In this document: positions 1-25,134 of the stretch, piece after piece | How the letters are laid out: each line of letters starts with the position of its first letter | Position numbering within the stretch: position 1 is the stretch's first letter | Virus record (IMG/VR): IMGVR_UViG_2778261505_000007 | Span: 1-25,134 of that record | DNA: 25,134 nt | Source: a virus | Taxonomy: Duplodnaviria; Heunggongvirae; Uroviricota; Caudoviricetes | Direction: 5' to 3' (one strand) | Translations under genes and position numbers: made by a program | The notes under the pieces: model-generated | The model's input: only the letters and a program-made list of their open reading frames with translations | Database searches by the model: none | What the model was told of the DNA's origin: nothing

Positions 1-1251
1 GTGCTTACCGATACAAAATTAAAGAACCTCAAGCCACAGGACAAACTGTACAAAGTTTCCGATCGTGACGGGCTGTATGTAGCTGTGCTTACGTCAGGTA
101 CGGTCTCGTTTCGCTATGACTACCGTATCAACGGTCGCCGCGAAACACTGGTAATCGGGCAGTATGGGCGTGACGGTATCAGCCTGGCAGAAGCGCGAGA
201 AGAACTGATTGCTGCAAAGAAGCTGCTTAAAGCAGGCCAGTCGCCGGCTGCGGCTAAACGTGACGGTATCAAAAAGATTCGTGGTGCCGAGACGTTTGCG
301 GTACATACCGACAGTTATATGAAACACGTCATCCTGGCTGAAAGTACCCGCGCAATGAAGCAGGCAGTGATCGACCGTGACATACTTCCTGTTCTTGGCA
401 ACAAAATGATGACTGAAATTACCACATCGATGGTTCGTGATTTGTGTGACCGGATTGTCGAACGCGGTGGTCGGGCAACAGCAGTACAGGCCAGGGAGAT
501 CATTAGCAGCGTATACCGTCACGCCAATGACCGTGGTCATGGTTTGTTTAATCCTGCGGCTGACATTAAACCTTCGTCTATCGCCATATTTAAACCACGA
601 GAGCGAACACTGACACCAGAAGAAATTGGTCTGTTCTTCCGCACGCTGGATGCCATTGGTGCTATGGGCACTATGAAAATGGCTTTAAAGCTGGTGCTTA
701 TCACTATGGTTCGTAAAGGCGAATTCACCAATGCAACGTGGGACGAAATAGATTTTAAAAAATGGACATGGACAATTCCTTCAGACCGCATGAAGGGAAG
801 CCGGGCGCACGTTATTTACCTGCCAAAACAGGCACAGGATATATTGGTTGGGTTGCAGATGTGCGCTGGTGGAAGTGAATATCTGGTTCCTGGTCGTTAC
901 AATTTCCGGAAGCCATTATCTAATGCCGCACTGAACTCTCTGATCGACAGAACGGTGAAAATAATAAATGAAGATGGTGAGCATATTCAGGGCTTCACCG
1001 TACACGATATGCGCCGTACAGCCAGTACGTTGTTGCATGAGGCTGGTTATCCTTCAGACTGGATTGAAAAGGCTCTGGCACATGAGCAGAAAGGTGTGCG
1101 CGCCGTATATAACAAAGCGGAATACGCCAGACAGCGCGCCTACATGTTGCAGCAGTGGGCCGATATGATTGATTCATGGATTGACGGGGAGCATACGGAT
1201 CTGATTCCGTTCTCCCCGTCGAAGTTTGAGAAGTGGATGGCGGGGGAATAA
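1..1251 (+). CDS. int: Tyrosine recombinase / phage integrase, P4 (IntS)-type
   Basis: 416-aa ORF starting with GTG at nt 1. N-terminal region aligns by eye with IntS-type integrases (MLT..K..K.....Y...D..GLY). C-terminal catalytic signature present (HDMRRT, then Y in VYNKAEY). Confidence 0.9.
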   Translation: MLTDTKLKNLKPQDKLYKVSDRDGLYVAVLTSGTVSFRYDYRINGRRETLVIGQYGRDGISLAEAREELIAAKKLLKAGQSPAAAKRDGIKKIRGAETFAVHTDSYMKHVILAESTRAMKQAVIDRDILPVLGNKMMTEITTSMVRDLCDRIVERGGRATAVQAREIISSVYRHANDRGHGLFNPAADIKPSSIAIFKPRERTLTPEEIGLFFRTLDAIGAMGTMKMALKLVLITMVRKGEFTNATWDEIDFKKWTWTIPSDRMKGSRAHVIYLPKQAQDILVGLQMCAGGSEYLVPGRYNFRKPLSNAALNSLIDRTVKIINEDGEHIQGFTVHDMRRTASTLLHEAGYPSDWIEKALAHEQKGVRAVYNKAEYARQRAYMLQQWADMIDSWIDGEHTDLIPFSPSKFEKWMAGE

Positions 1252-1254
1252 CGT

Positions 1255-1449
1255 TTAATAGTTCTGCTGATTTTCTTCCATCTCGGCTTCTGCTGCCAGT
1301 GATTCAATTTTATCTGCGAATATTGCTGACAGTGTTGCAAATTCAGCATCAGTGACAGCGGGAATTGGAACAAACCTGATCCCGCTGTGTGCAAGCATGT
1401 TTGCAGTTTCAAGGCATTTCCTTAAATCTGCTGGTGATGCCCGGTTCAT
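1255..1449 (-). CDS. Hypothetical small protein (64 aa), translationally coupled to the upstream methyltransferase
   Basis: ATG at 1449-1447 overlaps the methyltransferase stop (ATGA overlap). GGGAG Shine-Dalgarno 8 nt upstream. The longer ORF-track version (to 1569) would overlap the methyltransferase by 124 nt. Confidence 0.5.
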   Translation of the reverse strand: MNRASPADLRKCLETANMLAHSGIRFVPIPAVTDAEFATLSAIFADKIESLAAEAEMEENQQNY

Positions 1450-2108
1450 GCTGCACGCTCCCGCCCCTGGTTGTCTGTTGGTGACAGCGGAGAATTGCTG
1501 AATGCATTTGTTAATCCGCCAATATCCAACGCGTAACCAGGATGTAGTTGCACTGCCGGGTCTTCGCACTGATTACCCCAAACATCGAAGCCATGAGACG
1601 ACTGGCGGGCGAACAGTTCAATGCGAGAAACATCGCCTAACAATTGCACAAGTTTTTCACGAACGACATCTGGTTTTCTTGAATGCTCAAGCCGCGGTGC
1701 GGTAAATGACTGAACGATACCTGCATTAATGCGCGTAGGTAGTTTTCCCTTTACCGCAAACAGGCAATCTTCACTATTGGCGCGAGTCATGTGTCCCATA
1801 CCCATAACCAGTTTATCTTGTTGTCGACTACCACATTTTATCCACGTGAAGCCCTTCATGGTCATCAGACGGAATCCCCAGGCTTCAACAACTTTTAGTG
1901 CTTCGAGTGGTTGTGTTGGCACCCACCACATGGCCAACAGACAGTTTTCAGCGGCCAAATCCCACACAGGAAGGCGGCAGATATCCAGCACACTCATAAC
2001 TGGATATTTAAAACCGGCACCGCGATTACCATCTGCGGCTTTGTCCCGGTATACCCAGGGTGGATCTGCATAGATTAGTGTGTATTTCTTAGTCATAAAC
2101 CACCCCAC
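1446..2108 (-). CDS. N6-adenine DNA methyltransferase, MT-A70-like
   Basis: Translation contains the DPPW catalytic motif (YTLIYADPPWVY) in a ~200-aa protein typical of phage MT-A70/Dam-like methylases. Start may be ATG 2108 or 2096. Confidence 0.85.
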   Translation of the reverse strand: MGWFMTKKYTLIYADPPWVYRDKAADGNRGAGFKYPVMSVLDICRLPVWDLAAENCLLAMWWVPTQPLEALKVVEAWGFRLMTMKGFTWIKCGSRQQDKLVMGMGHMTRANSEDCLFAVKGKLPTRINAGIVQSFTAPRLEHSRKPDVVREKLVQLLGDVSRIELFARQSSHGFDVWGNQCEDPAVQLHPGYALDIGGLTNAFSNSPLSPTDNQGRERAA

Positions 2109-2388
2109 AACATCCTATGCCGCTATAGTCGCCACGGCGAAGGCCGTTACCTTTTGTGATACATTGGTCCCTGCGAACCGCGATCCTTGCACGCTCAACA
2201 TCACCAGAAGCAACATCCATACACTGAAGCCAAAGGTGGGCGGCAATGCGGAACTGCCCTTTTTTCTCTCTTTCAATTGCGCGTTTTTCGATCTCTATCG
2301 CTGCAGGAGTAACGGCAACAACCTTTGAAGGGCTGCGCATTGAAACCTTGTTCATGTGATATTTTTCAAGTCGGCTTAACTTTCTCAC
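2089..2388 (-). CDS. Hypothetical protein
   Basis: ORF in the leftward operon with GTG start at 2388 (alternative ATG at 2355). No recognisable motif. Confidence 0.4.
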   Translation of the reverse strand: MRKLSRLEKYHMNKVSMRSPSKVVAVTPAAIEIEKRAIEREKKGQFRIAAHLWLQCMDVASGDVERARIAVRRDQCITKGNGLRRGDYSGIGCCGVVYD

Positions 2389-2497
2389 TTAATCCAACCC
2401 TCTCTGAAAATTAATGCCAGCAGATAAAGCCATGCTGAAACAGAGGCCAGGAATAAGTACCATCCTGACCATTTGCTCCAGTGCCTTAGCAGCGCAC

Positions 2498-2746
2498 TCA
2501 TGCAGCGTTGCTCACAGGACGATATACACGTTGCTGAACAGGAGGTTTTTTACCCTGGAACTCTGCCGGGCTTGCTGCCTGACGTTCATCAAGCCAACGC
2601 TCAACTTCATCACGGTTCCATGCGCAGCGTTTATCGGTGATATACCAGCGTTTAGGAAATTCCCCTGCGCGCTCCATACGGTCGATAGTGCTCCATGACA
2701 GTGGCACCACCGCCAGGAGTTCCTTCTTACCTAATGCACCTTTCAT
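2498..2746 (-). CDS. AlpA/Xis-like helix-turn-helix DNA-binding protein (putative excisionase or regulator)
   Basis: 82-aa protein with an AlpA/Vis-type HTH signature (LLAVVPLSWSTIDRMERAGEFPKRWYITDKRCAWNRDEVERWL), of the kind found alongside P4-type integrases. Confidence 0.6.
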   Translation of the reverse strand: MKGALGKKELLAVVPLSWSTIDRMERAGEFPKRWYITDKRCAWNRDEVERWLDERQAASPAEFQGKKPPVQQRVYRPVSNAA

Positions 2747-2795
2747 AAATATCTCTCTTGGTTGCAGTGCGGCGCGCGTGGCGCCGCGGTGGTGG

Positions 2796-3677
2796 TTACA
2801 TAGATGTTTCGTTTAATTCTTCCCGACGAACGCTGTAAACGTCGGTGGCTTTTGCCAGCAGTTCGTCATCATCTGAAAGTTTTTGTGCAATGTATTTGTA
2901 AGCCTTATCCAGTTCGGAGACAGTGCTGTAATTCATCGCTGCGCTGGTAAAGGCCATCAGCATTTCTTCTGGATCACGGCTATCCTCTTTACGCGTTTGC
3001 TCATCAGGCTTTTTCGCTGGTTTAGCGTTGATCAGACTGTTCATTCCCGCAGCAGTGGTCGTTTGCGGAGTAATGTCTCGCTCAACGCGCGGTGCCGTTT
3101 CCTGTAATTCGTCAGGGGTGTAAACACCGAGAAGTACATCAGGAGCGTGCAGGCGAGCCCATCGTTTCGTGCAAAGATAGGCAAGCTGCTGGCGCGGATC
3201 CTGTTCCCACAATGGAGAGTTACGCACTCCGGCTTGCGCCATACTGATGGTAAGCTCACGGGGTTCTGCTTCTCCTTTAAGAACTGCTGACACAGTTACC
3301 GTCAGATTCGGTGATTTATCTGTTTTGCCGTTAACATTCGACCAGTCACCGCTCCAGCGATAATTCAGGCGTGTCGCTAGCAGGCTGGAAGAGGATACGA
3401 CCGCGTTTACCAACTGTGCTTCGTAGCCTAACGTTCCGTTTACCACATGCGTTTTCTGCGCCACGGCGAAAGGGTTCATTCCCCACTGTGCCGCCTGCAT
3501 GGTCACCGCCAGACAATCGGCAGGTTTGCCTTCAAGATGTTTCGGTACAGTCGCTTTGCTTTGTGACATCAACTCCGCGAAACGCACCAGTTGATTCATG
3601 CCCTCCGGGCTGAAGATTGCCGCAGCAGTACCTACAGTTGCGCCTGGTTGTGATGTGATTGCGATATCATTGCTCAT
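2796..3677 (-). CDS. ssDNA-annealing recombinase, Bet/RecT family
   Basis: 293-aa protein with segments resembling lambda Bet (ERDITP, SPLWEQ..RQQL..L..KRWARL). Its start overlaps the stop of the upstream exonuclease (ATGA), the classic exo-annealase pairing. Confidence 0.8.
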   Translation of the reverse strand: MSNDIAITSQPGATVGTAAAIFSPEGMNQLVRFAELMSQSKATVPKHLEGKPADCLAVTMQAAQWGMNPFAVAQKTHVVNGTLGYEAQLVNAVVSSSSLLATRLNYRWSGDWSNVNGKTDKSPNLTVTVSAVLKGEAEPRELTISMAQAGVRNSPLWEQDPRQQLAYLCTKRWARLHAPDVLLGVYTPDELQETAPRVERDITPQTTTAAGMNSLINAKPAKKPDEQTRKEDSRDPEEMLMAFTSAAMNYSTVSELDKAYKYIAQKLSDDDELLAKATDVYSVRREELNETSM

Positions 3678-4495
3678 ACGTACATATCCTGTTTACGTGC
3701 CCAGTCAGGGCGTTTAATAATTTCCACTCCGCCCCATTCATCGTTGATGCGGCATTCGTGATAGGTATTCAGATCCCGGCGGAACAGAGCGTGCCCGGCA
3801 TCGACATCTGGCGCATCCAGCTCGAACACGCGTACCGGATACCGACCACAATCAATGCTTTCGCTCACGGCAAGAAAGAAAAAACCATGCGGCTGACCAG
3901 TAACCATCATTGCGCCTTCGCGGTACATTGCGTCCTGCACGTGGTAGCGGAATTCCTCGATGTGGCGTGCAAAACGGTCCATATCTGCAACCTTTTTCAC
4001 GTCGACGATCACGTTGTGCTCGTTCAGCCATTTGTCTGGACGAATGCGGCACAACTCACCAGTCTCTTCATCGTTCCAGTACATTGATGCTTCGCAGTAA
4101 CCAGGTGCTTCCAGCATCCAGCGTGCAGCCGGGTGAGCCATTGCGCTATCACGCATCAGCTCCAGTTTTCGCCACTGCTCGACATCAAGTACCGTAATAC
4201 CCATATCCGCCACATCACTAAGAAATGCTTCTTCGTCAGCTTTACCTTGTTTTGTCCGACGATCGAATTTCGGTGAAACAATGAAGCGTTTGTCGAACTC
4301 TCTAGGCTCCAGAAGCAGACAGTGCAATGCGGTTCCCATATCCAGTGCAGACTTTTTCTCTTCGTCTTCTGGTGCTGCCTGAACCCATTTAAGAAGCGCC
4401 GGATTCTTGGCAACCATGTCCAGTTGCGACTTACTCACGCCGTCACCGGCGTGGTAGTCTTCGTTGCTGATGTCGAAATAAATTCCCGGTTTCAT
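3674..4495 (-). CDS. RecE-like exonuclease, PD-(D/E)XK fold
   Basis: N-terminus MKPGIYFDISNEDYHAGDGVSKSQL is typical of the exodeoxyribonuclease VIII C-terminal domain family. A D...IVDVKK nuclease motif is present. Confidence 0.8.
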   Translation of the reverse strand: MKPGIYFDISNEDYHAGDGVSKSQLDMVAKNPALLKWVQAAPEDEEKKSALDMGTALHCLLLEPREFDKRFIVSPKFDRRTKQGKADEEAFLSDVADMGITVLDVEQWRKLELMRDSAMAHPAARWMLEAPGYCEASMYWNDEETGELCRIRPDKWLNEHNVIVDVKKVADMDRFARHIEEFRYHVQDAMYREGAMMVTGQPHGFFFLAVSESIDCGRYPVRVFELDAPDVDAGHALFRRDLNTYHECRINDEWGGVEIIKRPDWARKQDMYV

Positions 4496-4806
4496 GCCGC
4501 GTCCCTCTGTCCATCAAGCTGATCCGCCAGATCCCAGCGGGCGATAATTGCCATTGCCTCTCGCCGATAGGCATCCATCAGTTCTTCGAACTCAGGGCTG
4601 TCTTTAGCAGCCTCCAGTACTTCCTGACGAACGCCTTTGCCTGTTACAACGTCGAAAGTTGAGGACAGTTGATGAAGTCGGATGCTCTCAATCAGTTCAA
4701 CTTGTCGGTCATATAGCTGTTCTGACAGGCGGTAGTCCTTGTCGAATGCCAGCATGATTTTTTGAAGATTTTTCTGCTGATTAACGTTCATTATCAGCCC
4801 TCCCAT
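4492..4806 (-). CDS. Hypothetical protein (about 99 aa if started at ATG 4791)
   Basis: ORF whose stop overlaps the exonuclease start. No recognisable motif; sits where host-nuclease inhibitors often lie, but that is unassigned. Confidence 0.5.
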   Translation of the reverse strand: MGGLIMNVNQQKNLQKIMLAFDKDYRLSEQLYDRQVELIESIRLHQLSSTFDVVTGKGVRQEVLEAAKDSPEFEELMDAYRREAMAIIARWDLADQLDGQRDAA

Positions 4807-4946
4807 ATCTCGTTATCGTTGGCCACATCGCGAGCTTCTTTGCTGACGAAAGCCCACTTGATGCCTTCCTGTAAGGTGCAGAACTTCCAGCTCATGAATC
4901 CGCATGCAGTAACGCAGTACCAACCGTTGATGATTTTCCACTGCAT
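4784..4946 (-). CDS. Small Cys/Trp-rich hypothetical protein (50 aa), first gene of the leftward early operon
   Basis: Not in the ORF track (under 60 aa). ATG at 4946-4944 with GAGGT Shine-Dalgarno 8 nt upstream, stop at 4786-4784. Translation MQWKIINGWYCVTACGFMSWKFCTLQEGIKWAFVSKEARDVANDNEIWEG. Confidence 0.35.
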
Positions 4947-4965
4947 AACTTGTTACCTCGGTCTG

Positions 4966-4980
4966 TTACCGTTGAGGTAA
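4966..4980. promoter_or_regulatory. Operator-like palindrome OL1 (TTACC-GTTGA-GGTAA)
   Basis: Perfect 5+5 inverted repeat with 5-bp spacer, abutting the putative -10 of the leftward promoter. Confidence 0.6.
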
Positions 4981-5008
4981 TGATTATGCGTATTTGGTTT
5001 GATGTCAA
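4980..5008 (-). promoter_or_regulatory. Putative leftward early promoter (P_L-like)
   Basis: On the minus strand: -35 TTGACA (plus 5003-5008), 17-bp spacer, -10 AATCAT (plus 4980-4985). Flanked by OL1 and OL2. Confidence 0.45.
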
Positions 5009-5027
5009 TAGATATGAGTTAAAAAAA

Positions 5028-5042
5028 TTACCTATTAGGTAA
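5028..5042. promoter_or_regulatory. Operator-like palindrome OL2 (TTACC-TATTA-GGTAA)
   Basis: Perfect inverted repeat 62 bp centre-to-centre from OL1, 20 bp upstream of the -35. Confidence 0.6.
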
Positions 5043-5051
5043 TAGTATAGG

Positions 5052-5078
5052 CAATAAAAAAGCCGCCAGAAGGCGGCT
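5052..5078 (-). terminator. Rho-independent terminator downstream of the repressor gene
   Basis: Hairpin AGCCGCC-AGAA-GGCGGCT followed on the minus strand by TTTTTATT, 22 bp past the repressor stop. Confidence 0.6.
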
Positions 5079-5099
5079 TACTTACTGAAAAATATGATT

Positions 5100-5684
5100 T
5101 TATTGTTTGTTTTTTTCGTTCTGGTTGATGACAAATTCAATGTAACTTTCGATCTTTGCCTTCTCTGTTTCAGGTAACAATGCGTAGCGCGAGCGGTCAT
5201 AGTTGATAGTCGCTGGGTCGTGCGGGTGAATCAGTAATTCATATCCGTGACGCCCAAATGCGGATGCAACATTCTCCAGGGTGGAAATGGAAACGCTGAC
5301 CTCATTGTTTAACAGGCGGCTGATTGTTACCTGGGCGACGCCGGATGCGCGGTGAAGTTTTCCCTGCGTTGAAAGGTCGCGGCTTTCGCTCATCCAGCGT
5401 TCCAGGTTGTGAGCCGCCAGCTGGCCAATGTCGCTTGGGCCGACAGGCTGAAAACCTTCCTGAGAAAGCGAGCGATCGATATCAAGCCAGTTACGGGGTT
5501 TATTGGCGGCAGCTTCAATTTTTCGTGCAACCTGGTCGCCGATAACCTTCTTGCCAAGAGCCCAGCGGTTTACCAGATTTGCCTGAGTTCCAAGTTTTTC
5601 AGCCATCCGCGTCTGAACACCATTGAATTCACGGTCGATCAAGTCGTTGAGATTTTGCCTGCGGACGTCCTGGATACTTTTCAT
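5100..5684 (-). CDS. CI-like prophage repressor, two XRE-type HTH regions, no S24 peptidase domain evident
   Basis: 194-aa ORF flanked by operator clusters and divergent from a cro-like gene. HTH-like segments TRMAEKLGTQANLVNRWALGKKVIG and GVAQVTISRLLNNEVSVSISTLENVASAFG. No GDSM-like serine or Ala-Gly cleavage motif found. Confidence 0.7.
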   Translation of the reverse strand: MKSIQDVRRQNLNDLIDREFNGVQTRMAEKLGTQANLVNRWALGKKVIGDQVARKIEAAANKPRNWLDIDRSLSQEGFQPVGPSDIGQLAAHNLERWMSESRDLSTQGKLHRASGVAQVTISRLLNNEVSVSISTLENVASAFGRHGYELLIHPHDPATINYDRSRYALLPETEKAKIESYIEFVINQNEKNKQ

Positions 5685-5739
5685 TTTCTGGAAAATCGCC
5701 TCATATCTGAATCAGAAGATGATTCAATTTAAAGCAATA

Positions 5740-5754
5740 TTACCCAACAGGTAA
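5740..5754. promoter_or_regulatory. Operator-like palindrome OR-a (TTACC-CAACA-GGTAA)
   Basis: Perfect inverted repeat in the cI-cro intergenic region. Confidence 0.6.
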
Positions 5755-5784
5755 ATGCACCTCATGGGTAACTATCCTTGATTT

Positions 5785-5813
5785 TTGTTACCTTATAGGT
5801 GAATATTTATTAT
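5785..5813 (+). promoter_or_regulatory. Putative rightward promoter for cro (P_R-like)
   Basis: -35 TTGTTA (5785-5790), 17-bp spacer, -10 TATTAT (5808-5813), about 25 bp upstream of the cro ATG. Confidence 0.45.
5788..5802. promoter_or_regulatory. Operator-like palindrome OR-b (TTACC-TTATA-GGTGA, one mismatch)
   Basis: Lies between the putative -35 and -10 of the rightward cro promoter. Confidence 0.5.
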
Positions 5814-5838
5814 CTGAAATAAATATCAGGCAATAGCT

Positions 5839-6069
5839 ATGAGCGATAACGGACATTTCGATTTCAAAAAGCACTGGCTTGCACTTACTCCGGATGAGCG
5901 TGAAGCCTTCGCACAGGAAGCCGGAACGACGAGTCACTATATCCAGACTCACTTAACAGGTAAGCGCAAAATGCCAGGTAAGGTATTGATGGATGGGCTT
6001 TTTAAAGCCTGTAAATCAAGACAATGGCTGCGCTCAAAAGCAGAACTGGCATACTTCTTCTACTCATGA
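5839..6069 (+). CDS. Cro-like small HTH regulator (YdaS/Cro-like)
   Basis: 76-aa ORF divergent from the repressor, followed by a strong terminator. HTH-like segment LTPDEREAFAQEAGTTSHYIQTHLTGKRK. Confidence 0.6.
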   Translation: MSDNGHFDFKKHWLALTPDEREAFAQEAGTTSHYIQTHLTGKRKMPGKVLMDGLFKACKSRQWLRSKAELAYFFYS

Positions 6070-6090
6070 TATCCAGCCACAACCCTCTGT

Positions 6091-6114
6091 AGACCGCCAC
6101 CCGGCGGTCTTTTC
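6091..6114 (+). terminator. Rho-independent terminator after cro (tR1-like)
   Basis: Hairpin AGACCGCC-ACCC-GGCGGTCT followed by TTTT. Confidence 0.6.
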
Positions 6115-6124
6115 ATATCTATTC

Positions 6125-6139
6125 GTACCTCAAAGGTAA
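6125..6139. promoter_or_regulatory. Operator-like palindrome (GTACC-TCAAA-GGTAA, one mismatch)
   Basis: Sits just past the cro terminator and upstream of the small Cys/His ORF. Confidence 0.45.
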
Positions 6140-6219
6140 TAAAAAACCAAATCTGGTTGATCTTTTTTTTGTGTCAGCACAAAATGACCGTAATCCCAAT
6201 ACTAATAACAGGGCTTACC

Positions 6220-6420
6220 ATGGAAATCATTACACGTATTGATGCCGCAAAGCGCGGACTTAAACGCTACTACACCGGAAAAACATGTAAGCACGGACAT
6301 GACAGTGAACGCTGGGTTTACAACGGACACTGTGTTGAGTGCACCATGGAATCAAACCGTCGTATCAGGGCAGAGATTAAGCAGATCATGATTAATTCCT
6401 CCCCACAACACTCAAGCTGA
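6220..6420 (+). CDS. Small Cys/His-rich putative zinc-binding protein (about 66 aa)
   Basis: ORF 6157-6420 in the track; an internal ATG at 6220 (or 6184) is the more likely start. Spacing CKHGH...HCVEC suggests a zinc-binding site. Occupies a cII-like position but no homology is asserted. Confidence 0.4.
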   Translation: MEIITRIDAAKRGLKRYYTGKTCKHGHDSERWVYNGHCVECTMESNRRIRAEIKQIMINSSPQHSS

Positions 6421-6435
6421 TAGCGGAGATTAATC

Positions 6436-7251
6436 ATGAGCAGACATGCAACAGATTGGGCCTGGGAGACAGATCCAGGCAGCTCATCATTAAAGCTCAT
6501 ACTGCTCTCGATGGCTGACAGAGCCGATGAATATAACCTCTGCTACCCCAGCATAGAACGCCTCGTTAAAGACACTTGCCTGAATAAAAAAACCGTACAG
6601 GCCGGGCTTATATCACTCATGAGAATGGGGCTTATTTCAGATACCGGAGAGAGAAAGGGGGCGACGAAAAGAGTGCGGGTTTTCTCTCTTAATATAACCA
6701 AAAAAGGGAACATTAAAGGCAACCTGGAAGGGTGTAATGAACCCGAAAACGGTAATGTTCCCGAAAACGGGAATATACCCAAAAACGGGATGTTGAATGA
6801 TCCCAAAAACGGGATGTTGAATGATCCCAAAAACGGGATCCAGAACCAGTCATATAACCAGTCATATAACCAAGAGAGGGAGAGCAGGACAAAAACCGAG
6901 GATTCTGTGCCTCATGACCCCGGCGCAAACAACGCCGTGATGAATAACTTTGTTCCTCCTGGTGGGCCAGGGCAATTAGGCAAATTTGTCATGCATGAAC
7001 AATGGCAGCCATCAGATGACTTTCTTCGGAAAAGCTCATTGCAGGGGATCTACCTGGACAGTCTGCCAACGGCACAGGAACTTGCAGAGTTCAGAATTTA
7101 CTGGATGGCTGAGGGTAAGGCATACCATCAGGCACAGTGGGAGCAGAAGCTGGCAAGGCGGCTGCAGATTAGCAGACAGAAGCAATCAACATTACCTGAT
7201 AACAACGTTCCGCACTGGAACAGCCCTGAAGCATGGGAGGATTTCTTGTGA
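6436..7251 (+). CDS. Replication initiator (lambda O-like) with origin iterons inside the gene
   Basis: 271-aa ORF immediately upstream of a lambda P homolog. The coding sequence contains five tandem DNA repeats, giving the peptide repeats PENGN/PKNGMLND; this matches the lambdoid arrangement of ori inside O. Confidence 0.75.
   Translation: MSRHATDWAWETDPGSSSLKLILLSMADRADEYNLCYPSIERLVKDTCLNKKTVQAGLISLMRMGLISDTGERKGATKRVRVFSLNITKKGNIKGNLEGCNEPENGNVPENGNIPKNGMLNDPKNGMLNDPKNGIQNQSYNQSYNQERESRTKTEDSVPHDPGANNAVMNNFVPPGGPGQLGKFVMHEQWQPSDDFLRKSSLQGIYLDSLPTAQELAEFRIYWMAEGKAYHQAQWEQKLARRLQISRQKQSTLPDNNVPHWNSPEAWEDFL
6742..6867. repeat. Putative origin of replication: five direct iterons (CCCRAAAACGG core, 18-24 bp units) plus a 2x AACCAGTCATAT repeat
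   Basis: Direct repeats read at 6742, 6760, 6778, 6802 and 6826; the 6778 and 6802 copies are identical 24-mers. Followed by a tandem 12-mer at 6844-6867. Confidence 0.7.
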
Positions 7252-8033
7252 ACAACGTTTTTACCGCGATACAAAACCGTGACGGAGAAGCCCTTTCTCG
7301 CATGTCAGGTTATGAGCATCAGTACACCAACAATGACAACGTGGTGAACATGTCAGCAGAGAGGCTTGTTGATGCCCTTTTCAAACAGCTGAAACAACTG
7401 TTTCCGGCGGCAGTGGTAACCAACCTGAAGACGCCAGAGCAGGAAGTTGCTGCAAAACAGCAGTGGATTGCTGCGTTTGCCGAAGGGGGGATCCGAACCC
7501 GTGAACAGGTTTCTGCTGGTATGCGCCACGCCCGCGCCAGTGAGTCTCCGTTCTGGCCGTCGCCAGGGCAATTCATCAAGTGGTGTAAAGACAGCAAGAT
7601 GGTTCTTGGCGTCACCATTGACGATGTGATGGCGGAGTTTCACCGGTACAGCAAGGAAAAAAGTTTATATCCTGGTGGTCCAGAAAGATTCCCGTGGCGA
7701 CATCCGGTTATGTACTGGGTCGTATGTGATACCCGCCGTGCAATGTATCAGCGCCAGCTTAGCGAGATTGAGGTTGAGAAACACGCGCGCAGGCTGCTCG
7801 ATGATTGGGCGAAAAAGGTGGCTTCCGGACAGCAGATACCCGATCCGGTGATCAGCATACAGGCAAAGCCAGAACCCATGAGTACACCTCCGGACACAGG
7901 GAGAGACGTTTACCATCCACCAGGGCGAAGTTTCGGGTGCATGCCTAACGCCGCCACCCTTGGGGGAATAACACCGGCGCAGTGGCTGATGGAGGAATAC
8001 AGGCGGGGAAAGGCGGCAGGATTTATCAAGTAA
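7233..8033 (+). CDS. Replication protein P-like (DnaB helicase loader)
   Basis: Clear similarity to lambda P in blocks (AGMRHARASESPFWPSPGQFIKWC; YPGGPERFPWRHPVMYWVV). Start may be GTG 7248 overlapping the O stop, with GGGAGG Shine-Dalgarno at 7234-7239. Confidence 0.85.
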   Translation: MGGFLVNNVFTAIQNRDGEALSRMSGYEHQYTNNDNVVNMSAERLVDALFKQLKQLFPAAVVTNLKTPEQEVAAKQQWIAAFAEGGIRTREQVSAGMRHARASESPFWPSPGQFIKWCKDSKMVLGVTIDDVMAEFHRYSKEKSLYPGGPERFPWRHPVMYWVVCDTRRAMYQRQLSEIEVEKHARRLLDDWAKKVASGQQIPDPVISIQAKPEPMSTPPDTGRDVYHPPGRSFGCMPNAATLGGITPAQWLMEEYRRGKAAGFIK

Positions 8034-8038
8034 TACCA

Positions 8039-8058
8039 GCGCGATAGCGCATTTTTTT
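8039..8058 (+). terminator. Weak putative terminator after the P-like gene
   Basis: Short GCGC-GATA-GCGC stem followed by ATTTTTTTA. The stem is only 4 bp. Confidence 0.3.
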
Positions 8059-8070
8059 ACGCTCAAATAA

Positions 8071-8085
8071 TTACCTATCAGGTAA
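8071..8085. promoter_or_regulatory. Operator-like palindrome (TTACC-TATCA-GGTAA)
   Basis: Perfect site 20 bp upstream of a -35-like TTGATT. Confidence 0.55.
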
Positions 8086-8104
8086 TAAAATATTCTAAAC
8101 TCTA

Positions 8105-8133
8105 TTGATTTCGTGTCTTATGTGGTTTTTAAT
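8105..8133 (+). promoter_or_regulatory. Putative promoter for the 8151-12117 operon
   Basis: -35 TTGATT (8105-8110), 17-bp spacer, -10 TTTAAT (8128-8133). Same geometry relative to the two palindromes as at P_L. Confidence 0.45.
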
Positions 8134-8147
8134 TACCTCAGAGGTAA
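8133..8147. promoter_or_regulatory. Operator-like palindrome (TTACC-TCAGA-GGTAA)
   Basis: Perfect site abutting the -10 and overlapping the Shine-Dalgarno of the 8151 gene; 62 bp centre-to-centre from the 8071 site. Confidence 0.55.
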
Positions 8148-8150
8148 ATC

Positions 8151-8498
8151 ATGAGAAAACAGATGCAGGCTCTTGGTCGACTCAAAACAGGCCAGATGAA
8201 CAAAACAGAATCTGCGTATTGCCAGCACCTTGAGCTGCGTAAACGTGCAGGGGAAATCGCCTGGTATCGATTCGAGGGTATCAAGCTGCGGTTAGCTAAT
8301 AACACGTTCTATACGCCCGATTTCGCTGTGATGCTCGCCACCGGCGAGATGGAGCTGCACGAAGTGAAAGGGGGATTCTGGACCGATGACGCCAGAGTGA
8401 AAACCAAAGTCGCCGCAGATCAGTATCCGTTCCGAATCATCGGGGTAACGGTTAAGCCAAAGAAAGCAGGTGGTGGCTGGAACATCGAAGAGTTCTGA
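8151..8498 (+). CDS. DUF1064-like phage protein
   Basis: 115-aa protein with a pattern typical of the DUF1064 family common in lambdoid replication/nin regions (YTPDF...HEVKGG). Family call is from memory, not a search. Confidence 0.55.
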   Translation: MRKQMQALGRLKTGQMNKTESAYCQHLELRKRAGEIAWYRFEGIKLRLANNTFYTPDFAVMLATGEMELHEVKGGFWTDDARVKTKVAADQYPFRIIGVTVKPKKAGGGWNIEEF

Positions 8499-8559
8499 AT
8501 CGACGATCTTTTTAGTTATCAATGTAATCAATAAGTTATGTGGATAAGCGAGGGTAAAG

Positions 8560-9165
8560 ATGGAAAGTAATATCAAAGAGTTAGTTGCCGCCGGGCATGA
8601 GATGGCTTCGGAACTGAAAGCAGAATGTGGTGCCGTTGATATGCGTAGTGTGGCAAAGCTGCTCAGCGATTTGGCAACGCAACTGGAAGTGCAACTGGCG
8701 CGTGCTAATGCGCTGGCGGCGGAGAATGCTCGCTACTCAATGTCAGCAGGGCAAGCAGACCAAAGAATGTCGGAGTCGTGCGCAGTTCGGGAGGCACTTG
8801 GGTTTAATCGGTCAGCTGACGACGTGTCACCATCTGACCTGGTAGATAAAATCAAATCTATCATAGCTGAATGTGATGCTATCCGTAGCGCACACCCTCA
8901 ACCACTTGGCCCTGTAATGGATGCTGCAATCGATGCATTTAATGCAGAGGAGATGCCTGAAACCGGAATGCTTAACGCGTACTTCATCCTGCGTGACAGC
9001 ATCACGGTGCAAACTCCGTCCACTGACGCCTTCCTGGCTGAAGTGCGGGCGCGGGGTGTGGAGATGTTTGCTGCCAGCCTGAAGGTTGTTGGTGGTCAAG
9101 AGCATCCATATTCATCGTTGGCTCACGAGTTCGCAACCCAGCTTCGCAAAGGAGGCAACCAGTGA
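8560..9165 (+). CDS. Hypothetical protein
   Basis: 201-aa ORF with good Shine-Dalgarno (GAGGGTAAAG ATG). No recognisable motif. Confidence 0.5.
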   Translation: MESNIKELVAAGHEMASELKAECGAVDMRSVAKLLSDLATQLEVQLARANALAAENARYSMSAGQADQRMSESCAVREALGFNRSADDVSPSDLVDKIKSIIAECDAIRSAHPQPLGPVMDAAIDAFNAEEMPETGMLNAYFILRDSITVQTPSTDAFLAEVRARGVEMFAASLKVVGGQEHPYSSLAHEFATQLRKGGNQ

Positions 9166-9806
9166 GTAACCGTTTTTACATGATGTGCTTGCGTGAAACT
9201 GTGGGTAATAACGCCTCATTCCATTGCCATAACGGCAATGGTTACAGTTCTGATATCGATCGCGCTCATGTTTACACGCTGGAAGAAGCCCAAAAAGCCT
9301 GGAATTGTGGGCGAGATATCGATCAGCCTGTTTGTGCCGATAGTGTGGATGCAATGGCTGTGTGGCACGTTGATTGCCAGTACATCCCTACAGAAAGCCT
9401 GATTGAGTCAGATTGCACTGCGTATGTGGCCTACAAAAAAGGTAGCTGGAACGGCAACGATGTTTACTGGCTTCAACACGGTGGATTGCCAACAGATGAC
9501 TTCAGTAAAGCGACCATCTTTAGCGTCGCCAACAAAAACGAACCAGGAATAGTTTGGTTGCCATTTTCCATTGCTGATGCAGCAAAGCGCCGGACGTTCA
9601 ATATCAATAACTTTAACCGCAGAACAATGGTTCAGGGCGCAGGTTTGGTCATGCCTGACTGGTTGAAAGAGCAGAACAGAAGAAAGAAGTCGCGAAGCGG
9701 GAAGGTGCGTTGGAATTGTCCGCATTGCGGAAAAATAACCTGGCAGTACAGCCCATATGATTTTGAAGGCTGTAGTGATTACAACTGTGAAGGATGGCGA
9801 GAATGA
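9162..9806 (+). CDS. Hypothetical Cys-rich protein with C-terminal zinc-ribbon-like motif
   Basis: 214-aa ORF with GTG start overlapping the previous stop and AAAGGAGG Shine-Dalgarno. C-terminus WNCPHCGKITWQYSPYDFEGCSDYNCEGW. Confidence 0.5.
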   Translation: MSNRFYMMCLRETVGNNASFHCHNGNGYSSDIDRAHVYTLEEAQKAWNCGRDIDQPVCADSVDAMAVWHVDCQYIPTESLIESDCTAYVAYKKGSWNGNDVYWLQHGGLPTDDFSKATIFSVANKNEPGIVWLPFSIADAAKRRTFNINNFNRRTMVQGAGLVMPDWLKEQNRRKKSRSGKVRWNCPHCGKITWQYSPYDFEGCSDYNCEGWRE

Positions 9807-10444
9807 CAATTGACTATCAGGTACTGCGTGAGGCGGCAGAAAAGGCAACGTGTGGTGAGTGGTCGCTCGAATATGGAAAGGGCCGATTTGATGGTGATGA
9901 TGCGCTAATTCATCGTGAAGTTGCTGGATATATTCCCATTTGCAGAATTGAAGGAGCGCATCCTGAAAGCGGTTTCGATGAAGATTTCCAAACTGAACAG
10001 CAGGCCAATGCTGAATTCATCGCCGCAGCCAGTCCAGCTACCGTGCTGGCGCTGCTGGACGAGCTGGAGCATTACAAATCACGCGAAGAGCGGGTTACAA
10101 AGCTGGTTATGGATAACTCGACAAGTTGGAATGCTCTCTACAAGAAACTGAAAGACGTAGAGAAGCGCATTGCAGAACTGGAAGCACGGGAAATAAAACC
10201 AGCCAAAGGTGAAGTTCTTGTCGTTGTTTCTGGTTTTACTGGTTGCGGAAAAAGCGCCATTGCCGGGGAAATAGAAATTGCGATGAAAGCTATTGGTGTA
10301 CCGGTACAGTGGACTAATGGCGATGCGGAAAAGCGCATGACAGGAGCTGACTGGCTGACAGCGATTGAGATGTACAAACCAACAGTGCGCATCGTGGAAG
10401 TTAATGTGCCACGCGCCGCTGGCATTCGCATCAAAGGAGAGTGA
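9794..10444 (+). CDS. Ead/Ea22-like protein
   Basis: Contains the segment ANAEFIAAASPATVLALLDELE characteristic of the lambdoid Ead/Ea22-like family, followed by a coiled-coil stretch. Confidence 0.6.
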   Translation: MARMTIDYQVLREAAEKATCGEWSLEYGKGRFDGDDALIHREVAGYIPICRIEGAHPESGFDEDFQTEQQANAEFIAAASPATVLALLDELEHYKSREERVTKLVMDNSTSWNALYKKLKDVEKRIAELEAREIKPAKGEVLVVVSGFTGCGKSAIAGEIEIAMKAIGVPVQWTNGDAEKRMTGADWLTAIEMYKPTVRIVEVNVPRAAGIRIKGE

Positions 10445-10445
10445 T

Positions 10446-10667
10446 ATGGCTAACTCATTACTTAAAACATGCAACAACTGGCAGATTCAGAGGGCGGAGA
10501 TTTTATCTCGCAATCCAGATATGGCAATGACAATTGATAACCTGGATACGCTAATTGAACGGACCGTGCGTTCTGCAATTGATATAGCACATCGAGTGGA
10601 TTGGGATTTCAGAGAAGCGGAGCGACTCGCTAAAGAGCAGGCGAAAGCAGCGGGAAAAGGAGAGTGA
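10446..10667 (+). CDS. Hypothetical protein (73 aa)
   Basis: ATG at 10446 with AGGAGAG Shine-Dalgarno; the ORF-track version starting at 10365 overlaps the previous gene. Confidence 0.45.
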   Translation: MANSLLKTCNNWQIQRAEILSRNPDMAMTIDNLDTLIERTVRSAIDIAHRVDWDFREAERLAKEQAKAAGKGE

Positions 10668-10668
10668 T

Positions 10669-11436
10669 ATGACCACTTTCACCGACAAAGAACTGATTAA
10701 AGAAATCAAAGAGCGTATCAGCAGCCTGGACGTTCGAGACAATATTGAACGCCGGGCTTATGAAATTGCACTGGCATCGCTGGAAGCAGATCCAGTTGCT
10801 TATATTTTCAAACATCCTGCCGGGAAATTATTCTGGGCTTTAACGGATGAAAGCAATAAAGAGCAACCGGACGTTATTCCTGTTTATGCTGACTCACCTG
10901 CGCCGGTTGTGCCGGATGAAATAGACGTAAACGATGTACCAAGGGCGGTGACATATTTCAAGACACACAGAGATTGTTACGCAGATGGCTGGAACGCCTG
11001 CCACGCTGCCATGCTTCAGGGTAGCCAACCTGTAAGCCAAACTTACAACTTGCCAGAATTAATCGAAGGCATGGAAGTTTCCATTGATGTAAGCACTTGT
11101 GATGCTGATTTAGGTAATCGCTATTTCGGCACCGTCACCGAGGCGTTAGAACTTGATACAGCCAAGAATGGTTACATCCTCCTGGTTCAGGACGCAGAGC
11201 CAAACTTCGATGTAAATGGCAACTCTCCGGTAACTCCGGATGGTTGGATAAGCTGTAGTGAGCGAATGCCGAACGAAGAAGATGTTTTGGTTTATTGCTC
11301 AGACACAAAAGAGCAGATGGTAGGGTTTCACAAAGGTAAAGGGTTATTTCAATTCTTTTACATGAATGGTGTTGAGGGGGTATGTGAGCCGTCACACTGG
11401 ATGCCGCTACCAGAGCCGCCGCAGGAGGTGAAGTGA
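10669..11436 (+). CDS. DUF551-like phage protein
   Basis: C-terminal region with the HWMPLPEPP signature of the DUF551 family. Confidence 0.6.
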   Translation: MTTFTDKELIKEIKERISSLDVRDNIERRAYEIALASLEADPVAYIFKHPAGKLFWALTDESNKEQPDVIPVYADSPAPVVPDEIDVNDVPRAVTYFKTHRDCYADGWNACHAAMLQGSQPVSQTYNLPELIEGMEVSIDVSTCDADLGNRYFGTVTEALELDTAKNGYILLVQDAEPNFDVNGNSPVTPDGWISCSERMPNEEDVLVYCSDTKEQMVGFHKGKGLFQFFYMNGVEGVCEPSHWMPLPEPPQEVK

Positions 11437-11786
11437 TGGACTATTCACAGTTAAGTGATTTTGAAATTAACAGAATGGTAGGAGACATAATTTTTAAAGG
11501 CCTTTGGGCGTGTAAACCGGAAACATCAGGGAATAACACCAACAAATGGTATTACGGAAATACTGATACAACTTTTGAGCCATTAAACCCTTTACCTGAC
11601 TACTGCAATAATCCATCGGATGCATGGCCTATTATTGTTGATAATAAAATCAGTCTAACCTGCCACCAATCTCGCGGTGAGTGGTCAGCTGTTTTTAATG
11701 CCGAGAACATTTGCTTTCATGCGAATAATCCACTCCGAGCCGCCATGATTGTATTTCTCATGATGCAGGAAAATCAGAATGGCTAA
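11436..11786 (+). CDS. NinX-like (DUF2591-like) protein
   Basis: N-terminus MDYSQLSDFEINRMV resembles the NinX family of lambdoid phages. AGGAGGTG Shine-Dalgarno; ATG overlaps the previous stop (TGATG). Confidence 0.55.
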   Translation: MDYSQLSDFEINRMVGDIIFKGLWACKPETSGNNTNKWYYGNTDTTFEPLNPLPDYCNNPSDAWPIIVDNKISLTCHQSRGEWSAVFNAENICFHANNPLRAAMIVFLMMQENQNG

Positions 11787-12117
11787 ATCAGCATCAGAGC
11801 GCAAAGCCGCTCAGAGAGCCAGACAAGCTGCATCTGGTGTGCGTAAGCTGGAGATTGTGCTTGATGCTCAGGAAATTGAAATGCTGGAGCGTAACTGTGC
11901 CACGCGTCGCCCCGGGCGTGCGCCTTACGAATTTGGGGAGTATATAGCGTTACTGATCCGCCAGGATGATGCACGCGTGCGCGGGCGTATAAAATCGATT
12001 AGCAGAAAACGTTGCGGTAAGTGCGGCGAGAAAGTTCCCGTTAATTCATGCCCGTGTAATGGTGACTCGCAATGCTGGGTGACTAAAGGCTGGCATGAAA
12101 CTAAATTAATAGTGTGA
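11779..12117 (+). CDS. Hypothetical basic protein with putative DNA-binding N-terminus and C-terminal Cys cluster
   Basis: 112-aa ORF; N-terminal basic/helical segment (SERKAAQRARQAASGVRKLEIVLDAQEIEMLER) and C-terminal CGKCGEK...CPCNGDSQC motif. Last gene before the terminator and the terminase genes. Confidence 0.45.
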   Translation: MAKSASERKAAQRARQAASGVRKLEIVLDAQEIEMLERNCATRRPGRAPYEFGEYIALLIRQDDARVRGRIKSISRKRCGKCGEKVPVNSCPCNGDSQCWVTKGWHETKLIV

Positions 12118-12166
12118 CATGTCACGAGTAGATTATGCATGATGAATTTGATGGGTTTTGAATACT

Positions 12167-12193
12167 GCCGCCAACTATGGCGGCTTTATTTTG
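12167..12193 (+). terminator. Rho-independent terminator upstream of the terminase genes
   Basis: Hairpin GCCGCC-AACTAT-GGCGGC followed by TTTATTTTG. Confidence 0.55.
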
Positions 12194-12203
12194 CATGGTA
12201 CTA

Positions 12204-12218
12204 TTACCACAACGGTAA
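12204..12218. promoter_or_regulatory. Operator-like palindrome (TTACC-ACAAC-GGTAA)
   Basis: Perfect site 18 bp upstream of the terminase small subunit ATG. Confidence 0.55.
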
Positions 12219-12221
12219 CAA

Positions 12222-12236
12222 TTACCAGGGTGGTTA
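12222..12236. promoter_or_regulatory. Operator-like palindrome (TTACC-AGGGT-GGTTA, one mismatch)
   Basis: Immediately adjacent second site, overlapping the terminase small subunit Shine-Dalgarno and start. Confidence 0.4.
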
Positions 12237-12832
12237 TGATGCCTGCTGAACCTAAAACCTATAAACGCAAATCAACGCAATTTAAGCCACTAACCGCAAT
12301 GCAGGAGGCTTATTGCCAGTCATACATCAAAACGCCTGAAAACCAGACTCAGGCAGCGATTAACGCAGGATTCTCCCCAAATACAGCGGCAGTTAAAGCC
12401 AGTGTCATGATGCGCGATGAACGCATTCAAAAACGGATTGCCGAGTTGATGGAGGAGCGCAACAAACGAATGCGCGTCAGTGCCGATTACGTTCTCATGC
12501 GCCTGGTGGAGATCGACCAGATGGACGTGATTGATATCCTCAACGACGATGGGAGCCTTAAGCCAATCCGCGAGTGGCCGAAAATCTGGCGCACTACGCT
12601 TAGTGGCTTTGATCTGTCATCGACCATCATGAACATGAACGAGGATTCGATAGAGACAATCCTCAAAAAAATTAAATGGCCTGACAAGGTGAAGAACCTC
12701 GAACTGATTGGTAAGCACGTCGACGTCAACGCATTCAAAGAACGCCTGGATGTTAATGTGAATGTGACAATTGCTGATCGCATAGCGGCAGCCAGGAAGC
12801 GACTCAAAGAACGTCAGGATGGTAATCAGTGA
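12236..12832 (+). CDS. Terminase small subunit
   Basis: Translation has the pattern typical of phage small terminases (LTAMQEAYCQSYIKTPENQTQAAINAGFSPNTAAVKASVMMRDERIQKRIAEL). True start is taken as ATG 12236/12239 because the ORF-track N-terminal extension runs through a terminator. Confidence 0.8.
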   Translation: MMPAEPKTYKRKSTQFKPLTAMQEAYCQSYIKTPENQTQAAINAGFSPNTAAVKASVMMRDERIQKRIAELMEERNKRMRVSADYVLMRLVEIDQMDVIDILNDDGSLKPIREWPKIWRTTLSGFDLSSTIMNMNEDSIETILKKIKWPDKVKNLELIGKHVDVNAFKERLDVNVNVTIADRIAAARKRLKERQDGNQ

Positions 12833-14298
12833 CAGATACAGCGTTATCTCCTGAAGAGCAGTTGATCGAGGATATTGCAGGGTTCACTCACGATCCGCTT
12901 GGCTATGCCCTCTATGCGTTCCCGTGGGGGGAAGAGGGGACTGAACTGGCACATGCTACCGGCCCACGTCAGTGGCAGGCTGATGCGTTCCGAGAGATAC
13001 GTGATCACCTGCAGAATCCAGAGACGCGCTATCAGCCGCTTATGCTGGCACGCGCTTCGGGTCACGGTATTGGTAAATCCGCATTCATCTCAATGCTGAT
13101 CAACTGGGGCATGTCCACTTGCGAGGATTGTAAGGTCGTGGTGACCGCCAACACCGACAACCAGCTACGAACGAAGACCTGGCCGGAAATTATCAAGTGG
13201 TCGAACCTTGCTATCACGAAAGACTGGTTTACCTGTACCGCTACCGCGATGTACAGCAATGACCCTGGGCACGACAAGCGGTGGCGAGCTGACGCAATCC
13301 CCTGGTCTGAGCACAACACTGAGGCATTCGCCGGACTACACAACGAGCGCAAACGCATCATCGTGGTATTCGACGAAGCATCCAACATTGCCGATCTGGT
13401 GTGGGAGGTAGCAGAGGGTGCGCTGACGGACGAAGACACTGAGATTATCTGGGTGGCATTCGGAAACCCTACACGTAACACCGGGCGTTTCCGCGAATGT
13501 TTCCGCAAATATAAACACCGCTGGAAAACTGCGCAGATTGACAGCCGGACGGTGGAAGGCACTAACAAACAGCAGTTGCAGAAATGGGTTGATGACTACG
13601 GGGAAGACAGCGACTTCGTTAAAATCCGTGTGCGCGGCATATTCCCTGATGCATCTGAATTGCAGTTTATCCCTACCGGTCTTACTGATGAGGCAATGAA
13701 ACGGGTGGTAACCGCTGCGCAGGTGGCGCATGCTCCGGTGATAATCGGTGTTGACCCGGCATATTCAGGCGTTGATGACGCGGTGATATACCTGCGGCAG
13801 GGGCTACACAGTAAGGTGCTGTGGACTGGCAACAAGACTACCGACGATCTGATTATGGCGAAGCGTATCGCTGACTTTGAAGACCAGTATCAGGCTGACG
13901 CGGTGTTCATCGACTTCGGTTACGGAACCGGTCTGAAGTCAATCGGTGACGGATGGGGTCGTACATGGCAACTTGTTCCGTTCGGTGGCGCGTCTACTGA
14001 CCCGCAGATGCTCAACAAGCGTGGGGAGATGTTCAATTCATGCAAGACATGGCTGAGGCTGGGCGGCATGCTGGATGACCAGGAAACAGCAGACGACCTG
14101 TCGGCGGCAGAGTACAAAGTTCGAGTGGACGGTAAAATCGTTATCGAACCGAAGGAAGATATCAAGGAGCGGCTTGGGCGTTCGCCGGGTAAAGGCGATG
14201 CGCTACTGCTGACGTTTGCGTTCCCGGTAGCCAAGAAAACTAATGACCCACGGCAGCAGCAGGGCAGGGCTATAACAGACTATGACCCATTTGAATGA
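12829..14298 (+). CDS. Terminase large subunit
   Basis: 489-aa protein with Walker A-like ATPase motif (ARASGHGIGKS), an acidic Walker B-like region (IIVVFDEAS) and a C-terminal nuclease-like region. GTG start overlaps the small subunit stop. Confidence 0.9.
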   Translation: MTDTALSPEEQLIEDIAGFTHDPLGYALYAFPWGEEGTELAHATGPRQWQADAFREIRDHLQNPETRYQPLMLARASGHGIGKSAFISMLINWGMSTCEDCKVVVTANTDNQLRTKTWPEIIKWSNLAITKDWFTCTATAMYSNDPGHDKRWRADAIPWSEHNTEAFAGLHNERKRIIVVFDEASNIADLVWEVAEGALTDEDTEIIWVAFGNPTRNTGRFRECFRKYKHRWKTAQIDSRTVEGTNKQQLQKWVDDYGEDSDFVKIRVRGIFPDASELQFIPTGLTDEAMKRVVTAAQVAHAPVIIGVDPAYSGVDDAVIYLRQGLHSKVLWTGNKTTDDLIMAKRIADFEDQYQADAVFIDFGYGTGLKSIGDGWGRTWQLVPFGGASTDPQMLNKRGEMFNSCKTWLRLGGMLDDQETADDLSAAEYKVRVDGKIVIEPKEDIKERLGRSPGKGDALLLTFAFPVAKKTNDPRQQQGRAITDYDPFE

Positions 14299-14301
14299 TT
14301 T

Positions 14302-15150
14302 TTACTTTTGTGTTTTTGATTTTCTTTGATGGGTGGAATTTAAACCACCATTTATATTTACTAGAGGATTATTCAATAATGTACTGATTTCTGGATTGTT
14401 AATTCCAGTAACGCCAAGTTTCTTTACGGACTCATTAAGGTCTTGTAATGATTTTAGACCTACAAACCCATTAGCAATTGTATTATTTGTTGCCAAAGGA
14501 ATGTTTTTCTTATAGGACTCATATTCGTTTTTTAAATTTTTGTGGGCTTTTTCTAGATTTTCTAGTTTAGATGTTGTTTCATGAATAACCTTAGATAATT
14601 CTAAAATACGAGCTTGTGCTGCGCGCAGTTCTGTCTCCCTCTCTTTCAATTCAGATGTGAGTTGTCCCATTCTGTCTTTTGAAAGAATTATTTCCTCTTT
14701 CATGTCTTGAATGTTTTTTTCAGCGCCTGTTTTTACTTTTTCGTAAGTAATGTCTTTTTTAGCCAGCAATCTCTGTAGCCGTGTTTCACGTTGTATTTTT
14801 CTTGCCTTCCGGTGATTTTCGATTGAGTCATTATTATCAAGAGGCTTTGCTTGCCATACGTTAATGATATTGTTTACCCATGGTAATAGGCAGCAGATAG
14901 TAATTACAGATAAGCATGGATAAAACATAACAGTTTTCCATGTGCTGTTATCTGAGATGTATGAAATTTTATCTATTATATTTGATTTGCTAAAAAATAG
15001 ATAAAGAAGTGATTTCCAGTTGAAGGCGCACCAGGACATAACAAAAGCACCTAGCACAGGGTTTTTAGCTCGATGCACGGCAGTATTGGCAGTAGATAAA
15101 AACAGCTCTTTGAACGATTCGAACATACTAATTACCTTAAAGTTTTTCAT
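14302..15150 (-). CDS. AT-rich gene: membrane-anchored coiled-coil protein of unknown function (about 282 aa)
   Basis: Opposite strand to all flanking late genes and visibly AT-rich. Two hydrophobic segments (PVLGAFVMSWCAFNWKSLLYLFF; TVMFYPCLSVITICCLLPWVNNIINVW) followed by a long charged heptad-like region. Preferred start ATG 15150 (AAGGT Shine-Dalgarno); the longer track ORF to 15222 would translate through a terminator hairpin. Confidence 0.6.
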   Translation of the reverse strand: MKNFKVISMFESFKELFLSTANTAVHRAKNPVLGAFVMSWCAFNWKSLLYLFFSKSNIIDKISYISDNSTWKTVMFYPCLSVITICCLLPWVNNIINVWQAKPLDNNDSIENHRKARKIQRETRLQRLLAKKDITYEKVKTGAEKNIQDMKEEIILSKDRMGQLTSELKERETELRAAQARILELSKVIHETTSKLENLEKAHKNLKNEYESYKKNIPLATNNTIANGFVGLKSLQDLNESVKKLGVTGINNPEISTLLNNPLVNINGGLNSTHQRKSKTQK

Positions 15151-15154
15151 GATT

Positions 15155-15169
15155 ATACCTTTAAGGTAA
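15155..15169. promoter_or_regulatory. Operator-like palindrome (ATACC-TTTAA-GGTAA, one mismatch)
   Basis: Overlaps the Shine-Dalgarno/promoter region of the AT-rich gene. A TTACC half-site also at 15132-15136. Confidence 0.4.
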
Positions 15170-15184
15170 TTTGTGGTCATCAGG

Positions 15185-15209
15185 CAAAAAAATGCCCGGC
15201 GAACCGGGC
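15185..15209 (-). terminator. Rho-independent terminator downstream of the tRNA
   Basis: On the minus strand, hairpin GCCCGG-TTCG-CCGGGC followed by ATTTTTTT. Confidence 0.55.
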
Positions 15210-15372
15210 GAACTGGAAGCAATGAGTTATGCCTTCCGTGGCTGTACGGGTTTACAGCATGAAGTCATCGCAATGGCGTCCTGCTGTAAAAAGGGCGGTG
15301 ATAGTCCTTCAAGGGAAACCATCACCGCCAAGCCCCTGGAACTTCTGGCATCACGGTCCTTAGGCGTGATTC

Positions 15373-15449
15373 TGGCGCGGCATGCAGGATTCGAACCTGC
15401 GACCAACCGCTTAGAAGGCGGTTGCTCTGTCCAACTGAGCTAATGCCAC
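15373..15449 (-). tRNA. tRNA-Arg (anticodon UCU)
   Basis: Minus-strand 77-nt sequence GTGGCATTAGCTCAGTTGGACAGAGCAACCGCCTTCTAAGCGGTTGGTCGCAGGTTCGAATCCTGCATGCCGCGCCA folds by hand into a cloverleaf: 7-bp acceptor stem, GTTCGAATCC T-arm, anticodon loop CTTCTAA, encoded CCA. Related to but distinct from the host argU sequence as I recall it. Confidence 0.9.
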
Positions 15450-15771
15450 AACGCTGAGAGCACTTAGCCTGTTAAGGCACCACACTTTGTCGCGGCTCCA
15501 TAAATGCTCTCATCGTTGCACCCTCGTCTCTTCCGAGGTGTCACACCGAATCGCCGGGATGGTGAATCCCCGTGCGCGGAATAAAACCGCTCGACTTGCA
15601 CATTCCGGCTACCTGGTTCGTTTGCCCGAGCAAGGGAGGGTGCCCCTTAAACGTATCCAGACCGCTATCGGCGCATGTGCCATACACCGTACTGCTCAAA
15701 ATAAAAGCTCACCCCACCTGTTCAATTTAACGACAAGCCAGTCAGGTTAATAACCGGAATGAACTCTTTGC

Positions 15772-15786
15772 TTACCTGAAAGGTAA
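15772..15786. promoter_or_regulatory. Operator-like palindrome (TTACC-TGAAA-GGTAA)
   Basis: Perfect site about 90 bp upstream of the first virion gene. Confidence 0.55.
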
Positions 15787-15876
15787 TAATTAGTGCGTTA
15801 AATGTCAAGTATCTACGATAAATAAATCACATGTGGTTAAATTGGTAATAATTTAATTGCGTACGGAGTCATTGAT

Positions 15877-16083
15877 ATGTGCATGGGTAGCTCACCATCA
15901 GTGCCTGCAACACCAGAAGTTCAGGCAGCACCACAGGAGCAGGATGCCGCCGTTGTTGATGCCCGCGACGAAGAAACTCGTCGCCGTCGCGCTGCTGCTG
16001 GTCGTAGTTCTACGCTGCTTACCGGTTCTCAGGGCGACACATCAACCGCTAATACCAGCGGTAAAACGCTGCTTGGTCAGTAA
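15877..16083 (+). CDS. Small virion protein, possibly T7 gp6.7-like
   Basis: 68-aa ORF with GGAG Shine-Dalgarno, directly upstream of the portal. Begins MC... and is Ala/Arg/Thr-rich; similarity to T7 gp6.7 is tentative and recalled from memory. Confidence 0.4.
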   Translation: MCMGSSPSVPATPEVQAAPQEQDAAVVDARDEETRRRRAAAGRSSTLLTGSQGDTSTANTSGKTLLGQ

Positions 16084-16097
16084 CCGGAGTCATTGAA

Positions 16098-17777
16098 ATG
16101 GCGGAAACAACTAAAGAGCGATTGAACAAACAGTTCGCACAACTTGAAAGCGAGCGTCAGTCGTTCGAGCCGCACTGGCGCGAGTTGAGTGATTACATCA
16201 ACCCGCGTGGTTCCCGCTTTCTGACTTCTGAGGTCAACCGTAACGATCGACGGAATACACGCATTATTGATTCGACCGGGACTATGGCGGCGCGCACTCT
16301 CGCCAGCGGCATGATGTCAGGCATCACAAGCCCCGCGCGTCCGTGGTTTCGCCTGGCTACGCCAGATCCTGAAATGATGGATTATGGCCCTGTTAAGTTG
16401 TGGCTTGAGGCGGTGCAGAACCGCATGAACGATATGTTCAATAAGTCGAATCTCTACCAGTCTCTTCCGCAGTTATACGGAAGCCTCGGCACATACAGCA
16501 CTGGTGCAATGGCGGTGCTGGAGGATGACGAGGACATCATTCGCACAATGCCATTCCCGATAGGCAGTTACTACCTGGCTAACTCACCTCGTGGCAGTGT
16601 GGACACCTGTTTTCGCAAGTTCTCTATGACTGTTCGTCAGCTTGTTCGGGAGTTCGGGCTAAATAACGTCAGCGAATCCGTAAAAAGCATGTGGGAAAGC
16701 GGCACCTACGAGAAGTGGATTGAAGTGATGCATTCGGTTTACCCGAACATTGACCGCGATACATCGAAGCTGGATAGCAAGAACAAGCCATTCAAATCGG
16801 TTTATTACGAGGTTGGTGGCGATAACGACAAGTTGTTGCGTGAGTCCGGATTCGATGAGTTTCCAATTATGGCTCCGCGCTGGGAAGTTAACGGCGAAGA
16901 TGTTTATGGATCATCATGCCCGGGTATGCTGGCGCTTGGACCTGTTAAGGCATTGCAGCTTCTCCAGAAGCGCAAGTCGCAGTTGATTGATAAAGCCACC
17001 AATCCGCCGATGGTTGCTCCGACTTCCCTCAAGAATCAGCGCGCCTCCCTTCTTCCTGGCGACATCACGTATATCGATCAGATTACTGGTCAGGATGGTT
17101 TCAGGCCTGCTTATCTGGTTAACCCCAGTACAGCAGATCTGGTAGCAGACATTCAGGACACCCGCCAAATCATTAACAGCGCCTACTTTGTCGATCTGTT
17201 CATGATGTTGCAGAACATCAATACCCGCTCGATGCCTGTTGAAGCGGTGATCGAAATGAAAGAAGAAAAACTTCTGATGTTGGGGCCGGTTCTGGAGCGT
17301 CTGAACGACGAATGTCTTAATCCTCTCATTGACCGCGCTTTCTCGATGATGGTGCGTAAAAACATGCTGCCGCCACCGCCTGACGCGATGGAAGGTATGC
17401 CCCTGAAGGTCGAATACATTTCTGTCATGGCTCAGGCGCAGAAGTCTATCGGCCTGTCCAGTCTGGCGTCCACGGTTAACTTCATTGGTCAACTTGCGCA
17501 AGCGAAACCAGAAGCTCTCGACAAACTCAACGTTGATCAGGCGATCGATGCATTCGCTGATATGTCCGGAGTGTCTCCAACCGTCATTGTTCCGCAGGAA
17601 CAGGTTGAGCAGGCTCGCCAGCAACGGGCACAGCAACAACAGCAGCAACAAATGATGGCGATGGGGATGGCGGCGGCACAGGGTGCCAAGACGCTAAGCG
17701 AAGCTAAAACTTCGGATCCGAGTGTTTTGTCAGCTATGGCGAATGCAGTTAGTGGTCAGGGTGGGCAATCACAATGA
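16098..17777 (+). CDS. Portal (head-to-tail connector) protein, T7 gp8-like
   Basis: 559-aa protein. The C-terminal Gln/Ala/Met-rich tail (QQQQQQQMMAMGMAAAQGAKT) mirrors the T7 gp8 C-terminus, and size and position match. Confidence 0.85.
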   Translation: MAETTKERLNKQFAQLESERQSFEPHWRELSDYINPRGSRFLTSEVNRNDRRNTRIIDSTGTMAARTLASGMMSGITSPARPWFRLATPDPEMMDYGPVKLWLEAVQNRMNDMFNKSNLYQSLPQLYGSLGTYSTGAMAVLEDDEDIIRTMPFPIGSYYLANSPRGSVDTCFRKFSMTVRQLVREFGLNNVSESVKSMWESGTYEKWIEVMHSVYPNIDRDTSKLDSKNKPFKSVYYEVGGDNDKLLRESGFDEFPIMAPRWEVNGEDVYGSSCPGMLALGPVKALQLLQKRKSQLIDKATNPPMVAPTSLKNQRASLLPGDITYIDQITGQDGFRPAYLVNPSTADLVADIQDTRQIINSAYFVDLFMMLQNINTRSMPVEAVIEMKEEKLLMLGPVLERLNDECLNPLIDRAFSMMVRKNMLPPPPDAMEGMPLKVEYISVMAQAQKSIGLSSLASTVNFIGQLAQAKPEALDKLNVDQAIDAFADMSGVSPTVIVPQEQVEQARQQRAQQQQQQQMMAMGMAAAQGAKTLSEAKTSDPSVLSAMANAVSGQGGQSQ

Positions 17778-18070
17778 CAGATTACGAAGATGATCAACTG
17801 AAAGAAGAAAACGCCAGTAAGCAACGTGACATGGCACAGCGTGAAATTGATGACATTCGCTTTGTCATGAGCAGTGAACAGGGGCGTCGCGTTGTCTGGT
17901 CTGTGCTGGAGAAAGGCCGGGTGTTTTCCGCTATCTCACCGATGGACGCTATGGCAATGGCATTTAATGAGGGGCAACGCAATCTGGCGCTGGAACTGTT
18001 TCAGCGCGTTATGGCGCATTGCCCTGAACAGTATTTGAAGATGGCCAAAGAGGCCAGTGAACAGGAGTGA
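17774..18070 (+). CDS. Hypothetical protein (98 aa)
   Basis: ORF with ATG overlapping the portal stop (ATGA). No recognisable motif. Confidence 0.5.
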   Translation: MTDYEDDQLKEENASKQRDMAQREIDDIRFVMSSEQGRRVVWSVLEKGRVFSAISPMDAMAMAFNEGQRNLALELFQRVMAHCPEQYLKMAKEASEQE

Positions 18071-18072
18071 TC

Positions 18073-18768
18073 ATGAATTTATTTGAGCGTTTGCTGTATC
18101 GCCGTCTTTGCAATGAGCAACCAGTCGATGGTGGAGCAGCTCCGGCTGCGTCAGAACCGTCAGCGCCTGCAGGTGATAACCCTGCTCCAGTTGGTGATCC
18201 ATCACAACAGGAAGGTGATAAGCCACAACCTGTTGCTGATGGCGATAAACCTGCTGATGACAAAAAGCCTGAAAACGATAAGCAGGATGAAAAAAAGGAC
18301 GGCGATAAACCAGAGGGTGCGCCTGAGAAGTACGAGTTTCAGGCTGCCGAAGGCGTAGAGCTGGATACAGAAGCGTTGAAGGAGTTCGAGCCGGTGGCGC
18401 GAGAACTTAACCTGACCAACGAGCAAGCGCAAAAGCTGGTTGATGCTTATCCGAAGATTCTGGCAGGTGTGCAGCAGCGCCAGGCAGAAGCCTGGCAGAA
18501 AACAACCGAGCAGTGGGCTGCTGATGTAAAAGCTGACAAAGAAATCGGTGGCGACAAGTTGATTTCTAACCTTAGCGCCGCACAGCGTGCGCTTGACCAG
18601 TTCGGGACACCTGAACTCAAAGAATATCTGAACACCACCGGGCTGGGTAATCACCCTGATCTGGTCAAAACGTTCGTGAAAATCGGAAAGGCGATGTCTG
18701 AAGATAGCATGGTCACCGGTGGTAATGAAGGCCAGCGTAGTGCGGCCGAAGTGCTCTATGGCAAATAA
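18073..18768 (+). CDS. Putative scaffolding protein
   Basis: Highly charged, Pro/Asp/Lys-rich N-terminus and helical C-terminal region, between portal and capsid genes. AGGAG Shine-Dalgarno before ATG 18073. Confidence 0.6.
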   Translation: MNLFERLLYRRLCNEQPVDGGAAPAASEPSAPAGDNPAPVGDPSQQEGDKPQPVADGDKPADDKKPENDKQDEKKDGDKPEGAPEKYEFQAAEGVELDTEALKEFEPVARELNLTNEQAQKLVDAYPKILAGVQQRQAEAWQKTTEQWAADVKADKEIGGDKLISNLSAAQRALDQFGTPELKEYLNTTGLGNHPDLVKTFVKIGKAMSEDSMVTGGNEGQRSAAEVLYGK

Positions 18769-18782
18769 GAGAGGAAATGACA

Positions 18783-19769
18783 ATGGCTGTTAAAGGCTTA
18801 ACTGCGCTAACGCTGGCTGACTGGGGTAAGCGCGTCGATCCAAACGGGAAAGTCGATAAGATTATCGAGCTTCTCGGTCAAACTAACCCGATCCTTCAGG
18901 ATATGCCTTTTGTCGAAGGGAACCTTCCTACCGGACACCGAACCACCATTCGTTCTGGTTTACCTTCAGCTACCTGGCGTTTGCTGAACTATGGCGTACA
19001 GCCAAGCAAATCAACCACAGTGCAGGTAACCGATTCCGTTGGCATGCTGGAAACCTATGCTGAAGTCGATAAGTCACTGGCTGATCTGAACGGCAATACC
19101 GCCGAATTCCGCCTGTCTGAAGACCGCGCATTTATTGAAGCGATGAATCAGCAGATGGCGCAGACGCTGTTTTATGGTGATTCCAGCGTTAACCCTCAGC
19201 AGTTTATGGGACTGTCCTCCCGCTATTCCAGCCTGTCTGCAGGTAATGCTCAGAACATCATTGATGCTGGTGGCACGGGTACAGATAACACCTCAATCTG
19301 GTTAGTGGTGTGGGGCGAAAACACCGTGCATGGCATCTTCCCGAAAGGGCAGAAGGCTGGCATTCAGATGGAAGATAAAGGCCAGGTGACACTGGAAGAT
19401 GCTAATGGCGGCAAGTACGAAGGCTACCGTACCCATTACAAATGGGACAACGGACTTGCTCTGCGTGACTGGCGTTATGTTGTTCGCATTGCAAACATCG
19501 ATGTCAGCAATCTTTCAGAACCTTCCTCTGCCGCAAATATTGCGAAGTTGATGGTTAAAGCACTGCATCGCATTCCAAATCGTGGCATGGGTCGCCCGGT
19601 GTTCTACATGAACCGCACTGTAGGCCAGGCTCTTGATCTGCAATCTCTGGAGAAAACATCTCTGGCGATCAGCGTAAAAGAGACAGAAGGCGAGTGGTGG
19701 ACTTCATTCCGTGGTGTACCAATCCGTGAAACTGATGCGCTTCTGGAAACAGAAGCCCGCGTGGTGTAA
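18783..19769 (+). CDS. Major capsid protein
   Basis: About 330-aa protein after the scaffold gene, with strong Shine-Dalgarno (AGAGAGGA), followed by a hairpin. Assigned by synteny and size, not by homology. Start 18777 or 18783. Confidence 0.7.
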   Translation: MAVKGLTALTLADWGKRVDPNGKVDKIIELLGQTNPILQDMPFVEGNLPTGHRTTIRSGLPSATWRLLNYGVQPSKSTTVQVTDSVGMLETYAEVDKSLADLNGNTAEFRLSEDRAFIEAMNQQMAQTLFYGDSSVNPQQFMGLSSRYSSLSAGNAQNIIDAGGTGTDNTSIWLVVWGENTVHGIFPKGQKAGIQMEDKGQVTLEDANGGKYEGYRTHYKWDNGLALRDWRYVVRIANIDVSNLSEPSSAANIAKLMVKALHRIPNRGMGRPVFYMNRTVGQALDLQSLEKTSLAISVKETEGEWWTSFRGVPIRETDALLETEARVV

Positions 19770-19820
19770 CGCCTGTTATTAACCTGTGGGTCGTAACAGA
19801 CCCACTAATGGAGAAAGAAG

Positions 19821-20258
19821 ATGATCACCGACAAACTGTTGATGTTCTCCGAAGCTCAGGCGGTTACGAATACCGCGGCTTCTACTGACGTAATCGATCT
19901 CGGTCCAATTGACGGAAAACGTCGTGATATTGGCGTTGGTTACCCGCTTGAGTTTTGGGTGCTGGTTAACGAAGCCGCCACGGCAAGTGGTGAGGCAACT
20001 GTAAACATCCAGTTGCAGACGAGTGAGAATAACAGCTCTTGGACCACTATTTATGATAGTGGTGCGTTGGCAAAGGCCACCCTGACAGCAGGTAAGCGAG
20101 TTGTTTCTGCAAAGGTGCCAGCCGGTGTTCAGCGATATCTGCGTGTTAACTACTCCGTCGCAACTGGCCCACTAACGGCCGGCAAATTCACTGCGGGTAT
20201 CAGTCTGGATGTTGATGCCAATACGCCGTATCCGATCCGCTCAAAAGTAACTGGTTAA
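19821..20258 (+). CDS. Hypothetical virion-module protein (145 aa)
   Basis: ORF with GGAGAAAGA Shine-Dalgarno directly after the capsid gene. Possibly a decoration or head-associated protein. Confidence 0.5.
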   Translation: MITDKLLMFSEAQAVTNTAASTDVIDLGPIDGKRRDIGVGYPLEFWVLVNEAATASGEATVNIQLQTSENNSSWTTIYDSGALAKATLTAGKRVVSAKVPAGVQRYLRVNYSVATGPLTAGKFTAGISLDVDANTPYPIRSKVTG

Positions 20259-20268
20259 GGTGATATCG

Positions 20269-20604
20269 ATGTCAGGTGAGAAACCAAGATACCGCGTTCT
20301 GCGCCTCTCTCATATCCATAACACTCTGTGGCCGGAGGGGGCAGAAATCGAATACGAAGGTGAGCCTGGTAGCGCACTGGAACCTGTTAACGATGCAGCC
20401 AGACAGGCAAAAGCAAAAGTTGCAGGAAAGGTGTCAATGGCAGCAACCAGCACCAAAATCATCAACGATGTGTCAGATGATGGTGAACTGGATAAGCTCC
20501 GTGAAGAGTACGAATTGCTCTTTAACGAGAAGCCACACCATAACGCTAAAGCCGAAACGCTCCGCGAGAAGATCGCAGATAAGCGTAAAGAACTGGGCGT
20601 GTAA
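20269..20604 (+). CDS. Hypothetical protein (about 111 aa)
   Basis: ORF followed by a terminator. Start taken as ATG 20269 (AAGGTGA Shine-Dalgarno); the track start is GTG 20260. Confidence 0.5.
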   Translation: MSGEKPRYRVLRLSHIHNTLWPEGAEIEYEGEPGSALEPVNDAARQAKAKVAGKVSMAATSTKIINDVSDDGELDKLREEYELLFNEKPHHNAKAETLREKIADKRKELGV

Positions 20605-20620
20605 GCCTCGCGAATCAGAC

Positions 20621-20644
20621 AAGGGGCTTCGGCCCCTTTATTGC
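20621..20644 (+). terminator. Rho-independent terminator within the virion module
   Basis: Hairpin AAGGGGC-TTCG-GCCCCTT followed by TATT. Position is analogous to the post-capsid terminator of T7-like phages. Confidence 0.65.
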
Positions 20645-20654
20645 AGGAGTGTAT

Positions 20655-20978
20655 ATGGAACTCGTAAACCTTAAAACCGGCACTGACAGCTACCAGGATG
20701 AGAGCGGAGAAACCAGAACTCGCGATGAATACCCGTGGGGGCTGTGCATCACTCTTAATAACGACACATTGAATAAGCTGAAGGCGCAACCTCAGGGCGT
20801 CGGAACAGAAGTGATGATAACGGCAAAGGCTGTTATTCGAGGCCTGTCTGCCAGAGAAACTGACGATGGTGTTAATCGCAGCGCCGATCTGCAGATCACT
20901 GATATGGCGATCGCTCCTGTTTCCGGGGATGTAGAAAAATCAGCGGCTGAAACTCTGTACGGCAATGGGGGGGAGTAA
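20655..20978 (+). CDS. Hypothetical protein (about 107 aa)
   Basis: ORF with AGGAG Shine-Dalgarno 5 nt before ATG 20655. Confidence 0.5.
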   Translation: MELVNLKTGTDSYQDESGETRTRDEYPWGLCITLNNDTLNKLKAQPQGVGTEVMITAKAVIRGLSARETDDGVNRSADLQITDMAIAPVSGDVEKSAAETLYGNGGE

Positions 20979-21583
20979 TGGCCTCTGTAGTAGAGATCTG
21001 CAATCGTGCGTTGTCCAATATTGGCAACAGCCGCAGCATTAACAGCCTGACGGAAGCCAGCAAGGAAGCGGGGGAATGTTCGCTGCACTTTGAGGCCTGC
21101 CGTGATGCTGTTCTTTCTGATTTTGACTGGAACTTTGCTACCAAACGCGTGGCGCTTGCAGATACGAGCAATCCACCGCCTGACTGGGAATACGCGTACC
21201 AGTACCCGTCAGATTGTCTGCGCATTACTGAAATTATGCTTCCTGGTGTACGCAATCCAACAGCAGCAATGCGCGTTCAGTACGAAGTTGGTGCAGACAC
21301 CAACGGAACAGGAAAGTTGATCTACACAGACCAGCCTCAGGCATGGCTCAAGTATGTCTCTCGCGTTACAGATGTGAACATGTTTGATGCCATTTTTATG
21401 GAGGCGTTGGCCTGGCGTCTTGCGGCAGCCATTAACATGGCGCTGACTGGGAATGCAGACCTCGGTACGTTTGCCCTCAATATGTACAATCGCGTGATTC
21501 TTAGTGCTGGCTCGCATAGCCAGAATGAATCACAGGAACCACAGCCACCGGTTGACGAGTTTACCATTGCGAGGTTGTCCTGA
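20978..21583 (+). CDS. Tail tubular protein A-like (T7 gp11-like adaptor)
   Basis: 201 aa, close to T7 gp11 length. N-terminal pattern (ALSNIGNS.SINSLTE....DW.F) resembles gp11. Position before an about 820-aa protein matches the gp11-gp12 pair. Confidence 0.55.
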   Translation: MASVVEICNRALSNIGNSRSINSLTEASKEAGECSLHFEACRDAVLSDFDWNFATKRVALADTSNPPPDWEYAYQYPSDCLRITEIMLPGVRNPTAAMRVQYEVGADTNGTGKLIYTDQPQAWLKYVSRVTDVNMFDAIFMEALAWRLAAAINMALTGNADLGTFALNMYNRVILSAGSHSQNESQEPQPPVDEFTIARLS

Positions 21584-24054
21584 TGGCTATCAGTTGGATC
21601 CAGCCCAGCTTTGCCGGTGGTGAGATTGGACCGTCGTTGTACGGTCGTATCGACATGGCGAAGTACCAGGTGGCATTGCGCAAGTGCGATAACTTTATCG
21701 TGCGGCAGTATGGCGGCGTTGAGAATCGACCTGGTACGCGTTTTGTCGGTGCCGCCAAATACCCAAATCGGAAATGCCGCCTGATCCCGTTCCAGTTCTC
21801 GACGGTTCAGACCTATGCTCTGGAGTTCGGACACCAGTACATGCGCGTTATCAAAGATGGTGCGTTGGTGCTGAACAGCAGCAATGTTATTTATGAAATT
21901 GCCACGCCATATACTGAAGCTGATCTGTTCCGAATTAAATTCACGCAAAGCGCCGACGTGCTTACGCTGGTTCACCCGGCATACCCGCCGAAAGAGTTGC
22001 GCCGATATGCTCATGACAACTGGCAACTGGTTGATGTGGTAACGAAGAACGGGCCATTTGAAGATATCAATATTGACGAGTCAGTGACGGTTTATGCCAG
22101 CGCCAGCACCGGGACAATTACGTTAACGGCAAGCGCCTCTATTTTTGGCGCGGAGCAGGTAGGCAAATTGTTCTATCTGGAACAGCCTGCAGTGGATTCA
22201 GTGCCGGTATGGGAAACCAGTAAGAGTACGTCGATTGGCGATATTCGCCGTGCAGACAGTAACTACTATCGCGCCGTTACAGCAGGCAAAACAGGTACTT
22301 TGCGCCCTTCGCATACAGAAGGCACATCATGGGATGGCTGGGGCGGATCCGGTGATGATGATACTGGCATTGAGTGGGAATATCTGCACAGTGGTTTTGG
22401 CATTGCCCGTATCACTGCTGCAAATGGAACTACTGCAACTGCCGAGGTGATTTCCTATATCCCTTCGCAGGTAGTTGGCGAGGATAATGCCAGCTATAAA
22501 TGGGCTAAATATGCCTGGAACAGTGTTAATGGTTATCCTGGCACTGTTGTTTATTATCAACAACGTCTTTACTTCGCCGCATCGACTGCGTTCCCTCAGA
22601 CTATCTGGGCCAGCCGTACCGGGGATTATAAGGATTTTGGCAAAAGCAATCCTACGCAGGATGACGACAGAATTATCTACACCTATGCCGGGCGTCAGGT
22701 TAATGAGATCCGCCACCTGATTGATGTCGGTTCGCTGGTGGCACTGACTTCCGGAGGTGAGTACGTCATCACCGGCGACCAGAACAAAGTGTTAACCCCA
22801 TCATCATTTGCATTCAGCTCTCAGGGATCAAATGGCTCTAGCAATGTCCCACCAATTGCCGTGGCGAATATTGCTCTGTTCGTCCAGGAGAAAGGCAGTG
22901 TTGTCCGTGATCTGGCCTACTCATTCGATGTTGACGGCTATCAGGGGAACGACCTGACCATCCTTGCCAATCATCTTTTTCAGAAGCACAGCATTGTTGA
23001 CTGGTGCTTCTCTATTGTCCCTTACTCCAGCGCCTTCTGCATTCGTGATGACGGTAAATTACTGGTGATGACCTATTTGCGTGATCAGCAGGTTTTTGCA
23101 TGGGCACCACAATCCAGTACCGGAAAATATGAAAGCACATGCAGTATCAGCGAAGGAAATGAAGATGCGGTGTATTTCGTCGTTAACCGAACCGTTAACG
23201 GGCAAACAGTGAGATACATCGAGCGACTGTCCAGCCGTTTATTTACCAGCGATGAAGATGCTTTCTTTGTTGATTCTGGCCTTAGCTATGATGGAAGAAA
23301 TACGTCTGACAGAACGATGACCATCACTGGTGGTTCTGGCGAATGGGATTACCGCGCGGAATATACAATCAGTATTTCTGGTGGTGCGTACTTCACCAGT
23401 AGTGATGTCGGTGCGCAACTACAGTTCCCTTATACCGGAACTGATCCTGATACTGGCGATGAAGTGTCAAAAGAATTACGTTGCGACATTATTTCTGTAA
23501 CCAGCAACACCGCTGTAGTGGTTCGTGCTAACAGGAACGTCCCGCCATCCCTCAGGAATGTGGCCACCACGAACTGGCAGATGGCGCGCCGGGCATTTGG
23601 CGGCTTGTCTCATCTTGAAGGTCAGACCGTAAACATCCTCTCTGATGCGAACGTGGAACCACAGAAAGTAGTTTCCGGAGGTGCCGTCACGCTGGAATCA
23701 CCGGGGGCTGTAGTGCACATCGGCCTGCCAATAACTGCTGAATTCGAAACACTGGATATCAACATTAACGGACAGGAAACGCTGCTGGACAAAAAACAGG
23801 TGATCCCATCCGTTACTCTGGTTGTGAATGCCAGCCGCGGCATCTGGGCGACTACGCCCGGCGGTAAATGGTACGAATATCCACAGCGTGAATTCGAGTT
23901 CTACGATGATCCTGTTGATGACGCTACCGGAAAAGTAGAAGTGAAACTGGACAGTAACTGGGGCAAAAACGGACGTGTAAGAATCCGTCAGCTTGACCCG
24001 TTGCCGCTGTCTGTTCTTGCCGTTATTCCTCGTCTTACTGTTGGGGGATTCTGA
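21583..24054 (+). CDS. Tail tubular protein B-like (T7 gp12-like nozzle)
   Basis: 823-aa protein directly after the gp11-like gene, with ATG overlapping the previous stop. Assigned by size and synteny. Confidence 0.6.
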   Translation: MAISWIQPSFAGGEIGPSLYGRIDMAKYQVALRKCDNFIVRQYGGVENRPGTRFVGAAKYPNRKCRLIPFQFSTVQTYALEFGHQYMRVIKDGALVLNSSNVIYEIATPYTEADLFRIKFTQSADVLTLVHPAYPPKELRRYAHDNWQLVDVVTKNGPFEDINIDESVTVYASASTGTITLTASASIFGAEQVGKLFYLEQPAVDSVPVWETSKSTSIGDIRRADSNYYRAVTAGKTGTLRPSHTEGTSWDGWGGSGDDDTGIEWEYLHSGFGIARITAANGTTATAEVISYIPSQVVGEDNASYKWAKYAWNSVNGYPGTVVYYQQRLYFAASTAFPQTIWASRTGDYKDFGKSNPTQDDDRIIYTYAGRQVNEIRHLIDVGSLVALTSGGEYVITGDQNKVLTPSSFAFSSQGSNGSSNVPPIAVANIALFVQEKGSVVRDLAYSFDVDGYQGNDLTILANHLFQKHSIVDWCFSIVPYSSAFCIRDDGKLLVMTYLRDQQVFAWAPQSSTGKYESTCSISEGNEDAVYFVVNRTVNGQTVRYIERLSSRLFTSDEDAFFVDSGLSYDGRNTSDRTMTITGGSGEWDYRAEYTISISGGAYFTSSDVGAQLQFPYTGTDPDTGDEVSKELRCDIISVTSNTAVVVRANRNVPPSLRNVATTNWQMARRAFGGLSHLEGQTVNILSDANVEPQKVVSGGAVTLESPGAVVHIGLPITAEFETLDININGQETLLDKKQVIPSVTLVVNASRGIWATTPGGKWYEYPQREFEFYDDPVDDATGKVEVKLDSNWGKNGRVRIRQLDPLPLSVLAVIPRLTVGGF

Positions 24055-24518
24055 TGATCGATGTTCAAATTATTCCCGCCACCGAAGAGCATCTTCAGAT
24101 GATTTTGCCGGATGTTCGTCAGGCTGATATTGACGAACTGTATGCGGTATCGCTGATGACTACCGAAGATGCGCTGCGTGTTGGTCTTCGCACTGCGACT
24201 ATGGCCTGGTCAGGATTTGCGAACGGAGAACTGGTAACCATGTTTGGCGTATCTCCGGCGTCAATGATCGGTGGCAATGGTACGCCCTGGCTGGTAGGAA
24301 CCAGCCGTATTGAAAAATATCAGAAGACATTTCTGCGCCACTGCCGCCCTGTATTGCAGCAGATGCTGGCAGTTTATCCGCGCCTGGAAAACTACGTCGA
24401 CGAGCGAAACCATGTTGCCAAAGCATGGCTGCACTGGCTTGGATTCAGGCTTGAAGAAGCCGCGCCTTATGGTGCTCTTGGTCTTAATTTCCACAGATTT
24501 CACATGGAGAGAAAATAA
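24054..24518 (+). CDS. Putative internal virion protein (T7 gp13 position)
   Basis: 154-aa ORF with GGGGGA Shine-Dalgarno. Assigned by synteny only. Confidence 0.45.
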   Translation: MIDVQIIPATEEHLQMILPDVRQADIDELYAVSLMTTEDALRVGLRTATMAWSGFANGELVTMFGVSPASMIGGNGTPWLVGTSRIEKYQKTFLRHCRPVLQQMLAVYPRLENYVDERNHVAKAWLHWLGFRLEEAAPYGALGLNFHRFHMERK

Positions 24519-25063
24519 TGTGCGATCCGGTTATTGCTGGTGGCGCAATGCTCGCCATGAGTGGCATTCAGGCATACACCCAGTACCAACAGGGAAAGTA
24601 TGCCTCGAAGGTTGCAGAAGCGAACGCAGATATAGCCACAGCTCAGGCAAATGATGCAATAAACAGAGGTAACGCTGAAGCTGAGCAACGGCGCAGAGAG
24701 AACCGACAGCGGCTTGGTACACAGGCGGCGACAATGGGGGCTACCGGCGCTGATTTATCTACAGGTAACGCGCTGGATATATTTGGCGACACTGCCCAGT
24801 TTGGCGCTCTTGATTCTCTGACGACGGTGAATAACGCGCAACGCGAGGCTTACGGTTATCAGGTTCAGGCTGCCAACTATAAAGCAGAAGCCAGTTCAGC
24901 CCGTAAACAGGGGAATGTGGGAGCAGCAACAACATTGCTCACTGCGCCTCTGAAGGCATACGGTGCGTACCAGATGTTTGGTGGGACGTGGAGTCCGTTT
25001 ACTCAAAGCACCCCTGCGCCAATCGGAGCAGCAGCAGGAACCAGATTACCCGGAGGATTATAA
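24518..25063 (+). CDS. Putative internal virion protein (T7 gp14 position)
   Basis: 181-aa Ala/Gly/Gln-rich protein with hydrophobic N-terminus. Assigned by synteny only. Confidence 0.45.
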   Translation: MCDPVIAGGAMLAMSGIQAYTQYQQGKYASKVAEANADIATAQANDAINRGNAEAEQRRRENRQRLGTQAATMGATGADLSTGNALDIFGDTAQFGALDSLTTVNNAQREAYGYQVQAANYKAEASSARKQGNVGAATTLLTAPLKAYGAYQMFGGTWSPFTQSTPAPIGAAAGTRLPGGL

Positions 25064-25134
25064 TGCCAGTCGTACCAACAGTATCCGGACGTCAGGTTGA
25101 GAGCCGTGGAGTTCAGTCAGCAGGCTTGCAGACG
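25063..25134 (+). CDS. Start of next virion gene (T7 gp15 position), truncated by window end
   Basis: ATG at 25063 overlapping the previous stop (TAATG); reading frame MPVVPTVSGRQVESRGVQSAGLQT stays open to the window end. Confidence 0.4.
   Translation, partial: MPVVPTVSGRQVESRGVQSAGLQT

Follow-up and report, generated by a model that had tools for sequence, protein, structure and literature searches.

Operators of the immunity repressor Rep are probably distributed over several transcription units of a phiV10/epsilon15-like prophage

Overview

The palindrome TTACC-N5-GGTAA that recurs between the genes of a temperate phage is very probably the operator for Rep, an immunity repressor of the SPC32H/epsilon15 type that the prophage itself encodes. 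The window, meaning the whole 25,134-nucleotide stretch of DNA that was analysed, is a phiV10/epsilon15-like (Uetakevirus) prophage, and the operators are a rediscovery, since public annotation of them exists for this phage genus. The sequence-only reading had proposed a repressor operator, OL and OR groups around the repressor gene, and further copies at unit boundaries; these parts stand. Its additional proposal, that direct control of late units replaces a regulatory cascade, goes beyond the evidence. Computed here were the statistics, location and conservation of the motif, the homology of Rep, and the association of the half-site with the N-terminal domain of Rep.

Distribution of the palindrome

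The two arms of the site, (A)TTACC-N5-GGTAA(T), form a symmetric palindrome, and the spacer between them is strictly 5 bp long. Its information content is limited to two 5-bp half-sites one turn apart, and the sequence of the spacer varies freely. A pattern scan recovered exactly the seven perfect copies read earlier by eye (starting at 4966, 5028, 5740, 8071, 8133, 12204, and 15772) and the four copies with one mismatch (5788, 6125, 12222, and 15155); no twelfth match with at most one mismatch was detected in the whole window. The number of copies was said to exceed chance, and dinucleotide shuffles bear this out with means of 0.00 perfect and 0.39 one-mismatch matches and a maximum of 2. The spacer length is equally specific, with 11 matches for N5 and 3, 1, 0, and 1 for N3, N4, N6, and N7, respectively.

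All 11 sites lie in the non-coding share of the window, which amounts to 7.0% on a curated map of coding sequences (P ∼1e-7, even with the six clusters each counted as one event). The only coding overlap is a single base, where site 12222 meets the terS ATG. The claim that the copies are intergenic is thus upheld, and a check of coding density lent no support to its refutation. As had also been noted, copies mark most transcription-unit boundaries. Several of them lie directly 3′ of an intrinsic terminator, and 6 of the 11 belong to four units other than OL/OR. A promoter scan yielded no more matches overall than shuffled sequence (15 found, 15.0 expected), and only the coincidence of its best matches with sites was used; operator sites overlap or adjoin three predicted promoters, two of which are among the top three by score.

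The immunity region and its repressor

The rep gene (5100..5684, minus strand) encodes an immunity repressor of 194 aa, assigned by homology and Pfam, and operator groups are present on both sides of it, in agreement with the proposed OL/OR arrangement and with the motif as the probable operator of this repressor. The OL proximal operator (4966..4980, perfect) adjoins the -10 and spans the start inferred for PL, the leftward early promoter (TTGACA-17-AATCAT, 5008..4980, minus strand; 10/12 in the promoter scan). The distal operator (5028..5042, perfect) is found at about -61, 62 bp centre-to-centre from the proximal site. The intrinsic terminator of rep (5060..5079, minus strand) was detected by the terminator scan and is also annotated in phiV10. 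Three sites make up OR: site 1, closest to rep (5740..5754, perfect); a degenerate site 2, GCACCTCATGGGTAA, between the other two (5757..5771, two mismatches); and site 3 (5788..5802, one mismatch), within the spacer of the rightward promoter PR (TTGTTA-17-TATTAT, 5785..5813; promoter scan). Site 2 is orthologous to the middle OR sites of epsilon15 (33358) and SPC32H (34407), with a spacing of 17 bp.

The Rep of the window is 100% identical to that of phiV10 and ZX5 and is a full-length homologue of SPC32H Rep (5D50; E=4e-42, residues 1-190), whose tetramerisation domain (5D4Z) aligns with its C-terminal domain. Pfam places HTH_3 at 106-147 and a YdaS-like HTH, below threshold (21.0 bits; cut-off 30), at residues 21-61. 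The predicted architecture is an N-terminal HTH DNA-binding domain followed by a C-terminal HTH_3-like domain for tetramerisation and Ant binding. No S24 peptidase domain is present, with Pfam matches to HTH families only, and no homology to P1 C1 or L5 gp71 was found, with matches to HTH_3/XRE-type families and 5D50 only. The segment NLVNRW of the recognition helix is invariant in an alignment of Reps that are 43-78% identical and have the motif in common.

In SPC32H, a Rep-Ant switch was reportedly described by Kim & Ryu in 2013 and Kim et al. in 2016, in which the tetrameric repressor is inactivated by an antirepressor. A homologue of ant in phiV10 carries a LexA-like box, CTGTATAAATACACAG, resembling the LexA-box-controlled ant of this switch. 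PMC9638917 reports SPC32H Rep as a tetramer on palindromic sites; the same paper and PMC9986798 describe DNA-binding pairs drawn from different dimers of the tetramer and a tetramerisation domain that is a member of a DNA-looping fold. In phage ZX5, for which different antirepressors are reported (PMC9782041), transcripts of holin and endolysin fell by more than 99.9% when the identical Rep was overexpressed (PMC9782041). This drop, measured by qPCR, is compatible with direct and indirect repression alike.

The palindromes could instead be bound mainly by the Cro-like protein (5839..6069, plus strand), or by both proteins as in lambda, with the copies serving lytic-phase down-regulation. This small HTH protein of 76 aa belongs to phrog_35 'transcriptional repressor' (E=8.7e-13) and is 78-84% identical across the genus, with an HTH segment that does not vary among the phages that have the motif. 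Lambdoid phages have operators common to Cro and CI. Covariation of motif and repressor cannot be followed within the genus, because the motif is present in all members, as are the HTHs of Rep and of the Cro-like protein; an outgroup, the Pseudomonas lambdoid phage PseuP_224, was used instead. Its cI is similar to the N-terminal domain of Rep only (39% identity, E=1e-12), TTACC-N4-GGTAA sites surround cI only, and its Cro has no similarity to the Cro-like protein of the window. From this pattern it follows that the half-site, as judged by similarity, tracks the Rep DNA-binding domain; of the phages compared, only those of Uetakevirus have operators spread over the genome. The outgroup, with its half-sites and Rep-type domain kept beside a dissimilar Cro, speaks against a mainly Cro-bound site, as does the assignment of the sites to the repressor by the epsilon15 annotators, and this alternative is judged unlikely. 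Binding by the Cro-like protein is compatible with Rep binding too, and the protein may also use the sites since it is equally conserved within the genus. The motif is read here as the Rep operator because of the homology of Rep, the epsilon15 annotation, and the tracking of the half-site with the Rep N-terminal domain in the outgroup.

Conservation and prior annotation in Uetakevirus

The epsilon15 GenBank record (AY150271.2 / NC_004775.2) lists seven ATTACC-N5-GGTAAT sites as 'protein_bind repressor / lysogeny', located at OL, P-nin, terS, the virion operon (first virion gene), and the tailspike gene. The OR, second P-nin, lysis, and int sites are left unannotated in that record and are present in the motif scan. 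Orthologous places in phiV10, SPC32H, Tyrion (analysed by DNA sequence search only), and Klebsiella BUCT711 carry the motif as well. Each relative harbors 8-11 perfect sites and 13-18 with at most one mismatch, compared with ∼0.5 expected. A literature search, whose coverage excluded the primary SPC32H and epsilon15 papers, returned nothing further on the motif or on Uetakevirus operators.

Spacing is conserved along with position. The OL pair is 62 bp apart in phiV10, epsilon15, SPC32H, and Tyrion and 63 bp in BUCT711; the P-nin pair is 62 bp apart in six of six phages compared; and the OR sites are spaced 17+30/31 bp. These data bear on the suggestion that the palindromes are module-boundary sequences kept by mosaic recombination, or parts of hitch-hiking terminator-promoter cassettes, an origin that would suit their position at unit junctions and an accessory cassette junction 17 bp from site 15155. 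Such an origin is very improbable given that information resides in the two half-sites only, with free spacer sequence and strict spacer length, that spacing to promoter elements is fixed among genomes 76-98% identical, and that an unrelated siphovirus has these half-sites on either side of its cI.

Operators beyond the immunity region

The early-right units carry both single and paired operators. Downstream of the cro-like gene, an intrinsic terminator (6091..6110, plus strand; terminator scan, also annotated in phiV10) is followed by the single operator of the replication operon (6125..6139, one mismatch), ∼60 bp upstream of the inferred promoter start and conserved in phiV10 (33112), Tyrion (35365), and BUCT711 (6032). 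The promoter of this operon, TTGATC-17-CAAAAT, is one that we infer by eye, and P-nin is likewise a manual reading. The nin-like operon has a perfect distal operator (8071..8085) at about -62, orthologous to an epsilon15 site annotated 'repressor' (35906-35922), and a perfect proximal operator (8133..8147) that spans the inferred start and the Shine-Dalgarno sequence of gene 8151. The early-right operon is closed by an intrinsic terminator (12167..12184, plus strand; terminator scan) that is conserved in epsilon15 and SPC32H.

At terS, operator 1 (12204..12218, perfect) is orthologous to epsilon15 site 12-27, annotated 'repressor', and operator 2 (12222..12236, one mismatch) spans the terS Shine-Dalgarno sequence and touches the ATG; their 18-bp spacing is conserved. 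The virion operon has a single perfect operator (15772..15786), about -79 from the inferred late start, whose epsilon15 orthologue (2931-2947) is again annotated 'repressor'. In six of six phages compared, 56 bp separate this type of site from a conserved late-promoter box, CACATGTGGTT, which is followed by 7 nt and a -10-like TAATAA (15828..15851, plus strand) and is separate from the palindrome yet matters for the reading of site 15772. The late promoters share this second box, CATATGTGGTT-N7-TAATAA, and have no -35 element, which suggests an additional late activator. The candidate regulator gene at 11779-12117, just before the terS terminator, encodes an RHH-like, Cys-rich protein of 112 aa with no match in Pfam, NCBIfam, or PDB sequence searches; structure prediction from a 22-sequence alignment gave a pLDDT of 56. 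Family searches of the window proteins yielded no N or Q match.

The centres of the late sites are ∼67-79 bp upstream of the inferred starts, off the core promoter, which tells against the earlier claim of direct control in place of a cascade. The distance from Rep site to late box also differs among late units (44, 47, and 56 bp), and therefore a uniform steric mechanism is unlikely. Direct repression of the late units by Rep is plausible.

A further operator (15155..15169, one mismatch) occupies the spacer and -10 of the promoter (ATGACC-17-TATAAT, 15180..15152, minus strand; 10/12 in the promoter scan) of a strain-specific accessory gene (14302-15126/15150, minus strand), which lies downstream of the site. 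The operator is in a cassette absent from phiV10; homology to phiV10 resumes at 15186, 17 bp from the site. Its design is that of the int-upstream site, TTACCTTAAAGGTATACT, of phiV10 and SPC32H. A tRNA is the sole Rfam match in the region 14200-16200.

The least probable alternative, that the palindromes act as RNA hairpins in termination, processing, or masking of ribosome-binding sites, draws on the inclusion of the downstream gene's Shine-Dalgarno sequence in sites 8133, 12222, and 15155, and was rejected given weak folding energies (-1.7 to -6.0 kcal/mol) without U-tracts, real terminators adjoining the sites, and several sites upstream of inferred starts that would be untranscribed.

A model for Rep action

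We infer physical binding of Rep to these operators, looping, and repression at the late units. In a Rep tetramer, N-terminal HTH domains would work in pairs, each domain reading one TTACC half-site, with the two half-sites a helical turn apart. Intrinsic terminators would cut the genome into short units, each transcribed anew from its own promoter with one or two operators. PL and P-nin, both early promoters of the sigma70 type, would have one operator at the -10 and start or immediately downstream of them and the second exactly 62 bp upstream, such that one tetramer could bind the two together and place the promoter on a small loop. The promoter of the replication operon would have an upstream operator only, at about -60; its site and the virion site are single, without a partner 62 bp away, which counts against this explanation. 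The three operators at PR/PRM would form a switch. At the accessory promoter and P-int, the latter outside the window, the operator would fill the spacer, and a changed last base would let GGTA-TAAT double as the -10. At terS, two tandem operators would sit between terminator and start codon, and in the virion operon a single operator would precede a late promoter of the activator type. Rep would shut every unit directly in a lysogen; upon induction, an SOS-controlled antirepressor, encoded outside the window, would remove it from all sites at once.

A broader joint reading is tentative and, on balance, doubtful. It holds that Rep is a global looping tetramer that directly silences every unit through two promoter grammars, with late genes timed by an activator. 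In the first, early sigma70 promoters would be held by two operators with a spacing of exactly 62 bp. In the second, promoters without a -35 but with the box CATATGTGGTT-N7-TAATAA / AACCA-N4-TGGTT would be read by a phage activator, possibly the 11779-12117 protein, and a single Rep site would lie a constant distance upstream. If this were true, late timing would consist of the activator plus removal of Rep, without antitermination, and accessory genes could enter the regulon by gaining a GGTA-TAAT operator/-10 hybrid.

Significance

The general weight of these results is small, as they carry the existing epsilon15 annotation and the SPC32H Rep-Ant model over to phiV10-like prophages. Fragments of such prophages match in ∼9% of complete E. 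coli genomes, and the operator map is of use for annotation and for designing reporter phages based on phiV10. Four details may be absent from the public record: the strictly conserved 62-bp operator pairing; the association of the half-site with the N-terminal domain of Rep in more than one genus, where the spacer length differs; the operator/-10 hybrid of int and the accessory gene; and the second conserved late-promoter box. They could guide work on the timing of late genes in a temperate podovirus without a recognised Q.

Comparison with known systems

Epsilon15 is the closest parallel, with the same operator sequence at the same orthologous positions in the same genus and gene order. The window differs in its phiV10-like E. 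coli lineage, whose records carry no repressor-site annotation, in having two OL sites where epsilon15 has three, in the extra operator at the strain-specific accessory gene, and in a Rep that is only 43% identical overall. SPC32H shares the full-length Rep match to 5D50 and the same motif at the same places, whereas the C-terminal (Ant-binding) half of Rep has diverged and the ant locus lies outside the window.

As in lambda, rep and the cro-like gene are divergent with several operators between them and a second cluster at PL. Unlike lambda, the window has operators beyond the immunity region and a Rep without an S24 peptidase. It also has terminators downstream of cro, downstream of the replication genes, and upstream of terS, and a further region with operators comes after each of them. 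In PseuP_224, a DNA-binding domain of the Rep type occurs together with the classical lambda layout and an annotated Q.

Operators at many units, beyond OL/OR, are known for single immunity repressors such as P1 C1 and phiC31 c. Many operators of mycobacteriophage L5 gp71, the 'stoperators', are likewise spread over the genome (PMC1934351). The window resembles P1 C1, L5 gp71, and phiC31 c in that its operators are also spread over several transcription units. The P1 and L5 operators are asymmetric and their proteins unrelated, whereas the site of the window is a strict palindrome, probably read by an HTH pair; compared with P1 and L5, Uetakevirus has ∼14-18 sites, often paired 62 bp apart.

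Genomic context

The window shares 97-98% identity with phiV10-like E. coli temperate podoviruses (among them PAS61, phiv142-3, phiV10, ZX5, and TL-2011b) and 77-81% with Uetakevirus members from Salmonella, Enterobacter, and Klebsiella; epsilon15 is the type phage of this genus. The gene order runs from the integrase gene and leftward early operon through the immunity repressor gene rep (5100-5684, minus) and the cro-like gene (5839-6069) to the replication genes (DnaT-like, lambda-P-like), the nin-like operon, and terS/terL, followed by a minus-strand accessory region with tRNA-Arg and the virion operon. Annotations of SPC32H and the O157 typing phages include the tRNA-Arg(UCU) gene (15373-15449, minus; ARAGORN and Rfam, 69 bits), which lies in the interval from terL to the virion operon; the phiV10 and epsilon15 records do not annotate it. 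Approximately 6-7 iteron-like repeats (6690-6881; consensus ...TCCCAAAAACGGGA..., spacing 18-24 bp) lie within the DnaT-like replication initiator gene (6436-7251); the array is probably the phage origin, and its position resembles that of the lambda ori inside gene O.

Distribution of the palindrome

A pattern scan of the window for the palindrome TTACC-N5-GGTAA detects seven perfect matches to TTACCNNNNNGGTAA (first bases 4966, 5028, 5740, 8071, 8133, 12204, and 15772) and four sites with one mismatch (5788, 6125, 12222, and 15155), exactly the copies listed by the sequence-only reading and none further. Its claim that this is far beyond chance holds, as dinucleotide-preserving shuffles yield means of 0.00 perfect and 0.39 one-mismatch sites (maximum 2). 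The same half-sites with N3, N4, N6, or N7 spacers match 3, 1, 0, and 1 times in the window; enrichment is specific to the 5-bp spacer. The CDS map, which combines the ORF list with annotations taken from close relatives, leaves 7.0% of the window non-coding, and all 11 sites fall in this fraction rather than at similar density inside coding regions. As claimed, copies are intergenic or at gene starts, the sole coding contact being a single base of site 12222 that overlaps the terS start codon. Placement of every site outside coding sequence has a probability of ~1e-7, even with the six clusters counted as one event each. A twelfth copy, degenerate with two mismatches, is found at 5757 between two sites of OR, which with OL forms the operator clusters flanking rep. 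The palindrome pattern is real.

Several clusters lie directly 3' of an intrinsic terminator, as located by a terminator scan (5060-5079, minus; 6091-6110; 12167-12184; 15194-15209, minus) or, before site 8071, by the phiV10 annotation. The promoter architecture around the sites is partly inferred and covers PL, P-nin, the replication operon, PR, the accessory gene, and terS. At PL, the leftward early promoter (TTGACA-17-AATCAT, 5008..4980; promoter scan), site 4966 adjoins the -10 and overlaps the inferred start; the centre of site 5028 falls near -61. At P-nin, the nin-like operon promoter (TTGATT-17-TTTAAT; read by eye), both the start and the gene 8151 Shine-Dalgarno fall within site 8133, with site 8071 at ~-62. 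The replication-operon promoter (TTGATC-17-CAAAAT; read by eye) has an upstream site only (6125, ~-60); site 5788 fills the spacer of the rightward promoter PR (TTGTTA-17-TATTAT; promoter scan). A tandem pair of sites lies between the terminator and the terS ATG, an interval in which no convincing promoter was found.

Conservation across the genus

The phages phiV10, epsilon15, SPC32H, Tyrion, and Klebsiella phage BUCT711 each harbor 8-11 perfect sites, rising to 13-18 when up to one mismatch is allowed, compared with about 0.5 expected. Conservation of position, proposed earlier as a check, is found in all five Uetakevirus phages, where the sites occupy the same gene boundaries. Spacing is also base-exact: it is 62 bp centre-to-centre at OL and P-nin (63 bp at the BUCT711 OL), 17 + 30/31 bp at OR, and 18 bp for the terS pair. 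Only TTACC and GGTAA carry information content; ACC/GGT does not vary across 52 half-sites, the flanks show a weak A/T preference, and the N5 spacer is unconstrained. Such half-site-only conservation is the footprint of a dimeric HTH protein that contacts two major grooves separated by one turn.

The probable binding protein

Rep, the 194-aa product of rep, is 100% identical to the Rep of phiV10 and ZX5; it aligns full-length with the crystallised SPC32H repressor 5D50 (E=4e-42) and through its C-terminal half with 5D4Z. No S24 peptidase domain was found in Rep using Pfam. PMC9638917 describes SPC32H Rep as a tetramer on palindromic DNA, in which the paired DNA-binding domains on one palindrome belong to different dimers, and which is released by a tetrameric antirepressor; PMC9986798 assigns its tetramerisation domain to a fold linked to DNA looping. 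In PMC9782041, overexpressing ZX5 Rep cut the transcripts of holin and endolysin by 99.97-99.99%.

Within the genus, the NLVNRW segment of Rep is invariant despite 43% overall identity, and the Cro-like protein (76 aa) is 78-84% identical, so the genus alone does not discriminate between the two. The unrelated Pseudomonas siphovirus PseuP_224 has a cI that resembles the Rep N-terminal domain only (39% identity over 71 residues, E=1e-12) and a divergent Cro with no detected similarity to the Cro-like protein. TTACC-N4-GGTAA palindromes lie on both sides of its cI (three upstream, two downstream); the whole 43-kb genome, which carries an annotated Q, has four copies at ≤1 mismatch, all around cI. 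The TTACC half-site therefore tracks the Rep-type DNA-binding domain. In PseuP_224 (OP795451.1, 10906-11820), the spacer is 4 bp instead of 5 bp and operators are confined to OL and OR, a natural case of the same recognition helix with altered half-site spacing. Among the phages compared, the genome-wide distribution is a Uetakevirus feature, not a property of the domain. Assignment of the palindromes to the immunity repressor, as originally proposed, is well supported by the epsilon15 annotation, the homology to SPC32H Rep, and the PseuP_224 outgroup.

By analogy with lambda, the Cro-like protein likely binds the sites too, which is compatible with Rep binding rather than an alternative to it. 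A role purely as module boundaries leaves unexplained the half-site-only conservation, the strict spacer, and the same half-sites around the PseuP_224 cI. As RNA hairpins, the palindromes are too weak (-1.7 to -6.0 kcal/mol) and lack a U-tract.

Late units

All phages compared share a second conserved element, the late box, upstream of the virion operon, tailspike gene, and lysis operon. It consists of CATATGTGGTT, a quasi-palindrome (AACCA-N4-TGGTT), followed after 7 nt by TAATAA, TAATAG, or TATAAT, with no -35-like hexamer. It occurs at 15828-15851 in the window (also 8117-8127 and 6145-6158), at 3308, 20921, and 24739 in phiV10, and at 2988, 19940, and 24751 in epsilon15; phiV10 has 6-7 occurrences at ≤1 mismatch, compared with about 0.6 expected. 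Upstream of the late box, the Rep site starts at a distance of 56 bp (virion), 44 bp (tailspike), or 47 bp (lysis), each identical in every phage in which both elements were found. These offsets centre the Rep sites at ~-79, -67, and -70, outside the core promoter and on differing faces of the helix, which weakens the case for Rep alone governing late transcription. In phiV10, a LexA-box-like CTGTATAAATACACAG (20820-20845; equivalents in epsilon15 and SPC32H) precedes the ant homologue, a locus outside the window, and lies ~40 bp to the left of the Rep site that precedes the tailspike gene.

The late promoters resemble activator-dependent ones, and the late box is probably the site of a late activator. 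Profile searches detected no N or Q families among the window proteins; candidate activators are a 112-aa protein (11779-12117) and a PerC-like protein (2089-2388). The former, encoded by the last gene before the terS terminator, belongs to phrog_536 ('transcriptional regulator') and has a basic strand-helix-helix pattern at its N-terminus and an invariant cluster C79xxC82...C91xC93...C99; its AlphaFold model is of low confidence (pLDDT 56), too uncertain for structure search. Within 11779-12124, a palindrome, GTGACATGTCAC, spans the stop codon of its gene and is kept in epsilon15 and SPC32H. At the single late sites, Rep may pair over long range with another single site, interfere with an upstream factor such as IHF, whose site is annotated beside two of them in the epsilon15 record, or not repress at all. 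That Rep directly controls the late and accessory units is a plausible reading, in agreement with the epsilon15 annotation, but the presence of a second element at late promoters points to a further regulator rather than Rep alone.

The accessory gene

A strain-specific accessory gene (274-282 aa; phrog_4780), which with its own operator-bearing promoter occupies 14302-15186 (minus), has weak coiled-coil/SMC-like matches. Site 15155 fills the spacer of its promoter (ATGACC-17-TATAAT, minus; promoter scan), and the mismatch that converts GGTAA to GGTAT-AAT allows the operator to serve also as the -10. The PHROG profile alignment begins at residue 9, which would fit use of the second ATG (15126), downstream of the inferred transcription start. 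A 13-bp inverted repeat around the gene start (ATTACCTTAAAGG...CCTTTAAGGTAAT, -14.7 kcal/mol as RNA) might hide the ribosome-binding site when transcription reads through from outside. The cassette is missing from phiV10, epsilon15, SPC32H, and PAS61, in which the slot gene directly follows the terminator without promoter or operator. Phage records show no match to the accessory gene past the first ~14 bp. Of 5426 complete E. coli genomes, just 18 carry it at full length, and the copy in strain GPEC1186 is 100% identical. Upstream of int, phiV10, SPC32H, and epsilon15 have a site identical to site 15155 in sequence and design.

Comparison with epsilon15

The epsilon15 GenBank record contains seven 'protein_bind ... 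repressor / lysogeny' features with sequences ATTACC-N5-GGTAAT: upstream of terS (12-27), the first virion gene (2931-2947), the tailspike gene (19895-19911), and the nin-like operon (35906-35922), and three at OL (32479, 32554, 32616). Our scan of epsilon15 adds sites missing from its record: three at OR, a second at P-nin, and single sites preceding the lysis operon and int. The window orthologues of the annotated sites are 12204, 15772, 4966/5028, and 8071; sites outside the immunity region are thus public knowledge for the genus, at least as predictions. Sites at the nin-like, terminase, and virion units are present as the sequence-only reading described, but they are not unusual, since the epsilon15 record annotates them. 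The modest leads are the 62-bp pairing, the operator/-10 hybrid, and the late box. Genome-wide repressor sites are already known for Uetakevirus, at least as a prediction, and the window is one more member.

Follow-up and report, generated by a model that had tools for sequence, protein, structure and literature searches.

The window analyzed here is a 25,134-nucleotide stretch of DNA from a phiV10-like Uetakevirus, a temperate phage of the phiV10/epsilon15 type. Its repressor gene (5100..5684, minus strand) encodes a 194-residue protein, Rep, which has a Pfam HTH_3 domain and matches the Rep protein of phage SPC32H over its full length (PDB 5D50, E 4e-42, residues 1-190). A second structure, 5D4Z, aligns with its C-terminal half (E 4e-20), and the NLVNRW segment of the N-terminal domain is identical in this repressor and 5D50. 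The SPC32H/epsilon15 repressor is substantially different in sequence from that of this phage. SPC32H Rep is reported to bind DNA as a tetramer whose DNA-binding pairs originate from different dimers, and to possess a p53-like looping tetramerization domain (PMC9638917; PMC9986798); according to the authors, the mechanism of Rep repression is not well characterized (PMC9986798). Overexpression of the phage ZX5 repressor, stated to be identical in sequence to that of phiV10, decreased lysis-gene transcripts by 99.97-99.99% (PMC9782041).

The interval that separates the repressor gene from the cro-like gene contains a three-site operator (5740..5802). The sites of this operator are an exact copy of the palindrome TTACC-N5-GGTAA (5740-5754), a copy with two mismatches (5757-5771) and a copy with one mismatch (5788-5802), the last lying over the rightward promoter. 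The 17/30-31 bp layout of these sites is also found in epsilon15 and SPC32H. The window contains seven exact matches to the motif versus 0.00 expected from 100 dinucleotide-preserving shuffles and, given its three copies between the repressor and cro-like genes, the motif is the predicted immunity operator.

The intrinsic terminator of the repressor gene (5060..5079, minus strand) was called by the scan with eight pairs, six of them G-C, plus a T-run, and its RNA fold has a free energy of -17.5 kcal/mol (z -5.1). Beyond it is the early-left operon, the first gene of which (4794..4946, minus strand) encodes a 50-residue protein of phrog_898 (function unknown) and corresponds to phiV10 p39. On the plus strand, replication gene P is followed by a mini-terminator, GCGC-GATA-GCGC-A-T7 (8039..8058; -8.7 kcal/mol, z -2.8), the equivalent of which is marked as a putative terminator in the phiV10 record. 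The first gene of the nin-like operon that follows (8151..8498, plus strand) encodes a DUF1064 (Pfam) or resolvase-like endonuclease that matches phrog_190, 'Holliday junction resolvase' (E 1.8e-43).

Two operator pairs share one layout

Four exact copies of the motif (4966-4980, 5028-5042, 8071-8085, and 8133-8147) form two pairs with centres at 4973/5035 and 8078/8140, and our measurements confirmed the first-pass annotation in placing both pairs 62 bp apart. At the leftward early promoter, the consensus scan found a -35 hexamer, TTGACA (5003..5008, minus strand), and a -10 hexamer, AATCAT (4980..4985, minus strand), which together score 10 of 12. The distal operator (5028..5042, centre 5035) lies upstream and the proximal operator (4966..4980, centre 4973) lies over the predicted start site. 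Ahead of the 8151 operon the distal operator (8071..8085, centre 8078) is followed on the plus strand by the -35-like hexamer TTGATT (8105..8110), which lies in a conserved CTATTGA, the -10-like hexamer TTTAAT (8128..8133) and the proximal operator (8133..8147, centre 8140). In both cassettes 27 bp separate the distal centre from the first -35 base and 35 bp separate that base from the proximal centre, the spacer between the hexamers is 17 bp and the final -10 base is the opening base of the proximal 15-mer (a 1-bp overlap). Of the common geometry that had been described earlier, the 62-bp interval, the 17-bp spacer and the contact of the -10 with the proximal site were thus recovered, whereas the gap from the distal site to the -35, given as 20 bp, measured 19 bp in both cassettes when counted from the 15-bp distal core.

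The first-pass annotation had also regarded the arrangement as duplication of a whole promoter-operator cassette, which holds for the layout but not for the sequence. When the two 103-bp regions were aligned, 29 of the 73 ungapped positions outside the operators matched, seven of which fall within CTATTGA. Subtraction of these leaves 22 of 66, an identity that we judge to be close to chance. On this alignment, it is the architecture that is duplicated rather than recent sequence. Both distal operators are situated within hypervariable islands.

Conservation of the cassettes among relatives

Both cassettes recur in >100 viral contigs. A search of viral contigs that admitted site spacings of 47-77 bp returned 122 adjacent pairs separated by 62 bp and a further 19 by 63 bp; in those 63-bp variants that were inspected, the additional base falls between the distal operator and the -35. 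Of the 143 cassettes examined, all but 6 have an exact CTATTGA at a constant distance from the proximal site. Dereplication at 85% interior identity gave 10 + 10 lineages that retain the half-sites, CTATTGA (-35), both spacings (62 bp between operators and 17 bp between hexamers) and the -10 zone while the remainder diverges; at the leftward -35, CTATTGAC is conserved across 10 dereplicated lineages. The leftward distal operator likewise keeps its half-sites in relatives, with hypervariable sequence in its centre and in the linker. A set of 47 near-identical relatives shows no variation (47/47) in the ten half-site bases of either the 8078 or the 8140 site or at positions 8102-8109, whereas the bases between and beside these half-sites reach per-site diversities of 0.3-0.6 and the centre of the 8078 site is hypervariable. 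The relatives searched included none with a different operator sequence.

An equal geometry that arose by chance or by recent neutral duplication might be suggested by the presence of just two cassettes in one genome and by their near-chance identity outside the functional elements. This explanation is refuted by the zero sites expected, the >100 contigs and the 20 dereplicated lineages, and the geometry is also present in epsilon15 and SPC32H despite the substantially different repressor sequence.

The surroundings of the second cassette vary. The gene behind it encodes either a DUF1064 or a RuvC-like protein and the length of the leader also varies, which fits a portable promoter module. The 8151-type cassette has 52 distinct upstream flanks, and in nearly all of them GCGC-N4-GCGC-R-T7 stands ahead of the cassette, whichever gene lies upstream; one flank has TCGC as the first arm.

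A predicted promoter for the 8151 operon

The -10-like hexamer of the 8151 cassette has no A at position 2, which makes it weak and is also why the consensus promoter scan made no call for 8105-8133. At the same place relatives have TTAAAT/TAAATT or ATAAAT. The GAGG (8142-8145) that serves as ribosome-binding sequence for the gene at 8151 falls in the right half of the proximal operator, and a start near 8140 would leave a leader of only ~10 nt, which counts against a promoter here. In addition, the stem of the mini-terminator is only 4 bp and thus read-through from upstream likely contributes to expression of the operon.

These properties could instead mean that 8105-8133 is no promoter, that gene 8151 is expressed through read-through and that the 8078/8140 pair merely blocks or anchors, either as a roadblock to replication-operon transcripts or as a long-range looping partner of the leftward operators ~3.1 kb away, or both. 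The two cassettes are 3.0-3.4 kb apart in relatives, a roughly constant distance, as a looping partner would have it. We nevertheless consider this explanation improbable. CTATTGA and its 17-bp spacing to a hexamer beside the proximal site are invariant in divergent lineages in which the neighboring bases vary, and relatives have better -10 sequences at the same place (TAAATT, TATAAA/ATAAAT, and CAGTAT). Some variants have longer leaders with their own ribosome-binding sites and a deletion variant that lacks the 44-bp interior has recreated a promoter, TTGCAA-17-AATTAT, around its two operators.

The sequence comparisons therefore support the reading that the first-pass annotation had proposed, in which the 8151 operon has a repressible promoter of its own, albeit with a weak -10 and a predicted start site. 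In silico it is favored by the operator motif, the constraint on the half-sites, the conserved CTATTGA and -10 zone, the upstream terminator, the portability of the module and the epsilon15 annotation described below. Independence from the rightward early promoter, P_R, was if anything understated, as a terminator (6091-6110) and a promoter-like module (6157-6185) separate cro from the replication genes. Taking both promoters together, we think it likely that the repressor operators bracket two real, separately repressible promoters. If so, the nin-like operon does not depend on read-through from the rightward early promoter.

Terminators precede the distal operators

Across the whole window, four of the five terminator calls with at least six G-C pairs have an operator 14-24 nt downstream (5079-5060 to 5042, 6091-6110 to 6125, 12167-12184 to 12204, and 15209-15194 to 15169), and the mini-terminator 8039-8058 likewise precedes an operator (8071). 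The distance from the end of the G-C stem to the operator 17-mer is 18, 19, and 18 nt at the leftward, 8151 and terminase sites, respectively. No operator follows the strong terminator 15329-15294.

This association raises the alternative that the distal sites are mainly roadblocks coupled to terminators, resembling 'stoperators'. With repressor bound ~18 nt past the stem of a terminator, RNA polymerase would stall within the U-tract and termination would be tight in the lysogen only. Such an arrangement could make the weak GCGC hairpin effective and could keep the repressor transcript out of the early-left operon, given that the repressor gene and that operon are co-oriented with nothing but a terminator between them. 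The common 62 bp would then be a by-product of module layout rather than the mark of a loop. However, the fixed 27 bp from the distal site to the -35 and the constant presence of the proximal site are left unexplained, the terminator 15329-15294 is an exception and several phiV10 and SPC32H operators (lysis operon, integrase) have no obvious terminator upstream. We hold this alternative to be rather unlikely as the main role of the distal sites, although it can coexist with bracketing of the promoters by repressor operators.

Further operator sites in the window are at 12204-12236 (terminase), 15155-15169 and 15772-15786, and in phiV10 and SPC32H sites are also found near the antirepressor/tailspike, lysis and integrase genes. 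A third promoter module is present at 6091-6190, where the strong terminator 6091-6110 is followed by a site at 6125-6139 and a promoter-like sequence at 6157-6185 (-35 at 6157); it has the distal site but merely a half-site at the proximal position.

Proposed mode of repression

In our model the four palindromes are operators of the immunity repressor, the SPC32H Rep homologue, and may also be bound by the cro-like protein. Two promoters of the sigma-70 type are predicted: the leftward early one, TTGACA-17-AATCAT with a start around 4973, and a second rightward one, TTGATT-17-TTTAAT with a start around 8140, which would drive the resolvase or nin-like operon. Each would be an insulated module with the order intrinsic terminator, linker of ~18 nt, distal operator, 19 bp of A/T-rich DNA that resembles an UP element, -35, 17-bp spacer, -10 and a proximal operator over the start. 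In the lysogen, repressor at the proximal site would block initiation. As the distal site is 62 bp away, about six helical turns, it lies on the same face of the DNA, and the tetramer seated on the proximal site would probably hold it with its second DNA-binding pair. The resulting small loop around the -35 region would make repression cooperative. Upon inactivation of the repressor, both promoters would fire independently. That a single tetramer loops the distal and proximal sites is a suggestion we make tentatively, rating it slightly below an even chance. The fixed 62 bp could come from promoter geometry alone: the -35 or the terminator would then set the position of the distal site, and the loop would be dispensable.

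A dimer centred near -61/-62 occupies the classic position of a class I activator. The distal centres are 61-62 bp upstream of the predicted starts and the third module pairs its distal site with only a proximal half-site, so the distal sites might be positions from which the repressor or the cro-like protein stimulates transcription through the RNA polymerase alpha subunit, leaving repression to the proximal site alone. We find this very improbable: the consensus -35 of the leftward promoter needs no activator, a lysogeny repressor that switches on lytic promoters makes no regulatory sense and the accessible literature gives no hint of it.

Comparison with known systems

The layout is conserved across the phage genus and is the expected kind of lysogeny control, partly annotated already in the sister phage epsilon15. 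Epsilon15 and SPC32H share with this phage the genus, the gene order, the operator motif (ATTACC-N5-GGTAAT), 62-bp pairs at the leftward promoter and before the first post-replication gene, and a start codon 11 nt past the proximal centre. The epsilon15 RefSeq record (NC_004775.2) has 'protein_bind: repressor' features at the equivalents of both promoters, including the site orthologous to 8071..8085. However, it marks perfect 17-mers only: the leftward promoter has three such features, and a single distal site is marked ahead of the resolvase gene. The proximal partner of the latter is omitted, as are the sites in the interval from the repressor gene to the cro-like gene. Records of the phiV10 type have no operator annotation. 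The third leftward site of epsilon15 and SPC32H, 76 bp further on, is absent from this window, where just TTACC is left at 4952-4956, and the gene behind the second cassette is RuvC-like in epsilon15 but DUF1064 in this phage.

Lambda CI is likewise a helix-turn-helix immunity repressor with palindromic operators over divergent early promoters, and a three-site operator separates the lambda repressor and cro genes. Hochschild and Ptashne are said to have shown in 1986 that CI binds cooperatively to operators 5-6 helical turns apart, and similar cooperation between same-face sites is plausible in this phage. In contrast, the lambda operators are adjacent, with centres ~24 bp apart, and are located within the promoter rather than flanking it, the lambda nin region is served by N-dependent antitermination from P_R rather than by a separate repressible promoter as proposed here, and CI is subject to RecA-assisted cleavage whereas repressors of the Rep family lose activity through an antirepressor.

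Repression loops with auxiliary operators are formed at lac O1-O3 and gal OE-OI, by PrgX of pCF10 and by Rco of pLS20. As in our proposal, a tetramer with two DNA-binding units acts on operators that flank the promoter in helical phase, although 62 bp centre to centre is at the short end of known loops. Rco and SPC32H Rep have a common p53-like looping tetramerization fold (PMC9986798).

This phage also resembles dispersed-operator regulons in having many sites across the genome for one repressor, and its sites just past terminators recall elongation blocks. In such regulons, exemplified by the P1 C1 operators and the 'stoperators' of mycobacteriophage L5 gp71, one repressor acts at dispersed sites before separate transcription units. 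The L5 stoperators are asymmetric, orientation-dependent and inside transcription units, whereas the sites of this phage are symmetric and intergenic.

Two predicted promoters with the same operator geometry

Over a 3.6-kb stretch the window shows 97-98% identity to the Escherichia phages PAS61, phiv142-3, and phiV10 (genus Uetakevirus, the epsilon15 group), and 562 of the 5,426 complete E. coli genomes contain prophages matching that stretch. Gene order was read by comparison with phiV10. The integrase gene lies at 1-1251, the minus-strand early-left operon ends at 4946, the repressor gene (5100-5684, minus strand) has a strong terminator at 5079-5060, and the cro-like gene (5839-6069) has a terminator at 6091-6110. 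A small gene and then DnaT-like and P-like replication genes occupy 6436-8033, and an operon carrying a DUF1064/resolvase-like gene plus Eae- and Ead-like genes extends from 8151 to a regulator gene at 12117, after which come the terminase and head genes.

Exact palindromes of the form TTACC-N5-GGTAA were located by motif match at 4966-4980, 5028-5042, 8071-8085, and 8133-8147. The whole window holds seven exact matches versus none in 100 dinucleotide-preserving shuffles, and 28 matches with up to two mismatches versus 7.0 +/- 3.1 expected. The first-pass annotation had placed one pair at the leftward early promoter (centers 4973 and 5035) and one at the promoter of the 8151 operon (centers 8078 and 8140), each 62 bp apart, and had described the same arrangement of operators and promoter hexamers at both; the spacing was confirmed, as was the arrangement, with 27 bp from the distal center to the -35 and 35 bp from the -35 to the proximal center in each case. 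The gap from the distal site to the -35, given there as 20 bp, measures 19 bp from the distal 15-mer, and in both cassettes the -10 and the proximal 15-mer overlap by one base.

At the leftward promoter (minus strand) the promoter scan called TTGACA 5008-5003, a 17-bp spacer, and AATCAT 4985-4980 (10/12 match), and a -35/-10 pair with a 16-18 bp spacer is conserved there in 10 lineages. The candidate promoter of the 8151 operon (plus strand) consists of TTGATT 8105-8110, a 17-bp spacer, and TTTAAT 8128-8133, its hexamers occupying the same positions relative to the two operators as the leftward ones. The weak point of the promoter model is this second -10. The criteria applied were a spacer of 16-18 bp and a -10 carrying A and T at its second and sixth positions; TTTAAT lacks the second-position A, and the promoter scanner makes no call there. 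In the relatives, neither the -35 nor the spacing varies.

The two regions had also been taken for a duplication of an entire promoter-operator cassette. When they were aligned on their site centers the layout proved to be shared, but not recent sequence: 55 of 103 positions are the same, and outside the operators 29 of 73, seven of which fall in CTATTGA. Identity outside the functional elements is near chance, and literal sequence duplication was rejected in favor of a shared architecture. In both cassettes the distal site is separated from the -35 by 19 A/T-rich base pairs (AAAATATT... and TTTTTTTAA...), which resemble an UP element.

Two further readings of sequence elements were not upheld. 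An antisense promoter flagged by the scanner within the 8078-8140 cassette (AAGACA-16-TAGAAT, 8119-8092) was rejected because the number of scanner calls equals chance expectation and the motif is specific to this sequence variant, not being conserved in other lineages. A conserved ATGTGGWTT before the -10, considered as an element in common with the structural-operon promoter, shows no enrichment in the window (three matches versus 2.4 expected), and its offset differs by 10 bp.

Conservation of the cassettes in epsilon15, SPC32H, and other relatives

Viral contigs were scanned for two exact sites lying 47-77 bp apart, center to center, which gave at least 119 loci. Among the matches listed, 122 adjacent exact-site pairs were spaced at 62 bp and 19 at 63 bp; apart from these, the commonest spacings up to 120 bp among the matches listed were 17 bp (26 pairs, adjacent sites) and 76 bp (10 pairs, the third leftward site of epsilon15-type phages). 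In the 63-bp variants inspected the extra base lies between the distal site and the -35. Of 143 cassettes, all but 6 have an exact CTATTGA heptamer at a constant distance from the proximal site. When the set was dereplicated at 85% interior identity, 10 lineages of each cassette type were left, and the columns conserved across them belong to the half-sites, CTATTGA(C), and an A/T-rich hexamer zone adjoining the proximal site; several lineages have TAAATT, ATAAAT, or CAGTAT at the -10 position of the second promoter. In 47 phiV10-type relatives the ten half-site bases are invariant at both sites of the second cassette, as are positions 8102-8109, and the operator centers and the linker are highly polymorphic. 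When viral contigs were scanned by way of the conserved mini-terminator that precedes the second cassette (8039-8058 in the window), we found no relative with another palindrome at the same positions, every member found carrying at least one TTACC-N5-GGTAA site.

Like the window, epsilon15 and SPC32H have 62-bp pairs at the leftward promoter and before the first post-replication gene, the start codon of which lies 11 nt after the proximal center exactly as at 8151. The operator consensus in the epsilon15 genome paper is reportedly ATTACC...GGTAAT. In the epsilon15 RefSeq record, "protein_bind: repressor" features mark three leftward sites and, in the second cassette, the distal one. Those at 32554-32570, 32616-32632, and 35906-35922 are orthologous to the window sites centered at 4973, 5035, and 8078. 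Neither the proximal partner in the second cassette nor the repressor/cro-like intergenic sites are marked in the record, which apparently was limited to perfect 17-mers.

The gene behind the second cassette varies by lineage, being a DUF1064 gene, a RuvC-like resolvase gene, or another gene that has a longer leader and its own ribosome-binding site. In the window the slot is filled by the DUF1064 gene at 8151-8498, and in epsilon15 (9988-10452) by a RuvC-like resolvase gene. As the DUF1064 product also scores as a Holliday-junction resolvase family (phrog_190), this looks like an apparent non-orthologous replacement in which the same function was kept in the same slot behind a portable promoter.

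Two deletion-like differences were seen. Three viral contigs (L085, L124, and L144) carry second-cassette variants that lack the 44-bp interior, in the order terminator, ACTTGCAAATTG, operator, 3 bp, operator, ATG. Their operators are 18 bp apart, and TTGCAA-17-AATTAT has been recreated around them with the first operator within the spacer. At the leftward promoter a third operator is present in epsilon15 (6480-6496) and SPC32H, 76 bp past the proximal site. In the window that interval is missing and just an extra TTACC (4952-4956) lies beside the proximal site, which suggests a deletion between operator copies.

The repressor and its probable operators

The window repressor is a full-length match to the SPC32H Rep repressor (PDB 5D50 chain A, residues 1-190, E 4e-42) and also matches 5D4Z (residues 89-190, E 4e-20). 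By these matches it belongs to the Rep family, whose members have an N-terminal helix-turn-helix domain, a middle dimerization domain, and a C-terminal tetramerization/antirepressor-binding domain. The same half-sites occur in phiV10, epsilon15, and SPC32H, although the window and SPC32H repressor sequences differ substantially; this is consistent with the NLVNRW segment of the N-terminal domain being identical to that of SPC32H Rep.

SPC32H Rep is described as a tetramer that binds DNA in that form, its DNA-binding pairs each being formed from different dimers; it is said to carry a p53-like looping tetramerization domain and to lose activity through an antirepressor, not through cleavage (PMC9638917; PMC9986798). 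Its repression mechanism "has not been extensively characterized" (PMC9986798). The tetramerization region of the window repressor aligns to SPC32H Rep, and by homology the protein may likewise be an oligomer with at least two DNA-binding units. The repressor of phage ZX5, stated to be identical in sequence to that of phiV10, lowers endolysin and holin transcripts by 99.97-99.99% upon overexpression, no operator having been mapped (PMC9782041).

Between the divergent repressor and cro-like genes lies a putative three-site operator, 5740-5754 (exact), 5757-5771 (two mismatches), and 5788-5802 (one mismatch), the last of which overlies the rightward promoter. This is the classic position of an immunity operator, and the same three-site layout is found in epsilon15 and SPC32H.

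Coupling of operators to terminators

Only five terminator-like calls with at least six G-C pairs were made in the whole window, and four of these are followed by an operator 14-24 nt on (5079-5060 to 5042; 6091-6110 to 6125; 12167-12184 to 12204; 15209-15194 to 15169). The mini-terminator before 8071 (fold -8.7 kcal/mol, z -2.8) is a fifth terminator-operator case. From the end of the G-C stem to the operator 17-mer the distances are 18, 19, and 18 nt at the leftward, 8151, and terminase junctions, respectively. A GCGC-N4-GCGC-R-T7 hairpin precedes the second cassette type in almost all of its 52 distinct upstream flanks, regardless of the upstream gene; one of the 52 has TCGC in the first arm.

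The nin region of lambda has no promoter of its own and is expressed by antitermination from P_R, with read-through of terminators. The 8151 region is like it in position and content only (resolvase-like and Eae/Ead-like genes), and does not fit lambda-type expression by antitermination: a conserved candidate promoter-operator cassette with an upstream terminator is present at the operon.

Proposed mode of repression

In the best-supported reading, repressor bound at the proximal site would block initiation at each promoter. With centers 62 bp apart (63 bp in some lineages), or roughly six helical turns, the distal and proximal sites flank the promoter and face the same side of the DNA. The distal site would then cooperate with the proximal one, most simply by taking up the second DNA-binding pair of a single tetramer with the -35 region looped out. 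Given the UP-like character of the 19 bp, repressor on the distal site may also keep the RNA polymerase alpha subunit off this DNA.

The distal sites may have a second role as roadblocks, making termination more stringent in the lysogen, since an arriving polymerase with its active site in the U-tract would run into repressor bound at the distal operator. A roadblock would be most relevant for the repressor transcript, which runs directly toward the early-left operon. The roadblock and the loop are compatible models that compete only on why the distal site exists. The system would be of the phage immunity repressor type with auxiliary operators, and would act in the manner of lambda CI or of lac-type looping repression.

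Hypervariable islands at the distal operators

Two hypervariable islands (8062-8080 and 5030-5049) each hold a distal operator. Per-site diversity is 0.3-0.6 in the second-cassette operator centers and the ~9-nt linker to the terminator, and 10-bp averages in the leftward island are 0.16-0.30; in the flanking genes, the promoter cores, and the repressor/cro-like intergenic operators, diversity is about 0-0.06. Most relatives have GCCT in both linkers, 5 nt before ATTACC, and the second linker of the window has GCTC. The islands may be old diversity lying between recombination crossover blocks. Gene conversion between the distal patches was considered and rejected: similarity within a genome is above a naive shuffle, but the excess disappears within the phiV10-type group (3.52 versus 3.45 matches of 10, p = 0.41).

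A broader reading, which we consider possible but rather unlikely, is that Uetakevirus has replaced lambdoid antitermination with insulated terminator-operator-promoter-operator modules, in which one tetramer both clamps the promoter and stalls polymerase and the distal operators mark the points of module crossover. The clamp would be a micro-loop of six turns joining the distal and proximal sites, and the stall would come from repressor lying about 18 nt past the terminator stem, with the arriving RNA polymerase still in the U-tract. In the lysogen, weak terminators (GCGC-N4-GCGC-T7) would thereby terminate tightly, and in lytic growth they would leak; module exchange at the distal operator and linker would give rise to the hypervariable islands.

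Relation to previously described systems

The window system is assigned to the Uetakevirus Rep system, equivalent sites being already annotated in epsilon15. A literature word search for ATTACC/GGTAAT gave only unrelated primer matches. Four points were not found described in the accessible literature: the precise geometry common to both promoters, the proximal site at the second of them, the coupling to terminators, and the link with the tetrameric structure. They are refinements and not a new kind of system. The result is a definite scheme, open to testing, of how lysogeny would be controlled in a common prophage family: instead of one antiterminated operon, the early genes would form several units, each insulated by a terminator and repressed on its own. 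The cassettes are also a natural substrate for studying how the unusual tetrameric Rep repressor, the structure of which is known, engages DNA. Moreover, phiV10-type records lack operator and promoter features, which can be transferred from epsilon15 and extended.

A third module and dispersed operator sites

After the cro-like gene a third module of the same design (6091-6190) comprises the strong terminator at 6091-6110, a one-mismatch operator at 6125-6139, an A-rich stretch, TTGATC 6157-6162, a 17-bp spacer, and CAAAAT 6180-6185, with just a half-site, (G/T)ACC, at the proximal position. The design is present in about 50 distinct sequence variants from viral contigs, and the predicted promoter would drive the small gene and the replication genes.

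Operator motifs are also dispersed in the window, just before the terminase small-subunit start (12204-12236), before a minus-strand accessory gene (15155-15169), and upstream of the portal operon (15772-15786). Among complete relatives they occur at 20504, 20884, 24699, and 26877 in phiV10 and at 20020, 24789, and 26967 in SPC32H, where they also lie near antirepressor/tailspike, lysis, and integrase genes. This distribution suggests direct repression of most transcription units and recalls the dispersed sites of P1 C1 and L5 gp71.

The annotated start of the terminase small-subunit gene, TTG at 12158 as in phiV10, would place the terminator at 12167-12184 and two operators within the gene. 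An in-frame ATG at 12239, directly after the second operator, keeps the full Terminase_2 match (E 1e-29), and the annotated start is probably too far upstream.

The minus-strand accessory gene (14302-15150) encodes a 282-residue protein of phrog_4780, function unassigned. Its start lies in the loop of an 11-bp inverted repeat (15132-15142/15159-15169) holding the one-mismatch operator, near a promoter-like ATGACC-17-TATAAT (15180-15152) and with the terminator at 15209-15194 just upstream. A tRNA-Arg (tct) gene lies at 15373-15449 on the minus strand.

Immediately upstream of the -35 at 6157 is a 10-bp palindrome, CCWWATWTGG (6147-6156; CCAAATCTGG in the window and CCATATATGG in relatives), which may be a site for another regulator. 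It recurs at about 24755 in phiV10 and about 24845 in SPC32H, upstream of the TGTGTATAAT-type -10 of the lysis-operon promoter.

Follow-up and report, generated by a model that had tools for sequence, protein, structure and literature searches.

At positions 5100-5684 of the window, by which we mean the whole 25,134-nucleotide stretch of DNA analysed, the reverse strand carries an open reading frame with an ATG start, rep, whose product is a 194-aa lysogeny repressor of the SPC32H-Rep family. Searches with tblastn revealed that this protein is 100% identical to gp40 of phage phiV10, to ORF21 of vB_EcoP_ZX5 (hereafter ZX5), and to proteins of phiv142-3, PAS61 and other phages, and the phiV10 record describes gp40 as a 'putative transcriptional repressor, two helix-turn-helix motifs'. 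Around the gene, window positions 4900-6500 are 98.3% identical to phiV10 31887-33487, while further along the sequence positions 12118-25000 correspond to phiV10 1-12480. The window belongs to a prophage of the phiV10 type, a Uetakevirus (epsilon15-like podovirus), and the ORF encodes its Rep, which in E. coli prophages of the phiV10/epsilon15 type is the known lysogeny repressor. Its orthologue in epsilon15, gp38, shares 42% identity with it and is labelled 'repressor' in a record in which the operator sites are also marked; the major repressor of epsilon15 is said to have been identified experimentally by Kropinski et al. in 2007. Overexpression of the ZX5 protein, which is identical to the product of rep, blocked the lytic cycle and lowered endolysin and holin transcripts by more than 99.9% (PMC9782041).

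The initial annotation placed the repressor gene between OL and OR operator clusters, an arrangement that our motif search bears out, with two sites to the left of rep and three to the right, overlapping promoter-like hexamers. We counted 11 copies of the palindrome TTACC-N5-GGTAA, with at most one mismatch allowed, in the window, where 0.39 would be expected by chance, a count that none of 100 shuffles reached, and ATTACC-N5-GGTAAT sites are annotated as 'repressor' binding sites in the epsilon15 GenBank record. On the left, an exact match to the motif (TTACCGTTGAGGTAA, 4966-4980) abuts the -10 hexamer of a strong leftward promoter-like site, P_L (TTGACA-17-AATCAT, 5008-4980, reverse strand), found by a promoter scan, and a second palindrome (ATTACCTATTAGGTAAT, 5028-5042) lies just upstream of the -35 hexamer, so that the promoter is bracketed by the two; in the epsilon15 record, the 17-bp form of the second site carries a protein_bind annotation, 'repressor'. 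An intrinsic-terminator-like hairpin (5060-5079, reverse strand), with an 8-bp stem containing six GC pairs and a T run, follows rep and is an annotated terminator in phiV10. On the right lie the operator-like sites TTACCCAACAGGTAA (5740-5754), GCACCTCATGGGTAA (5757-5771, degenerate, with two mismatches) and TTACCTTATAGGTGA (5788-5802), the last of them between the -35 and -10 hexamers of a P_R-like rightward promoter (TTGTTA-17-TATTAT, 5785-5813, forward strand; same scan). This promoter precedes a divergent cro-like early gene of 76 aa (5839-6069, forward strand), which is phiV10 gp41 and matches phrog_35, 'transcriptional repressor', at E 8.7e-13. Past the terminator of the cro-like gene (6091-6110) the motif search found a further operator-like site (6125-6139), followed by two in the intergenic gap after the replication genes (8071-8085 and 8133-8147) and two around the start of the small-terminase gene (at 12204 and 12222, together spanning 12204-12236). 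The remaining sites, at 15155 and 15772, are in or near gaps between genes.

Domain searches agree with the initial annotation that Rep contains two HTH-like regions and no recognisable S24 peptidase domain. Pfam HTH_3 matches Rep over two stretches, the better at residues 106-147 (E 1.2e-9), weaker HTH-type matches (YdaS_toxin, DUF739) cover residues 20-61, and both halves of the protein fall in transcriptional regulator or repressor families of PHROGs. A Pfam search to E values as high as 10 returned no Peptidase_S24 match in Rep, and neither an Ala-Gly nor a Cys-Gly dipeptide occurs anywhere in its 194 aa. A profile built from six aligned Rep homologues and compared with all PDB sequences found SPC32H Rep (E 3e-103); everything else that it returned was a weak match to HTH domains, and none of the matches was an S24 chain. 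The six homologues, drawn from phages of E. coli, Enterobacter, Klebsiella and Salmonella, share 66 invariant alignment columns distributed over both domains, with a variable linker; since all of them are 193-198 aa long, Rep is no truncated S24 repressor.

Rep belongs to the Rep/Ant family of the Salmonella podophage SPC32H, whose genome record labels the two genes rep and ant and whose Rep is the protein of PDB entries 5D50 and 5D4Z. Residues 1-190 of the window's Rep align with residues 2-197 of 5D50 chain A, 'Repressor' (199 aa), at E 4e-42, and its C-terminal half aligns with 5D4Z, which comprises Rep residues 92-198, at E 4e-20. Identity to SPC32H Rep is 42% overall and is distributed unevenly, the N-terminal domain being the most similar (54%), followed by the C-terminal domain (39%) and the linker (22%). 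By homology with SPC32H, we infer that DNA binding belongs to the N-terminal HTH domain only (residues 1-70; 5475-5684, reverse strand), in which the weak Pfam matches at 20-61 are joined by repressor matches to phrog_5736 and phrog_12107 at 1-76. The C-terminal HTH_3-like domain (residues 89-190; 5115-5420, reverse strand; 5d4z_A, E 4.1e-20) holds the stronger of the Pfam HTH_3 matches, is the equivalent of the crystallised SPC32H fragment 92-198, and would provide the surfaces for dimer and tetramer formation and for Ant docking. Kim et al. 2016 (PNAS) reportedly established that SPC32H Rep 92-198 is the oligomerisation and Ant-docking domain, with the N-terminal domains of Rep binding DNA and Ant docking on the C-terminal domains. 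The match to PDB sequences settles the predicted fold of Rep; a single-sequence AlphaFold2 model (mean pLDDT 44.9, pTM 0.22) was unusable.

The partner gene of SPC32H, ant (86 aa), is divergent from the tailspike gene. In the same place phiV10 carries gp24, a 'hypothetical protein' in its record. It shares 88% identity with SPC32H Ant, and its match in the PDB is 5D50 chain E, 'Anti-repressor protein' (E 2.9e-46). An 85-aa Ant lies beside the tail-fibre gene in phiV10, ZX5, phiv142-3 and the complete prophage of E. coli MS 198-1, which encodes a Rep 100% identical to that of the window, an Ant 88% identical to SPC32H Ant, and a LexA box, TACTGTATAAATATACAGTT, 20-39 nt upstream of the ant ATG. 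Counting as LexA-box-like any site with at least 17 of 20 matches to TACTGTATATATATACAGTA, we found exactly one site each in phiV10, SPC32H, ZX5 and phiv142-3, always directly upstream of ant, with scores of 17-18. The LexA-controlled antirepressor that the initial annotation suggested looking for in the rest of the prophage is present, with its LexA box, in every close relative examined, including the prophage with the identical Rep. Of eight aligned Uetakeviruses, seven have an intact LexA box upstream of ant, and all eight share an unchanged Rep-operator-like palindrome some 50 nt farther upstream. The two genes also occur together, with full-length Rep in 36 phage records and Ant in 35 of them, and with rep in 537 of 5426 complete E. 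coli genomes and ant plus its LexA box in 529. Ant has no Pfam family, its PHROG family (phrog_450) is labelled 'unknown function', and most of the 35 phage records, those of phiV10 and ZX5 among them, call it 'hypothetical protein', as do all three E. coli genomes among the matches listed.

Within the window, as previously noted, no antirepressor is found: tblastn with SPC32H and phiV10 Ant and three Bro-N antirepressors as queries returned no match, Pfam scans of 19 of its ORFs gave no antirepressor domain, and no LexA box reaches at least 17 of 20 matches. Two CTGT-N8-ACAG matches (15242 and 19784) were rejected as LexA boxes, as they have GC-rich centres, neither reaches 13 of 20 consensus matches, and their number is at chance level, with 7 of 100 shuffles giving two or more. 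What keeps ant out of the window is the end of the source contig, about 9 kb before the position that ant occupies in MS 198-1. Specifically, the last 10.6 kb of the window match the end of contig NLVO01000014.1 (GCA_002510435.1) at 100% identity, and that contig ends 2 nt past the window. The MS 198-1 prophage, whose counterpart of the window's final 4 kb is 99.4% identical, has its ant gene about 9 kb beyond the point matching the window end. The L010 contig, 99.99% identical to the window, stops just before ant; we rejected loss of ant in L010, since MS 198-1, which has the same gene order here, carries a 242-aa gene between its Bro-N gene and ant, which would place ant farther out than the L010 flank that was compared.

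We consider it highly probable that Rep is non-cleavable and that a separate, LexA-gated Ant relieves repression in the phiV10-type prophage. In the lysogen, a Rep tetramer would bind ATTACC-N5-GGTAAT palindromes through its N-terminal HTH domains, at sites overlapping the two divergent early promoters that flank rep and at a few more intergenic positions, and, having no protease domain, Rep would not itself be cleaved. DNA damage would instead activate RecA, and the resulting self-cleavage of LexA would free the SOS box overlapping the promoter or leader of the 85-aa ant gene beside the tail-fibre gene. The newly synthesised Ant, as a tetramer, would then dock on the C-terminal domains of Rep dimers, split the Rep tetramer and remove it from the DNA, whereupon the early promoters would fire. 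The observations that we contribute to this scheme are the homology of Rep and Ant to a crystallised pair, the lack of S24 features in Rep, the operator motif with its excess over chance, and the fact that ant, preceded by its LexA box, is present and conserved in relatives whose Rep is identical. The literature on homologues supplies the tetrameric state, the binding of Ant, the control by LexA and the response to DNA damage, and this particular prophage would by inference pass through the same induction steps.

In several Salmonella prophages the SOS response leads to LexA self-cleavage and to the synthesis of an antirepressor, which inhibits the repressor through contact between the two proteins; Kim and Ryu 2013, on SPC32H, is among the sources that a review names for this (PMC7380047). 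SPC32H Rep is described as a tetramer on DNA whose DNA-binding pairs are drawn from different dimers, and its tetrameric Ant as binding two Rep dimers and breaking the Rep tetramer (PMC9638917). Among phages of the phiV10 type, treatment of ZX5 lysogens with mitomycin C increased the free-phage titre from 1e7 to 1e9 PFU/mL (PMC9782041), and a microcin that damages DNA gave 21- to 47-fold induction of phiV10-species prophages resident in E. coli isolates from the gut (bioRxiv 10.64898/2026.05.26.727859). A protease-less repressor that answers DNA damage is what a LexA-gated antirepressor predicts. The suggestion made from the repressor sequence alone, that induction is unlikely to use RecA-stimulated self-cleavage and may proceed by way of an antirepressor, is supported, and the mechanism is the one reported for the homologous SPC32H Rep.

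Several results nevertheless count against this explanation. The presumed Ant-docking domain of Rep is only 39% identical to that of SPC32H, and one LexA half-site is degenerate in the Klebsiella Uetakevirus. A simple scan found no sigma-70 consensus promoter upstream of ant, and the placement of the ant promoter is therefore only inferred. In addition, the only experiment on a phage with exactly this Rep, that on ZX5, used as antirepressor a Bro-N protein and not the small Ant (PMC9782041).

This Bro-N protein is an example of a second antirepressor that phiV10-type phages carry, a protein of about 230 aa in which a Bro-N domain is fused to an Ant-like C-terminal domain. Residues 150-226 of ZX5 ORF4 (231 aa), the 'anti-repressor' of the ZX5 paper, match PDB 5D50_E at E 1e-13, and the MS 198-1 copy of the fusion matches phrog_450, the family of the small Ant, at E 4e-36. 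The ZX5 study tested the fusion, and its Ant-like domain and the small ant gene went unnoticed there. Directly upstream of the fusion gene lie an isrK RNA (RF01394, 68-78 bits) and a C4 antisense RNA (RF01695, 61-78 bits), both above Rfam gathering thresholds, in five relatives (phiV10, ZX5, phiv142-3, L010 and MS 198-1); Rfam searches found neither RNA in SPC32H or in the window.

Could the fusion, gated by isrK and C4 and possibly also by Rep, be the main inducer, with the small Ant in an auxiliary role? The Ant homology at the C-terminus of ZX5 ORF4 and in the MS 198-1 copy is in keeping with such a role, as are the position of the two RNA genes in the five relatives and, in L010, two Rep-operator-like palindromes upstream of the RNA genes; overexpression of ZX5 ORF4 also reduced lysogens about 1000-fold and repressor transcription by 75% (PMC9782041). 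We nonetheless judge this arrangement unlikely. SPC32H has no fusion gene, and by the published account Ant alone suffices there; the epsilon15 locus around ant also contains no such gene, and the phiV10 copy is frameshifted into gp23 and gp22, with the loss of most of the Ant-like domain. The Ant-like domain of the fusion is, moreover, only about 40% identical to Ant, and there is no LexA box near the fusion gene, so the fusion alone does not explain induction by DNA damage.

A combination of the two, in which the LexA-gated small Ant and an isrK/C4-gated Bro-N::Ant-like fusion act as two antirepressor inputs into one non-cleavable Rep, is a tentative proposal that the sequence comparisons raise and that we hold to be possible but doubtful. 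If true, the Rep-operator-like sites upstream of the fusion could provide positive feedback as Rep fails, or a route to induction that is independent of the SOS response.

Far less probable is RecA-stimulated self-cleavage of Rep at a cryptic or highly diverged protease site, for which the general precedent of lambda CI, P22 C2 and LexA and the DNA-damage inducibility of phages with this Rep are the only arguments. The S24 search to E 10 and the search for Ala-Gly and Cys-Gly sites were both negative, two HTH-type domains, homologous to those of the crystallised SPC32H Rep, take up all 194 aa, and a LexA-boxed ant is conserved alongside Rep. Reviews likewise class SPC32H induction as antirepressor-mediated and not cleavage-mediated (PMC7380047). 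Equally remote is the idea that the ORF encodes an accessory XRE-type regulator or antitoxin-like protein in place of an immunity repressor: one record annotates it as 'VapI antidote', and its matches include generic HTH_3 and YdaS-type domains and a weak similarity to HigA-antitoxin HTH domains (E 0.05-0.9), but it lies between divergent early operons with operator clusters on both flanks and no toxin gene adjoining it, its epsilon15 orthologue is labelled 'repressor', its homology with SPC32H Rep is full-length, and the identical ZX5 protein, when overexpressed, cut endolysin and holin transcription by the more than 99.9% noted above (PMC9782041).

Since Rep has the same sequence as a repressor that has been annotated and tested for function, the finding itself is already known: both the repressor and its induction mechanism have precedents, in the tested protein and in a family with a solved structure. 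What is mildly novel is the two-antirepressor architecture, together with the much greater conservation of Ant than of Rep, a hint of cross-induction between immunity types. Ant is 64-88% identical against 42-78% for Rep; when the E. coli phages are compared with the Uetakeviruses of Salmonella and with Tyrion, Ant identity is 85-88%, with the same 42-78% for Rep. Because Ant is so much more conserved, it may act across immunity types, and these comparisons suggest that one prophage's Ant may co-induce co-resident Uetakevirus prophages.

The absence of S24 from a prophage repressor rightly predicted an antirepressor route in this case. The SPC32H-type Ant is invisible to Pfam, and approximately 530 E. 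coli genomes carry it. As phiV10-type prophages reside in about 10% of complete E. coli genomes, the correct induction circuit matters for predictions of which prophages respond to DNA-damaging drugs and bacteriocins.

Compared with the classical cleavable repressors lambda CI, P22 C2 and LexA, Rep has the same role, the same place between divergent early promoters, multiple operators, and RecA as the final trigger. It differs from them in lacking the S24 domain, the Ser-Lys dyad context and the Ala-Gly site, and its inactivation would be indirect and non-proteolytic. A like scheme is found in coliphage 186 Tum, in Salmonella Gifsy-1/3 and Fels-2 (Lemire et al. 2011), and in N15 AntC, where the repressor is also protease-less, the SOS signal also passes through LexA, and a small antirepressor gene far from the immunity region also inactivates the repressor reversibly by protein binding (PMC7380047). 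Relative to these, the SPC32H-type Ant splits the repressor tetramer and does not mask a DNA-binding surface (PMC9638917). The second antirepressor of the relatives recalls the P1 immI operon (c4 RNA-icd-ant) and the IsrK-AnrP system of Gifsy-1, in that isrK and C4 RNA genes precede an antirepressor gene, although the antirepressor of the relatives has an SPC32H-Ant-like C-terminal domain and its RNA gating is putative.

Also among the closest systems are those of phiV10 and ZX5, whose gp40 and ORF21 show no difference from Rep at the protein level and for which the small Ant had gone unrecognised in papers and records alike, and that of SPC32H, a member of the same genus, Uetakevirus. The prophage shares with SPC32H the position of rep, the two-domain layout and size of Rep (194 vs 198 aa), the operator half-sites TTACC/GGTAA with a 5-bp spacer, and, in its relatives, the partner Ant (88% identity) beside the tail-fibre or tailspike gene with the same LexA box. 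The operator motif falls at corresponding positions in SPC32H, with three sites on the left, three on the right, two after the replication genes (35972 and 36034), one before terS (12-26) and one beside ant, so that three left-hand sites there compare with two in the window. The operator spacer sequences also differ, and because Rep is only 42% identical and the spacers are unlike those of SPC32H, the two phages probably represent different immunity types. Finally, to the Rep/Ant pair that they have in common with SPC32H, phiV10-type phages add the second, putatively RNA-gated Bro-N::Ant-like gene.

Phages of the phiV10 type carry a second antirepressor, encoded outside the window, in which a Bro-N domain and a C-terminal domain resembling the small antirepressor (Ant) of Salmonella phage SPC32H are fused in one protein. 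Genes for isrK (RF01394) and the C4 antisense RNA (RF01695) lie directly 5' of this Bro-N::Ant gene in these phages, and the locus is at positions 32165-33086 in the complete prophage of E. coli MS 198-1 (NZ_CP146687.1), 7552-8464 in phiV10 and 1078-2006 in ZX5. The study of ZX5 assayed the Bro-N::Ant protein as "the" anti-repressor and remarked on neither its Ant-like domain nor the small ant gene (PMC9782041).

In phiV10, gp23 (Bro-N) and gp22 (7552-8231) jointly resemble a frameshifted copy of a fusion gene of the ZX5 ORF4 type, matching ORF4 with 99% identity over residues 1-181 and, in a different frame, with 98% identity over residues 187-231; either the gene is truly a pseudogene or the split is an error in sequencing. 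In phiV10 and ZX5, the Bro-N::Ant gene has ant as its neighbour, whereas in MS 198-1 and in the contig 99.99% identical to the window (L010) they are parted by a gene of 242 amino acids (33251-33979, plus strand, in MS 198-1), which belongs to phrog_6762 and has an endonuclease VII/HNH-like C-terminus.

Among six Uetakeviruses (alignment A2; loci L003, L006-L009 and L013-L017), Ant is much more conserved than its target, the lysogeny repressor Rep. Between the E. coli phages and SPC32H, identity reaches 88% for Ant but 42% for Rep and 39% for the Rep C-terminal domain, a gap in sequence conservation that makes it possible that antirepression crosses immunity types.

Elsewhere in the window, the genes for RecT and a PD-(D/E)XK (DUF3799) exonuclease (2796-4495, minus strand) are separate, in contrast to the single fused "recET" annotated in the phiV10 record. 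The late region holds a tRNA-Arg gene with anticodon TCT (15373-15449, minus strand), common to the window, SPC32H and MS 198-1. Between the terminase gene and this tRNA, on the opposite strand, lies a 306-aa open reading frame (14302-15222, minus strand) that matches phrog_4780, of unknown function (E 1e-121), and in which no Pfam domain was found; as relatives carry a different gene of 139 amino acids at this position, the site is likely a slot for moron or cargo genes. The source contig (GCA_002510435.1, NLVO01000014.1) ends 2 nt past the window end at 25134, an assembly break that splits the prophage within the internal-virion-protein genes. The MS 198-1 prophage carries, at its right-hand end, a gene for the Hfq-binding sRNA STnc490 (RF01405, 146 bits; 39127-39250, plus strand) that adjoins an IS200C transposase gene.

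Palindromes resembling the Rep operator (TTACC-N5-GGTAA, at most one mismatch) also occur outside the immunity region, in or near several intergenic gaps of the window: after cro (6125-6139), after the replication genes (8071-8147), around the terS start (12204-12236) and near the tRNA (15155-15169 and 15772-15786). SPC32H carries such palindromes at places equivalent to those of the window. The recurrence suggests that Rep represses genome-wide, or that the motif has a second use.

Follow-up and report, generated by a model that had tools for sequence, protein, structure and literature searches.

The origin of phage lambda lies inside the gene of its own initiator, O, where the iterons are placed right after the winged-helix N-domain, in the linker of the protein. 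It consists of four dyad-symmetric iterons of 18–19 bp with a CCC...AAAAC...GGG core (TCCCTCAAAACGAGGGA), which are spaced by 20, 24 and 23 bp and read in three frames. Downstream follows a strand-asymmetric tract of about 80% AT, and this AT-rich region is nearly all purine on one strand (PMC5043065). The gene of the P-family loader comes next, and the whole site lies past the repressor and cro genes. The Stx phages 933W and P27 have true lambda-type O proteins and iterons, with six iterons in place of the four of lambda (Kozlowska et al. 2020, PMC7466680). The origin of P22 (rep_origin 32840–32984, NC_002371) lies in gene 18 and also starts after the N-domain; its iterons (TCGGTAAAAC) are directly followed by a tandem ACAAAAGACAATA x2, one GAATCAGTCA unit is found after the last iteron, a CCCCCTAAAGGGGG palindrome stands at the right end, and the partner of the initiator is a DnaB-like helicase (gene 12). 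A related protein architecture has been described for DopC and DopE, the domesticated O-like and P-like genes of Cellvibrionales and Oceanospirillales, in which DopC combines an HTH_36 N-domain with a DnaT C-terminal motif and adjoins a lambda-P homologue (Brezellec et al. 2017, PMC5509034). The dopC gene is chromosomal and resident; these authors detected no iteron-like repeats in it, and they also reported an HHpred match of HTH_36 in lambda O (PMC5509034). In the origins of iteron plasmids (RepA, TrfA and pi-type), direct repeats are likewise bound by a winged-helix initiator and adjoin an unwinding element that carries short tandem 13-mers (PMC5043065), with iterons that are bound by monomers, about 22 bp long, asymmetric, helix-phased and located outside the rep gene.

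The DNA analysed here, a stretch of 25,134 nucleotides referred to as the window, belongs to a phiV10-like temperate podovirus of E. coli (genus Uetakevirus, 98% identity). A literature search found no paper describing the origin of this phage family, and no rep_origin feature is annotated in the phiV10 record. The gene order is the early-right layout of lambdoid phages, with repressor, cro-like gene, terminator, initiator and P-like loader. The repressor-like protein with two HTH motifs, an analogue of cI (5100–5684, minus strand; Pfam HTH_3, 1.2e-09; PHROG transcriptional regulator), is encoded divergently from the replication operon, and its phiV10 homologue is annotated as putative repressor. 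The first gene of the rightward operon, which continues into the initiator gene, encodes a cro-like small regulator (5839–6069, plus strand; phrog_35 transcriptional repressor, 8.7e-13), with a promoter-like site at 5785–5813 and a terminator-like hairpin at 6091–6110, and a terminator is annotated at the equivalent place in phiV10. The initiator gene (6436–7251, plus strand) is followed directly, as in lambda, by the gene of a lambda-P-family helicase loader (7233–8033, plus strand; Pfam Phage_lambda_P, 1.5e-56; phrog_109 ‘P-like helicase loader’), which showed 31% identity with lambda P (1e-35), in contrast to the DnaB-like helicase partner of P22. An alternative GTG start of the loader gene at 7248, which is the start annotated in phiV10, overlaps the stop codon of the initiator gene as GTGA (7248–7251), suggesting translational coupling of initiator and loader. 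A search of the window for DnaA boxes gave a single one, at 8539, no more than chance. Elsewhere in the window, a tRNA-Arg(TCT) gene (15373–15449, minus strand) and an unknown ORF of 306 aa without a Pfam match (14302–15222, minus strand) separate the portal gene from the ORF of the probable large terminase, and resemble an insertion of the moron type within the packaging module.

The initiator of 271 aa consists of a winged-helix N-domain, a disordered linker with the repeats and a DnaT-like C-domain, and matched phrog_1032 ‘replication initiation protein’ at 7e-107. The N-domain, encoded by 6436–6699 (plus strand), is presumed to bind the iterons and matched Pfam HTH_36 at 1.9e-10 (aa 18–67), whereas the C-domain, encoded by 6985–7191 (plus strand), matched Pfam DnaT at 1.2e-15 (aa 184–252) and is presumed to contact the P-like loader or single-stranded DNA. 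With the lambda-P homologue adjoining, this is the architecture of DopC, but the window gene is phage-borne and retains its array. In the AlphaFold model, aa 1–85 had a pLDDT of about 90–95 and a helix-helix-helix-helix-hairpin layout with a winged-helix fold; aa 90–192, including the segment encoded by the repeats, had a pLDDT below 50 and are predicted to be disordered, with a three-helix C-domain after them, in a model that is trustworthy for the N-domain only because it was built on a shallow alignment, the protein search with the N-domain having given just short or truncated proteins. Foldseek matched the N-domain weakly to winged-helix repressors and N-domains of plasmid initiators, and also to many viral HTH_36 replication proteins; against the PDB it gave generic winged-helix matches alone (E about 3e-3 or weaker), and no significant sequence match to the N-domain profile was found in the PDB.

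The sequence-only reading had called this gene O-like, which holds for the architecture and the role but not for the domains themselves. The N-domain is HTH_36, whereas those of lambda O and P22 gp18 belong to Phage_rep_O (PF04492), a family that the window protein did not match, and the C-domain is DnaT-like instead of a lambda O C-terminus. No pairwise BLAST similarity to lambda O or P22 gp18 was detected; hhalign of the N-domain profiles gave a marginal match (probability 52%, E = 1.5e-4, 49 columns) spanning the helix-turn-helix and the wing. In the records examined, the naming of the initiator by PGAP and in phiV10 is limited to DnaT-like (ssDNA-binding domain), primosomal or replication initiation protein. 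Many database copies of it are truncated or frameshifted within the A5–A6 runs of the iterons (proteins P0001, P0004 and P0005), and in YDC107_2 (L003), with single-base indels in these A-runs, the gene is annotated as several small CDSs. Such splits are probably homopolymer sequencing errors that break the gene in the annotations.

Sequence analysis showed that the initiator gene contains five exact copies of the core CCCRAAAACGG, starting at 6742, 6760, 6778, 6802 and 6826 with core-to-core spacings of 18, 18, 24 and 24 bp. The core was otherwise absent from both strands of the window, and none of 100 dinucleotide-preserving shuffles of the window reached five copies (mean 0.82). Tandem Repeats Finder recovered the same repeats as an 18-bp array at 6734–6788 (3.1 copies, 83% matches) and a 24-bp array at 6778–6839 (2.6 copies, 100%), the latter being an identical pair of 24-mers plus a partial third. 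The five direct repeats and the two identical 24-mers proposed from the sequence alone were thus found again, and so was their position inside a coding sequence, as the translation of ORF 6436–7251 reads ...NEPENGNVPENGNIPKNGMLNDPKNGMLNDPKNGIQNQSYNQSYNQ... across them, all five in a single reading frame. All of these sites lie on the plus strand. Iterons 1 and 3 are exact matches of the core (CCCGAAAACGG at 6742–6752 and CCCAAAAACGG at 6778–6788), while dyad symmetry with perfect arms of 5–6 bp is found in three of the five copies: iteron 2 (TTCCCG-AAAA-CGGGAA, 6758–6773, with 6-bp arms) and iterons 4 and 5 (both ATCCC-AAAAAC-GGGAT, 6800–6815 and 6824–6839, also within the array of Tandem Repeats Finder). 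The geometry is CCC-N6-GGG, with an A-tract at the centre of the dyad-symmetric copies. A sixth, degenerate copy at 6697–6709, 45 bp upstream, has one mismatch in the window (ACCAAAAAAGGGA), is intact in phiV10 (ACCAAAAACGGGA) and lies within the least stable 30-mer of the gene. From 6697 to 6839 the repeats correspond to aa 88–135 of the protein, between the N-domain (aa 1–85) and the C-domain (aa 184–252).

Compared with the lambda origin, the window thus has five exact and one degenerate sites in place of four, a CCC-to-GGG gap of six bases in place of nine, and spacings of 18 and 24 bp in one frame in place of 20, 24 and 23 bp in three frames; the dyad symmetry, the A-tract between CCC and GGG and the position after the N-domain are alike. 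The P22 iterons are unlike the window cores, and the plasmid iterons are of another class, since the window sites are dyad-symmetric, spaced by 17/18 and 24 bp and located inside the gene. On the minus strand at 6786–6829, the facing arms of neighbouring iterons (right arm of the first, left arm of the second) fold into hairpins with a T-run behind them, which score as terminator-like. These hairpins are probably a by-product of tandem dyad sites, and they could stop antisense transcripts. In iteron 1, CCGAAAACGGT at 6743–6754 equals the papillomavirus E2 consensus ACCN6GGT except for the first base, which is a coincidence; by analogy, both would be sites in a viral origin where a dimer binds across an A-tract spacer. 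A literature search with the motif led mostly to work on papillomaviruses, part of it on E2 sites.

The same motif was followed in 80 loci from different bacterial species with the same N-domain at 38–84% identity, plus four phages. Across 85 loci with this N-domain, CCNAAANNGG occurred 208 times in the zone from +240 to +600 of the start codon (6.9/kb), while the rest of that strand had 0.085/kb and the opposite strand 0.053/kb. The mirror positions of the arms were complementary more often than expected from the marginal frequencies (222 vs 176 and 195 vs 124), and the spacings in the family peaked at 17, 18 and 24 bp. In an Acinetobacter subgroup the CC-N6-GG geometry is retained around a different spacer (GTCCC-AACAAY-GGAAC); a Desulfovibrionaceae member of high GC content carries CGCCGGAAACGGCG. 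The arrays consist of 3–10 ordered copies, and the copy number is polymorphic even among relatives whose N-domains are 96–99% identical, with in-frame changes that give proteins of 263–295 aa. A similar variation of iteron number among close relatives, by tandem gain and loss inside the initiator gene, is known from the Stx phages.

Our results also showed that the array travels with the N-domain. HTH_36 was present in all 75 full-length members of the family, while the C-domains varied (DnaT in 8, Phg_2220_C in 5, DnaA_N in 2), and Edwardsiella phage GF-2 has the same N-domain and array joined to a lambda-O C-terminus at 62% identity, so that four or more different C-terminal domains are combined with the N-domain and its array. 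Conversely, the C-domain half of the gene is common to phages with other N-domains. Phage TL-2011b, which is 97.5% identical over 81% of the window and has a DnaT-like C-domain, carries another N-domain, as does SPN1S, a member of the same genus that shares the backbone or the C-domain, and the iteron motif of the window is absent from both. The edges of the module lie directly 3' of the array, where matches to the N-domain end near aa 134 and matches to the C-domain begin at aa 161–181. As the N-domain is kept with the array and the array is gone where the N-domain is replaced, the two behave as one heritable module, which would be expected for an initiator and its predicted binding sites. 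At the matching position in the linker of the TL-2011b/ZX5 initiator (L171, 2162–2235), GTAACGC occurs three times, two direct and one inverted, followed by GATATATATAAAA, and these repeats are probably the own origin of the alternative module.

Downstream of the iterons, the tandem 12-mer that had been noticed before as two copies was found as 2.4 copies of AACCAGTCATAT at 6844–6872 (plus strand, 100% matches by Tandem Repeats Finder). It is a candidate unwinding element and the local form of an array of GAAYC units at 12–13 bp. When a chain was defined as at least three [GA]AAYC units at 9–14 bp spacing after the last iteron, chains were present in 53 of 81 related loci and in 5 of 613 control zones, and their periods of 12 and 13 bp caused frame changes in 49 of the 53. 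The units are conserved from Acinetobacter to Desulfovibrionaceae and stay constant where iteron arms or C-terminal domains differ; the GAATCAGTCA unit of P22 resembles them. A role of the 12-mers as half-sites of the iterons was dropped, as the iteron arms and the GAAYC units do not covary. It is possible, although we hold it only tentatively, that the GAAYC units are a second, sequence-specific element of the origin, recognised by a surface or factor distinct from the one that reads the iterons. The initiator might contact them as single strands once the region has opened, or a conserved host factor might bind there, and they would then be a phage counterpart of the oriC 13-mers or the DnaA-trios.

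An AT-rich element downstream of the array, which the sequence-only reading had asked for, is weak in the window. The 12-mers are 67% AT, and nearest-neighbour calculation placed the two least stable 30-mers of the gene on either side of the array, at 6688–6717 (z = 2.7) and 6848–6877 (z = 2.0), the latter moderately unstable. The 12-mers run into a strand-asymmetric tract at 6868–6900 (plus strand) with 77–80% purine on the top strand; the 30 nt next to the 12-mers are 47–53% AT and the region after the array 53–63%. The window has no strongly AT-rich tract downstream of the array, and 12-mers with a G-containing purine-rich stretch stand where lambda has its tract of about 80% AT. In the family the mean AT excess downstream of the array was only +0.06 to +0.07, although many relatives have an A-run after their GAAYC units, a clear one in several. 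A palindrome of the lambda or P22 style past the candidate unwinding region, such as the CCCCCTAAAGGGGG of P22, was not found in the window but is present in some other family members. In seven relatives (L159, L162, L164, L170, L134, L148 and L167), a palindrome of the CCCCC(N)AAGGGGG type lies about 40–70 bp past the last iteron, follows the GAAYC units and closely resembles the palindrome that closes the P22 origin on its right side.

The repeats could have been selected at the protein level only, as a PxNG(x)LN linker serving spacing or flexibility, with the regularity of the DNA left by recent tandem duplication. The window copies, in frame at 18 and 24 bp and encoding a regular peptide, agree with this, as do the in-frame changes of copy number among close relatives, and since all window copies share one frame, the argument from reading frames rests on the relatives. 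Of the 37 intact genes that hold three or more copies, 27 read the core in two or three frames, and in the Vibrio salinus prophage L092 it is read as SPKNG, IPKTE and SQKRT inside one ORF. Where the copies do encode Pro-x-x-Gly in frame, proline is encoded by the rare CCC, with the synonymous third base held constant, in 128 of 135, vs 218 of 1130 Pro codons elsewhere in those genes; in the window CCC was used in five of five copies vs 9 of 164 in nine other ORFs. The motif is, moreover, strand-specific and dyad-symmetric, and the segment it encodes is predicted to be disordered. The sites of the family are related by tandem duplication and shared ancestry, and p-values therefore overstate the support, although all tests point one way. 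Every computational test that separates the two supports a DNA element over a mere peptide repeat, and these comparisons indicate that it is the DNA of the repeats, and not the peptide, that is conserved; selection on the protein alone appears largely refuted already and is extremely unlikely. The repeats might instead mainly mark a recombination joint at which N-domains are exchanged against C-domains and loaders, with no role in initiation, which would account for the module boundaries directly after the array and for the C-domains that differ among loci. Such a joint, however, needs homology only, not dyad symmetry, ordered sets of 3–10 copies or a second conserved class of repeats, and the junction has an equivalent position in lambda, where the function of the origin is proven (PMC7466680). 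We regard a joint without an initiation role as very unlikely; exchange at this point would most plausibly follow from the presence of an origin in the linker.

Conservation at the DNA level proves a cis-acting site, not initiation, and the initiator-binding sites could be mainly regulatory, with the true origin elsewhere, for example in the AT-rich DNA between the P gene and the gene that follows it. They could then serve titration or autoregulation of the initiator, a block to transcription through the gene, or exclusion of or incompatibility with related phages, and inhibition of related phages by extra copies of ori-lambda iterons is known (PMC3349717, PMC4488673). Stability in the neighbourhood is indeed lowest in the intergenic stretch at 8050–8155, after the P gene, and not beside the array, but this stretch holds a terminator annotated in phiV10 and, presumably, the promoter of the next gene. 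The order of iterons, short tandem repeats and A- or purine-rich tract, in the linker, is common to the origins of lambda and P22, and the downstream layout is kept in the same 53 of 81 loci, which argues against a purely regulatory array; we consider it unlikely. The preferred reading is that the five (or six) CCCRAAAACGG repeats are the iterons of a phage replication origin located where the initiator gene encodes the linker; this reading, judged by the sequence comparisons, is very probably correct.

The window origin would therefore add to the lambdoid class of origins that lie within their initiator genes, as proposed from the sequence alone and now supported by the lambda and P22 layout, the relatives and the gene context. 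It would be distinguished by its HTH_36/DnaT-like initiator, by a shorter iteron geometry and by conserved GAAYC repeats that replace a plain AT-rich tract. In the proposed mechanism, dimers of the winged-helix N-domain would bind the dyad-symmetric iterons and fold them into a bent nucleoprotein complex like the O-some of lambda. The 12-mers and the purine-rich tract, less stable than their surroundings, would then open, and the DnaT-like C-domain together with the P-like protein may bring the DnaB of the host to the opened DNA.

The initiator gene was present in 424 of 5426 complete E. coli genomes, and prophages of many further Proteobacteria encode its N-domain. Of the 436 places of the gene in the complete E. 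coli genomes, three were in records labelled as plasmids, and one of these (H67, NZ_CP079771.1, E. coli HL15) is, at 41,027 bp, near the size of phiV10-type genomes (about 39–45 kb). A phiV10-like temperate module with repressor, initiator and P-like genes also lies at 133.4–138.0 kb, near one end, in the 138-kb record of Escherichia phage BP9 (L002, PP488543.1), which is classified in the lytic genus Vequintavirus, and a phiV10-like module is contained in the 115-kb unannotated record of phage PH444 (H4); both records may be chimeric assemblies.

The arrangement itself is ordinary, and the understanding of lambdoid replication is unchanged by it. For the phiV10-like phages, the array provides a concrete candidate origin, which could be of use in correcting the annotation of genes that seem to be frameshifted in A-runs and in the design of replicons or reporter phages, and would allow the N-domain and the origin to be recognised as one exchangeable module.

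Follow-up and report, generated by a model that had tools for sequence, protein, structure and literature searches.

A predicted ribbon-helix-helix, zinc-knuckle protein at the early/late junction of an epsilon15-like phage, and the palindrome at its stop codon as its most likely site

The question raised by this locus is whether a small basic protein encoded just before the packaging genes of a temperate phage regulates its late genes, and at which DNA site it would act. The window, the whole stretch of 25,134 nucleotides that was analyzed, is from a temperate Uetakevirus (epsilon15/phiV10-like) phage or prophage, as judged by gene content and near-identical DNA: it is 98% identical to phages HEMP4 and vB_EcoP_ZX5 and 92% identical to TL-2011b. 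Phages of the epsilon15/phiV10 type serve as reporter phages for O157 and Salmonella, and as prophages they are common in Enterobacteriaceae. We know of no account of late-gene control in these phages, and nothing on it was found in the literature searched. The original prediction for this locus was that the 112-aa protein is a zinc-binding late regulator, analogous to Ogr of P2 or C of Mu, with TTACC-N5-GGTAA as its sites. The features of the window are listed in Table 1.

Table 1. Features of the junction and of the surrounding genome (window positions unless another phage or locus is named)
Feature	Position	Strand	Remarks
Integrase	1-1251		
RecT/exonuclease operon, leftward	between integrase and repressor gene		
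Rep-type operators left of the repressor gene	4966, 5028		
Rep repressor, 193 aa	5100-5684	-	
Rep-type operators right of the repressor gene	5740, 5788, 6125		
Replication genes, then Ea22, DUF551, and NinX accessory genes	after repressor gene, upstream of 112-aa ORF		
Rep-type operators, replication region	8071, 8133		
CDS, 112-aa predicted ribbon-helix-helix (RHH) plus zinc-ribbon protein (epsilon15 gp49/N15 gp46 family, PHROG 536)	11779-12117	+	ATG start; TGA stop
Arg/Lys-rich N-terminal helix, residues 5-19	11791-11835	+	AF2, alignment, pI 12; R8 and R13 near-invariant family-wide
Predicted RHH core	11839-12003	+	strand ~21-28, helices 30-42 and 52-75
Predicted zinc knuckle, C79-x2-C82-x8-C91-x7-C99	12013-12075	+	invariant columns in three alignments
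Perfect 12-bp palindrome GTGACATGTCAC (GTGAC-NN-GTCAC), candidate cognate site	12114-12125	.	overlaps TGA stop of 112-aa ORF
Apparent decayed LexA-box promoter remnant, intact in relatives	12126-12160	+	homology by eye
Intrinsic terminator ending the early-right operon	12167-12193 (hairpin 12167-12184 + T-run)	+	7-bp stem, 6 GC pairs, then TTTATTTT
Two Rep (CI-like) operators, TTACCACAACGGTAA (12204) and TTACCAGGGTGGTTA (12222)	12204-12236	.	over promoter-like element and terS ribosome-binding site
terS, first packaging/late gene	12239-12832	+	Terminase_2 E 1e-29; phrog_51
terL	12829-14298		followed by portal and head genes
Rep-type operators before the portal cluster	single copies at 15155 and 15772		
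Palindrome copies encoding TCDMS, in other phages	ZF40 (L008) 5125; L099 232; L101 3890; L102 4164		

The 112-aa protein and its predicted fold

The ORF was present with exactly the sequence quoted in the original prediction and, as stated there, is the last gene before the terminator, two TTACC-N5-GGTAA sites, and terS. Its ATG overlaps the stop codon of NinX (ATGGCTAA, 11779-11786); therefore, the two are likely to be translationally coupled. It is a real gene: a chance reading frame was dismissed because the protein has 599 homologs in Enterobacteriaceae, nearly all of them labelled 'hypothetical', with invariant Cys residues. Among 1.8 billion cluster representatives, only 177 related clusters were found. 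The protein matched PHROG 536, 'transcriptional regulator', over residues 1-111 of 112 (E 4.4e-54), and tblastn found genes of epsilon15, ZF40, and phiKO2 with the same RefSeq label; epsilon15 gp49, N15 gp46, and ZF40 gp22 are members of the family. Searched by itself against the sequences of Pfam, NCBIfam, and the PDB, the protein gave nothing significant, and the family has no Pfam model. No experimental study of the PHROG 536 family or of the palindrome described below was found in the literature searched, and the vB_EcoP_ZX5 paper does not address the gene.

The basic N-terminus and the Cys cluster claimed for the protein were both found. Residues 1-23 have a pI of 12 and seven K or R residues, and Cys is present at positions 79, 82, 91, 93, and 99; the whole protein has a pI of 9.7, an additional Cys40, and a His106. 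Among close relatives C79, C82, C91, and C93 are invariant; in wider alignments of the family the invariant residues are C79, C82, C91, and C99, and C93 is lineage-specific. The zinc ligands would therefore, by conservation, be C79, C82, C91, and C99. Positions conserved throughout the family are R8, R13, E54, L59, and the Cys residues, with R8, R13, and the zinc Cys highest. The upstream 214-aa ORF at 9162-9806 (phrog_2457) has a zinc-ribbon-like motif of its own at the C-terminus, CPHCG...C..YNC.

Structure prediction, which had been proposed as a check, yielded a confident model with an RHH and a zinc knuckle. The AF2 model built from 58 diverse relatives has a pLDDT of 90.3; an earlier run with 35 close homologs reached a pLDDT of 63 and was left out of the fold search. 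The model consists of a helix (5-19), an extended segment (21-28), two further helices (30-42 and 52-75), and a short C-terminal knuckle, and thus contains the strand-helix-helix arrangement that defines the RHH superfamily. In the strand, hydrophobic residues L24, I26, and L28 alternate with K23, E25, and V27. The N-terminal helix is, in this model, a probable DNA-contacting arm. The nearest folds were RHH DNA binders, the MatP-matS complex first; Foldseek searches of the PDB and BFVD added nothing but a single RHH protein and a fragment from the family itself. Weak scores against RHH profiles were obtained for one or two of the 58 members (RHH_5, 0.013; RepB-RCR_reg, 0.028; RHH_1, 0.071), and there was a weak match to YbfE (NF008671, E 0.05). 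Given the predicted fold, the conserved Arg-rich N-terminus, and the match to PHROG 536, we take it as very probable that the protein binds DNA sequence-specifically and is of the regulator type.

Two relationships were considered and rejected. The best PDB matches of the family profile were the zinc fingers of TraR, TraR, and YbiI, but kinship with TraR/DksA was not accepted: E values of 0.06-0.08 are too weak, the zf-dskA_traR Pfam family matched none of the 58 members, the protein lacks the acidic DxxDxA tip, and its N-terminus is basic. We take the match as a lead rather than as a result. Homology to MatP was rejected as well, because hhalign gave a probability of 0.2 and the protein matches neither PF06303 nor PF17414, both of which are matched by E. 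coli MatP.

Rep operators upstream of terS

The window contains 11 copies of TTACC-N5-GGTAA, compared to 0.39 expected, and this family of sites flanks the rep gene (Table 1). In the RefSeq record of epsilon15, sites of the form ATTACC-N5-GGTAAT, including one just before terS, are protein_bind features for the 'repressor'. The Rep protein of the window matches PDB entry 5d50, a 'Repressor' of the SPC32H type (E 2e-41). Its recognition-helix stretch, NLVNRW, is identical to that of epsilon15 gp38 at an overall identity of 42%, which fits an operator common to both phages. The motif is absent from ZF40, phiKO2, and Vibrio K303, all of which encode homologs of the 112-aa protein and have different immunity regions. 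These comparisons of sequence and annotation identify the TTACC-N5-GGTAA sites as operators of the Rep repressor rather than sites of the 112-aa protein, and that part of the original prediction has to be withdrawn. Because the sites are Rep operators, an EMSA performed on them would be expected to show Rep, not the 112-aa protein.

Because the operators before terS belong to Rep, this repressor seems, from their placement, to guard late-gene junctions directly, in a manner that recalls 'stoperators'. The first of the two overlaps a weak promoter-like element, TTGCAT-17-GGTAAC, read by eye at 12191-12219, which is a candidate Rep-controlled terS promoter. Its geometry recurs as TTGCGT-17-GGTAAT in epsilon15 and TGGCAT-17-GGTAAT in L139.

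A palindrome at the stop codon

A perfect palindrome, GTGAC-NN-GTCAC, which the original prediction does not mention, overlaps the stop codon of the 112-aa ORF (Table 1). The motif GTGACATGTCAC is found in the same register at the stop of the homolog in epsilon15, TL-2011b, and ZX5. The ZF40 copy comes 3 nt past the TAA stop, and in phiKO2 the sequence GTGACTGGTCAC is located just after gp45. When one genome was taken per species, with proteins 40-85% identical to the query, 27 of 31 loci had GTGAC-NN-GTCAC on the stop or no more than 5 nt away. It is also present in a subgroup of about 35% identity (the 'FKGD' subgroup), and in the subgroup with a TAG stop it is shifted by 5 nt. Close homologs of the L125, L129, and L154 types have no such palindrome. 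Nor is a comparable one present with the homolog of an Aeromonas phage (30% identity); thus, the association does not cover the whole family.

The arms of the palindrome are invariant, and its central bases are AT, AC, CT, GT, GC, or AG. The 30 nt downstream of the motif are unconserved among 30 non-redundant contexts, which include a terminator followed by terS, a LexA-box promoter with a UmuD-like moron, nin regions of the NinB/Q type, and xis-int. Invariant arms and a free center with no compensatory changes are the pattern of a DNA operator bound by a dimer, not of an RNA stem. The version with a 3-bp spacer, GTGAC-RNY-GTCAC, was not found in the loci examined.

The palindrome is present in two or three copies per phage genome. 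There are three each in epsilon15, ZF40, and Vibrio K303, compared to about 0.04 expected per genome, and none in lambda. The window has a single exact copy; at the level of two mismatches its two matches are about what chance would give. A one-mismatch copy, GTGACATGGCAC, lies at 17826-17837 inside a small ORF after the portal gene. Most epsilon15-like prophages have a second copy 2.2-2.6 kb downstream, just after terL and beside a bidirectional terminator. In the window this copy is missing because its place is taken by another reverse-strand ORF. That ORF, at 14302-15222 (-), follows terL and encodes 306 aa; at its position relatives have a short reverse gene, the bidirectional terminator, and the second GTGACATGTCAC copy. 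Other copies coincide with the TGA stop of epsilon15 gp18, where a terminator follows directly, and with the stop of a scaffold-like gene in L101; in Vibrio K303 a copy is located 20 nt before the terS ATG and 3 kb from the homolog gene.

In ZF40, L099, L101, and L102 a copy is embedded in a conserved early-left gene (~107-136 aa), where the codons for the residues TCDMS spell GTGACATGTCAC exactly. Because these codons were kept while the flanking codons diverged, the comparison suggests selection on a DNA site within the coding region. Among loci with more than 10 kb available, three of five such embedded copies had no family ORF in reach.

A scan of IMG/VR for TGTGACATGTCACA returned loci of 2-15 kb, of which about 100 or more are expected to be chance matches by a rough estimate of the size of the collection. 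Twelve of 70 non-redundant sites (17%) were within 40 nt of a terminator-like hairpin, compared to 2.1% of random positions; this 8-fold enrichment (p 2.5e-8) may in part or wholly reflect intergenic placement. In the Yersinia phage vB_YenM_42.18 (L005, 8640-8720), the palindrome and extra GTGAC/GTCAC half-sites within ~80 bp have the look of a multi-site array, and clusters of palindrome and half-sites within ~80 bp are also present in L297 and L257.

Downstream of the palindrome the window differs from many of its relatives. They have a strong LexA-box promoter 6-7 bp past the palindrome, which drives a UmuD-like gene before terS (L139, 3348-3395). Loci of the L127/L139 type have TTGACT-17-TATACT together with TACTGT-N8-ACAGT, whereas the window has a weak GTGACA-18-CATGAT. 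In the L055 type the palindrome is followed by a 69-aa insert ORF and then by the usual terminator and operator. The terminator of the window is supported by RNA folding and by its epsilon15 counterpart, which is annotated as a terminator. A match to the Rfam sRNA rseX at 12106-12191 was rejected: it scored 27.8 bits against a cut-off of 50, was mostly similarity to the terminator, and the rseX locus of K-12 is unrelated.

Taken at the level of sequence, these comparisons demonstrate both the linkage of gene and palindrome and the presence of several sites per genome. The palindrome GTGAC-NN-GTCAC at its own stop is the most likely cognate site of the 112-aa protein. The operator-like sites before terS are reassigned to Rep, and the gp49/gp46 family gains a concrete candidate DNA target.

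Possible action at the junction and comparison with known systems

The reading that we favor, while giving it slightly less than an even chance, is that the protein binds DNA at the stop-codon palindrome and modulates the junction. In this mechanism, the protein, with its Arg-rich helix, dimerizing RHH, and four-Cys zinc knuckle, would be produced at the end of the early-right operon and would bind double-stranded DNA at the palindrome of the junction and, in relatives, at one or two further copies near junctions or terminators. The bound protein would then modulate RNA polymerase leaving the early operon towards the terminator and terS/late genes. We infer both the binding to the palindrome and the effect on transcription across the junction. 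Nearly all RHH proteins act as repressors, and RHH activators are rare. Because RHH proteins are mostly repressors and the sites flank terminators and lie inside early operons, we lean slightly towards a negative role as a roadblock or insulator. Against the palindrome as the site, it can be said that the linkage may reflect a module boundary or the site of another factor, and that a site 3' of the gene is unusual for an autoregulated RHH repressor.

A broader proposal, possible but doubtful, is that gene and palindrome form a portable cassette that sets a matS-like operator at the ends of transcription units and serves as a timing gate for the genes downstream. Its carriers are temperate phages of the podo-, myo-, sipho-, and P2-like types. 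The gate would operate by a site-specific roadblock or by DNA-loaded antitermination, often beside intrinsic terminators; in a second version the protein would mimic MatP and would also touch matS-type biology of the host. If true, the cassette would stand apart from the N, Q, Ogr, and RinA types as a timing device of phages. If the pair gates operon ends, this would account for something conserved in many temperate phage genomes and would provide a small orthogonal DNA-binding part; if it does not, the gene is another accessory regulator of the nin region.

The original prediction of a late regulator is supported as far as DNA-binding regulation goes, by the predicted RHH, the Arg-rich N-terminus, and PHROG 536; a late role is no more than possible. 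A positive late switch would have the protein bind the palindrome, ~40 bp upstream of the terminator at 12167-12193, and either cause Q-like DNA-loaded antitermination or activate the weak Rep-controlled terS promoter, so that late genes await its accumulation. We regard such a switch as unlikely. It fits the position of the gene at the early/late boundary in epsilon15-type phages, as the last early gene before terS in the Uetakevirus type, and neither the epsilon15 record nor the examined stretches of TL-2011b and ZX5 have an annotated Q-like gene. Homologs also precede the lysis/late cluster in K303 and L121, and that of the Aeromonas phage lies 1.2 kb before terS/terL. Many contexts repeat the order gene, site, terminator, the end of epsilon15 gp18 among them; the K303 copy of the palindrome immediately precedes terS; and the weak TraR/DksA-like zinc-finger match would suit contact with RNA polymerase.

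However, the argument from position is weak, because homologs occur in nin-like regions of phages with their own Q, or before xis-int. ZF40 has a 67%-identical homolog and the same palindrome ~1 kb upstream of a Q-like gene and ~9 kb from the terminase genes. The phiKO2/N15 homolog is mid-way in the early operon, in a nin-like region, and the phage has Q; the L096 type likewise has gene and site along with a Q-like antiterminator and away from late genes. Pantoea homologs precede xis-int, and that of a Yersinia P2-like phage is in the early region just after the gpA replication gene. It is because homologs lie far from late operons in Q-bearing phages that the late role is no more firmly stated. 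Furthermore, rightward transcription would reach the post-terL site only after passing the terminator, the spacing between palindrome and terS promoter-like element is not fixed (~100 bp here, ~430 bp in L139), and the rarity of RHH activators counts against a switch of this sign. An early-to-late role, if there is one, would be exerted through the palindrome at 12114-12125.

In a MatP-like architectural role, the protein would bridge or mark two or three dispersed palindromes by means of its zinc domain, for example in a terS-terL loop, and would serve genome organization or interfere with host SMC/MatP rather than control transcription in the classical way. MatP-matS is the top structural neighbor, the site is matS minus one central base, and the sites are few and dispersed, with the second copy after terL in most epsilon15-like prophages; even so, we consider this role quite unlikely.

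It is improbable that the palindrome is instead bound by a factor of the host or by some other factor of the phage, or marks a point of recombination or the edge of a module, and that the protein acts elsewhere, for example on RNA polymerase. The position of the site 3' of the gene, the copies in loci that yielded no family ORF, and the TraR, TraR, and YbiI profiles at the top of the PDB matches would agree with this. The register at the stop codon, however, is kept at 40-85% identity in many contexts, and the TraR-type match (E 0.06) is non-significant, with no zf-dskA_traR match, no acidic tip, and a basic N-terminus.

The N-terminus may resemble an arginine-rich motif such as that of lambda N. 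An N-like antiterminator that binds the nascent GUGA-CNNG-UCAC hairpin through this Arg-rich N-terminus is very improbable: the ZF40 sites are in transcribed junctions of both early operons and a small hairpin is predicted, but this hairpin has only 4-5 bp, its stem bases are invariant without covariation while the 'loop' varies, which is the opposite of the usual protein-bound RNA hairpin, and the RHH fold is predicted with confidence. The zinc activator of the Ogr or Mu C type acting on TTACC-N5-GGTAA, as originally predicted, is hardly tenable. The protein does adjoin these sites and has the Cys cluster and basic N-terminus, but the 11 sites are centered on the rep gene and annotated for the repressor in epsilon15, NLVNRW is identical, ZF40, phiKO2, and K303 lack the motif, and the protein has an RHH fold with no Ogr_Delta or Mor match.

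The favored modulator of the junction can be compared with several known systems. The proteins of the Arc/MetJ/CopG class (P22 Arc, Mnt, CopG, and type II antitoxins) share with the 112-aa protein a like core, a basic arm, small size, and a short palindromic candidate operator. The 112-aa protein differs from them in its extra C-terminal four-Cys knuckle, in having the candidate operator at the 3' end of its gene rather than at a promoter, and in lacking a significant sequence match to the Pfam RHH families.

MatP and matS are the best structural neighbors. The 13-bp E. coli consensus for matS is GTGACATTGTCAC (PMC8669397, PMC3116907). Its GTGAC/GTCAC half-sites are identical to those of the phage palindrome, and both kinds of site are few and dispersed on the replicon; however, the spacer is 2 bp in the phage and 3 bp in matS, and the 112-aa protein lacks the N-terminal four-helix bundle and C-terminal coiled coil of MatP. 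We read the likeness as a similar geometry of DNA recognition, not as membership in the family.

Ogr of P2, Delta of P4, and C and Mor of Mu are likewise small phage proteins; they act at the early-to-late transition, and Ogr binds zinc. The analogy does not extend to the fold: Ogr has a single zinc finger (C-x2-C...C-x4-C, ~72-80 aa) and no RHH, whereas the 112-aa protein has C-x2-C-x8-C-x7-C and an RHH, and it had no Pfam match to the Mor-family or Ogr_Delta profiles at E<=1.

In Gram-positive phages, the genes of the late activators RinA, LtrC, and ArpU are immediately upstream of terS, like the 112-aa gene of the window, and their sites are upstream of the late promoter. The folds are unrelated to that of the 112-aa protein, and gene position is not conserved in the PHROG 536 family. 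For SPC32H and epsilon15 Rep, the same 15-bp palindrome and the match to Rep apply, but they concern a protein other than the 112-aa one.

Lambda Q contains a zinc-binding motif. At the junction, the way in which gene, DNA site, terminator, and late genes follow one another resembles Q-qut-tR'. The differences are that the 112-aa protein had no Pfam or PHROG match to the Q family, that no functional promoter is evident at the palindrome of the window, and that homologs of the protein coexist with Q-like proteins.

Follow-up and report, generated by a model that had tools for sequence, protein, structure and literature searches.

Terminator, predicted promoter and putative prophage-repressor operators ahead of the terminase genes of a phiV10-type prophage

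How does a temperate phage keep its packaging genes silent in the lysogen, and release them later, when it carries no recognizable Q antiterminator? The DNA ahead of the terminase genes of an epsilon15/phiV10-like (Uetakevirus) prophage raises this question. The window (the whole 25,134-nucleotide stretch that was analysed) belongs to the E. coli phiV10 type, a prophage present in 495 of 5426 complete E. coli genomes (about 9%). An initial annotation had placed a terminator and two palindromes between the last early gene and the terminase genes, had recognized no Q homolog, and had proposed that the lysis genes lie elsewhere. Both of the latter claims are borne out: profile searches of the ORFs at 8151-12117 with three HMM libraries (Pfam, PHROGs and NCBIfam) gave no Q-family match, the best candidate among the nin-like ORFs being a 112-aa protein for which a ribbon-helix-helix (RHH) fold is predicted, and in relatives the lysis cassette follows the tailspike gene, which places it beyond the right end of the window.

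The junction between the early-right and packaging operons

The features of the junction are as follows.

11779-12117, plus strand: 112-aa RHH protein with a C-terminal Cys4 zinc finger (RHH-Zn), last early-right gene (PHROG 536)
12114-12125, no strand: perfect 12-bp palindrome GTGACATGTCAC, YGTGAC-NN-GTCACR, overlapping the stop codon (TGA) of the RHH-Zn gene
12135-12161, plus strand: eight-codon mini-ORF, MHDEFDGF then stop (comparison of intergenic variants)
12167-12193, plus strand: intrinsic (rho-independent) terminator (terminator scan, RNA fold, conservation)
12196-12204, plus strand: predicted extended -10 promoter of terS-terL, TGgTACTAT (TGnTAnnAT), TGGTACTAT (conservation)
12204-12218, no strand: putative operator O1, TTACCACAACGGTAA, perfect TTACC-N5-GGTAA Rep site (motif match, conservation)
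12222-12236, no strand: putative operator O2, TTACCAGGGTGGTTA, weaker Rep site with one mismatch, GGTTA (motif match)
12236-14298, plus strand: terS (Pfam Terminase_2, E 1e-29) and terL, packaging operon (synteny with phiV10 and epsilon15)

The terminator and both palindromes, one perfect and one with a single mismatch, lie exactly where the initial annotation had put them. The terminator scan reads GCCGCCA-ACTA-TGGCGGC followed by TTTATTTTG, with seven pairs, six of them G-C; the RNA fold has an energy of -16.9 kcal/mol (z = -2.9 relative to shuffles). A G+C-rich hairpin followed by a U tract, as expected of an intrinsic terminator, is therefore present at 12167-12193, and it functions in the plus direction only. 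It is kept in most relatives and is missing where a UmuD-like moron abuts the promoter. A sub-threshold Rfam match to rseX at this position was dismissed as chance; the Rfam search returned tRNA only, and the PADLOC defence models gave no match.

Immediately downstream, the predicted terS promoter is identified by its conservation. Across 84 related loci, comprising 29 distinct variants, the invariant columns read TG.TA.tAT followed directly by TACC...A.GGTAA, and the spacers vary; within the promoter the TG, TA and AT are invariant, with variation at position -13 and at the third position of the hexamer. The TG marks the exact start of conservation, also in loci whose upstream DNA is unrelated, among them loci that have no terminator. 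A TG at -15/-14 together with TAnnnT fits an extended -10 sigma-70 promoter, for which a -35 element is dispensable; reading of the sequence found no -35 at 17-18 bp from this -10, and a consensus promoter scan reported nothing between the terminator and terS. Transcription is predicted to start near 12211. The last T of the promoter (12204) is the first base of O1, and its last two bases also belong to the 17-bp operator consensus. Because this conserved promoter stands between the terminator and O1, it is unlikely that the terminator stands at the head of the late operon, as had been proposed; most likely it closes the early-right operon and shields the terminase operon, and is not an attenuator that awaits an antiterminator.

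Relative to the predicted start, O1 covers roughly -7 to +8. Its arms are invariant and its spacer variable across relatives, and the equivalent site in epsilon15 (12-27) is annotated as protein_bind 'repressor' in that phage's record. O2, at about +12 to +26, is degenerate in all relatives: the epsilon15 type carries its mismatch in the opposite arm (TTACT..GGTAA), SPC32H has two mismatches, and Klebsiella phage ST512-KPC3phi13.3 has lost the site. The palindromes had been described as overlapping the Shine-Dalgarno sequence and start of terS; O2 indeed overlaps GGTGG (12229-12233) and the first ATG (12236), but the alignment with epsilon15 and the Shine-Dalgarno spacing both point to the second ATG (12239) as the probable start. 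The terS start given in the phiV10 RefSeq record, a TTG equivalent to 12158, is probably wrong, since its reading frame would cross the terminator.

A second promoter-like sequence, GTGACA-18-CATGAT at 12114-12143 (promoter scan), lies upstream of the terminator in a non-conserved stretch. We considered it as a Q-like late promoter and ruled it out as a remnant of a moron-ORF deletion: conservation does not extend to its -10, and relatives carry morons in place of the stretch. Likewise, the mini-ORF at 12135-12161 is, by comparison of the intergenic variants, what an in-frame deletion has left of a 70-aa moron gene found at this slot in related prophages. The arrangement expected of a lambda Q-type system, with a late promoter upstream of the terminator and a conserved short leader, was accordingly not found at this junction.

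The repressor site across the window

Outside the junction, the same motif, together with the gene for its putative binder, occurs in the following regions.

4966-4980 and 5028-5042, minus strand: pair of Rep sites in the PL region, 62 bp apart (motif and promoter match)
5100-5684, minus strand: prophage repressor Rep, the putative binder of O1 and O2 (SPC32H Rep homology)
5740-5754 and 5788-5802, plus strand: Rep sites of the OR region, which separates rep from the cro-like gene (motif match)
6125-6139, no strand: Rep site with one mismatch, after a terminator (6091-6110) and before a gp40-like gene (motif and terminator match)
8071-8147, plus strand: middle-operon control region, Rep sites 8071-8085 and 8133-8147, 62 bp apart
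15152-15209, minus strand: module with Rep site 15155-15169 (motif, terminator and promoter match)
15772-15786, no strand: perfect Rep site upstream of the gp3/portal operon (motif match)

The two tandem sites that had been reported are thus real, but nine further copies in the window had been missed. Allowing at most one mismatch, TTACC-N5-GGTAA occurs 11 times versus 0.39 expected (11 copies were reached by none of 100 shuffles), and every copy falls in the non-coding DNA that makes up 8.7% of the window. In an unbiased count of all 5-N(3-7)-5 palindromes in the window and four related genomes, with frame-shifted readings of the same sites set aside, this motif ranks first, with 7-11 copies per genome; other combinations of arm and gap reach at most four.

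Several of the copies are placed precisely with respect to promoter elements. At PL, TTGACA (5008-5003), a 17-bp spacer and AATCAT (4985-4980) lie between the two Rep sites; in the middle-operon region a terminator (8039-8058) comes first, and TTGATT (8105-8110), 17 bp and TTTAAT (8128-8133) again lie between the sites. In both, as at the terS promoter, the first T of the proximal site is also the last base of the -10. The OR region (5740-5813) contains PR, TTGTTA-17-TATTAT (5785-5813, plus strand), and in the minus-strand module a terminator (15209-15194) is followed by ATGACC-17-TATAAT (15180-15152), with the Rep site in the spacer and -10. No promoter was identified at 6091-6139, where a terminator likewise precedes a Rep site. 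Paired sites recur at spacings of 62 bp and 17/18 bp. A second box, CCATATRTGGTT, found near several promoters, is conserved between relatives and is not enriched in the window (36 matches versus 31.8 expected).

The repressor encoded in the window, a member of the family of SPC32H Rep and epsilon15 gp38, matches SPC32H Rep (PDB 5D50) with an E value of 4e-42; the N-terminal DNA-binding part is 52% identical and the rest 36%, and the NLVNRW helix is conserved. SPC32H Rep is a tetramer on palindromic sites, in which the DNA-binding pairs are supplied by different dimers (PMC9638917). Epsilon15 (NC_004775) and SPC32H (Rep structures PDB 5D50/5D4Z) belong to the same genus, Uetakevirus, and have a homologous repressor, the palindrome ATTACC-N5-GGTAAT (15-17 bp) and, likewise, an operator after a terminator and before terS. 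The window, phiV10, epsilon15 and SPC32H all carry copies at PL as well as in the rep/cro divergent region, and relatives also have Rep sites ahead of the tailspike and lysis (holin) operons. Every relative found, including Klebsiella and Enterobacter phages and with repressors down to 42% identity, uses the TTACC half-site.

Matches to the palindrome, a cognate repressor in the same element, copies at OR and PL, and conserved arms with a free spacer are all features of Uetakevirus Rep operators. On this sequence evidence, O1 and O2 are general operators of the prophage repressor and not a dedicated late-gene signal, since the same palindrome stands at OR, at PL and ahead of other transcription units. 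The suggestion that a site-specific regulator acts at TTACC-N5-GGTAA therefore holds as far as genuine operators are concerned, but not as a late-dedicated control. That a repressor-binding site precedes terS is already known: the epsilon15 GenBank record marks the equivalent site as "repressor" binding together with six others, one of which (2931-2947) is the equivalent of the portal-operon site. That record marks O1 only and omits the OR copies; the window has a second, weaker site. The phiV10 record, unlike that of epsilon15, has no repressor-site annotation. The promoter geometry and the 62-bp/18-bp pairing were read here and are absent from the database records.

Control of the packaging operon

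We consider it likely, though well short of certain, that terS-terL is controlled by the terminator, its own extended -10 promoter and direct repression by Rep at O1 and O2; the packaging genes would then probably be switched off directly by the repressor and not via a lambda-style Q. The terminator at 12167-12193 would close the early-right operon and shield the downstream DNA, and a sigma-70 promoter at 12196-12204 would initiate near 12211, with O1 over the -10/+1 region and the weaker O2 over the 5' leader and ribosome-binding site. Rep, we infer, binds both sites in the lysogen, and its tetramer, with two pairs of DNA-binding domains, bridges them and blocks RNA polymerase. Once Rep is disabled by the Ant antirepressor of this phage group, the terS promoter would fire. 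PL, the stretch 8039-8147 and the minus-strand region 15152-15209 each repeat this module of terminator, promoter and overlapping Rep site(s); with repression spread over every transcription unit, no Q-type antiterminator would be needed for late silence. In phage ZX5 (97%-identical), overexpressed repressor cuts the holin and endolysin transcripts by 99.97-99.99% (PMC9782041). A further late regulator besides Rep may act as well, because a promoter controlled by Rep alone gives no delay between early and late expression; the RHH-Zn protein encoded just upstream is a candidate, and its palindrome at 12114-12125 would be a different point of action from the one first suggested.

Other functions can be imagined for the paired sites. 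If terS had no promoter of its own and were reached only by read-through of the terminator, Rep at O1/O2 could act as a stoperator-like roadblock against leakage in the lysogen, for which the stoperators of mycobacteriophage L5 provide a precedent. The missing -35, the silence of the promoter scan, and the position of O1/O2 immediately downstream of a terminator, shared by the site at 6125, would all suit this reading; we nevertheless regard it as unlikely, because TGnTAnnAT is invariant, with conservation that starts from the TG also in terminator-less loci, because the same -10/operator geometry recurs at two promoters with good -35 elements, and because the palindromic sites show no orientation bias. 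Recognition of the sites by a dedicated late activator instead of a repressor would account for their presence ahead of late operons, those of terS and portal in the window and those of tailspike and holin in relatives, but is very improbable: OR and PL contain the same sites, which also precede early and middle units, and at three promoters they cover the -10/+1 region or the spacer, which are repressor positions. A cro-like protein may share the sites, yet it is not a late activator. Least credible is that the pair forms the pac or terminase-recognition site. Such sites are often within or beside terS, and the phiV10 and epsilon15 database records are linearised here, but a packaging site should be unique; as the motif occurs eleven times in 25 kb, with the immunity region and PL among its locations, we rejected this reading on copy number.

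A different kind of explanation makes the RHH-Zn protein the real late switch, a non-homologous analog of Q that would act at 12114-12125, for example by allowing read-through of the terminator, and leaves the Rep sites only as a lysogenic safety lock. The gene sits where Q would, last among the early genes and before the late genes; the Uetakevirus copies of its palindrome lie 1-40 nt upstream of intrinsic terminators; the palindrome is strongly tied to the gene family (54 copies in 52 distant loci versus 0.45 expected); in an HK97-like phage the order is RHH-Zn gene, palindrome, holin, HNH, second palindrome, terS; and the C-terminal half weakly resembles the RNA-polymerase-binding zinc finger of TraR/DksA (hmmsearch E 0.02 against TraR and YbiI; hhalign probability 47%), TraR itself being absent from the top fold matches of the 112-aa protein. 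Against this, no terminator lies within 90 nt of any of the 54 distant copies, one copy in the Uetakeviruses stands ahead of a terminator that belongs to a minus-strand moron, and Pfam zf-dskA_traR (PF01258) matches none of 63 family members. Moreover, members of the family are found alongside Q-type regulators (N15 gp40, 'late transcription activator') and also in P2-like prophages, where copies of the palindrome are cos-proximal and lie between convergent terminators; in P2 itself the late genes are activated by Ogr. We thus think it improbable that this protein, and not Rep, is the decisive switch.

The RHH-Zn family and its palindrome

Apart from the question of late control, a tight link between the RHH-Zn family and YGTGAC-NN-GTCACR extends over many phage types, and 12114-12125 is a candidate binding site of the RHH-Zn protein. 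Members of the family include epsilon15 gp49, phiV10 p55 and N15 gp46, and the palindrome overlaps the stop of N15 gene 46 as well. An alignment-based structure model shows the RHH (strand-helix-helix) fold, whereas a single-sequence AF2 model (pLDDT 42) was useless. The palindrome is kept in 82 of 83 Uetakevirus-type loci, in 78 of them as GTGACATGTCAC; the arms are constant and the centre varies (AT, GG, CT, AG). Further perfect copies stand beside terminators at operon ends in epsilon15, phiV10, SPC32H and BUCT554. In distant phages the palindrome lies next to homologs of the gene, and its enrichment is specific to the 2-nt centre. A scan of viral contigs with the 14-mer TGTGACATGTCACG was uninformative, as random matches are expected. 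E. coli MatP, also an RHH protein, recognizes a similar site, matS (GTGAC-RNY-GTCAC), but matS has a 3-nt centre and gap-3 copies are not enriched; MatP has a coiled coil, whereas the phage protein has a zinc finger and no MatP-type coiled coil, and homology to MatP was set aside for want of significant sequence similarity.

Relation to other temperate phages

The junction resembles the Q/PR'/tR' region of lambda in its location, where the nin-type genes end and the late genes begin, and in having a terminator there. In lambda, however, the promoter precedes the terminator, while in the window we infer the reverse order; unlike lambda, the window has no Q homolog, and no lysis genes follow the junction. 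A closer parallel is offered by phages with scattered operators (P1 C1, N15/phiKO2 CB, L5 gp71), in which one repressor, through sites distributed over the genome, directly silences transcription units including late ones; the N15 record carries annotation of the CB operators. These systems use repressors and site sequences unrelated to Rep and its operators, and the L5 stoperators are asymmetric and orientation-dependent, whereas the sites in the window are palindromes that overlap promoters.

Packaging genes wired straight to the immunity repressor, through a small promoter of their own, would show how a temperate phage manages without Q. For phage engineers, the 45 bp to retain or delete when cargo is inserted beside terS are now defined, in a phage type of which phiV10 is in use as a reporter and typing phage. 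The RHH-Zn family, with a strictly kept palindrome near packaging and late genes in many phage types, gives a cheap handle on a 'hypothetical' protein. It is conceivable, though we would not expect it, that family and palindrome form a regulator-site pair in podo-, sipho- and myovirus-type temperate phages that serves, in those lacking Q, as an RNA-polymerase-contacting read-through switch into the terminase operon; if so, a DNA-tethered RHH-Zn factor at the terminators bounding the Uetakevirus late operons would be the missing late switch.

Gene content upstream of the terminase genes

Sequence comparison identifies the window as an epsilon15-like podovirus prophage of the genus Uetakevirus that covers the genes from integrase to the internal virion proteins: positions 8000-14500 share 96-98% identity with Escherichia phages TL-2011b, phiV10, ZX5 and relatives, the terminase genes are ~82% identical to those of Salmonella phage epsilon15, and 495 of the 5426 complete E. 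coli genomes contain the 1-kb junction.

The ORFs in 8151-12117 encode DUF1064, PHROG 492, PHROG 2457, Ead/Ea22, PHROG 10585, DUF551 and NinX proteins and a 112-aa PHROG 536 "transcriptional regulator", a ribbon-helix-helix protein with a C-terminal Cys4 zinc finger (RHH-Zn; 11779-12117, + strand). HMM searches of these ORFs against Pfam, PHROGs and NCBIfam gave no Q-family match, in agreement with the initial annotation, which had recognized no Q-like antiterminator. In relatives, the slot between the RHH-Zn gene and the terminator before terS is occupied by a 70-aa ORF, by a gene with a LexA box or by a UmuD-like gene under LexA control, all three of them morons; the window retains only an 8-codon in-frame remnant (12135-12161). 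A scan match to a promoter, GTGACA-18-CATGAT, falls in this slot; a promoter-leader-terminator order as in lambda was rejected because the stretch is a moron remnant and is not conserved. In relatives, near-consensus LexA boxes (TACTGT-N8-ACAGTA) drive small morons that follow the RHH-Zn gene and precede terS (at ~40-60 of the intergenic stretch in L068; downstream of the RHH-Zn gene in L060, L080, L081, L085 and L086), and one of these morons encodes a UmuD-like S24 peptidase; in epsilon15 and SPC32H, ant is likewise preceded by a LexA box.

Probable repressor operators before terS

By sequence, terminator scan and folding, the terminator (-16.9 kcal/mol, z = -2.9) and both palindromes lie where they had been reported:

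12167-12193, + strand: intrinsic terminator (terminator scan), hairpin GCCGCCA-ACTA-TGGCGGC, then a U tract
12204-12218: O1, TTACCACAACGGTAA (sequence reading)
12222-12236: O2, TTACCAGGGTGGTTA (sequence reading)
from 12236: ATGATG (sequence reading)

With at most one mismatch allowed, the window contains 11 TTACC-N5-GGTAA sites where 0.39 are expected (starts 4966, 5028, 5740, 5788, 6125, 8071, 8133, 12204, 12222, 15155 and 15772), and every copy is confined to non-coding DNA (8.7% of the window). In an unbiased ranking of perfect 5-N(3-7)-5 palindromes, counting all arm and gap combinations, it ranks top in the window, epsilon15, SPC32H, one Klebsiella phage and one Enterobacter phage, with 7-11 copies per genome, whereas no unrelated combination exceeds 4. 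The repressor gene (5100-5684, - strand) and the cro-like gene (5839-6069) have two copies between them, and the leftward early promoter has two more; in epsilon15 and SPC32H each location carries three.

The initial annotation had suggested that a site-specific regulator acting at these sites controls the late genes. That the sites are operators holds, but the genome-wide copies and the epsilon15 annotation point to the ordinary prophage repressor, Rep, as the regulator. In the RefSeq record of epsilon15 the homologous palindromes carry the label "protein_bind, repressor, lysogeny", including one at 12-27, after a terminator and immediately 5' of terS. The window repressor matches Rep of Salmonella phage SPC32H (PDB 5D50; E 4e-42), likewise a Uetakevirus, with the same sites. 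The N-terminal DNA-binding part is better conserved than the remainder (52% identity versus 36%, with NLVNRW identical), which explains how repressors with as little as 42% overall identity can share one half-site. As a later paper sums up the SPC32H study, the Rep tetramer sits on palindromic sites with DNA-binding pairs contributed by different dimers, and a single tetramer is enough for repression (PMC9638917). In ZX5, which is 97% identical to the window, repressor overexpression lowers holin and endolysin transcripts by 99.97-99.99% (PMC9782041). Together, these lines of evidence lead us to infer strongly that Rep binds at 12204-12236.

O2 looks like an auxiliary weak site, presumably filled cooperatively by the tetramer's second DNA-binding pair. 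Its single mismatch changes arm between types: E. coli-type sites read GGTTA, epsilon15-type sites TTACT. The SPC32H site deviates at two positions, and Klebsiella phage ST512-KPC3phi13.3 lacks the site. The arm mismatch creates the first ATG (12236); the epsilon15 alignment and Shine-Dalgarno spacing favor a terS start at 12239 instead. In the phiV10 RefSeq record, terS is 224 aa long and its TTG start lies ahead of the terminator (window equivalent 12158-12832, phiV10 record 41-715), an ORF that would cross the terminator as well as O1 and O2; we favor ATG 12239 (or 12236), in line with how epsilon15 and SPC32H are annotated and with the pattern of conservation.

A predicted promoter and its recurring module

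Alignment of 84 related loci (29 distinct variants), anchored on O1, yielded the invariant columns TG.TA.tAT|TACC...A.GGTAA, which give a predicted extended -10 promoter, TGnTAnnAT, at 12196-12204. The variable positions are -13 (the n of TGn), the third position of the hexamer and the operator spacer. The conserved block begins exactly at TG, even in loci with unrelated upstream DNA, where the terminator has given way to a UmuD-like moron. A consensus scan misses this promoter because it lacks a usable -35. Relative to a predicted start near 12211, O1 spans -7 to +8 and O2, which covers the Shine-Dalgarno, +12 to +26. A -10 ending in the first T of the proximal Rep site is also seen at two promoters whose -35 elements are good, and a further module lies on the minus strand:

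PL: TTGACA-17-AATCAT
8105-8133: promoter TTGATT-17-TTTAAT
15209-15194, - strand: terminator, then ATGACC-17-TATAAT with a Rep site (15155-15169) inside the promoter

PL and 8105-8133 each have another Rep site 62 bp upstream, a spacing repeated in four of four genomes. The unit that recurs is therefore a terminator followed by a predicted promoter with one or more Rep operators on it. At 12167 the terminator closes the early-right operon, and it most likely lies outside the terminase transcript.

The gene at 14302-15150 (- strand; ~274-282 aa) has its own terminator, promoter and Rep site; its product has no Pfam match, and it stands in place of phiV10's small Sf6-gene-66-like gene after terL. 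The interval from the terminase operon to the portal operon holds a tRNA-Arg gene (anticodon TCT; 15373-15449, - strand), an arrangement shared with SPC32H and the Klebsiella relative. The box CCATATRTGGTT, which belongs to palindrome AACCATATATGGTT and is kept between relatives, occurs at 6147-6158, 8116-8127 and 15827-15838, and L001, L002 and L083 have it ahead of their tailspike and holin operons; it lies downstream of Rep sites and just 5' of -10-like hexamers with poor -35 elements. It is not enriched in the window (36 versus 31.8 expected at ≤3 mismatches) and was not seen before terS.

The RHH-Zn protein and its palindrome

A 12-bp palindrome, GTGACATGTCAC (12114-12125), overlaps the RHH-Zn stop codon. 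It is present in 82 of 83 Uetakevirus-type loci, with fixed arms and a free center, and variable morons are inserted directly after it (window slot 12135-12161). Extra perfect copies in Uetakeviruses lie at operon ends (after terL and where the structural operon finishes) and are followed at 1-40 nt by intrinsic terminators, read in the direction of the terminated transcript; SPC32H has one mismatched copy at the end of its lysis operon. Most relatives carry a copy at the 14302-15150 location, and the window has none there after terL.

Distant RHH-Zn homologs (32-46% identity) also adjoin YGTGAC-NN-GTCACR, which lies over the stop codon (as in N15 gene 46), beyond it by 3-15 nt, or ahead of the start codon by 15 nt. 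The palindrome occurs in 47 of 52 such loci (54 copies in 471 kb versus 0.45 expected), and only the 2-nt center is enriched, centers of 0, 1 and 3-7 nt giving just 0-3 copies.

Further copies of YGTGAC-NN-GTCACR
L001: 2142, 19517, 39612
L083: 2145, 19634, 38629, 26696
L232: 5429, 7954
L234: 5881
L266: 5270

Palindrome and protein family (PHROG 536) are tightly associated across podo-, sipho- and myovirus-type temperate phages, and the palindrome is very probably the RHH-Zn protein's binding site. The C-terminal half (long helix and C4 cluster) has borderline similarity to YbiI and to TraR, an RNA-polymerase secondary-channel protein (E 0.02; hhalign probability 47%), and none of 63 family members matches Pfam zf-dskA_traR.

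The palindrome's neighbors suggest that it may act in the control of late or packaging genes: HK97-like phages have the order gene, palindrome, holin, HNH, palindrome, terS; P2-like phages carry it in cos-proximal DNA beside portal and terminase genes; and in lambda-like phages it lies 1.4 kb before the terminase genes. Points against the protein being a simple replacement for Q are its co-occurrence in N15 with a Q-type regulator and, presumably, in P2-like prophages with Ogr-type activators, the lack of terminators near the distant copies, and the varying distance from palindrome to terS promoter among relatives (~74, 92 and 277 nt). The PerC-family and AlpA-family regulators of the early-left operon (2089-2388 and 2498-2746, - strand) are further candidates for late-gene control.

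The terS arrangement is already annotated for epsilon15; new here are the predicted promoter geometry, the putative recurring terminator-promoter-operator module and the pairing of the RHH-Zn protein with its candidate palindrome.

What the first reader, a model, noticed from the sequence alone, without database searches (positions are those of the whole stretch)
14302..15209. AT-rich, opposite-strand gene for a membrane-anchored coiled-coil protein inserted between terminase and portal
The gene at 14302-15150 is on the minus strand while all flanking morphogenetic genes are on the plus strand, and it is visibly much more AT-rich than its neighbours. That combination suggests a separately acquired accessory gene. 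Its product has two predicted transmembrane helices followed by a roughly 100-residue charged heptad-like region, with no family I can assign by eye. It has its own putative Shine-Dalgarno and promoter region overlapping an operator-like palindrome, and is insulated upstream by a terminator. Membrane plus coiled-coil single-gene cargo in a prophage is a common architecture for superinfection exclusion or abortive infection; that functional guess is inference only.
Basis: partly seen in the sequence, partly recalled or inferred. Interest (0 to 1): 0.8.

Follow-up and report, generated by a model that had tools for sequence, protein, structure and literature searches.

The report
Uncharacterised membrane coiled-coil phage cargo gene
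A real, AT-rich, backwards-facing accessory gene in a swappable slot of an epsilon15/phiV10-like E. coli prophage encodes an inner-membrane coiled-coil protein of a widespread but unstudied phage family, which is probably a phage-versus-phage conflict protein and has a promoter carrying the phage's own operator sequence.

Summary
The region has GC 0.34 against 0.50±0.02 elsewhere (z −6.4) and GC3 0.30 against 0.48–0.61. It is a minus-strand ORF among plus-strand morphogenesis genes. The product has two hydrophobic segments followed by a heptad-periodic helix.

Three corrections apply:
- The true start is ATG 15126 (274 aa), not 15150.
- The right-hand neighbour is a tRNA-Arg(UCU) gene, not portal.
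- The gene is one of at least 9 unrelated minus-strand cassettes that alternate in this TerL–tRNA slot (12 of 77 close relatives; 2 slots empty).

The protein belongs to a large family with no assigned function (PHROG 4780/13369/35327; 313 cluster representatives at E≤1e-10). It has no Pfam, PADLOC, PDB or fold match. Residues 1–160 are strongly conserved and 161–274 are hypervariable.

Distant members occur alone in the P2 old/tin defence hotspot, beside a TIR gene near a CI-like repressor, and in a lambdoid nin region.

The promoter contains a TTACC-N5-GGTAA palindrome. The same palindrome marks the phage's own promoters around its repressor gene.

Best reading: a single-gene, membrane-anchored exclusion or abortive-infection-like protein wired into the phage's regulatory circuit. 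The function is inferred, not shown.

The parts
14302..15126 (-). Coding sequence, 274 aa plus stop, with the corrected start. The product is an inner-membrane 2-TM plus coiled-coil protein of an uncharacterised family (PHROG 4780).
   Evidence: ORF list and translation. Family alignments start at this Met. phrog_4780 E = 7e-122. Among close alleles, codons 1-160 show 10-12 synonymous against 1 nonsynonymous polymorphic codons.
15127..15150 (-). Probably not translated.
   Evidence: It is absent from most homologues. ATG 15150 lies 1 nt after the -10 box, upstream of the expected transcription start. RefSeq annotates 282 aa.
14989..15057 (-). Hydrophobic segment 1 (residues 24-46). It contains the family signature SW-AFNWK.
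   Evidence: Family-averaged hydropathy. Invariant residues G26, F28, S31, A34, F35, N36, W37, K38.
14863..14931 (-). Hydrophobic segment 2 (residues 66-88), the strong transmembrane helix, with conserved P70 and P82-W83.
   Evidence: KD 19-residue mean up to 2.0. Family profile. Conserved columns.
14647..14862 (-). Conserved, positively charged juxtamembrane helices (residues 89-160).
   Evidence: Invariant P95, D97, D100, S101, I102, N104, K107, T115, R116, L117, R119, L120 and others. Family net charge +2.5.
14305..14646 (-). Hypervariable C-terminal coiled coil and low-confidence tail (residues 161-274).
   Evidence: Median identity to homologues is 41% in the coiled coil and 9% in the tail. 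Among close alleles there are 12 nonsynonymous against 1 synonymous polymorphic codons. pLDDT is below 50 from residue 211.
15134..15138 (-). Shine-Dalgarno AAGGT, 7 nt upstream of ATG 15126.
   Evidence: Read from the sequence.
15152..15180 (-). Sigma-70-type promoter: -35 ATGACC (15180-15175), 17-nt spacer, -10 TATAAT (15157-15152).
   Evidence: Consensus scan, 10 of 12 matches. The same architecture is kept in the alleles of Enterobacteriaceae Uetakevirus-type loci, down to about 45% protein identity, but not in the 30%-identity member L160.
15155..15170 (.). Operator-like palindrome ATACCTTTAAGGTAAT (core TACC-N5-GGTA), lying in the promoter spacer and -10 box.
   Evidence: The motif is found 9 times in the window against 0.34 in shuffles. 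The other copies lie around the repressor/cro genes and other promoters. phiV10 has 10 sites and BUCT711 has 12. It is kept in most alleles at about -43 from the ATG.
15127..15174 (-). Extended 16-nt inverted repeat (15127-15142 / 15159-15174) that would pair the Shine-Dalgarno sequence in RNA reading through from upstream. It is specific to this allele group.
   Evidence: the repeat finder I1, 94% complementary. The fold has z = -4.7. It is absent from other alleles.
15186..15209 (-). Intrinsic terminator (stem 15209-15194 plus T-run) that closes the upstream tRNA unit and insulates the cassette.
   Evidence: Terminator scan. The sequence is shared with phiV10, where the alternative cassette's Shine-Dalgarno sequence follows it directly.
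15373..15449 (-). tRNA-Arg (anticodon UCU). It is the conserved right-hand border of the slot.
   Evidence: ARAGORN. Rfam tRNA, 69 bits. The flank is 99% identical to phiV10.
15773..15808 (-). Leftward promoter candidate (TTGACA 15808-15803) with another operator palindrome (15773-15785), upstream of the tRNA. It overlaps a rightward promoter candidate facing portal.
   Evidence: Sequence reading. Motif search.

Best explanation
The feature is a self-contained accessory cassette: an own promoter plus one gene. It occupies the hypervariable slot between the large terminase gene and a tRNA-Arg gene of an epsilon15/phiV10-like (Uetakevirus) prophage of E. coli.

It encodes a 274-aa inner-membrane protein of a large, unstudied, mostly phage-borne family. 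The N-terminus and C-terminus are predicted to be cytoplasmic. A conserved two-helix membrane hairpin and a conserved basic juxtamembrane helix are followed by a long coiled coil and a tail, both of which vary freely between alleles.

My best reading is that it is a single-gene phage-conflict protein of the exclusion or abortive-infection type. In this reading the conserved membrane module is the anchor or effector, acting by membrane perturbation or by blocking genome entry. The variable cytoplasmic coiled coil and tail set which competitor or trigger is recognised.

The promoter carries the same TTACC-N5-GGTAA operator as the phage's own early promoters. Expression is therefore probably tied to the phage's repressor/Cro circuit, possibly switched on at infection or induction, rather than constitutive in the lysogen.

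Shown here: the anatomy, cassette behaviour, family breadth, conservation pattern and operator sharing. Inferred: topology, function, effector/sensor roles and regulation.
For: - Cassette behaviour. Of 77 relatives with >=94% identical TerL, the slot is 135-997 bp and holds at least 9 unrelated minus-strand genes. This family holds 12 slots and 2 are empty.
- Own promoter. It is conserved with the gene across alleles. phiV10's alternative cassette has no promoter.
- Real gene under selection. Codons 1-160 have 10-12 synonymous against 1 nonsynonymous polymorphic codons; codons 161-274 have 1 against 12. Fisher p is about 8e-5.
- Family breadth. The profile finds 1776 cluster representatives at E<=1e-3 and 313 at E<=1e-10.
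- Conflict-type contexts. P0198 lies between gpA and portal of a P2-like prophage; that position is the old/tin defence hotspot (papers read). P0246 lies downstream of an S24 CI-like repressor, next to a TIR_2 protein. KO-TP1 carries a copy in a lambdoid nin region on the opposite strand. P0156 is a lone opposite-strand gene in a phage or phage-plasmid.
- No conserved partner gene appears in any context.
- Composition. The gene is 6-19 GC points below its flanks in 11 of 11 contexts.
- Topology. Family net charge is +1.0 at the N-terminus, -0.8 in the loop and +2.5 after TM2. One member ends in a GerE/LuxR DNA-binding domain, which must be cytoplasmic.
- Operator. TACC-N5-GGTA occurs 9 times in the window against 0.34 in shuffles. 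Copies flank promoters beside the repressor gene in pairs 62 bp apart. The motif is present in phiV10 and in a Klebsiella relative. It has decayed in the lambdoid copy.
Against: - The same slot holds a Tad2-like anti-defence gene in one relative, so the slot is not defence-specific.
- An operator over the -10 box argues against the constitutive lysogenic expression that a classical prophage defence gene needs.
- The C-terminal pattern (12 nonsynonymous to 1 synonymous) is not significantly above the neutral expectation of about 3:1. It may reflect relaxed constraint on a coiled coil, or recombination, rather than an arms race.
- Hydrophobic segment 1 is only moderately hydrophobic and contains an invariant Lys, so the two-pass topology is not certain.
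- The monomer AlphaFold model is poor (pTM 0.26).
Confidence: 0.45

Rival explanations
1. It is a counter-defence or host-takeover gene used by the phage itself early in lytic growth. The protein would tether or inactivate a host immune or envelope component at the inner membrane, and its variable tail would track variable host targets.
For: - The promoter carries the operator shared with the early promoters and, in phiV10, with the integrase upstream region. This fits expression on infection or induction.
- The same slot carries a Tad2-like anti-Thoeris domain protein in a relative (PF11195, E = 3e-24).
- The neighbouring tRNA-Arg(UCU) unit is plausibly useful in lytic growth (inference).
Against: - To my knowledge, known anti-defence proteins are mostly small and soluble, and none has this architecture.
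- Distant members sit in the P2 old/tin locus, which the papers read here describe as a reservoir of defence cargo.
- One family member lies in a chromosomal context with no phage genes nearby.
Confidence: 0.2
2. It is a classical lysogenic-conversion moron, expressed constitutively from the prophage, that blocks DNA entry of superinfecting phages at the inner membrane. This would be pure superinfection exclusion of the T4 Imm, P22 SieA or HK97 gp15 type, with no killing of the host.
For: - Opposite orientation to the late operon, a near-consensus own promoter, AT-richness and an inner-membrane location.
- A single operator may give only weak repression (inference).
Against: - The variable part is predicted to be cytoplasmic. 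That is not where an entry blocker would meet an incoming phage's ejection proteins.
- The operator overlaps the -10 box.
- There is no similarity to SieB (hhalign probability 1.3%). Imm, SieA and gp15 were not compared.
Confidence: 0.2
3. It is a membrane scaffold with a housekeeping role for the phage, such as timing of lysis, cell-division inhibition or assembly at the membrane, and not a conflict gene. The C-terminal variability would simply reflect weak constraint on coiled-coil sequence.
For: - The only sequence and fold matches are generic coiled coils.
- The nonsynonymous-to-synonymous ratio in the tail is compatible with neutrality.
Against: - The gene is dispensable and interchangeable with unrelated genes, or with nothing, in close relatives.
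- It is not in the lysis cassette of phiV10-type genomes.
- It moves between unrelated phage backbones as a lone gene.
Confidence: 0.1

Closest known systems
Lambda/P22 SieB (Pfam PF14163), an abortive-infection-type exclusion protein
   Same: A single gene on the opposite strand inside a phage operon, convergent with its neighbour (lambda sieB 34482-35036 against N). A small protein with hydrophobic N-terminal segments followed by a soluble part.
   Different: No detectable homology: no Pfam hit at E<=1 and hhalign probability 1.3%. SieB has no long coiled coil. Its genomic position differs (early-left operon against the packaging region).
Cargo of the P2 old/tin hotspot (Rousset et al. 2022, PMC9122126)
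   Same: A distant family member (P0198, E = 1e-19 to the family profile) occupies exactly that locus, between gpA and portal. Both are hypervariable single slots flanked by conserved phage genes, holding AT-rich cargo.
   Different: The window's slot is a different one (TerL-tRNA-Arg of Uetakevirus). No PADLOC v2 model, including the Rousset systems, matches the protein. This slot also carries an anti-defence gene.
Two-TM membrane effectors of abortive-infection systems (SLATT domains, CBASS 2-TM effectors, RexB-type). This comparison rests on my own knowledge.
   Same: A membrane hairpin followed by cytoplasmic helices. Proposed to act on membrane integrity when triggered.
   Different: No Pfam SLATT or other effector family hit at E<=1. 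Those effectors depend on a partner sensor or signal-generating enzyme, whereas this protein has no conserved partner gene.
Genome-wide repressor operator networks: P1 C1 operators and mycobacteriophage L5 stoperators. This comparison rests on my own knowledge.
   Same: One short operator motif is repeated at about ten intergenic sites across the phage genome, including in front of accessory genes.
   Different: Here the motif is a symmetric TTACC-N5-GGTAA palindrome, often in pairs 62 bp apart flanking a promoter. The binding protein has not been identified. Nothing on it was found in the library.

Membership tests
Moron (independent accessory transcription unit in a phage genome; Hendrix-type definition, PMC3594210) | It sits between genes that are adjacent, or separated by different cargo, in related phages. 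| tested here: met
   In 77 close relatives the slot is 135-997 bp, with at least 9 unrelated cassettes and 2 empty slots. phiV10 carries a different gene there.
Moron (independent accessory transcription unit in a phage genome; Hendrix-type definition, PMC3594210) | It has its own promoter. | tested here: met
   ATGACC-17-TATAAT, 10 of 12 matches. The promoter is conserved with the gene across alleles. This is computational only; no transcript data were available.
Moron (independent accessory transcription unit in a phage genome; Hendrix-type definition, PMC3594210) | It has its own terminator. | tested here: not met
   The stop codon is 3 bp from the convergent TerL stop codon, and no minus-strand terminator lies downstream of 14302.
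Moron (independent accessory transcription unit in a phage genome; Hendrix-type definition, PMC3594210) | Its base composition differs from that of the host phage. | tested here: met
   GC 0.342 against 0.498, z = -6.4; GC3 0.30. The same holds in 11 of 11 other contexts.
Moron (independent accessory transcription unit in a phage genome; Hendrix-type definition, PMC3594210) | It is expressed from the repressed prophage. | not testable with these tools
   No expression data were available. The operator over the -10 box suggests it may instead be repressed in lysogeny.
SieB superinfection exclusion (PF14163) | Sequence or profile similarity to SieB. | tested here: not met
   No Pfam hit at E<=1. 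hhalign of the family profile against lambda SieB gives probability 1.3%.
Known anti-phage defence families (PADLOC-DB v2.0) | A match to a defence-protein model outside the coiled-coil region. | tested here: not met
   Only LmuB, JetC, DruC and PD-Lambda-1 hits, all confined to residues ~105-245 (coiled coil), E >= 7.6e-5. The same holds for 135 family members. Databases newer than 2023 were not available.
SLATT / 2-TM conflict-system effectors (Pfam SLATT_1-6) | A match to a SLATT profile. | tested here: not met
   No SLATT family among Pfam hits at E<=1 for the protein, nor at E<=1e-3 for 135 members. A profile-profile search against Pfam could not be run.
Inner-membrane spanin (Rz-type) | It is encoded in the lysis cassette with an outer-membrane lipoprotein partner, and has one N-terminal TM with a periplasmic coiled coil. 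| tested here: not met
   The phiV10-type lysis cassette with Rz/Rz1 lies elsewhere in the genome. This protein has two hydrophobic segments, and the charge distribution and the GerE-fused member place the coiled coil in the cytoplasm.
PHROG 4780 / 13369 / 35327 (phage protein families, unknown function) | A full-length profile match. | tested here: met
   phrog_4780 E = 7e-122 over residues 1-273. All 135 diverse members match 4780 and 13369.

The most novel reading that the evidence does not exclude
This is the founding example of a new, widespread family of single-gene, membrane-anchored anti-phage proteins. A conserved two-TM module is triggered through a hypervariable cytoplasmic coiled-coil sensor. 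In Uetakevirus prophages the gene is placed under the prophage's own operator, so that it fires only when repression is lost. That would make it either a lytic-phase exclusion device or a guard on the immunity repressor that responds to a competitor's anti-repressor.
Probability: 0.2. Interest if true: 0.8.

Novelty: new variant of a known kind. Interest (0 to 1): 0.55.

Why it matters
If the family does act in phage conflict, it would add a common cargo gene to the list of phage-borne immunity genes: 313 cluster representatives at E<=1e-10, found in several phage backbones and in the P2 old/tin hotspot. It matches no Pfam or PADLOC v2 model. Its layout, a constant membrane module joined to a swappable cytoplasmic tail, gives a simple system for asking how specificity is encoded.

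Separately, the TerL–tRNA-Arg slot of epsilon15/phiV10-like prophages looks like an unreported hotspot that mixes candidate defence and anti-defence cargo. These prophages were found in about 10% of complete E. coli genomes here. The TTACC-N5-GGTAA operator network offers a direct handle on how such cargo is wired into a prophage's own switch.

Tried and rejected
- Pfam, NCBIfam and PADLOC scans of the protein and of 135 diverse relatives gave only coiled-coil noise: ATG16, SMC, LmuB, JetC and tape-measure models.
- A profile search of PDB sequences gave only myosin- and SMC-type coiled coils.
- Lambda SieB was rejected as a relative.
- A second homologue search with the diverse alignment returned only close relatives and added nothing.
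- The idea that the 16-nt extended inverted repeat is a general feature of the family was rejected. It is confined to this allele group.
- The idea that the promoter and palindrome belong to the phage backbone was rejected. phiV10-type and empty slots lack them.
- A claim of positive selection on the tail was downgraded. The 12:1 ratio is not significantly above neutral, and the synonymous changes cluster in codons 2-43, which suggests a recombination patch.
- Literature searches found nothing on the family or on the operator: PHROG ids, phiV10/epsilon15 operators, prophage coiled-coil/transmembrane defence, and the DefensePredictor text and supplements by accession and by peptide. Brenes & Laub 2025 is not held.
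- Rfam found only the tRNA.
Full report
**What the window is.** The window is an epsilon15/phiV10-like (Uetakevirus) prophage of E. coli. The region 13900-15500 is 100% identical to strain GPEC1186, and flank matches occur in 521 of 5426 complete E. coli genomes. The right flank, from 15186 onward, is 99% identical to phage phiV10. The gene order is TerS 12158-12832, TerL 12829-14298, the minus-strand ORF, a minus-strand tRNA-Arg(UCU) at 15373-15449, a small ORF, then portal at 16098-17777.

**Checking the observation.**
- Composition. The AT-richness is real and sharply bounded. GC is 0.342, against 0.498 ± 0.024 for all other windows of the same size (minimum 0.424; z = -6.4). GC3 is 0.30, against 0.48-0.61 in the flanking genes.
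- Protein. There is one strongly hydrophobic segment and one moderately hydrophobic segment, followed by a region with a clear 3.5-residue periodicity. AlphaFold models that region as a single 75-residue helix with pLDDT > 90.
- Regulatory signals. The upstream terminator (15194-15209), the promoter-like site (ATGACC-17-TATAAT) and the palindrome are all present.
- Correction 1. Homologues start at the second Met, and the -10 box ends one base before ATG 15150. The likely start is therefore ATG 15126, preceded by AAGGT. RefSeq uses the longer form.
- Correction 2.
- Correction 3. The gene has no terminator of its own. Its stop codon is 3 bp from the TerL stop codon.

**It is a cassette in a hypervariable slot.**
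- phiV10 has a different minus-strand gene at the same place, a 123-aa member of the N4 gp49/Sf6 gp66 family.
- I surveyed 77 IMG/VR contigs whose TerL C-terminus is >=94% identical. The slot between the TerL stop and the tRNA-side terminator ranges from 135 to 997 bp.
- It holds at least nine unrelated cassettes, almost all on the minus strand: gp49/66-like (32), an unknown 123-140-aa protein (17), this family (12), a repeat protein (5), a 110-aa protein (4) and several singletons. One singleton has a Tad2-like anti-Thoeris domain (PF11195, E = 3e-24). Two slots are empty.
- TerL and portal are therefore never directly adjacent, but the cargo between TerL and the tRNA is freely exchangeable.
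- The phiV10-type cassettes have no promoter. Their Shine-Dalgarno sequence follows the terminator's T-run directly. The family studied here brings its own promoter.

**The family.**
- The protein matches phrog_4780 (E = 7e-122), and also phrog_13369 and phrog_35327, all of unknown function.
- A profile search of 1.84 billion cluster representatives finds 1776 proteins at E<=1e-3 and 313 at E<=1e-10.
- No Pfam, NCBIfam or PADLOC model matches the protein or 135 diverse relatives outside the coiled coil.
- Within Enterobacteriaceae, residues 1-160 carry 49 invariant positions (for example N22, P23, G26, A34, F35, N36, W37, K38, P82, W83, P95, D97, T115, R116, L117). The rest is barely alignable.
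- Across the whole family, R19, P23, W32, N36, W37, P70 and P82 stay nearly invariant.

**Topology.** Family-averaged net charge is +1.0 before the first hydrophobic segment, -0.8 in the 17-residue loop and +2.5 after the second. One member (P0202) ends in a GerE/LuxR DNA-binding domain scoring above Pfam's cut-off. Both lines place the coiled coil and tail in the cytoplasm. This is an inference. Segment 1 is only moderately hydrophobic and contains an invariant Lys.

**Selection.** I compared 12-13 alleles that are 90-100% identical.
- Codons 1-160 show 10-12 synonymous but only 1 nonsynonymous polymorphic codon.
- Codons 161-274 show 1 synonymous and 12 nonsynonymous, or 15 and 34 when a diverged recombinant allele is included. 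Fisher p is about 8e-5.
- This proves strong constraint on the membrane module and a very different regime in the tail.
- It does not prove positive selection, because 12:1 is not significantly above the neutral ratio of about 3:1. The synonymous changes cluster in codons 2-43, which looks like a recombination patch.

**Where relatives live.**
- 60 of 68 IMG/VR loci that encode the family show full-length TerS, TerL and portal matches in the same TerL-convergent arrangement. So does a homologue with only 30% identity. The association with this phage lineage is therefore old, not a one-off insertion.
- Other members sit, always alone, in four further settings:
  - a lambdoid nin region, on the opposite strand;
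  - between gpA and portal of a P2/186-like prophage, which is the old/tin defence hotspot;
  - downstream of an S24 CI-like repressor, beside a TIR_2 protein;
  - as a lone opposite-strand gene beside parA in a phage or phage-plasmid.
- One member is chromosomal, with no phage genes nearby.
- In 11 of 11 contexts the gene is 6-19 GC points below its flanks.

**The palindrome is the phage's own operator motif.**
- TACC-N5-GGTA occurs 9 times in the window, against 0.34 in shuffles (maximum 2).
- Two sites 62 bp apart flank a leftward TTGACA promoter just past the repressor gene. Two lie between the repressor and the cro-like gene. One follows the cro terminator. Two, again 62 bp apart, flank a rightward promoter at about 8100. 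One overlaps divergent promoter candidates upstream of the tRNA and of portal. One is in this gene's promoter.
- phiV10 has 10 such sites and a Klebsiella relative has 12, at equivalent places. One phiV10 site, upstream of the integrase gene, has a core identical to this gene's operator.
- Most Uetakevirus-borne alleles keep the palindrome about 43 nt before the ATG. The lambdoid copy has lost one half-site while keeping its -35 and -10 boxes.
- I found no description of this operator in the library. Which protein binds it was not tested. The 194-aa HTH_3 repressor and the Cro-like protein are the obvious candidates.
- Because the site overlaps the spacer and the -10 box, binding should repress the promoter.
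- In this allele group only, a longer 16-nt inverted repeat would additionally pair the Shine-Dalgarno sequence in any RNA reading through from the tRNA unit.

**Interpretation.** The anatomy is secure. It comprises one promoter, one gene, a membrane hairpin, a conserved basic helix and a variable cytoplasmic coiled coil. It behaves as a cassette in a hypervariable slot. It belongs to a wide family with no assigned function.

The function is inferred. I favour a single-gene conflict protein of the exclusion or abortive-infection type, for four reasons:
- its residence in established defence hotspots;
- its constant-module plus variable-tail design;
- its membrane location;
- its mobility as a lone gene.

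The operator and the Tad2-like neighbour cargo keep two alternatives alive: an early-lytic counter-defence or takeover role, or exclusion that acts during lytic growth rather than in the lysogen. Only expression and phenotype experiments can decide.

**Verdict.** This is a genuine and well-delimited accessory gene of an unstudied family. It is a good experimental lead rather than a surprise. The operator link is the most useful new point.

Noticed in passing
window 4967-4979, 5029-5041, 5741-5753, 5789-5801, 6126-6138, 8072-8084, 8134-8146, 12205-12217, 15156-15168, 15773-15785: A genome-wide operator-like palindrome, TTACC-N5-GGTAA, sits at intergenic promoters. Two pairs are exactly 62 bp apart and each pair flanks a promoter. 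phiV10 has 10 such sites and Klebsiella phage BUCT711 has 12. I found no description of it in the papers I could search.
   Followed up: partly
It is followed by two hairpins (15329-15294, 15209-15194). It is preceded by a conserved GC-rich leader of about 320 nt (15450-15770) that has no Rfam match.
   Followed up: partly
L146 slot (IMGVR_UViG_3300045988_053144), equivalent to window 14299-15185: In a close relative the same slot holds a 98-aa protein with a Tad2-like anti-Thoeris domain (PF11195, E = 3e-24). The commonest cargo is the N4 gp49/Sf6 gp66 family (PF13876). The slot therefore mixes candidate defence and anti-defence genes.
   Followed up: partly
window 15127-15174: A 16-nt inverted repeat encloses the -10 box and pairs the Shine-Dalgarno sequence. 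Read-through RNA from the tRNA unit would be translationally masked, while RNA from the gene's own promoter would not. It is found only in this allele group.
   Followed up: partly
window 15127-15150; RefSeq WP_021549674.1, WP_000787771.1 and others: Public annotation uses the upstream ATG (282 aa). The family alignment and the promoter geometry indicate the 274-aa form.
   Followed up: yes
L159 (phiV10) 26871-26883: The region upstream of the phiV10 integrase gene carries an operator whose 13-bp core (TACCTTAAAGGTA) is identical to the one in this gene's promoter. The equivalent site would lie just outside the left end of the window.
   Followed up: no
P0202 (family member, 238 aa): One family member replaces the variable tail with a GerE/LuxR helix-turn-helix domain (PF00196, 39.6 bits). 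That makes it a membrane-tethered DNA-binding protein.
   Followed up: partly
L165 1-1355 and L167 7251-8084: Other immune-type cargo lies near distant family members. A NACHT protein sits next to the CI-like repressor of the P2-like prophage, and a TIR_2 protein sits two genes downstream in the lambdoid element.
   Followed up: no
window 14302-15126, codons 2-43: Eight of the ten synonymous polymorphisms among close alleles fall in the first 43 codons, and almost none fall in the C-terminal third. This suggests a recombination patch at the 5' end.
   Followed up: no
L089 slot (IMGVR_UViG_2558860467_000003): An unrelated 60-aa cassette in the same slot also has a promoter carrying the TACC-N5-GGTA palindrome (TACCTAAGGGGTA, followed by TATTAT). 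Operator-bearing promoters are therefore not unique to this family.
   Followed up: no

Follow-up and report, generated by a model that had tools for sequence, protein, structure and literature searches.

A phage-borne tRNA-Arg(UCU) gene between terminase and portal in phiV10-like prophages, and other tRNA-shaped RNAs at the same position in relatives

The stretch of DNA analysed here (25,134 nucleotides; positions 1 to 25,134 of IMG/VR record IMGVR_UViG_2778261505_000007; hereafter the window) carries a tRNA-Arg(UCU) gene that probably encodes a functional, AGA-decoding phage tRNA. On our preferred reading, it would be expressed with the early genes of the phage and would help to translate the AGA-rich early and accessory genes, the AT-rich neighbour included but not singled out. 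The gene is a known, standing backbone gene of phiV10-like Uetakevirus prophages of E. coli, and by itself it is routine, being another rare-codon tRNA on a temperate phage. What appears to be new is the architecture of the slot in which it sits, the apparent repressor control of this slot and the alternative tRNA-shaped RNAs that occupy it in relatives; no description of this locus or of these RNAs turned up in our searches of the literature and of Rfam.

The tRNA-Arg(UCU) gene and its prophage setting

ARAGORN called exactly one tRNA in the window, a tRNA-Arg of 77 nt with the anticodon TCT at positions 15373–15449 on the minus strand. Its alignment to Rfam RF00005 (69.4 bits against a gathering score of 29, E 1.9e-13) spans the full model, with all stem positions paired and no mispairs. 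The cloverleaf has stems of 7, 4, 5 and 5 bp, together with U8, A14, G18G19 and the T loop GTTCGAATC. The acceptor stem, GUGGCAU/AUGCCGC, contains a U2-G71 wobble, and since the 3′ end reads ...AUGCCGC-G-CCA, the CCA is encoded in the gene. The anticodon UCU sits in the 7-nt loop CUUCUAA, preceded by U33 and followed by a purine at position 37. The identity elements of E. coli ArgRS are A20, C35, U36 or G36, and A73 or G73. The window tRNA has A20, C35, U36 and the discriminator G73, and the Salmonella and Klebsiella alleles have A73. The gene is thus complete and looks functional, judged from its fold and identity elements. An earlier note on this DNA had described a complete, well-folding tRNA-Arg(UCU) with an encoded CCA and had proposed ARAGORN as a check; the call and the canonical fold bear out that description.

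The gene sits between the large terminase gene (12829–14298, plus strand; phrog_2 “terminase large subunit”, E 5e-52, and annotated so in relatives) and the gene for the portal, or head-to-tail connector (16098–17777, plus strand; Pfam PF12236 Head-tail_con, 622.6 bits), on the strand opposite to the late operon, exactly where the earlier note had placed it. A conserved 68-aa ORF (15877–16083) lies between the tRNA and the portal. On the other side, the terminase gene converges on the minus-strand unit made up of the tRNA and an AT-rich cargo gene.

Among the closest known systems is argU (dnaY), the rare AGA reader of the host, which has the same length, the same CUUCUAA loop, G73 and an encoded CCA. 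The two sequences are the same at 65 of 77 positions. Their anticodon loops and T arms are identical, and their D arms are the same except at position 20a; compared to argU, different standard pairs stand in for three pairs of the acceptor stem and two of the anticodon stem, and the variable loop differs at two bases. All of the stem differences are compensatory. Across ten phage alleles and argU, 210 of 210 pair cells are standard and six pairs show double changes, a degree of covariation that was reached in none of 500 shuffles; one phage allele, for example, carries a double change from C5-G68 to U-A. Because 12 of the 77 positions differ from argU and the stem changes are compensated, the phage tRNA is not a host copy, in line with the earlier note, which had considered a simple host copy unlikely. 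Compensated changes combined with an intact ArgRS set are the pattern to be expected of a tRNA selected for function. The genomic setting differs as well: argU is a chromosomal gene adjoining the DLP12 integrase, whereas the phage gene is prophage-borne, lies antisense to the late operon and follows a long putative leader and a promoter that seems to be overlapped by an operator.

From position 15186 onwards, the window is ~98–99% identical to phiV10, O157 typing phages 9 and 10, TL-2011b, phiv142-3 and vB_EcoP_ZX5, and ~82% to the Salmonella SPN1S group. In a lysogen with the same layout, the prophage is inserted beside guaA, with the gene order integrase, RecT, repressor, replication genes, terminase, tRNA-Arg, portal and capsid genes. 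These matches and this layout identify the window as a Uetakevirus (epsilon15/phiV10-like) prophage.

The gene was already known: RefSeq E. coli genomes label it tRNA-Arg throughout, as do several phage records in GenBank. Alleles of at least 95% identity were found in 507 records (5426-genome set, complete E. coli genomes). Among 80 portal-matched IMG/VR relatives (portal 99–100% identical) the tRNA is present in 78; one of the remaining two contigs has a different RNA at the slot and the other is truncated. The same gene at the same position, 95–100% identical, is found in O157 typing phages 9 and 10, phiv142-3 and vB_EcoP_ZX5, and likewise in SPN9TCW, SPC32H and Klebsiella ST512-KPC3phi13.3, so that the tRNA extends to SPN1S-type Salmonella phages and to Klebsiella phages. 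Phage HEMP4 has exactly the window allele, with U2-G71. Compared to the window, the tRNA locus of phiV10-like phages and RefSeq E. coli genomes differs in the neighbouring cargo only. Our literature searches for phiV10 with tRNA and for Uetakevirus with tRNA-Arg retrieved no functional study, the sole mention being the vB_EcoP_ZX5 paper, which lists “one tRNA” without more (PMC9782041).

The antisense transcription unit and the demand for AGA decoding

On the minus strand, the tRNA gene would belong to a transcription unit of its own inside the late operon. The proposed unit begins with a sigma-70-type promoter whose −10 element lies in a palindrome, and continues with a leader of ~320 nt, the tRNA, a near-invariant hairpin and two putative intrinsic terminators, such that the tRNA forms the last module before the hairpin and the terminators.

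The promoter-like sequence, TTGACA and TACCTT separated by a 17-nt spacer (15780–15808, minus strand), faces the tRNA. Relatives keep this promoter across E. coli, Klebsiella and Citrobacter; its −10 hexamer matches the consensus at three of six positions, and the promoter stays under the cut-off of the scan tool. This hexamer is contained in the operator-like palindrome TTACCTGAAAGGTAA (15772–15786), whose motif, TTACC-N5-GGTAA, occurs in 12 copies in the window against 0.42 expected. Within the immunity region (4966–5802), the gene of an HTH repressor (5100–5684, minus strand) is flanked by two copies of the palindrome on each side (4966 and 5028; 5740 and 5788). SPN1S and the epsilon15-type phage VB_ST_E15 each have three plus three copies around the repressor gene, and the repressor gene of Enterobacter phage Tyrion lies between comparable clusters. 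In these three phages, further copies lie at the corresponding promoter of the slot and at additional promoters of early or accessory genes, and the palindrome is the same in all four genomes examined. From the arrays at the repressor gene and the copy over the −10 hexamer of the tRNA promoter, we infer that the palindrome serves as the operator of the HTH repressor; the tRNA unit would then be derepressed upon induction or infection rather than being constitutive.

The putative leader (15450–15773, minus strand) runs from the promoter to the tRNA, has a core that is conserved in relatives and appears structured, with a fold z of −2.5. It gave no coding signal, and a permissive Rfam search of the leader and trailer (15100–16150, E up to 1) returned only the tRNA. 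An 18-bp stem, formed by 15518–15501 with 15466–15449, abuts the 5′ end of the tRNA and encloses a second variable insert. This stem is kept in relatives by compensation, for example from GAGAGCA/TGCTCTC to AAGAGCA/TGCTCTT. RNAalifold recovered mostly invariant pairs in the leader, with six covarying pairs, which is suggestive of a conserved fold.

Two nucleotides past the CCA end lies the hairpin AATCACGCCTAAGGACCGTGAT (15350–15371, minus strand), identified in the alignment and identical save one loop base in eight aligned relatives of several genera. It is followed on the minus strand by terminator-like hairpin 1 (15287–15329; hairpin 15329–15294), with a 14-pair stem and then CTTTTT, and by terminator-like hairpin 2 (15186–15209; hairpin 15209–15194), in which GCCCGGTTCGCCGGGC is followed by ATTTTTTT. 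The second of these is the end of the conserved block downstream of the tRNA. The region contains six terminator-like sites against 1.9 expected, and the 187-nt trailer of the tRNA, terminator hairpins included, folds with a z of −3.0 compared to shuffled sequences; terminator hairpin 1 is present in both the minimum-energy and the centroid fold. A terminator belonging to the tRNA, as the earlier note had reported, is thus present, but there are two of them rather than one.

AGA is the codon read by the rarest tRNA of E. coli. In the prophage genes, cargo excluded, it occurs 5.9 times per 1000 codons, compared to 1.0 per 1000 in host genes (41 genes near the insertion site of one lysogen), a roughly sixfold excess (odds ratio 5.8, P 3e-10). 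The AGA enrichment that had been proposed as a check on the tRNA is therefore present. Within the prophage, early genes use 8.5 AGA per 1000 codons and late genes 3.8 (P 0.012), and the codon is concentrated in early and replication genes as well as in AT-rich accessory genes such as the cargo neighbour. The latter, at 14.2 per 1000, is not significantly richer in AGA than the other phage genes (P 0.09). By contrast, the genes for TerS, TerL, portal, protease, major capsid and cement proteins contain no AGA codon at all, and bulk late translation is therefore independent of the tRNA. The codon statistics hence show the excess of phage over host that codon compensation calls for, but not an excess in highly expressed late genes. 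In a comparison of three genomes using an approximate gene caller, Tyrion, which is without the tRNA, uses 7.4 AGA per 1000 codons, compared to 5.5 in SPN1S, which has it, and 6.3 in the window. A lower use of AGA in the tRNA-less relative was not seen among these three genomes, and AGA enrichment does not track the presence of the tRNA in this sample. One AGA-rich early example is the 271-aa product of 6436–7251, with seven AGA codons.

We propose that, once the promoter is derepressed upon induction or infection, the tRNA unit would be transcribed and the tRNA cut out of the precursor by host tRNA-processing enzymes. It would then be charged by host ArgRS and read AGA, with the likely benefit that early and accessory genes are translated faster at this stage. 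Codon supplementation is the usual explanation for such phage tRNAs. Stx2-converting phages, like the window, represent temperate enterobacterial phages with one or few rare-codon tRNAs, and their tRNA-Arg(UCU) genes are 79–80% identical to the window tRNA over 71 nt. In Stx phages, the tRNA genes belong to the late region, where they precede the toxin genes and share their strand. The window tRNA, unlike them, lies in the terminase–portal gap, on the opposite strand and in a seemingly early, operator-controlled unit.

Other RNAs at the same position in relatives

In more distant relatives, with portals 43–83% identical, default ARAGORN found the tRNA in none of 20. Despite having no tRNA, most of the enterobacterial ones keep the flanks of the tRNA slot. 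When introns were allowed and the threshold was set to 80%, ARAGORN gave scattered, inconsistent calls on both strands of these tRNA-less relatives; we treated them as noise, and hidden tRNAs were rejected as an explanation. At default settings, the program called either tRNA-Arg(UCU) or no tRNA at all. On the minus strand, the conserved 5′ flank reads ...AGTGCTCTCAGCGTT, followed by the junction and GTGG, and the conserved 3′ flank reads AATCACGCCTNAGGACCGTGAT, followed by terminator 1. Between these flanks, the contents of the slot differ among relatives.

The hairpin 3′ of the tRNA, used as an exact search pattern, was found in at least 119 viral contigs, and the search yielded 146 non-redundant contexts. 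The slot is occupied by tRNA-Arg(UCU) in 109 of them. In about 15 contexts it holds a scaffold of the form GTGGTGAAT-GCGCAGGCTGATGCGC-[40–170 nt variable]-GCCGGAGATCAGCACCGGC-CACCAC-A-CCA/ACC, and in nine a 92–99 nt RNA resembling Rfam Methylophilales-1; the remainder have other occupants, a few of which show a canonical T arm (for instance GCCGGTTCGAATCCGGC). Every occupant starts with GTGG and ends with CCAC, followed by A or G and by CCA or ACC; in the phage tRNA-Arg, this GUGG/CCAC makes up the four outermost pairs of the acceptor stem. The scaffold has D-like and T-like hairpins around a hypervariable insert, with seven compensated pairs distributed over both hairpins. One of its inserts is matched by the Rfam SSU model over a 16S rRNA helix (38 bits, E 3e-7), and one insert is common to a Buttiauxella prophage and an E. 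coli sibling of the window prophage, which has a non-tRNA RNA in place of the tRNA although the two portals are 100% identical. In an epsilon15-type phage, the whole cassette and the leader core are deleted, apparently through recombination of two hairpins with a common loop, TTCCCTTGATGCT. Given that the cassette is deleted or swapped in relatives, the tRNA is dispensable.

The 92–99 nt RNA of Citrobacter-type relatives aligns end to end with RF03011 (Methylophilales-1), with which it shares the closing helix and two single-stranded blocks, GAAUAAGGCA and UGCCGA-AUAGA. RF03011 matched seven of eight searched loci of this type at 22.9–30.3 bits, below the gathering score of 79.9, and membership of the RNA in this family is therefore not established. 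No RNA of this kind is present in the window itself, and a search of the literature found no functional study on Methylophilales-1. The families of tmRNA and bacterial YrlA/Y RNA combine a tRNA-like scaffold with a foreign internal domain. The alternative cassettes resemble them in architecture only: they have an acceptor-like helix, a 3′ A-CCA or A-ACC end and D-like and T-like hairpins, with the insert replacing the anticodon arm, but they differ in that no tag reading frame and no nearby Rsr/Ro60 gene were seen. ARAGORN and Rfam detected no tmRNA or Y RNA in the cassettes and leader region. In two relatives, weak DicF-like matches (E 0.45–1.4) lie just past the cassette, over the terminator hairpins. 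The literature and Rfam searches together suggest that the alternative RNAs belong to an apparently undescribed phage RNA family.

A tentative alternative to codon supply, which we consider possible though clearly less probable, is that the tRNA is valued as one of the interchangeable tRNA-shaped RNAs of a repressor-controlled early slot, itself part of an accessory or counter-defence island. Such RNAs might stand in for host RNAs attacked by defence nucleases, as replacements or decoys, or they might serve the conserved leader RNA as processing or stability modules that RNase P recognises; in E. coli phages, tRNA-Arg would be the version that also decodes. The other RNAs found within the same frame in the 146 contexts speak for this alternative, as do the compensated scaffold pairs, the insert resembling rRNA and the one common to E. 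coli and Buttiauxella. AGA use that is independent of tRNA presence in the three genomes compared points in the same direction. In some relatives, moreover, one cluster of proteins in the adjoining protein slot has a Tad2-like anti-Thoeris domain (86 bits), and since the RNA slot adjoins a protein slot able to hold such genes, the RNAs might be counter-defence factors as well. The idea gains plausibility from the published proposal that phage tRNAs counter tRNA-depleting defences, which predicts anticodon-loop differences from the host isoacceptor at positions recognized by the nucleases (PMC10264068). The phage tRNA does not follow this loop-escape pattern, as its anticodon loop is identical to that of argU and the stem changes lie outside the loop. 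Moreover, it keeps every identity element and is under purifying selection as a decoder, neither of which a decoy would need. To our knowledge, no defence nuclease is specific for tRNA-Arg(UCU) except colicin D; we found no relevance to tRNA-Arg in the paper on the P2 Old tRNase.

Taken more broadly, the antisense unit in the terminase–portal gap may be a repressor-controlled locus for RNA cassettes, a view that we hold with low confidence. Its frame may comprise an operator-overlapped promoter, a leader of ~200–320 nt, a GUGG...CCAC helix with a 3′ CCA, the hairpin and tandem terminators. The occupant may be a genuine tRNA-Arg(UCU) in E. coli, Salmonella and Klebsiella phages, and elsewhere the scaffold or the Methylophilales-1-like RNA; these RNAs would perhaps act as counter-defence or host-manipulation factors, the tRNA being one specialised member. 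In complete E. coli genomes, however, the tRNA form accounts for roughly 500 records and the scaffold form for 2–5. Such dominance suggests that decoding itself is selected there, in line with our preferred reading of the gene as an AGA-decoding tRNA. Near-identical prophages that differ at this one position, having the tRNA, a non-tRNA but tRNA-shaped RNA or a deletion, and that differ also at the adjoining protein slot, offer nearly isogenic comparisons for the long-standing question of whether phages carry tRNAs for codon supply or for counter-defence.

The adjoining cargo slot and the origin of the tRNA gene

The AT-rich cargo gene (14302–15150, minus strand; 282 aa by the RefSeq start) belongs to phrog_4780, a family of unknown function, and its product has predicted N-terminal membrane segments and a coiled coil. 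Its GC content is 0.34, with a trough of 33–36%, compared to ~0.50 in the rest of the window, and its 11 Arg codons include four AGA and one AGG, in accordance with its original description as AT-rich and AGA-using. Members of the family are 201–310 aa long, share the membrane-plus-coiled-coil layout and have a GC content of 0.36. A promoter is predicted for the gene at 15152–15180 on the minus strand (ATGACC, 17-nt spacer, TATAAT), and the motif search placed a second operator-like palindrome at 15155–15169, overlapping this promoter. A Pfam search of the protein gave nothing above threshold. A role as a defence gene was considered and rejected: the PADLOC matches, to LmuB, DruC, PD-Lambda-1 and JetC models, are weak (best E 7.6e-5, at most 20 bits) and cover the coiled-coil stretch only.

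Among portal-matched IMG/VR relatives, the distance from the terminase stop to the conserved block at 15186 ranges from an empty 135 bp up to 1296 bp. Proteins of eight families without relation to one another are encoded in this slot, all on the minus strand. The commonest is a Pfam Phage_gp49_66 cluster (34 loci including phiV10), which has a GC content of 0.48 and 0.4 AGA per 1000 codons. The AT-rich gene is thus one of many exchangeable occupants of a hot spot that adjoins a backbone tRNA.

The earlier note had suggested that the tRNA arrived with the AT-rich gene and supports its expression. Adjacency, the shared strand, the low GC content and the share of AGA among the Arg codons would fit such a joint acquisition as one module, and so would the 16 AGA per 1000 codons of the cargo protein family. 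The tRNA block, however, is 96–100% conserved beside all eight cargo families and beside empty slots, and in phiV10 the tRNA adjoins a 123-aa gene of normal GC content. Moreover, the AT-rich cargo and the tRNA occur together in only 18 complete E. coli genomes, compared to the 507 records with the tRNA. The cargo gene has its own predicted promoter and lies beyond the two terminators, and the shift in composition begins at ~15186, 187 nt past the tRNA, at the very position where conservation with phiV10 starts. Co-acquisition is therefore contradicted by direct tests, and we consider it very unlikely. Nor is the tRNA kept for the cargo, since the commonest cargo is almost without AGA.

Hardly more credible is the idea that site-specific integration is directed to the tRNA gene, the cargo being an islet that entered at the 3′ end of this gene, much as genomic islands use tRNA genes. 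Variable cargo does lie downstream of the tRNA 3′ end, the classic island side, but there is no integrase ORF within 14302–15372, the 3′ 25 nt of the tRNA are not repeated in the window with three mismatches allowed, and no direct-repeat family around the cargo in the window involves the tRNA. In addition, the variable boundary lies past terminator 2, 187 nt beyond the tRNA rather than inside it, and exchange of the cargo would be more simply achieved by homologous recombination between the terminase end and the terminator block. The att-site model was accordingly rejected, for want of both a repeat of the tRNA 3′ end and an integrase in the slot.

That the tRNA is a decaying, non-functional relic can be dismissed as equally improbable and likewise contradicted by direct tests: it is dispensable in relatives and a few rare alleles carry single stem mismatches, but the score is high, the cloverleaf perfect and the stem changes compensated, and the four common alleles, which make up 141 of 169 loci, vary nowhere but in the D loop (positions 16 and 17) and in the 2-71 pair (U-A or U-G).

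Finally, the small cargo genes of relatives begin ~11 nt past terminator 2 without a promoter of their own, an arrangement that suggests read-through from the promoter of the tRNA unit.

Variable RNAs in the tRNA slot

In related viral contigs and phages (L-numbered loci), the slot of tRNA-Arg(UCU) can be filled by other RNAs, termed cassettes. Among these, the scaffold cassette, consisting of D-like and T-like hairpins around a hypervariable insert, carries in L130 (3971-4017, plus strand) an insert hairpin that aligns with a helix of 16S rRNA, at positions 172-218 of the Rfam SSU model, with a score of 38 bits and an E-value of 3e-7. Compared with the E. coli 16S sequence, the differences in the stem of this hairpin are compensated. 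Similar segments were also found in L186, L147 and L178. Separately, one related contig, L149, harbours at 3929-4154 (plus strand) a group II intron, which scores 186.6 bits with Rfam RF02005 and lies ~3 kb away from the cassette hairpin.

In the Citrobacter-type relatives, the tRNA is replaced by an RNA that consistently matches the Methylophilales-1 motif (Rfam RF03011) over its full length, with scores of 23-30 bits that lie below the gathering score of 79.9. This RNA is located at 4323-4418 of L092 and 4320-4415 of L103, both on the minus strand, and is also present in L142, L180, L197, L207 and L093. It may represent a distant prophage-borne relative of this orphan motif.

The cassette can also be lost, flanked by a second insert or duplicated. 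Salmonella phage VB_ST_E15 (L230, epsilon15-type; ~2750-3130, minus strand) retains the promoter with its operator and the initial leader segment, which joins terminator 1 directly without the leader core or any tRNA or cassette; the deletion junction falls in the loop TTCCCTTGATGCT, which occurs both in the terminator hairpin and in a hairpin of the leader. A second variable insert lies within the 18-bp leader stem, immediately upstream of the tRNA or cassette, as seen in SPN9TCW (L005, ~2790-2880, minus strand), L130, L099 and L189, and in several relatives it holds fragments resembling a T arm, for example CTGGTTCAATTCCAG. In L089 and L093, two complete cassettes stand in tandem, and the locus is thus capable of acting as a short array.

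A palindrome as putative operator

The palindrome TTACC-N5-GGTAA is strongly enriched in the window, with 12 sites against 0.42 expected, including those at 4966-4980, 5028-5042, 5740-5754, 5788-5802, 6125-6139, 8071-8085, 8133-8147, 15155-15169 and 15772-15786. Copies border the HTH repressor gene (5100-5684, minus strand) on either side and also occur in the promoters of several further early or accessory units. The same arrangement was observed in SPN1S, Tyrion and an epsilon15-type phage. The palindrome is probably the operator of the HTH repressor, employed genome-wide.

The terminase-portal region

The interval from the terminase stop to terminator 2 (14299-15185 in the window, with equivalents in L001-L087) is a cargo hot spot, which is vacant in some relatives and otherwise occupied by one of at least eight gene families, all on the minus strand. 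Phage_gp49_66 is the most frequent family, and a Tad2-like anti-Thoeris domain is also represented; the occupant in the window belongs to an AT-rich membrane-plus-coiled-coil family.

Within the 3' end of this AT-rich gene, ~35 nt past the terminase stop, a plus-strand terminator-like hairpin (14332-14349) consists of GGTGGAATTTAAACCACC followed by ATTTATATTT. If active, it would leave the portal gene to be reached only by read-through of late transcription. A 90-aa ORF (15171-15443, plus strand) overlaps the tRNA in antisense. Some phage records (EC.W1-9; SPN1S 2546-2716) list its counterparts as hypothetical proteins; all of these ORFs are probably annotation artefacts. In addition, the translation-start regions of a 68-aa ORF (15864-15879) and the portal gene (16085-16100) share a near-identical 16-nt sequence, CGGAGTCATTGA(T/A)ATG.

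Follow-up and report, generated by a model that had tools for sequence, protein, structure and literature searches.

Salmonella phage epsilon15 is the type member and a cryo-EM model system, and BPP-1 and Carin1, close relatives of the parts of the phage described here, have structures at near-atomic resolution. The published attachment site of phages phiV10 and ZX5 is guaA, and ZX5 particles viewed by TEM have a head of 60 nm and a tail of 15 nm (PMC9782041). In 2016, epsilon15 gp12, gp13, gp14 and gp17 were related to the tube and internal proteins of T7 by HMM–HMM matching (PMC4819975). Deep kinship of this tail with T7 is already published, and according to Hardies et al. the podovirus tail groups concerned are very deeply related to one another (PMC4819975).

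The DNA analysed here, a viral stretch of 25,134 nucleotides referred to as the window, was compared with these systems at the level of identity, gene order and homology of each part. With a probability of roughly 95%, it represents the left two-thirds of a phiV10-type Uetakevirus prophage of E. coli, running from the integrase to internal virion protein B. This is a temperate, short-tailed phage type related to epsilon15, ordinary and already described. Positions 15800-25134 share 98.3-98.6% nucleotide identity over 100% of their length with phiV10, phiv142-3, PAS61, ZX5, HEMP4 and TL-2011b (phiV10 NC_007804, 98.3% at 100% coverage; ZX5, 98.4%). The window covers 25 kb of roughly 39-40 kb, a partial sequence from which whole-genome species-level identity is not computable. 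All 15 virion and packaging proteins compared have 97-100% amino acid identity to phiV10, and genes could be mapped one to one onto epsilon15 gp1-gp15 and phiV10 p01-p18, with all 12 ORFs of the 15877-25134 region colinear with epsilon15 gp3-gp14. The early half (1-15800) is a mosaic variant rather than a phiV10 clone, because any one of the same sequenced phages covers only 59-80% of it, at about 97-98% identity (phiV10, 59% aligned at 96.8%). Prophages with at least 80% of the window were found in 322 of 5,426 complete E. coli genomes (approximately 6%). The window begins at the integrase start codon, so that the attachment junction falls outside it, and adjacency to guaA was read from an E. 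coli prophage 98.6% identical to the window, in which the integrase gene lies directly downstream of guaA.

The initial annotation had described the early genes as lambdoid, which is borne out by gene order, by Pfam content (lambda P, NinX, Ea22-like and CI-type genes), by a Cro-like gene and by iterons. As in lambdoid phages, the integrase is followed by recombination genes, repressor/cro, an initiator with iterons, P and nin-type genes, with the lambda P, NinX and Ea22 families all represented. From the integrase through to the internal virion proteins, the genes follow the same order as in phiV10 and its relatives. The features of this half and of the adjoining terminase region are as follows.

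1-1251, plus strand: tyrosine integrase (Pfam Arm-DNA-bind_3 + Phage_integrase), the first prophage gene
1446-2108, minus: MT-A70 DNA adenine methyltransferase (Pfam; PADLOC MTase_II 5e-79)
2796-3677, minus: RecT-family single-strand annealing protein, not Bet (PF03837, 1.3e-31)
3674-4495, minus: PD-(D/E)XK nuclease, RecE-like (DUF3799; PF12684, 5.8e-22)
5100-5684, minus: CI-type HTH repressor (HTH_3; position matches phiV10 p40)
5839-6069, plus: Cro-like small regulator, divergent from the repressor (phrog_35 transcriptional repressor, 8.7e-13)
6436-7251, plus: replication initiator at the lambda-O position (Pfam HTH_36 + DnaT)
7233-8033, plus: lambda P family helicase loader (PF06992, 1.5e-56)
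9794-10444, plus: Ead/Ea22-like protein (PF13935, 8e-24)
11433-11786, plus: NinX-like protein (PF10765, 5.2e-17)
12158-12832, plus: small terminase subunit (PF03592; 99.6% identical to phiV10 p01)
12829-14298, plus: large terminase subunit (phrog_2; 93% identical to epsilon15 gp2)
14302-15222, minus: cargo ORF replacing phiV10 p03 (GC 0.39; phrog_4780)
15373-15449, minus: tRNA-Arg, anticodon UCU (ARAGORN; annotated in the E. coli prophage too)

Two of the early assignments stood only in part. Where Bet and RecE had been proposed, the RecE-like nuclease is present but the annealing protein is RecT, giving a RecT/RecE-like pair instead of the Bet/Exo of lambdoid phages; the two are separate ORFs in the window, whereas one fused gene is annotated in phiV10. 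Similarly, an initiator does occupy the O position and carries six internal iterons (18-24 nt, at 6690-6842), but its Pfam domains are HTH_36 and DnaT rather than those of the lambda O family. The nin-like region, at roughly 8.5-12 kb, is mosaic relative to phiV10. The sole product encoded in the interval from NinX to the small terminase is a 112-aa phrog_536 'transcriptional regulator', and neither a Q-type late antiterminator nor a lysis cassette was found between the nin genes and the terminase; in the phiV10 annotation the lysis genes sit after the tail fibre.

Of the whole window, only the cargo slot that separates terminase from portal (14229-15650) has not already been described. Identity to phiV10 breaks at 14229-15185, over the cargo ORF, which encodes 306 aa from its first start and 282 aa in the NCBI annotation. 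No convincing match to this protein came from PADLOC, NCBIfam or Pfam; SMC, LmuB and JetC proteins resembled it only weakly, in a coiled-coil-type manner. It might be a new kind of superinfection-exclusion or anti-phage gene, carried by the prophage in place of phiV10 p03, a suggestion that we consider unlikely. As a separate observation, the ORF that the phiV10 RefSeq record calls across the tRNA-Arg gene appears to be spurious.

For the right-hand part of the window, a T7-like virion module had been proposed, and its ORFs were confirmed in the positions and order given for them.

15877-16083, plus: 68-aa protein, epsilon15 gp3 homologue (88% identical; phrog_831)
16098-17777, plus: portal, same family as T7 gp8 (PF12236, 623 bits; PDB 8ck0 portal 1.9e-178)
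17774-18070, plus: Bbp19-like small protein, 98 aa (PF25181)
18067-18768, plus: 233-aa probable scaffolding protein, labelled 'peptidase/endoprotease' in databases
18777-19769, plus: major capsid protein, epsilon15 gp7/BPP-1 type (PF20911; the annotated phiV10 start maps to 18783)
19821-20258, plus: Bbp16-family capsid cement protein, 145 aa (PF21190, 5.9e-49)
20260-20604, plus: small head-module protein, epsilon15 gp9 homologue, 114 aa (40% identical; phrog_590)
20621-20639, plus: GC-rich hairpin with a UUCG loop, terminator-like, at the position of the annotated epsilon15 terminator
20649-20978, plus: capsid staple protein, epsilon15 gp10 family, 109 aa (PF21628, 1.2e-51)
20978-21583, plus: tail adaptor (tail tubular protein A), 201 aa, same fold as T7 gp11 (AlphaFold model pLDDT 86)
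21583-24054, plus: tail nozzle (tail tubular protein B), 823 aa, distant T7 gp12 homologue (PDB 8ck1_A 'Tail Nozzle' 2.9e-217)
24054-24518, plus: internal virion protein A, 154 aa, T7 gp13 homologue (hhalign 97.3%, E 2.2e-11; phrog_308)
24518-25063, plus: internal virion (core) protein B by its NCBI name, 181 aa, T7 gp14 family (PF24072, 31.5 bits; cut-off 27)
25063-25134, plus: first 24 codons of a large internal virion protein cut by the window end (100% identical to phiV10 p18 over 24 aa; corresponds to epsilon15 gp15)

The T7-like reading holds for the portal, tail and internal-protein set only: portal, adaptor, nozzle and the first two internal proteins are distant homologues of T7 gp8, gp11, gp12, gp13 and gp14 in the same order. 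It took profiles and folds to see this, because pairwise BLASTP and phmmer gave no meaningful match to T7 for any of the window's virion proteins. The gp8-like portal can be upheld by PF12236, which scores 379 bits on T7 gp8 itself, and by hhalign (95.6%, E 1.3e-8); the Q/A/M-rich C-terminus noted for it is real. For the gp11-like adaptor hhalign was weak (E 0.02), so that the link was drawn from the predicted structure, in which Foldseek matched the Carin1 connector (TM 0.84) and T7 gp11 (7box_N, E 3.6e-6, TM 0.58). The gp12-like nozzle matched the T7 gp12 family over residues 292-569 (hhalign 76%, E 2.3e-5; controls below 1%), and its profile matched a T7-like 'nozzle gp13' chain (23sh_T, E 2.7e-5) in a search of PDB sequences in which no chain named as T7 gp12 was among the matches listed. 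Diversity for this profile was taken from a 50%-clustered protein library; when the 823-aa protein was used to look for related loci, every copy retrieved was at least 99% identical, of no use for a profile, and word-indexed searches with the 823-aa and 233-aa proteins gave only proteins at least 80-82% identical among the matches listed. Adaptor and nozzle both fall short of the T7 Pfam models PF17212 and PF25675. The genes in the gp13 and gp14 positions are likewise as predicted, the latter by its PF24072 (T7_gp14) match, with a weak profile–profile comparison (E 0.005).

The head is where the proposed T7 likeness fails. The capsid, which had been singled out with the portal and the 823-aa protein for comparison with T7, belongs to PF20911 and not to the T7-type PF21703, and had no profile match to gp10A (hhalign E 0.08); its PDB matches are 3j4u (BPP-1, 9.5e-129) and 3j40 (epsilon15, 2e-85). 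Three extra small genes without T7 counterparts lie between capsid and adaptor, two of them encoding the cement and staple proteins. The supposed kinship of the 68-aa protein with gp6.7 found no support, with no Pfam family and membership in phrog_831. A terminator had been placed after the capsid gene, but the hairpin there (19786-19805) has no U-tract and was not picked up by a promoter/terminator scan that stayed at background level; the hairpin at 20621-20639 is the more terminator-like.

The widely propagated 'peptidase/endoprotease' name of the 233-aa protein is without support, and correcting it is a useful housekeeping outcome. No protease family was matched in Pfam or NCBIfam, and no invariant catalytic-type residue was found among 10 diverse members. 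The AlphaFold model, of low confidence (pLDDT 47), has a disordered N-terminus and a helical remainder. Since protease features are absent, and on the strength of this low-confidence model, the protein is probably a scaffold, which is more likely than a peptidase. Its best T7 match was gp9, at a non-significant hhalign E of 0.046, and a literature search for the epsilon15 scaffolding protein and PDB code 8CK1 returned nothing relevant.

The initial annotation had further read the terminase, which does lie upstream of the portal, as the mark of a hybrid layout. A recent recombinant, in which a lambda-type phage was joined to a true T7-type (Autographiviridae) virion module, would agree with the portal-to-internal-protein order, which parallels T7, and with the five distant T7 homologues. 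Pairwise searches found no T7 protein, however, and capsid and scaffold fall outside the T7 Pfam families; no single-subunit RNA polymerase occurs among the window's proteins (Pfam) or is annotated in the complete phiV10 genome. The order terminase, portal, scaffold, capsid, tube A, tube B, internal proteins is instead conserved in a very large podophage group, being seen in epsilon15, BPP-1, Pseudomonas AF, Pelagibacter Greip, Carin1 and others, among them distant relatives, both lytic and temperate, in Bordetella, Pseudomonas, Pelagibacter, Cobetia, Burkholderia, Vibrio and Xanthomonas. With the great depth of the tail-group relationships (PMC4819975) also against it, a recent lambda x T7 hybrid is highly improbable and was rejected as already refuted in practice. 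Terminase before portal is normal in epsilon15/BPP-1-type podophages, and there is no element-specific junction.

Among enteric bacteria the other common type of short-tailed prophage is P22-like, and kinship with it was even less credible. A P22-like phage would also be temperate and short-tailed with lambda-style early genes and NinX (a P22-named family), and the epsilon15 annotation ties the large terminase to Sf6 gp2. Against this, PF20911 was the only Pfam match of the capsid, the P22 coat family not being matched; the adaptor model aligned with T7-type adaptors at E 1e-6 to 1e-5 but with P22 gp4 chains only at E 0.4-0.75; and the nucleotide matches are Uetakevirus, not P22-like phages. 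The P22-like identity was rejected on these three grounds. It is unlikely, though less remote than either of these, that the phage is of the phiV10 type but that this copy is defective or cryptic rather than an inducible prophage. Only 25 kb is visible, and the sequence stops ahead of the genes for the large internal proteins, the tail fibre, O-antigen modification and lysis, which puts the completeness and activity of this copy outside its view, and IS elements or pseudogenes occur in the early region of some related E. coli copies. Every window ORF with a phiV10 counterpart is nevertheless full length and 97-100% identical to that of a plaque-forming phage, and no frameshifts were seen in the structural genes.

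Read as a phiV10-type prophage, the element would be kept inserted at the 3' end of guaA by its P4-type tyrosine integrase, with the choice between lysogeny and lysis set by the CI-type repressor and the divergent Cro-like gene. After induction, the initiator may bind its own internal iterons and the lambda-P-type loader recruit the host helicase. Small and large terminase would package DNA into a procapsid built from the T7-gp8-family portal, the probable 233-aa scaffold and an HK97-fold capsid protein, the shell then being stabilised by cement and staple. A twelve-subunit adaptor and a six-subunit nozzle would form the short tail, and the gp13-like, gp14-like and larger proteins encoded downstream would be packed in the head and, once ejected, would span the cell envelope. 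We infer subunit numbers, assembly pathway and ejection mechanism from the protein families and from published work on epsilon15, T7, BPP-1 and ZX5. The short-tailed virion predicted initially agrees with the 15-nm tail seen in ZX5 (PMC9782041). Overall, the interpretation made from raw sequence was partly supported and largely right. Discovery value is small for a phage type sequenced many times and carried by about 6% of complete E. coli genomes.

Compared with epsilon15, the window has 80-93% protein identity in its portal, adaptor, nozzle and terminase, whereas the capsid shell cassette (18732-20973) is diverged, without nucleotide similarity (capsid 43%, cement 36% and staple 43% identical), and the tRNA-Arg segment is absent from epsilon15. 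The BPP-1 capsid is closer to that of the window than is the epsilon15 capsid. BPP-1 (Rauchvirus), Carin1, Pseudomonas AF, Pelagibacter Greip and BcepC6B share the series portal, Bbp19, 'protease', capsid, Bbp16 cement, adaptor, nozzle and internal proteins, but in BPP-1 and the wider group protein identity is 25-50% and hosts, early regions and lifestyles differ. T7 shares the gp8, gp11, gp12, gp13 and gp14 homologues in order, followed by large internal proteins. It differs in its capsid (PF21703) and scaffold (PF05396) families, the 233-aa protein having no Pfam family; in lacking the cement and staple proteins; in carrying its terminase at the right genome end; and in being strictly lytic, whereas the window encodes an integrase and repressor. 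The virion genes of the window are unrelated to those of lambda, and lambda-style control genes and a tail distantly related to that of T7 are found together in one temperate E. coli phage.

The phage genus to which this element belongs is known, common, and structurally characterised, and the element is a routine member. Positions 15800-25134 match Escherichia phages phiv142-3, vB_EcoP_PAS61, vB_EcoP_ZX5, HEMP4, phiV10, and TL-2011b at 98.3-98.6% identity over 100% of this stretch, and Salmonella phage epsilon15 at ~75% identity; phiV10 and epsilon15 are assigned to the genus Uetakevirus in the NCBI taxonomy. Positions 1-15800 match the same Escherichia phages at ~97-98% identity, but the coverage by any single phage is only 59-80%, and parts also match Stx-converting and Salmonella phages, a patchiness that is typical of the mosaic genomes of temperate enteric phages. 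Copies spanning 80% or more of the window were found in 322 of 5,426 complete E. coli genomes. In one genome with such a copy, the element lies directly after guaA with the integrase first, and guaA is the published attachment site of phiV10 and ZX5 (PMC9782041).

The ORF map places genes of both orientations in an early region from 1 to ~12.1 kb, followed by a long rightward gene block from 12158 to the end of the window. The features upstream of the portal gene are as follows.

Early region: integrase and MT-A70 methylase
Early region: RecT-family recombinase (not Bet) and PD-(D/E)XK RecE-like nuclease
Early region: HTH repressor and, divergent from it, a Cro-like gene
Early region: initiator in the place of lambda O, carrying HTH_36 and DnaT domains and not of the lambda O family
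6690-6842: six iterons of 18-24 nt each, inside the initiator gene
Early region: lambda P family protein, Ea22-like protein, and NinX
12158-14298: small and large terminase genes, upstream of the portal
14302-15222, minus strand: ORF of 282-306 aa, GC 0.39, phage protein family profile phrog_4780
15373-15449, minus strand: tRNA-Arg (UCU anticodon), after the terminase and ahead of the portal

The early genes are for the most part those first proposed. Their lambdoid character holds for the CI/Cro-type pair, the iterons, lambda P, NinX, and the Ea22-like protein, but not for the recombinase, which is RecT instead of Bet, or for the initiator domains. The RecT and RecE-like nuclease genes (2796-4495, minus strand) are two ORFs with a 4-nt overlap, whereas the phiV10 record annotates one 1761-bp RecE-RecT fusion gene. 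NCBI's pipeline annotates the tRNA-Arg in an E. coli prophage, and the SPN9TCW annotation has it as well; at the same spot the phiV10 RefSeq record carries a plus-strand "hypothetical protein," p04, which is probably a spurious ORF over the tRNA gene. The search with the early half also matched 64 Synechococcus phage records, because the tRNA-Arg of the window is ~90% similar to that of S-RIM2.

The initial annotation read the late genes as a T7-like virion module joined to this early region in a hybrid layout. Pairwise BLASTP and phmmer searches returned no similarity between any window protein and any T7 protein. Family, profile, and fold comparisons divide the window proteins into two groups, one related to T7 and one not. 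The first group comprises the following.

16098-17777: portal, in the same Pfam family as T7 gp8 (PF12236, 623 versus 379 bits; hhalign 95.6%, E 1.3e-8)
20978-21583: 201-aa adaptor, matching gp11 weakly by hhalign (E 0.02), yet with gp11 as its top T7 match
21583-24054: 823-aa nozzle, whose 46-sequence profile matches the gp12 family at 76%, E 2.3e-5 (window residues 292-569 versus T7 307-600)
24054-24518: 154-aa protein, matching gp13 (hhalign 97.3%, E 2.2e-11)
24518-25063: 181-aa protein, above the curated cut-off of PF24072 (T7_gp14)

The nozzle is a close homologue of the solved "tail nozzle" of Carin1 (8ck1_A, E 2.9e-217), and six non-cognate T7 proteins used as controls for its profile all scored <1% probability. 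The aligned stretch includes the central domain (T7 354-556) reported as conserved by Hardies et al. (PMC4819975). For the adaptor, Foldseek comparison of an AlphaFold model (pLDDT 86) with T7 gp11 gave E 3.6e-6 and TM 0.58; the top 29 matches were without exception phage tail adaptors, and short-tailed phages supplied nearly all of them, with the Carin1 connector at TM 0.84 and P22 gp4 at an E of only ~0.4. In Vibrio phage QH (6001-8232), the adaptor homologue makes up the N-terminal region of a 743-aa "tail tubular protein"; the adaptor appears to be fused to extra domains in VP2/VP5-type Vibrio phages.

The second group includes the capsid protein (18777-19769), which belongs to PF20911 (epsilon15 gp7), not to PF21703 as in T7, and has no profile match to T7 gp10A; the T7 scaffold family was not found among the window proteins. 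Three small genes between capsid and adaptor, encoding a Bbp16-family cement protein, a 114-aa protein, and a gp10-family staple, are without T7 counterpart, and no link could be detected between the 68-aa protein (15877-16083) and gp6.7, which it had been likened to. The Q/A/M-rich C terminus described for the portal was confirmed. A hairpin does follow the capsid gene, where a terminator had been placed, but it is without a U-tract; a hairpin at 20621-20639, the site of an annotated terminator in epsilon15, is more terminator-like.

The 233-aa protein (18067-18768) is named "peptidase," "endoprotease," or "protease" in databases, at times capsid "assembly" or "stabilization" protein, and the peptidase/endoprotease label has spread across thousands of enterobacterial genomes. 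A protease assignment finds no family, motif, or fold support: searches of Pfam and NCBIfam put the protein in no protease family, it matches no solved relative, its listed homologues carry no precomputed Pfam domains, and ten aligned members spanning eight host genera share, beyond the start Met, no invariant residues other than one Pro, one Ala, one Trp, and one Gly. Its N-terminal ~90 residues are variable, of low complexity, and rich in P, D, E, and K; in a low-confidence AlphaFold model (pLDDT 47) residues 15-100 are disordered and the remainder is nearly all helix. Among T7 proteins it matches the scaffold gp9 best, though not significantly (E 0.046). Its location between portal and capsid, its composition, and the predicted helices fit the scaffold proposed initially, and we infer that it is probably a scaffolding protein. 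The 517-position profile phrog_30010 matches this protein with its positions 23-192 and the middle of the nozzle with its positions 188-461, which suggests that a chimeric or mis-assembled ORF went into its construction.

The layout is not a lambda-T7 hybrid. The succession of terminase, small protein, portal, Bbp19-like protein, "protease/assembly" protein, capsid, (cement), adaptor, nozzle, internal proteins A and B, and larger ones recurs in Bordetella BPP-1, Pseudomonas AF, Pelagibacter Greip, Cobetia Carin1, Burkholderia BcepC6B, and Vibrio MZH0603, and in the fetched stretch of Xanthomonas Olaya, which had no terminase. Because the order recurs in this way and the nozzle family numbers 18,301 representative clusters (E ≤ 0.001, 50%-clustered protein library), the layout is the long-established standard of a very large podophage group. 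Limnohabitans phage DC33 (PQ492659) has an epsilon15/BPP-1-type capsid-adaptor-nozzle module under an Inoviridae (filamentous ssDNA phage) taxonomy line, apparently a database misclassification. That the tail and internal proteins of this group are deeply related to those of T7 is already published: the homologues named include epsilon15 gp12 and gp17, together with those of internal virion proteins A and B, which are called "very standard" and lie in syntenic position, and the epsilon15 terminase and capsid were reported to group with siphovirus proteins (PMC4819975).

The initial observation is real, and in outline its interpretation was right about lambda-style control genes, a terminase upstream of the portal, a T7-related tail and ejection apparatus, and a short tail, seen directly in ZX5 (60-nm head, 15-nm tail; PMC9782041). 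It took a family layout for a hybrid and overstated the likeness to T7: capsid and scaffold differ, the annotation of the complete phiV10 genome includes no RNA polymerase, and the phage, unlike T7, is temperate.

Some mosaicism is real. Every structural-block ORF corresponds one-to-one to epsilon15 gp3-gp14, plus the first 24 codons of gp15, and is 97-100% identical to its phiV10 counterpart. Against phiV10, similarity breaks only once in the late region, at 14229-15185, where the low-GC reverse ORF replaces p03; its only resemblances are weak coiled-coil-type matches (SMC, LmuB, JetC), and its place between terminase and portal has the look of a cargo slot. Against epsilon15, nucleotide similarity is lost over 18732-20973, which spans the capsid and three small head genes, whereas the flanking portal and tail genes are 80-88% identical. 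This capsid-shell cassette (capsid, cement, 114-aa protein, and staple) has, on sequence comparison, evidently been swapped relative to epsilon15, and its capsid is nearer to that of BPP-1 (3j4u, E 9.5e-129) than to that of epsilon15 (3j40, E 2e-85).
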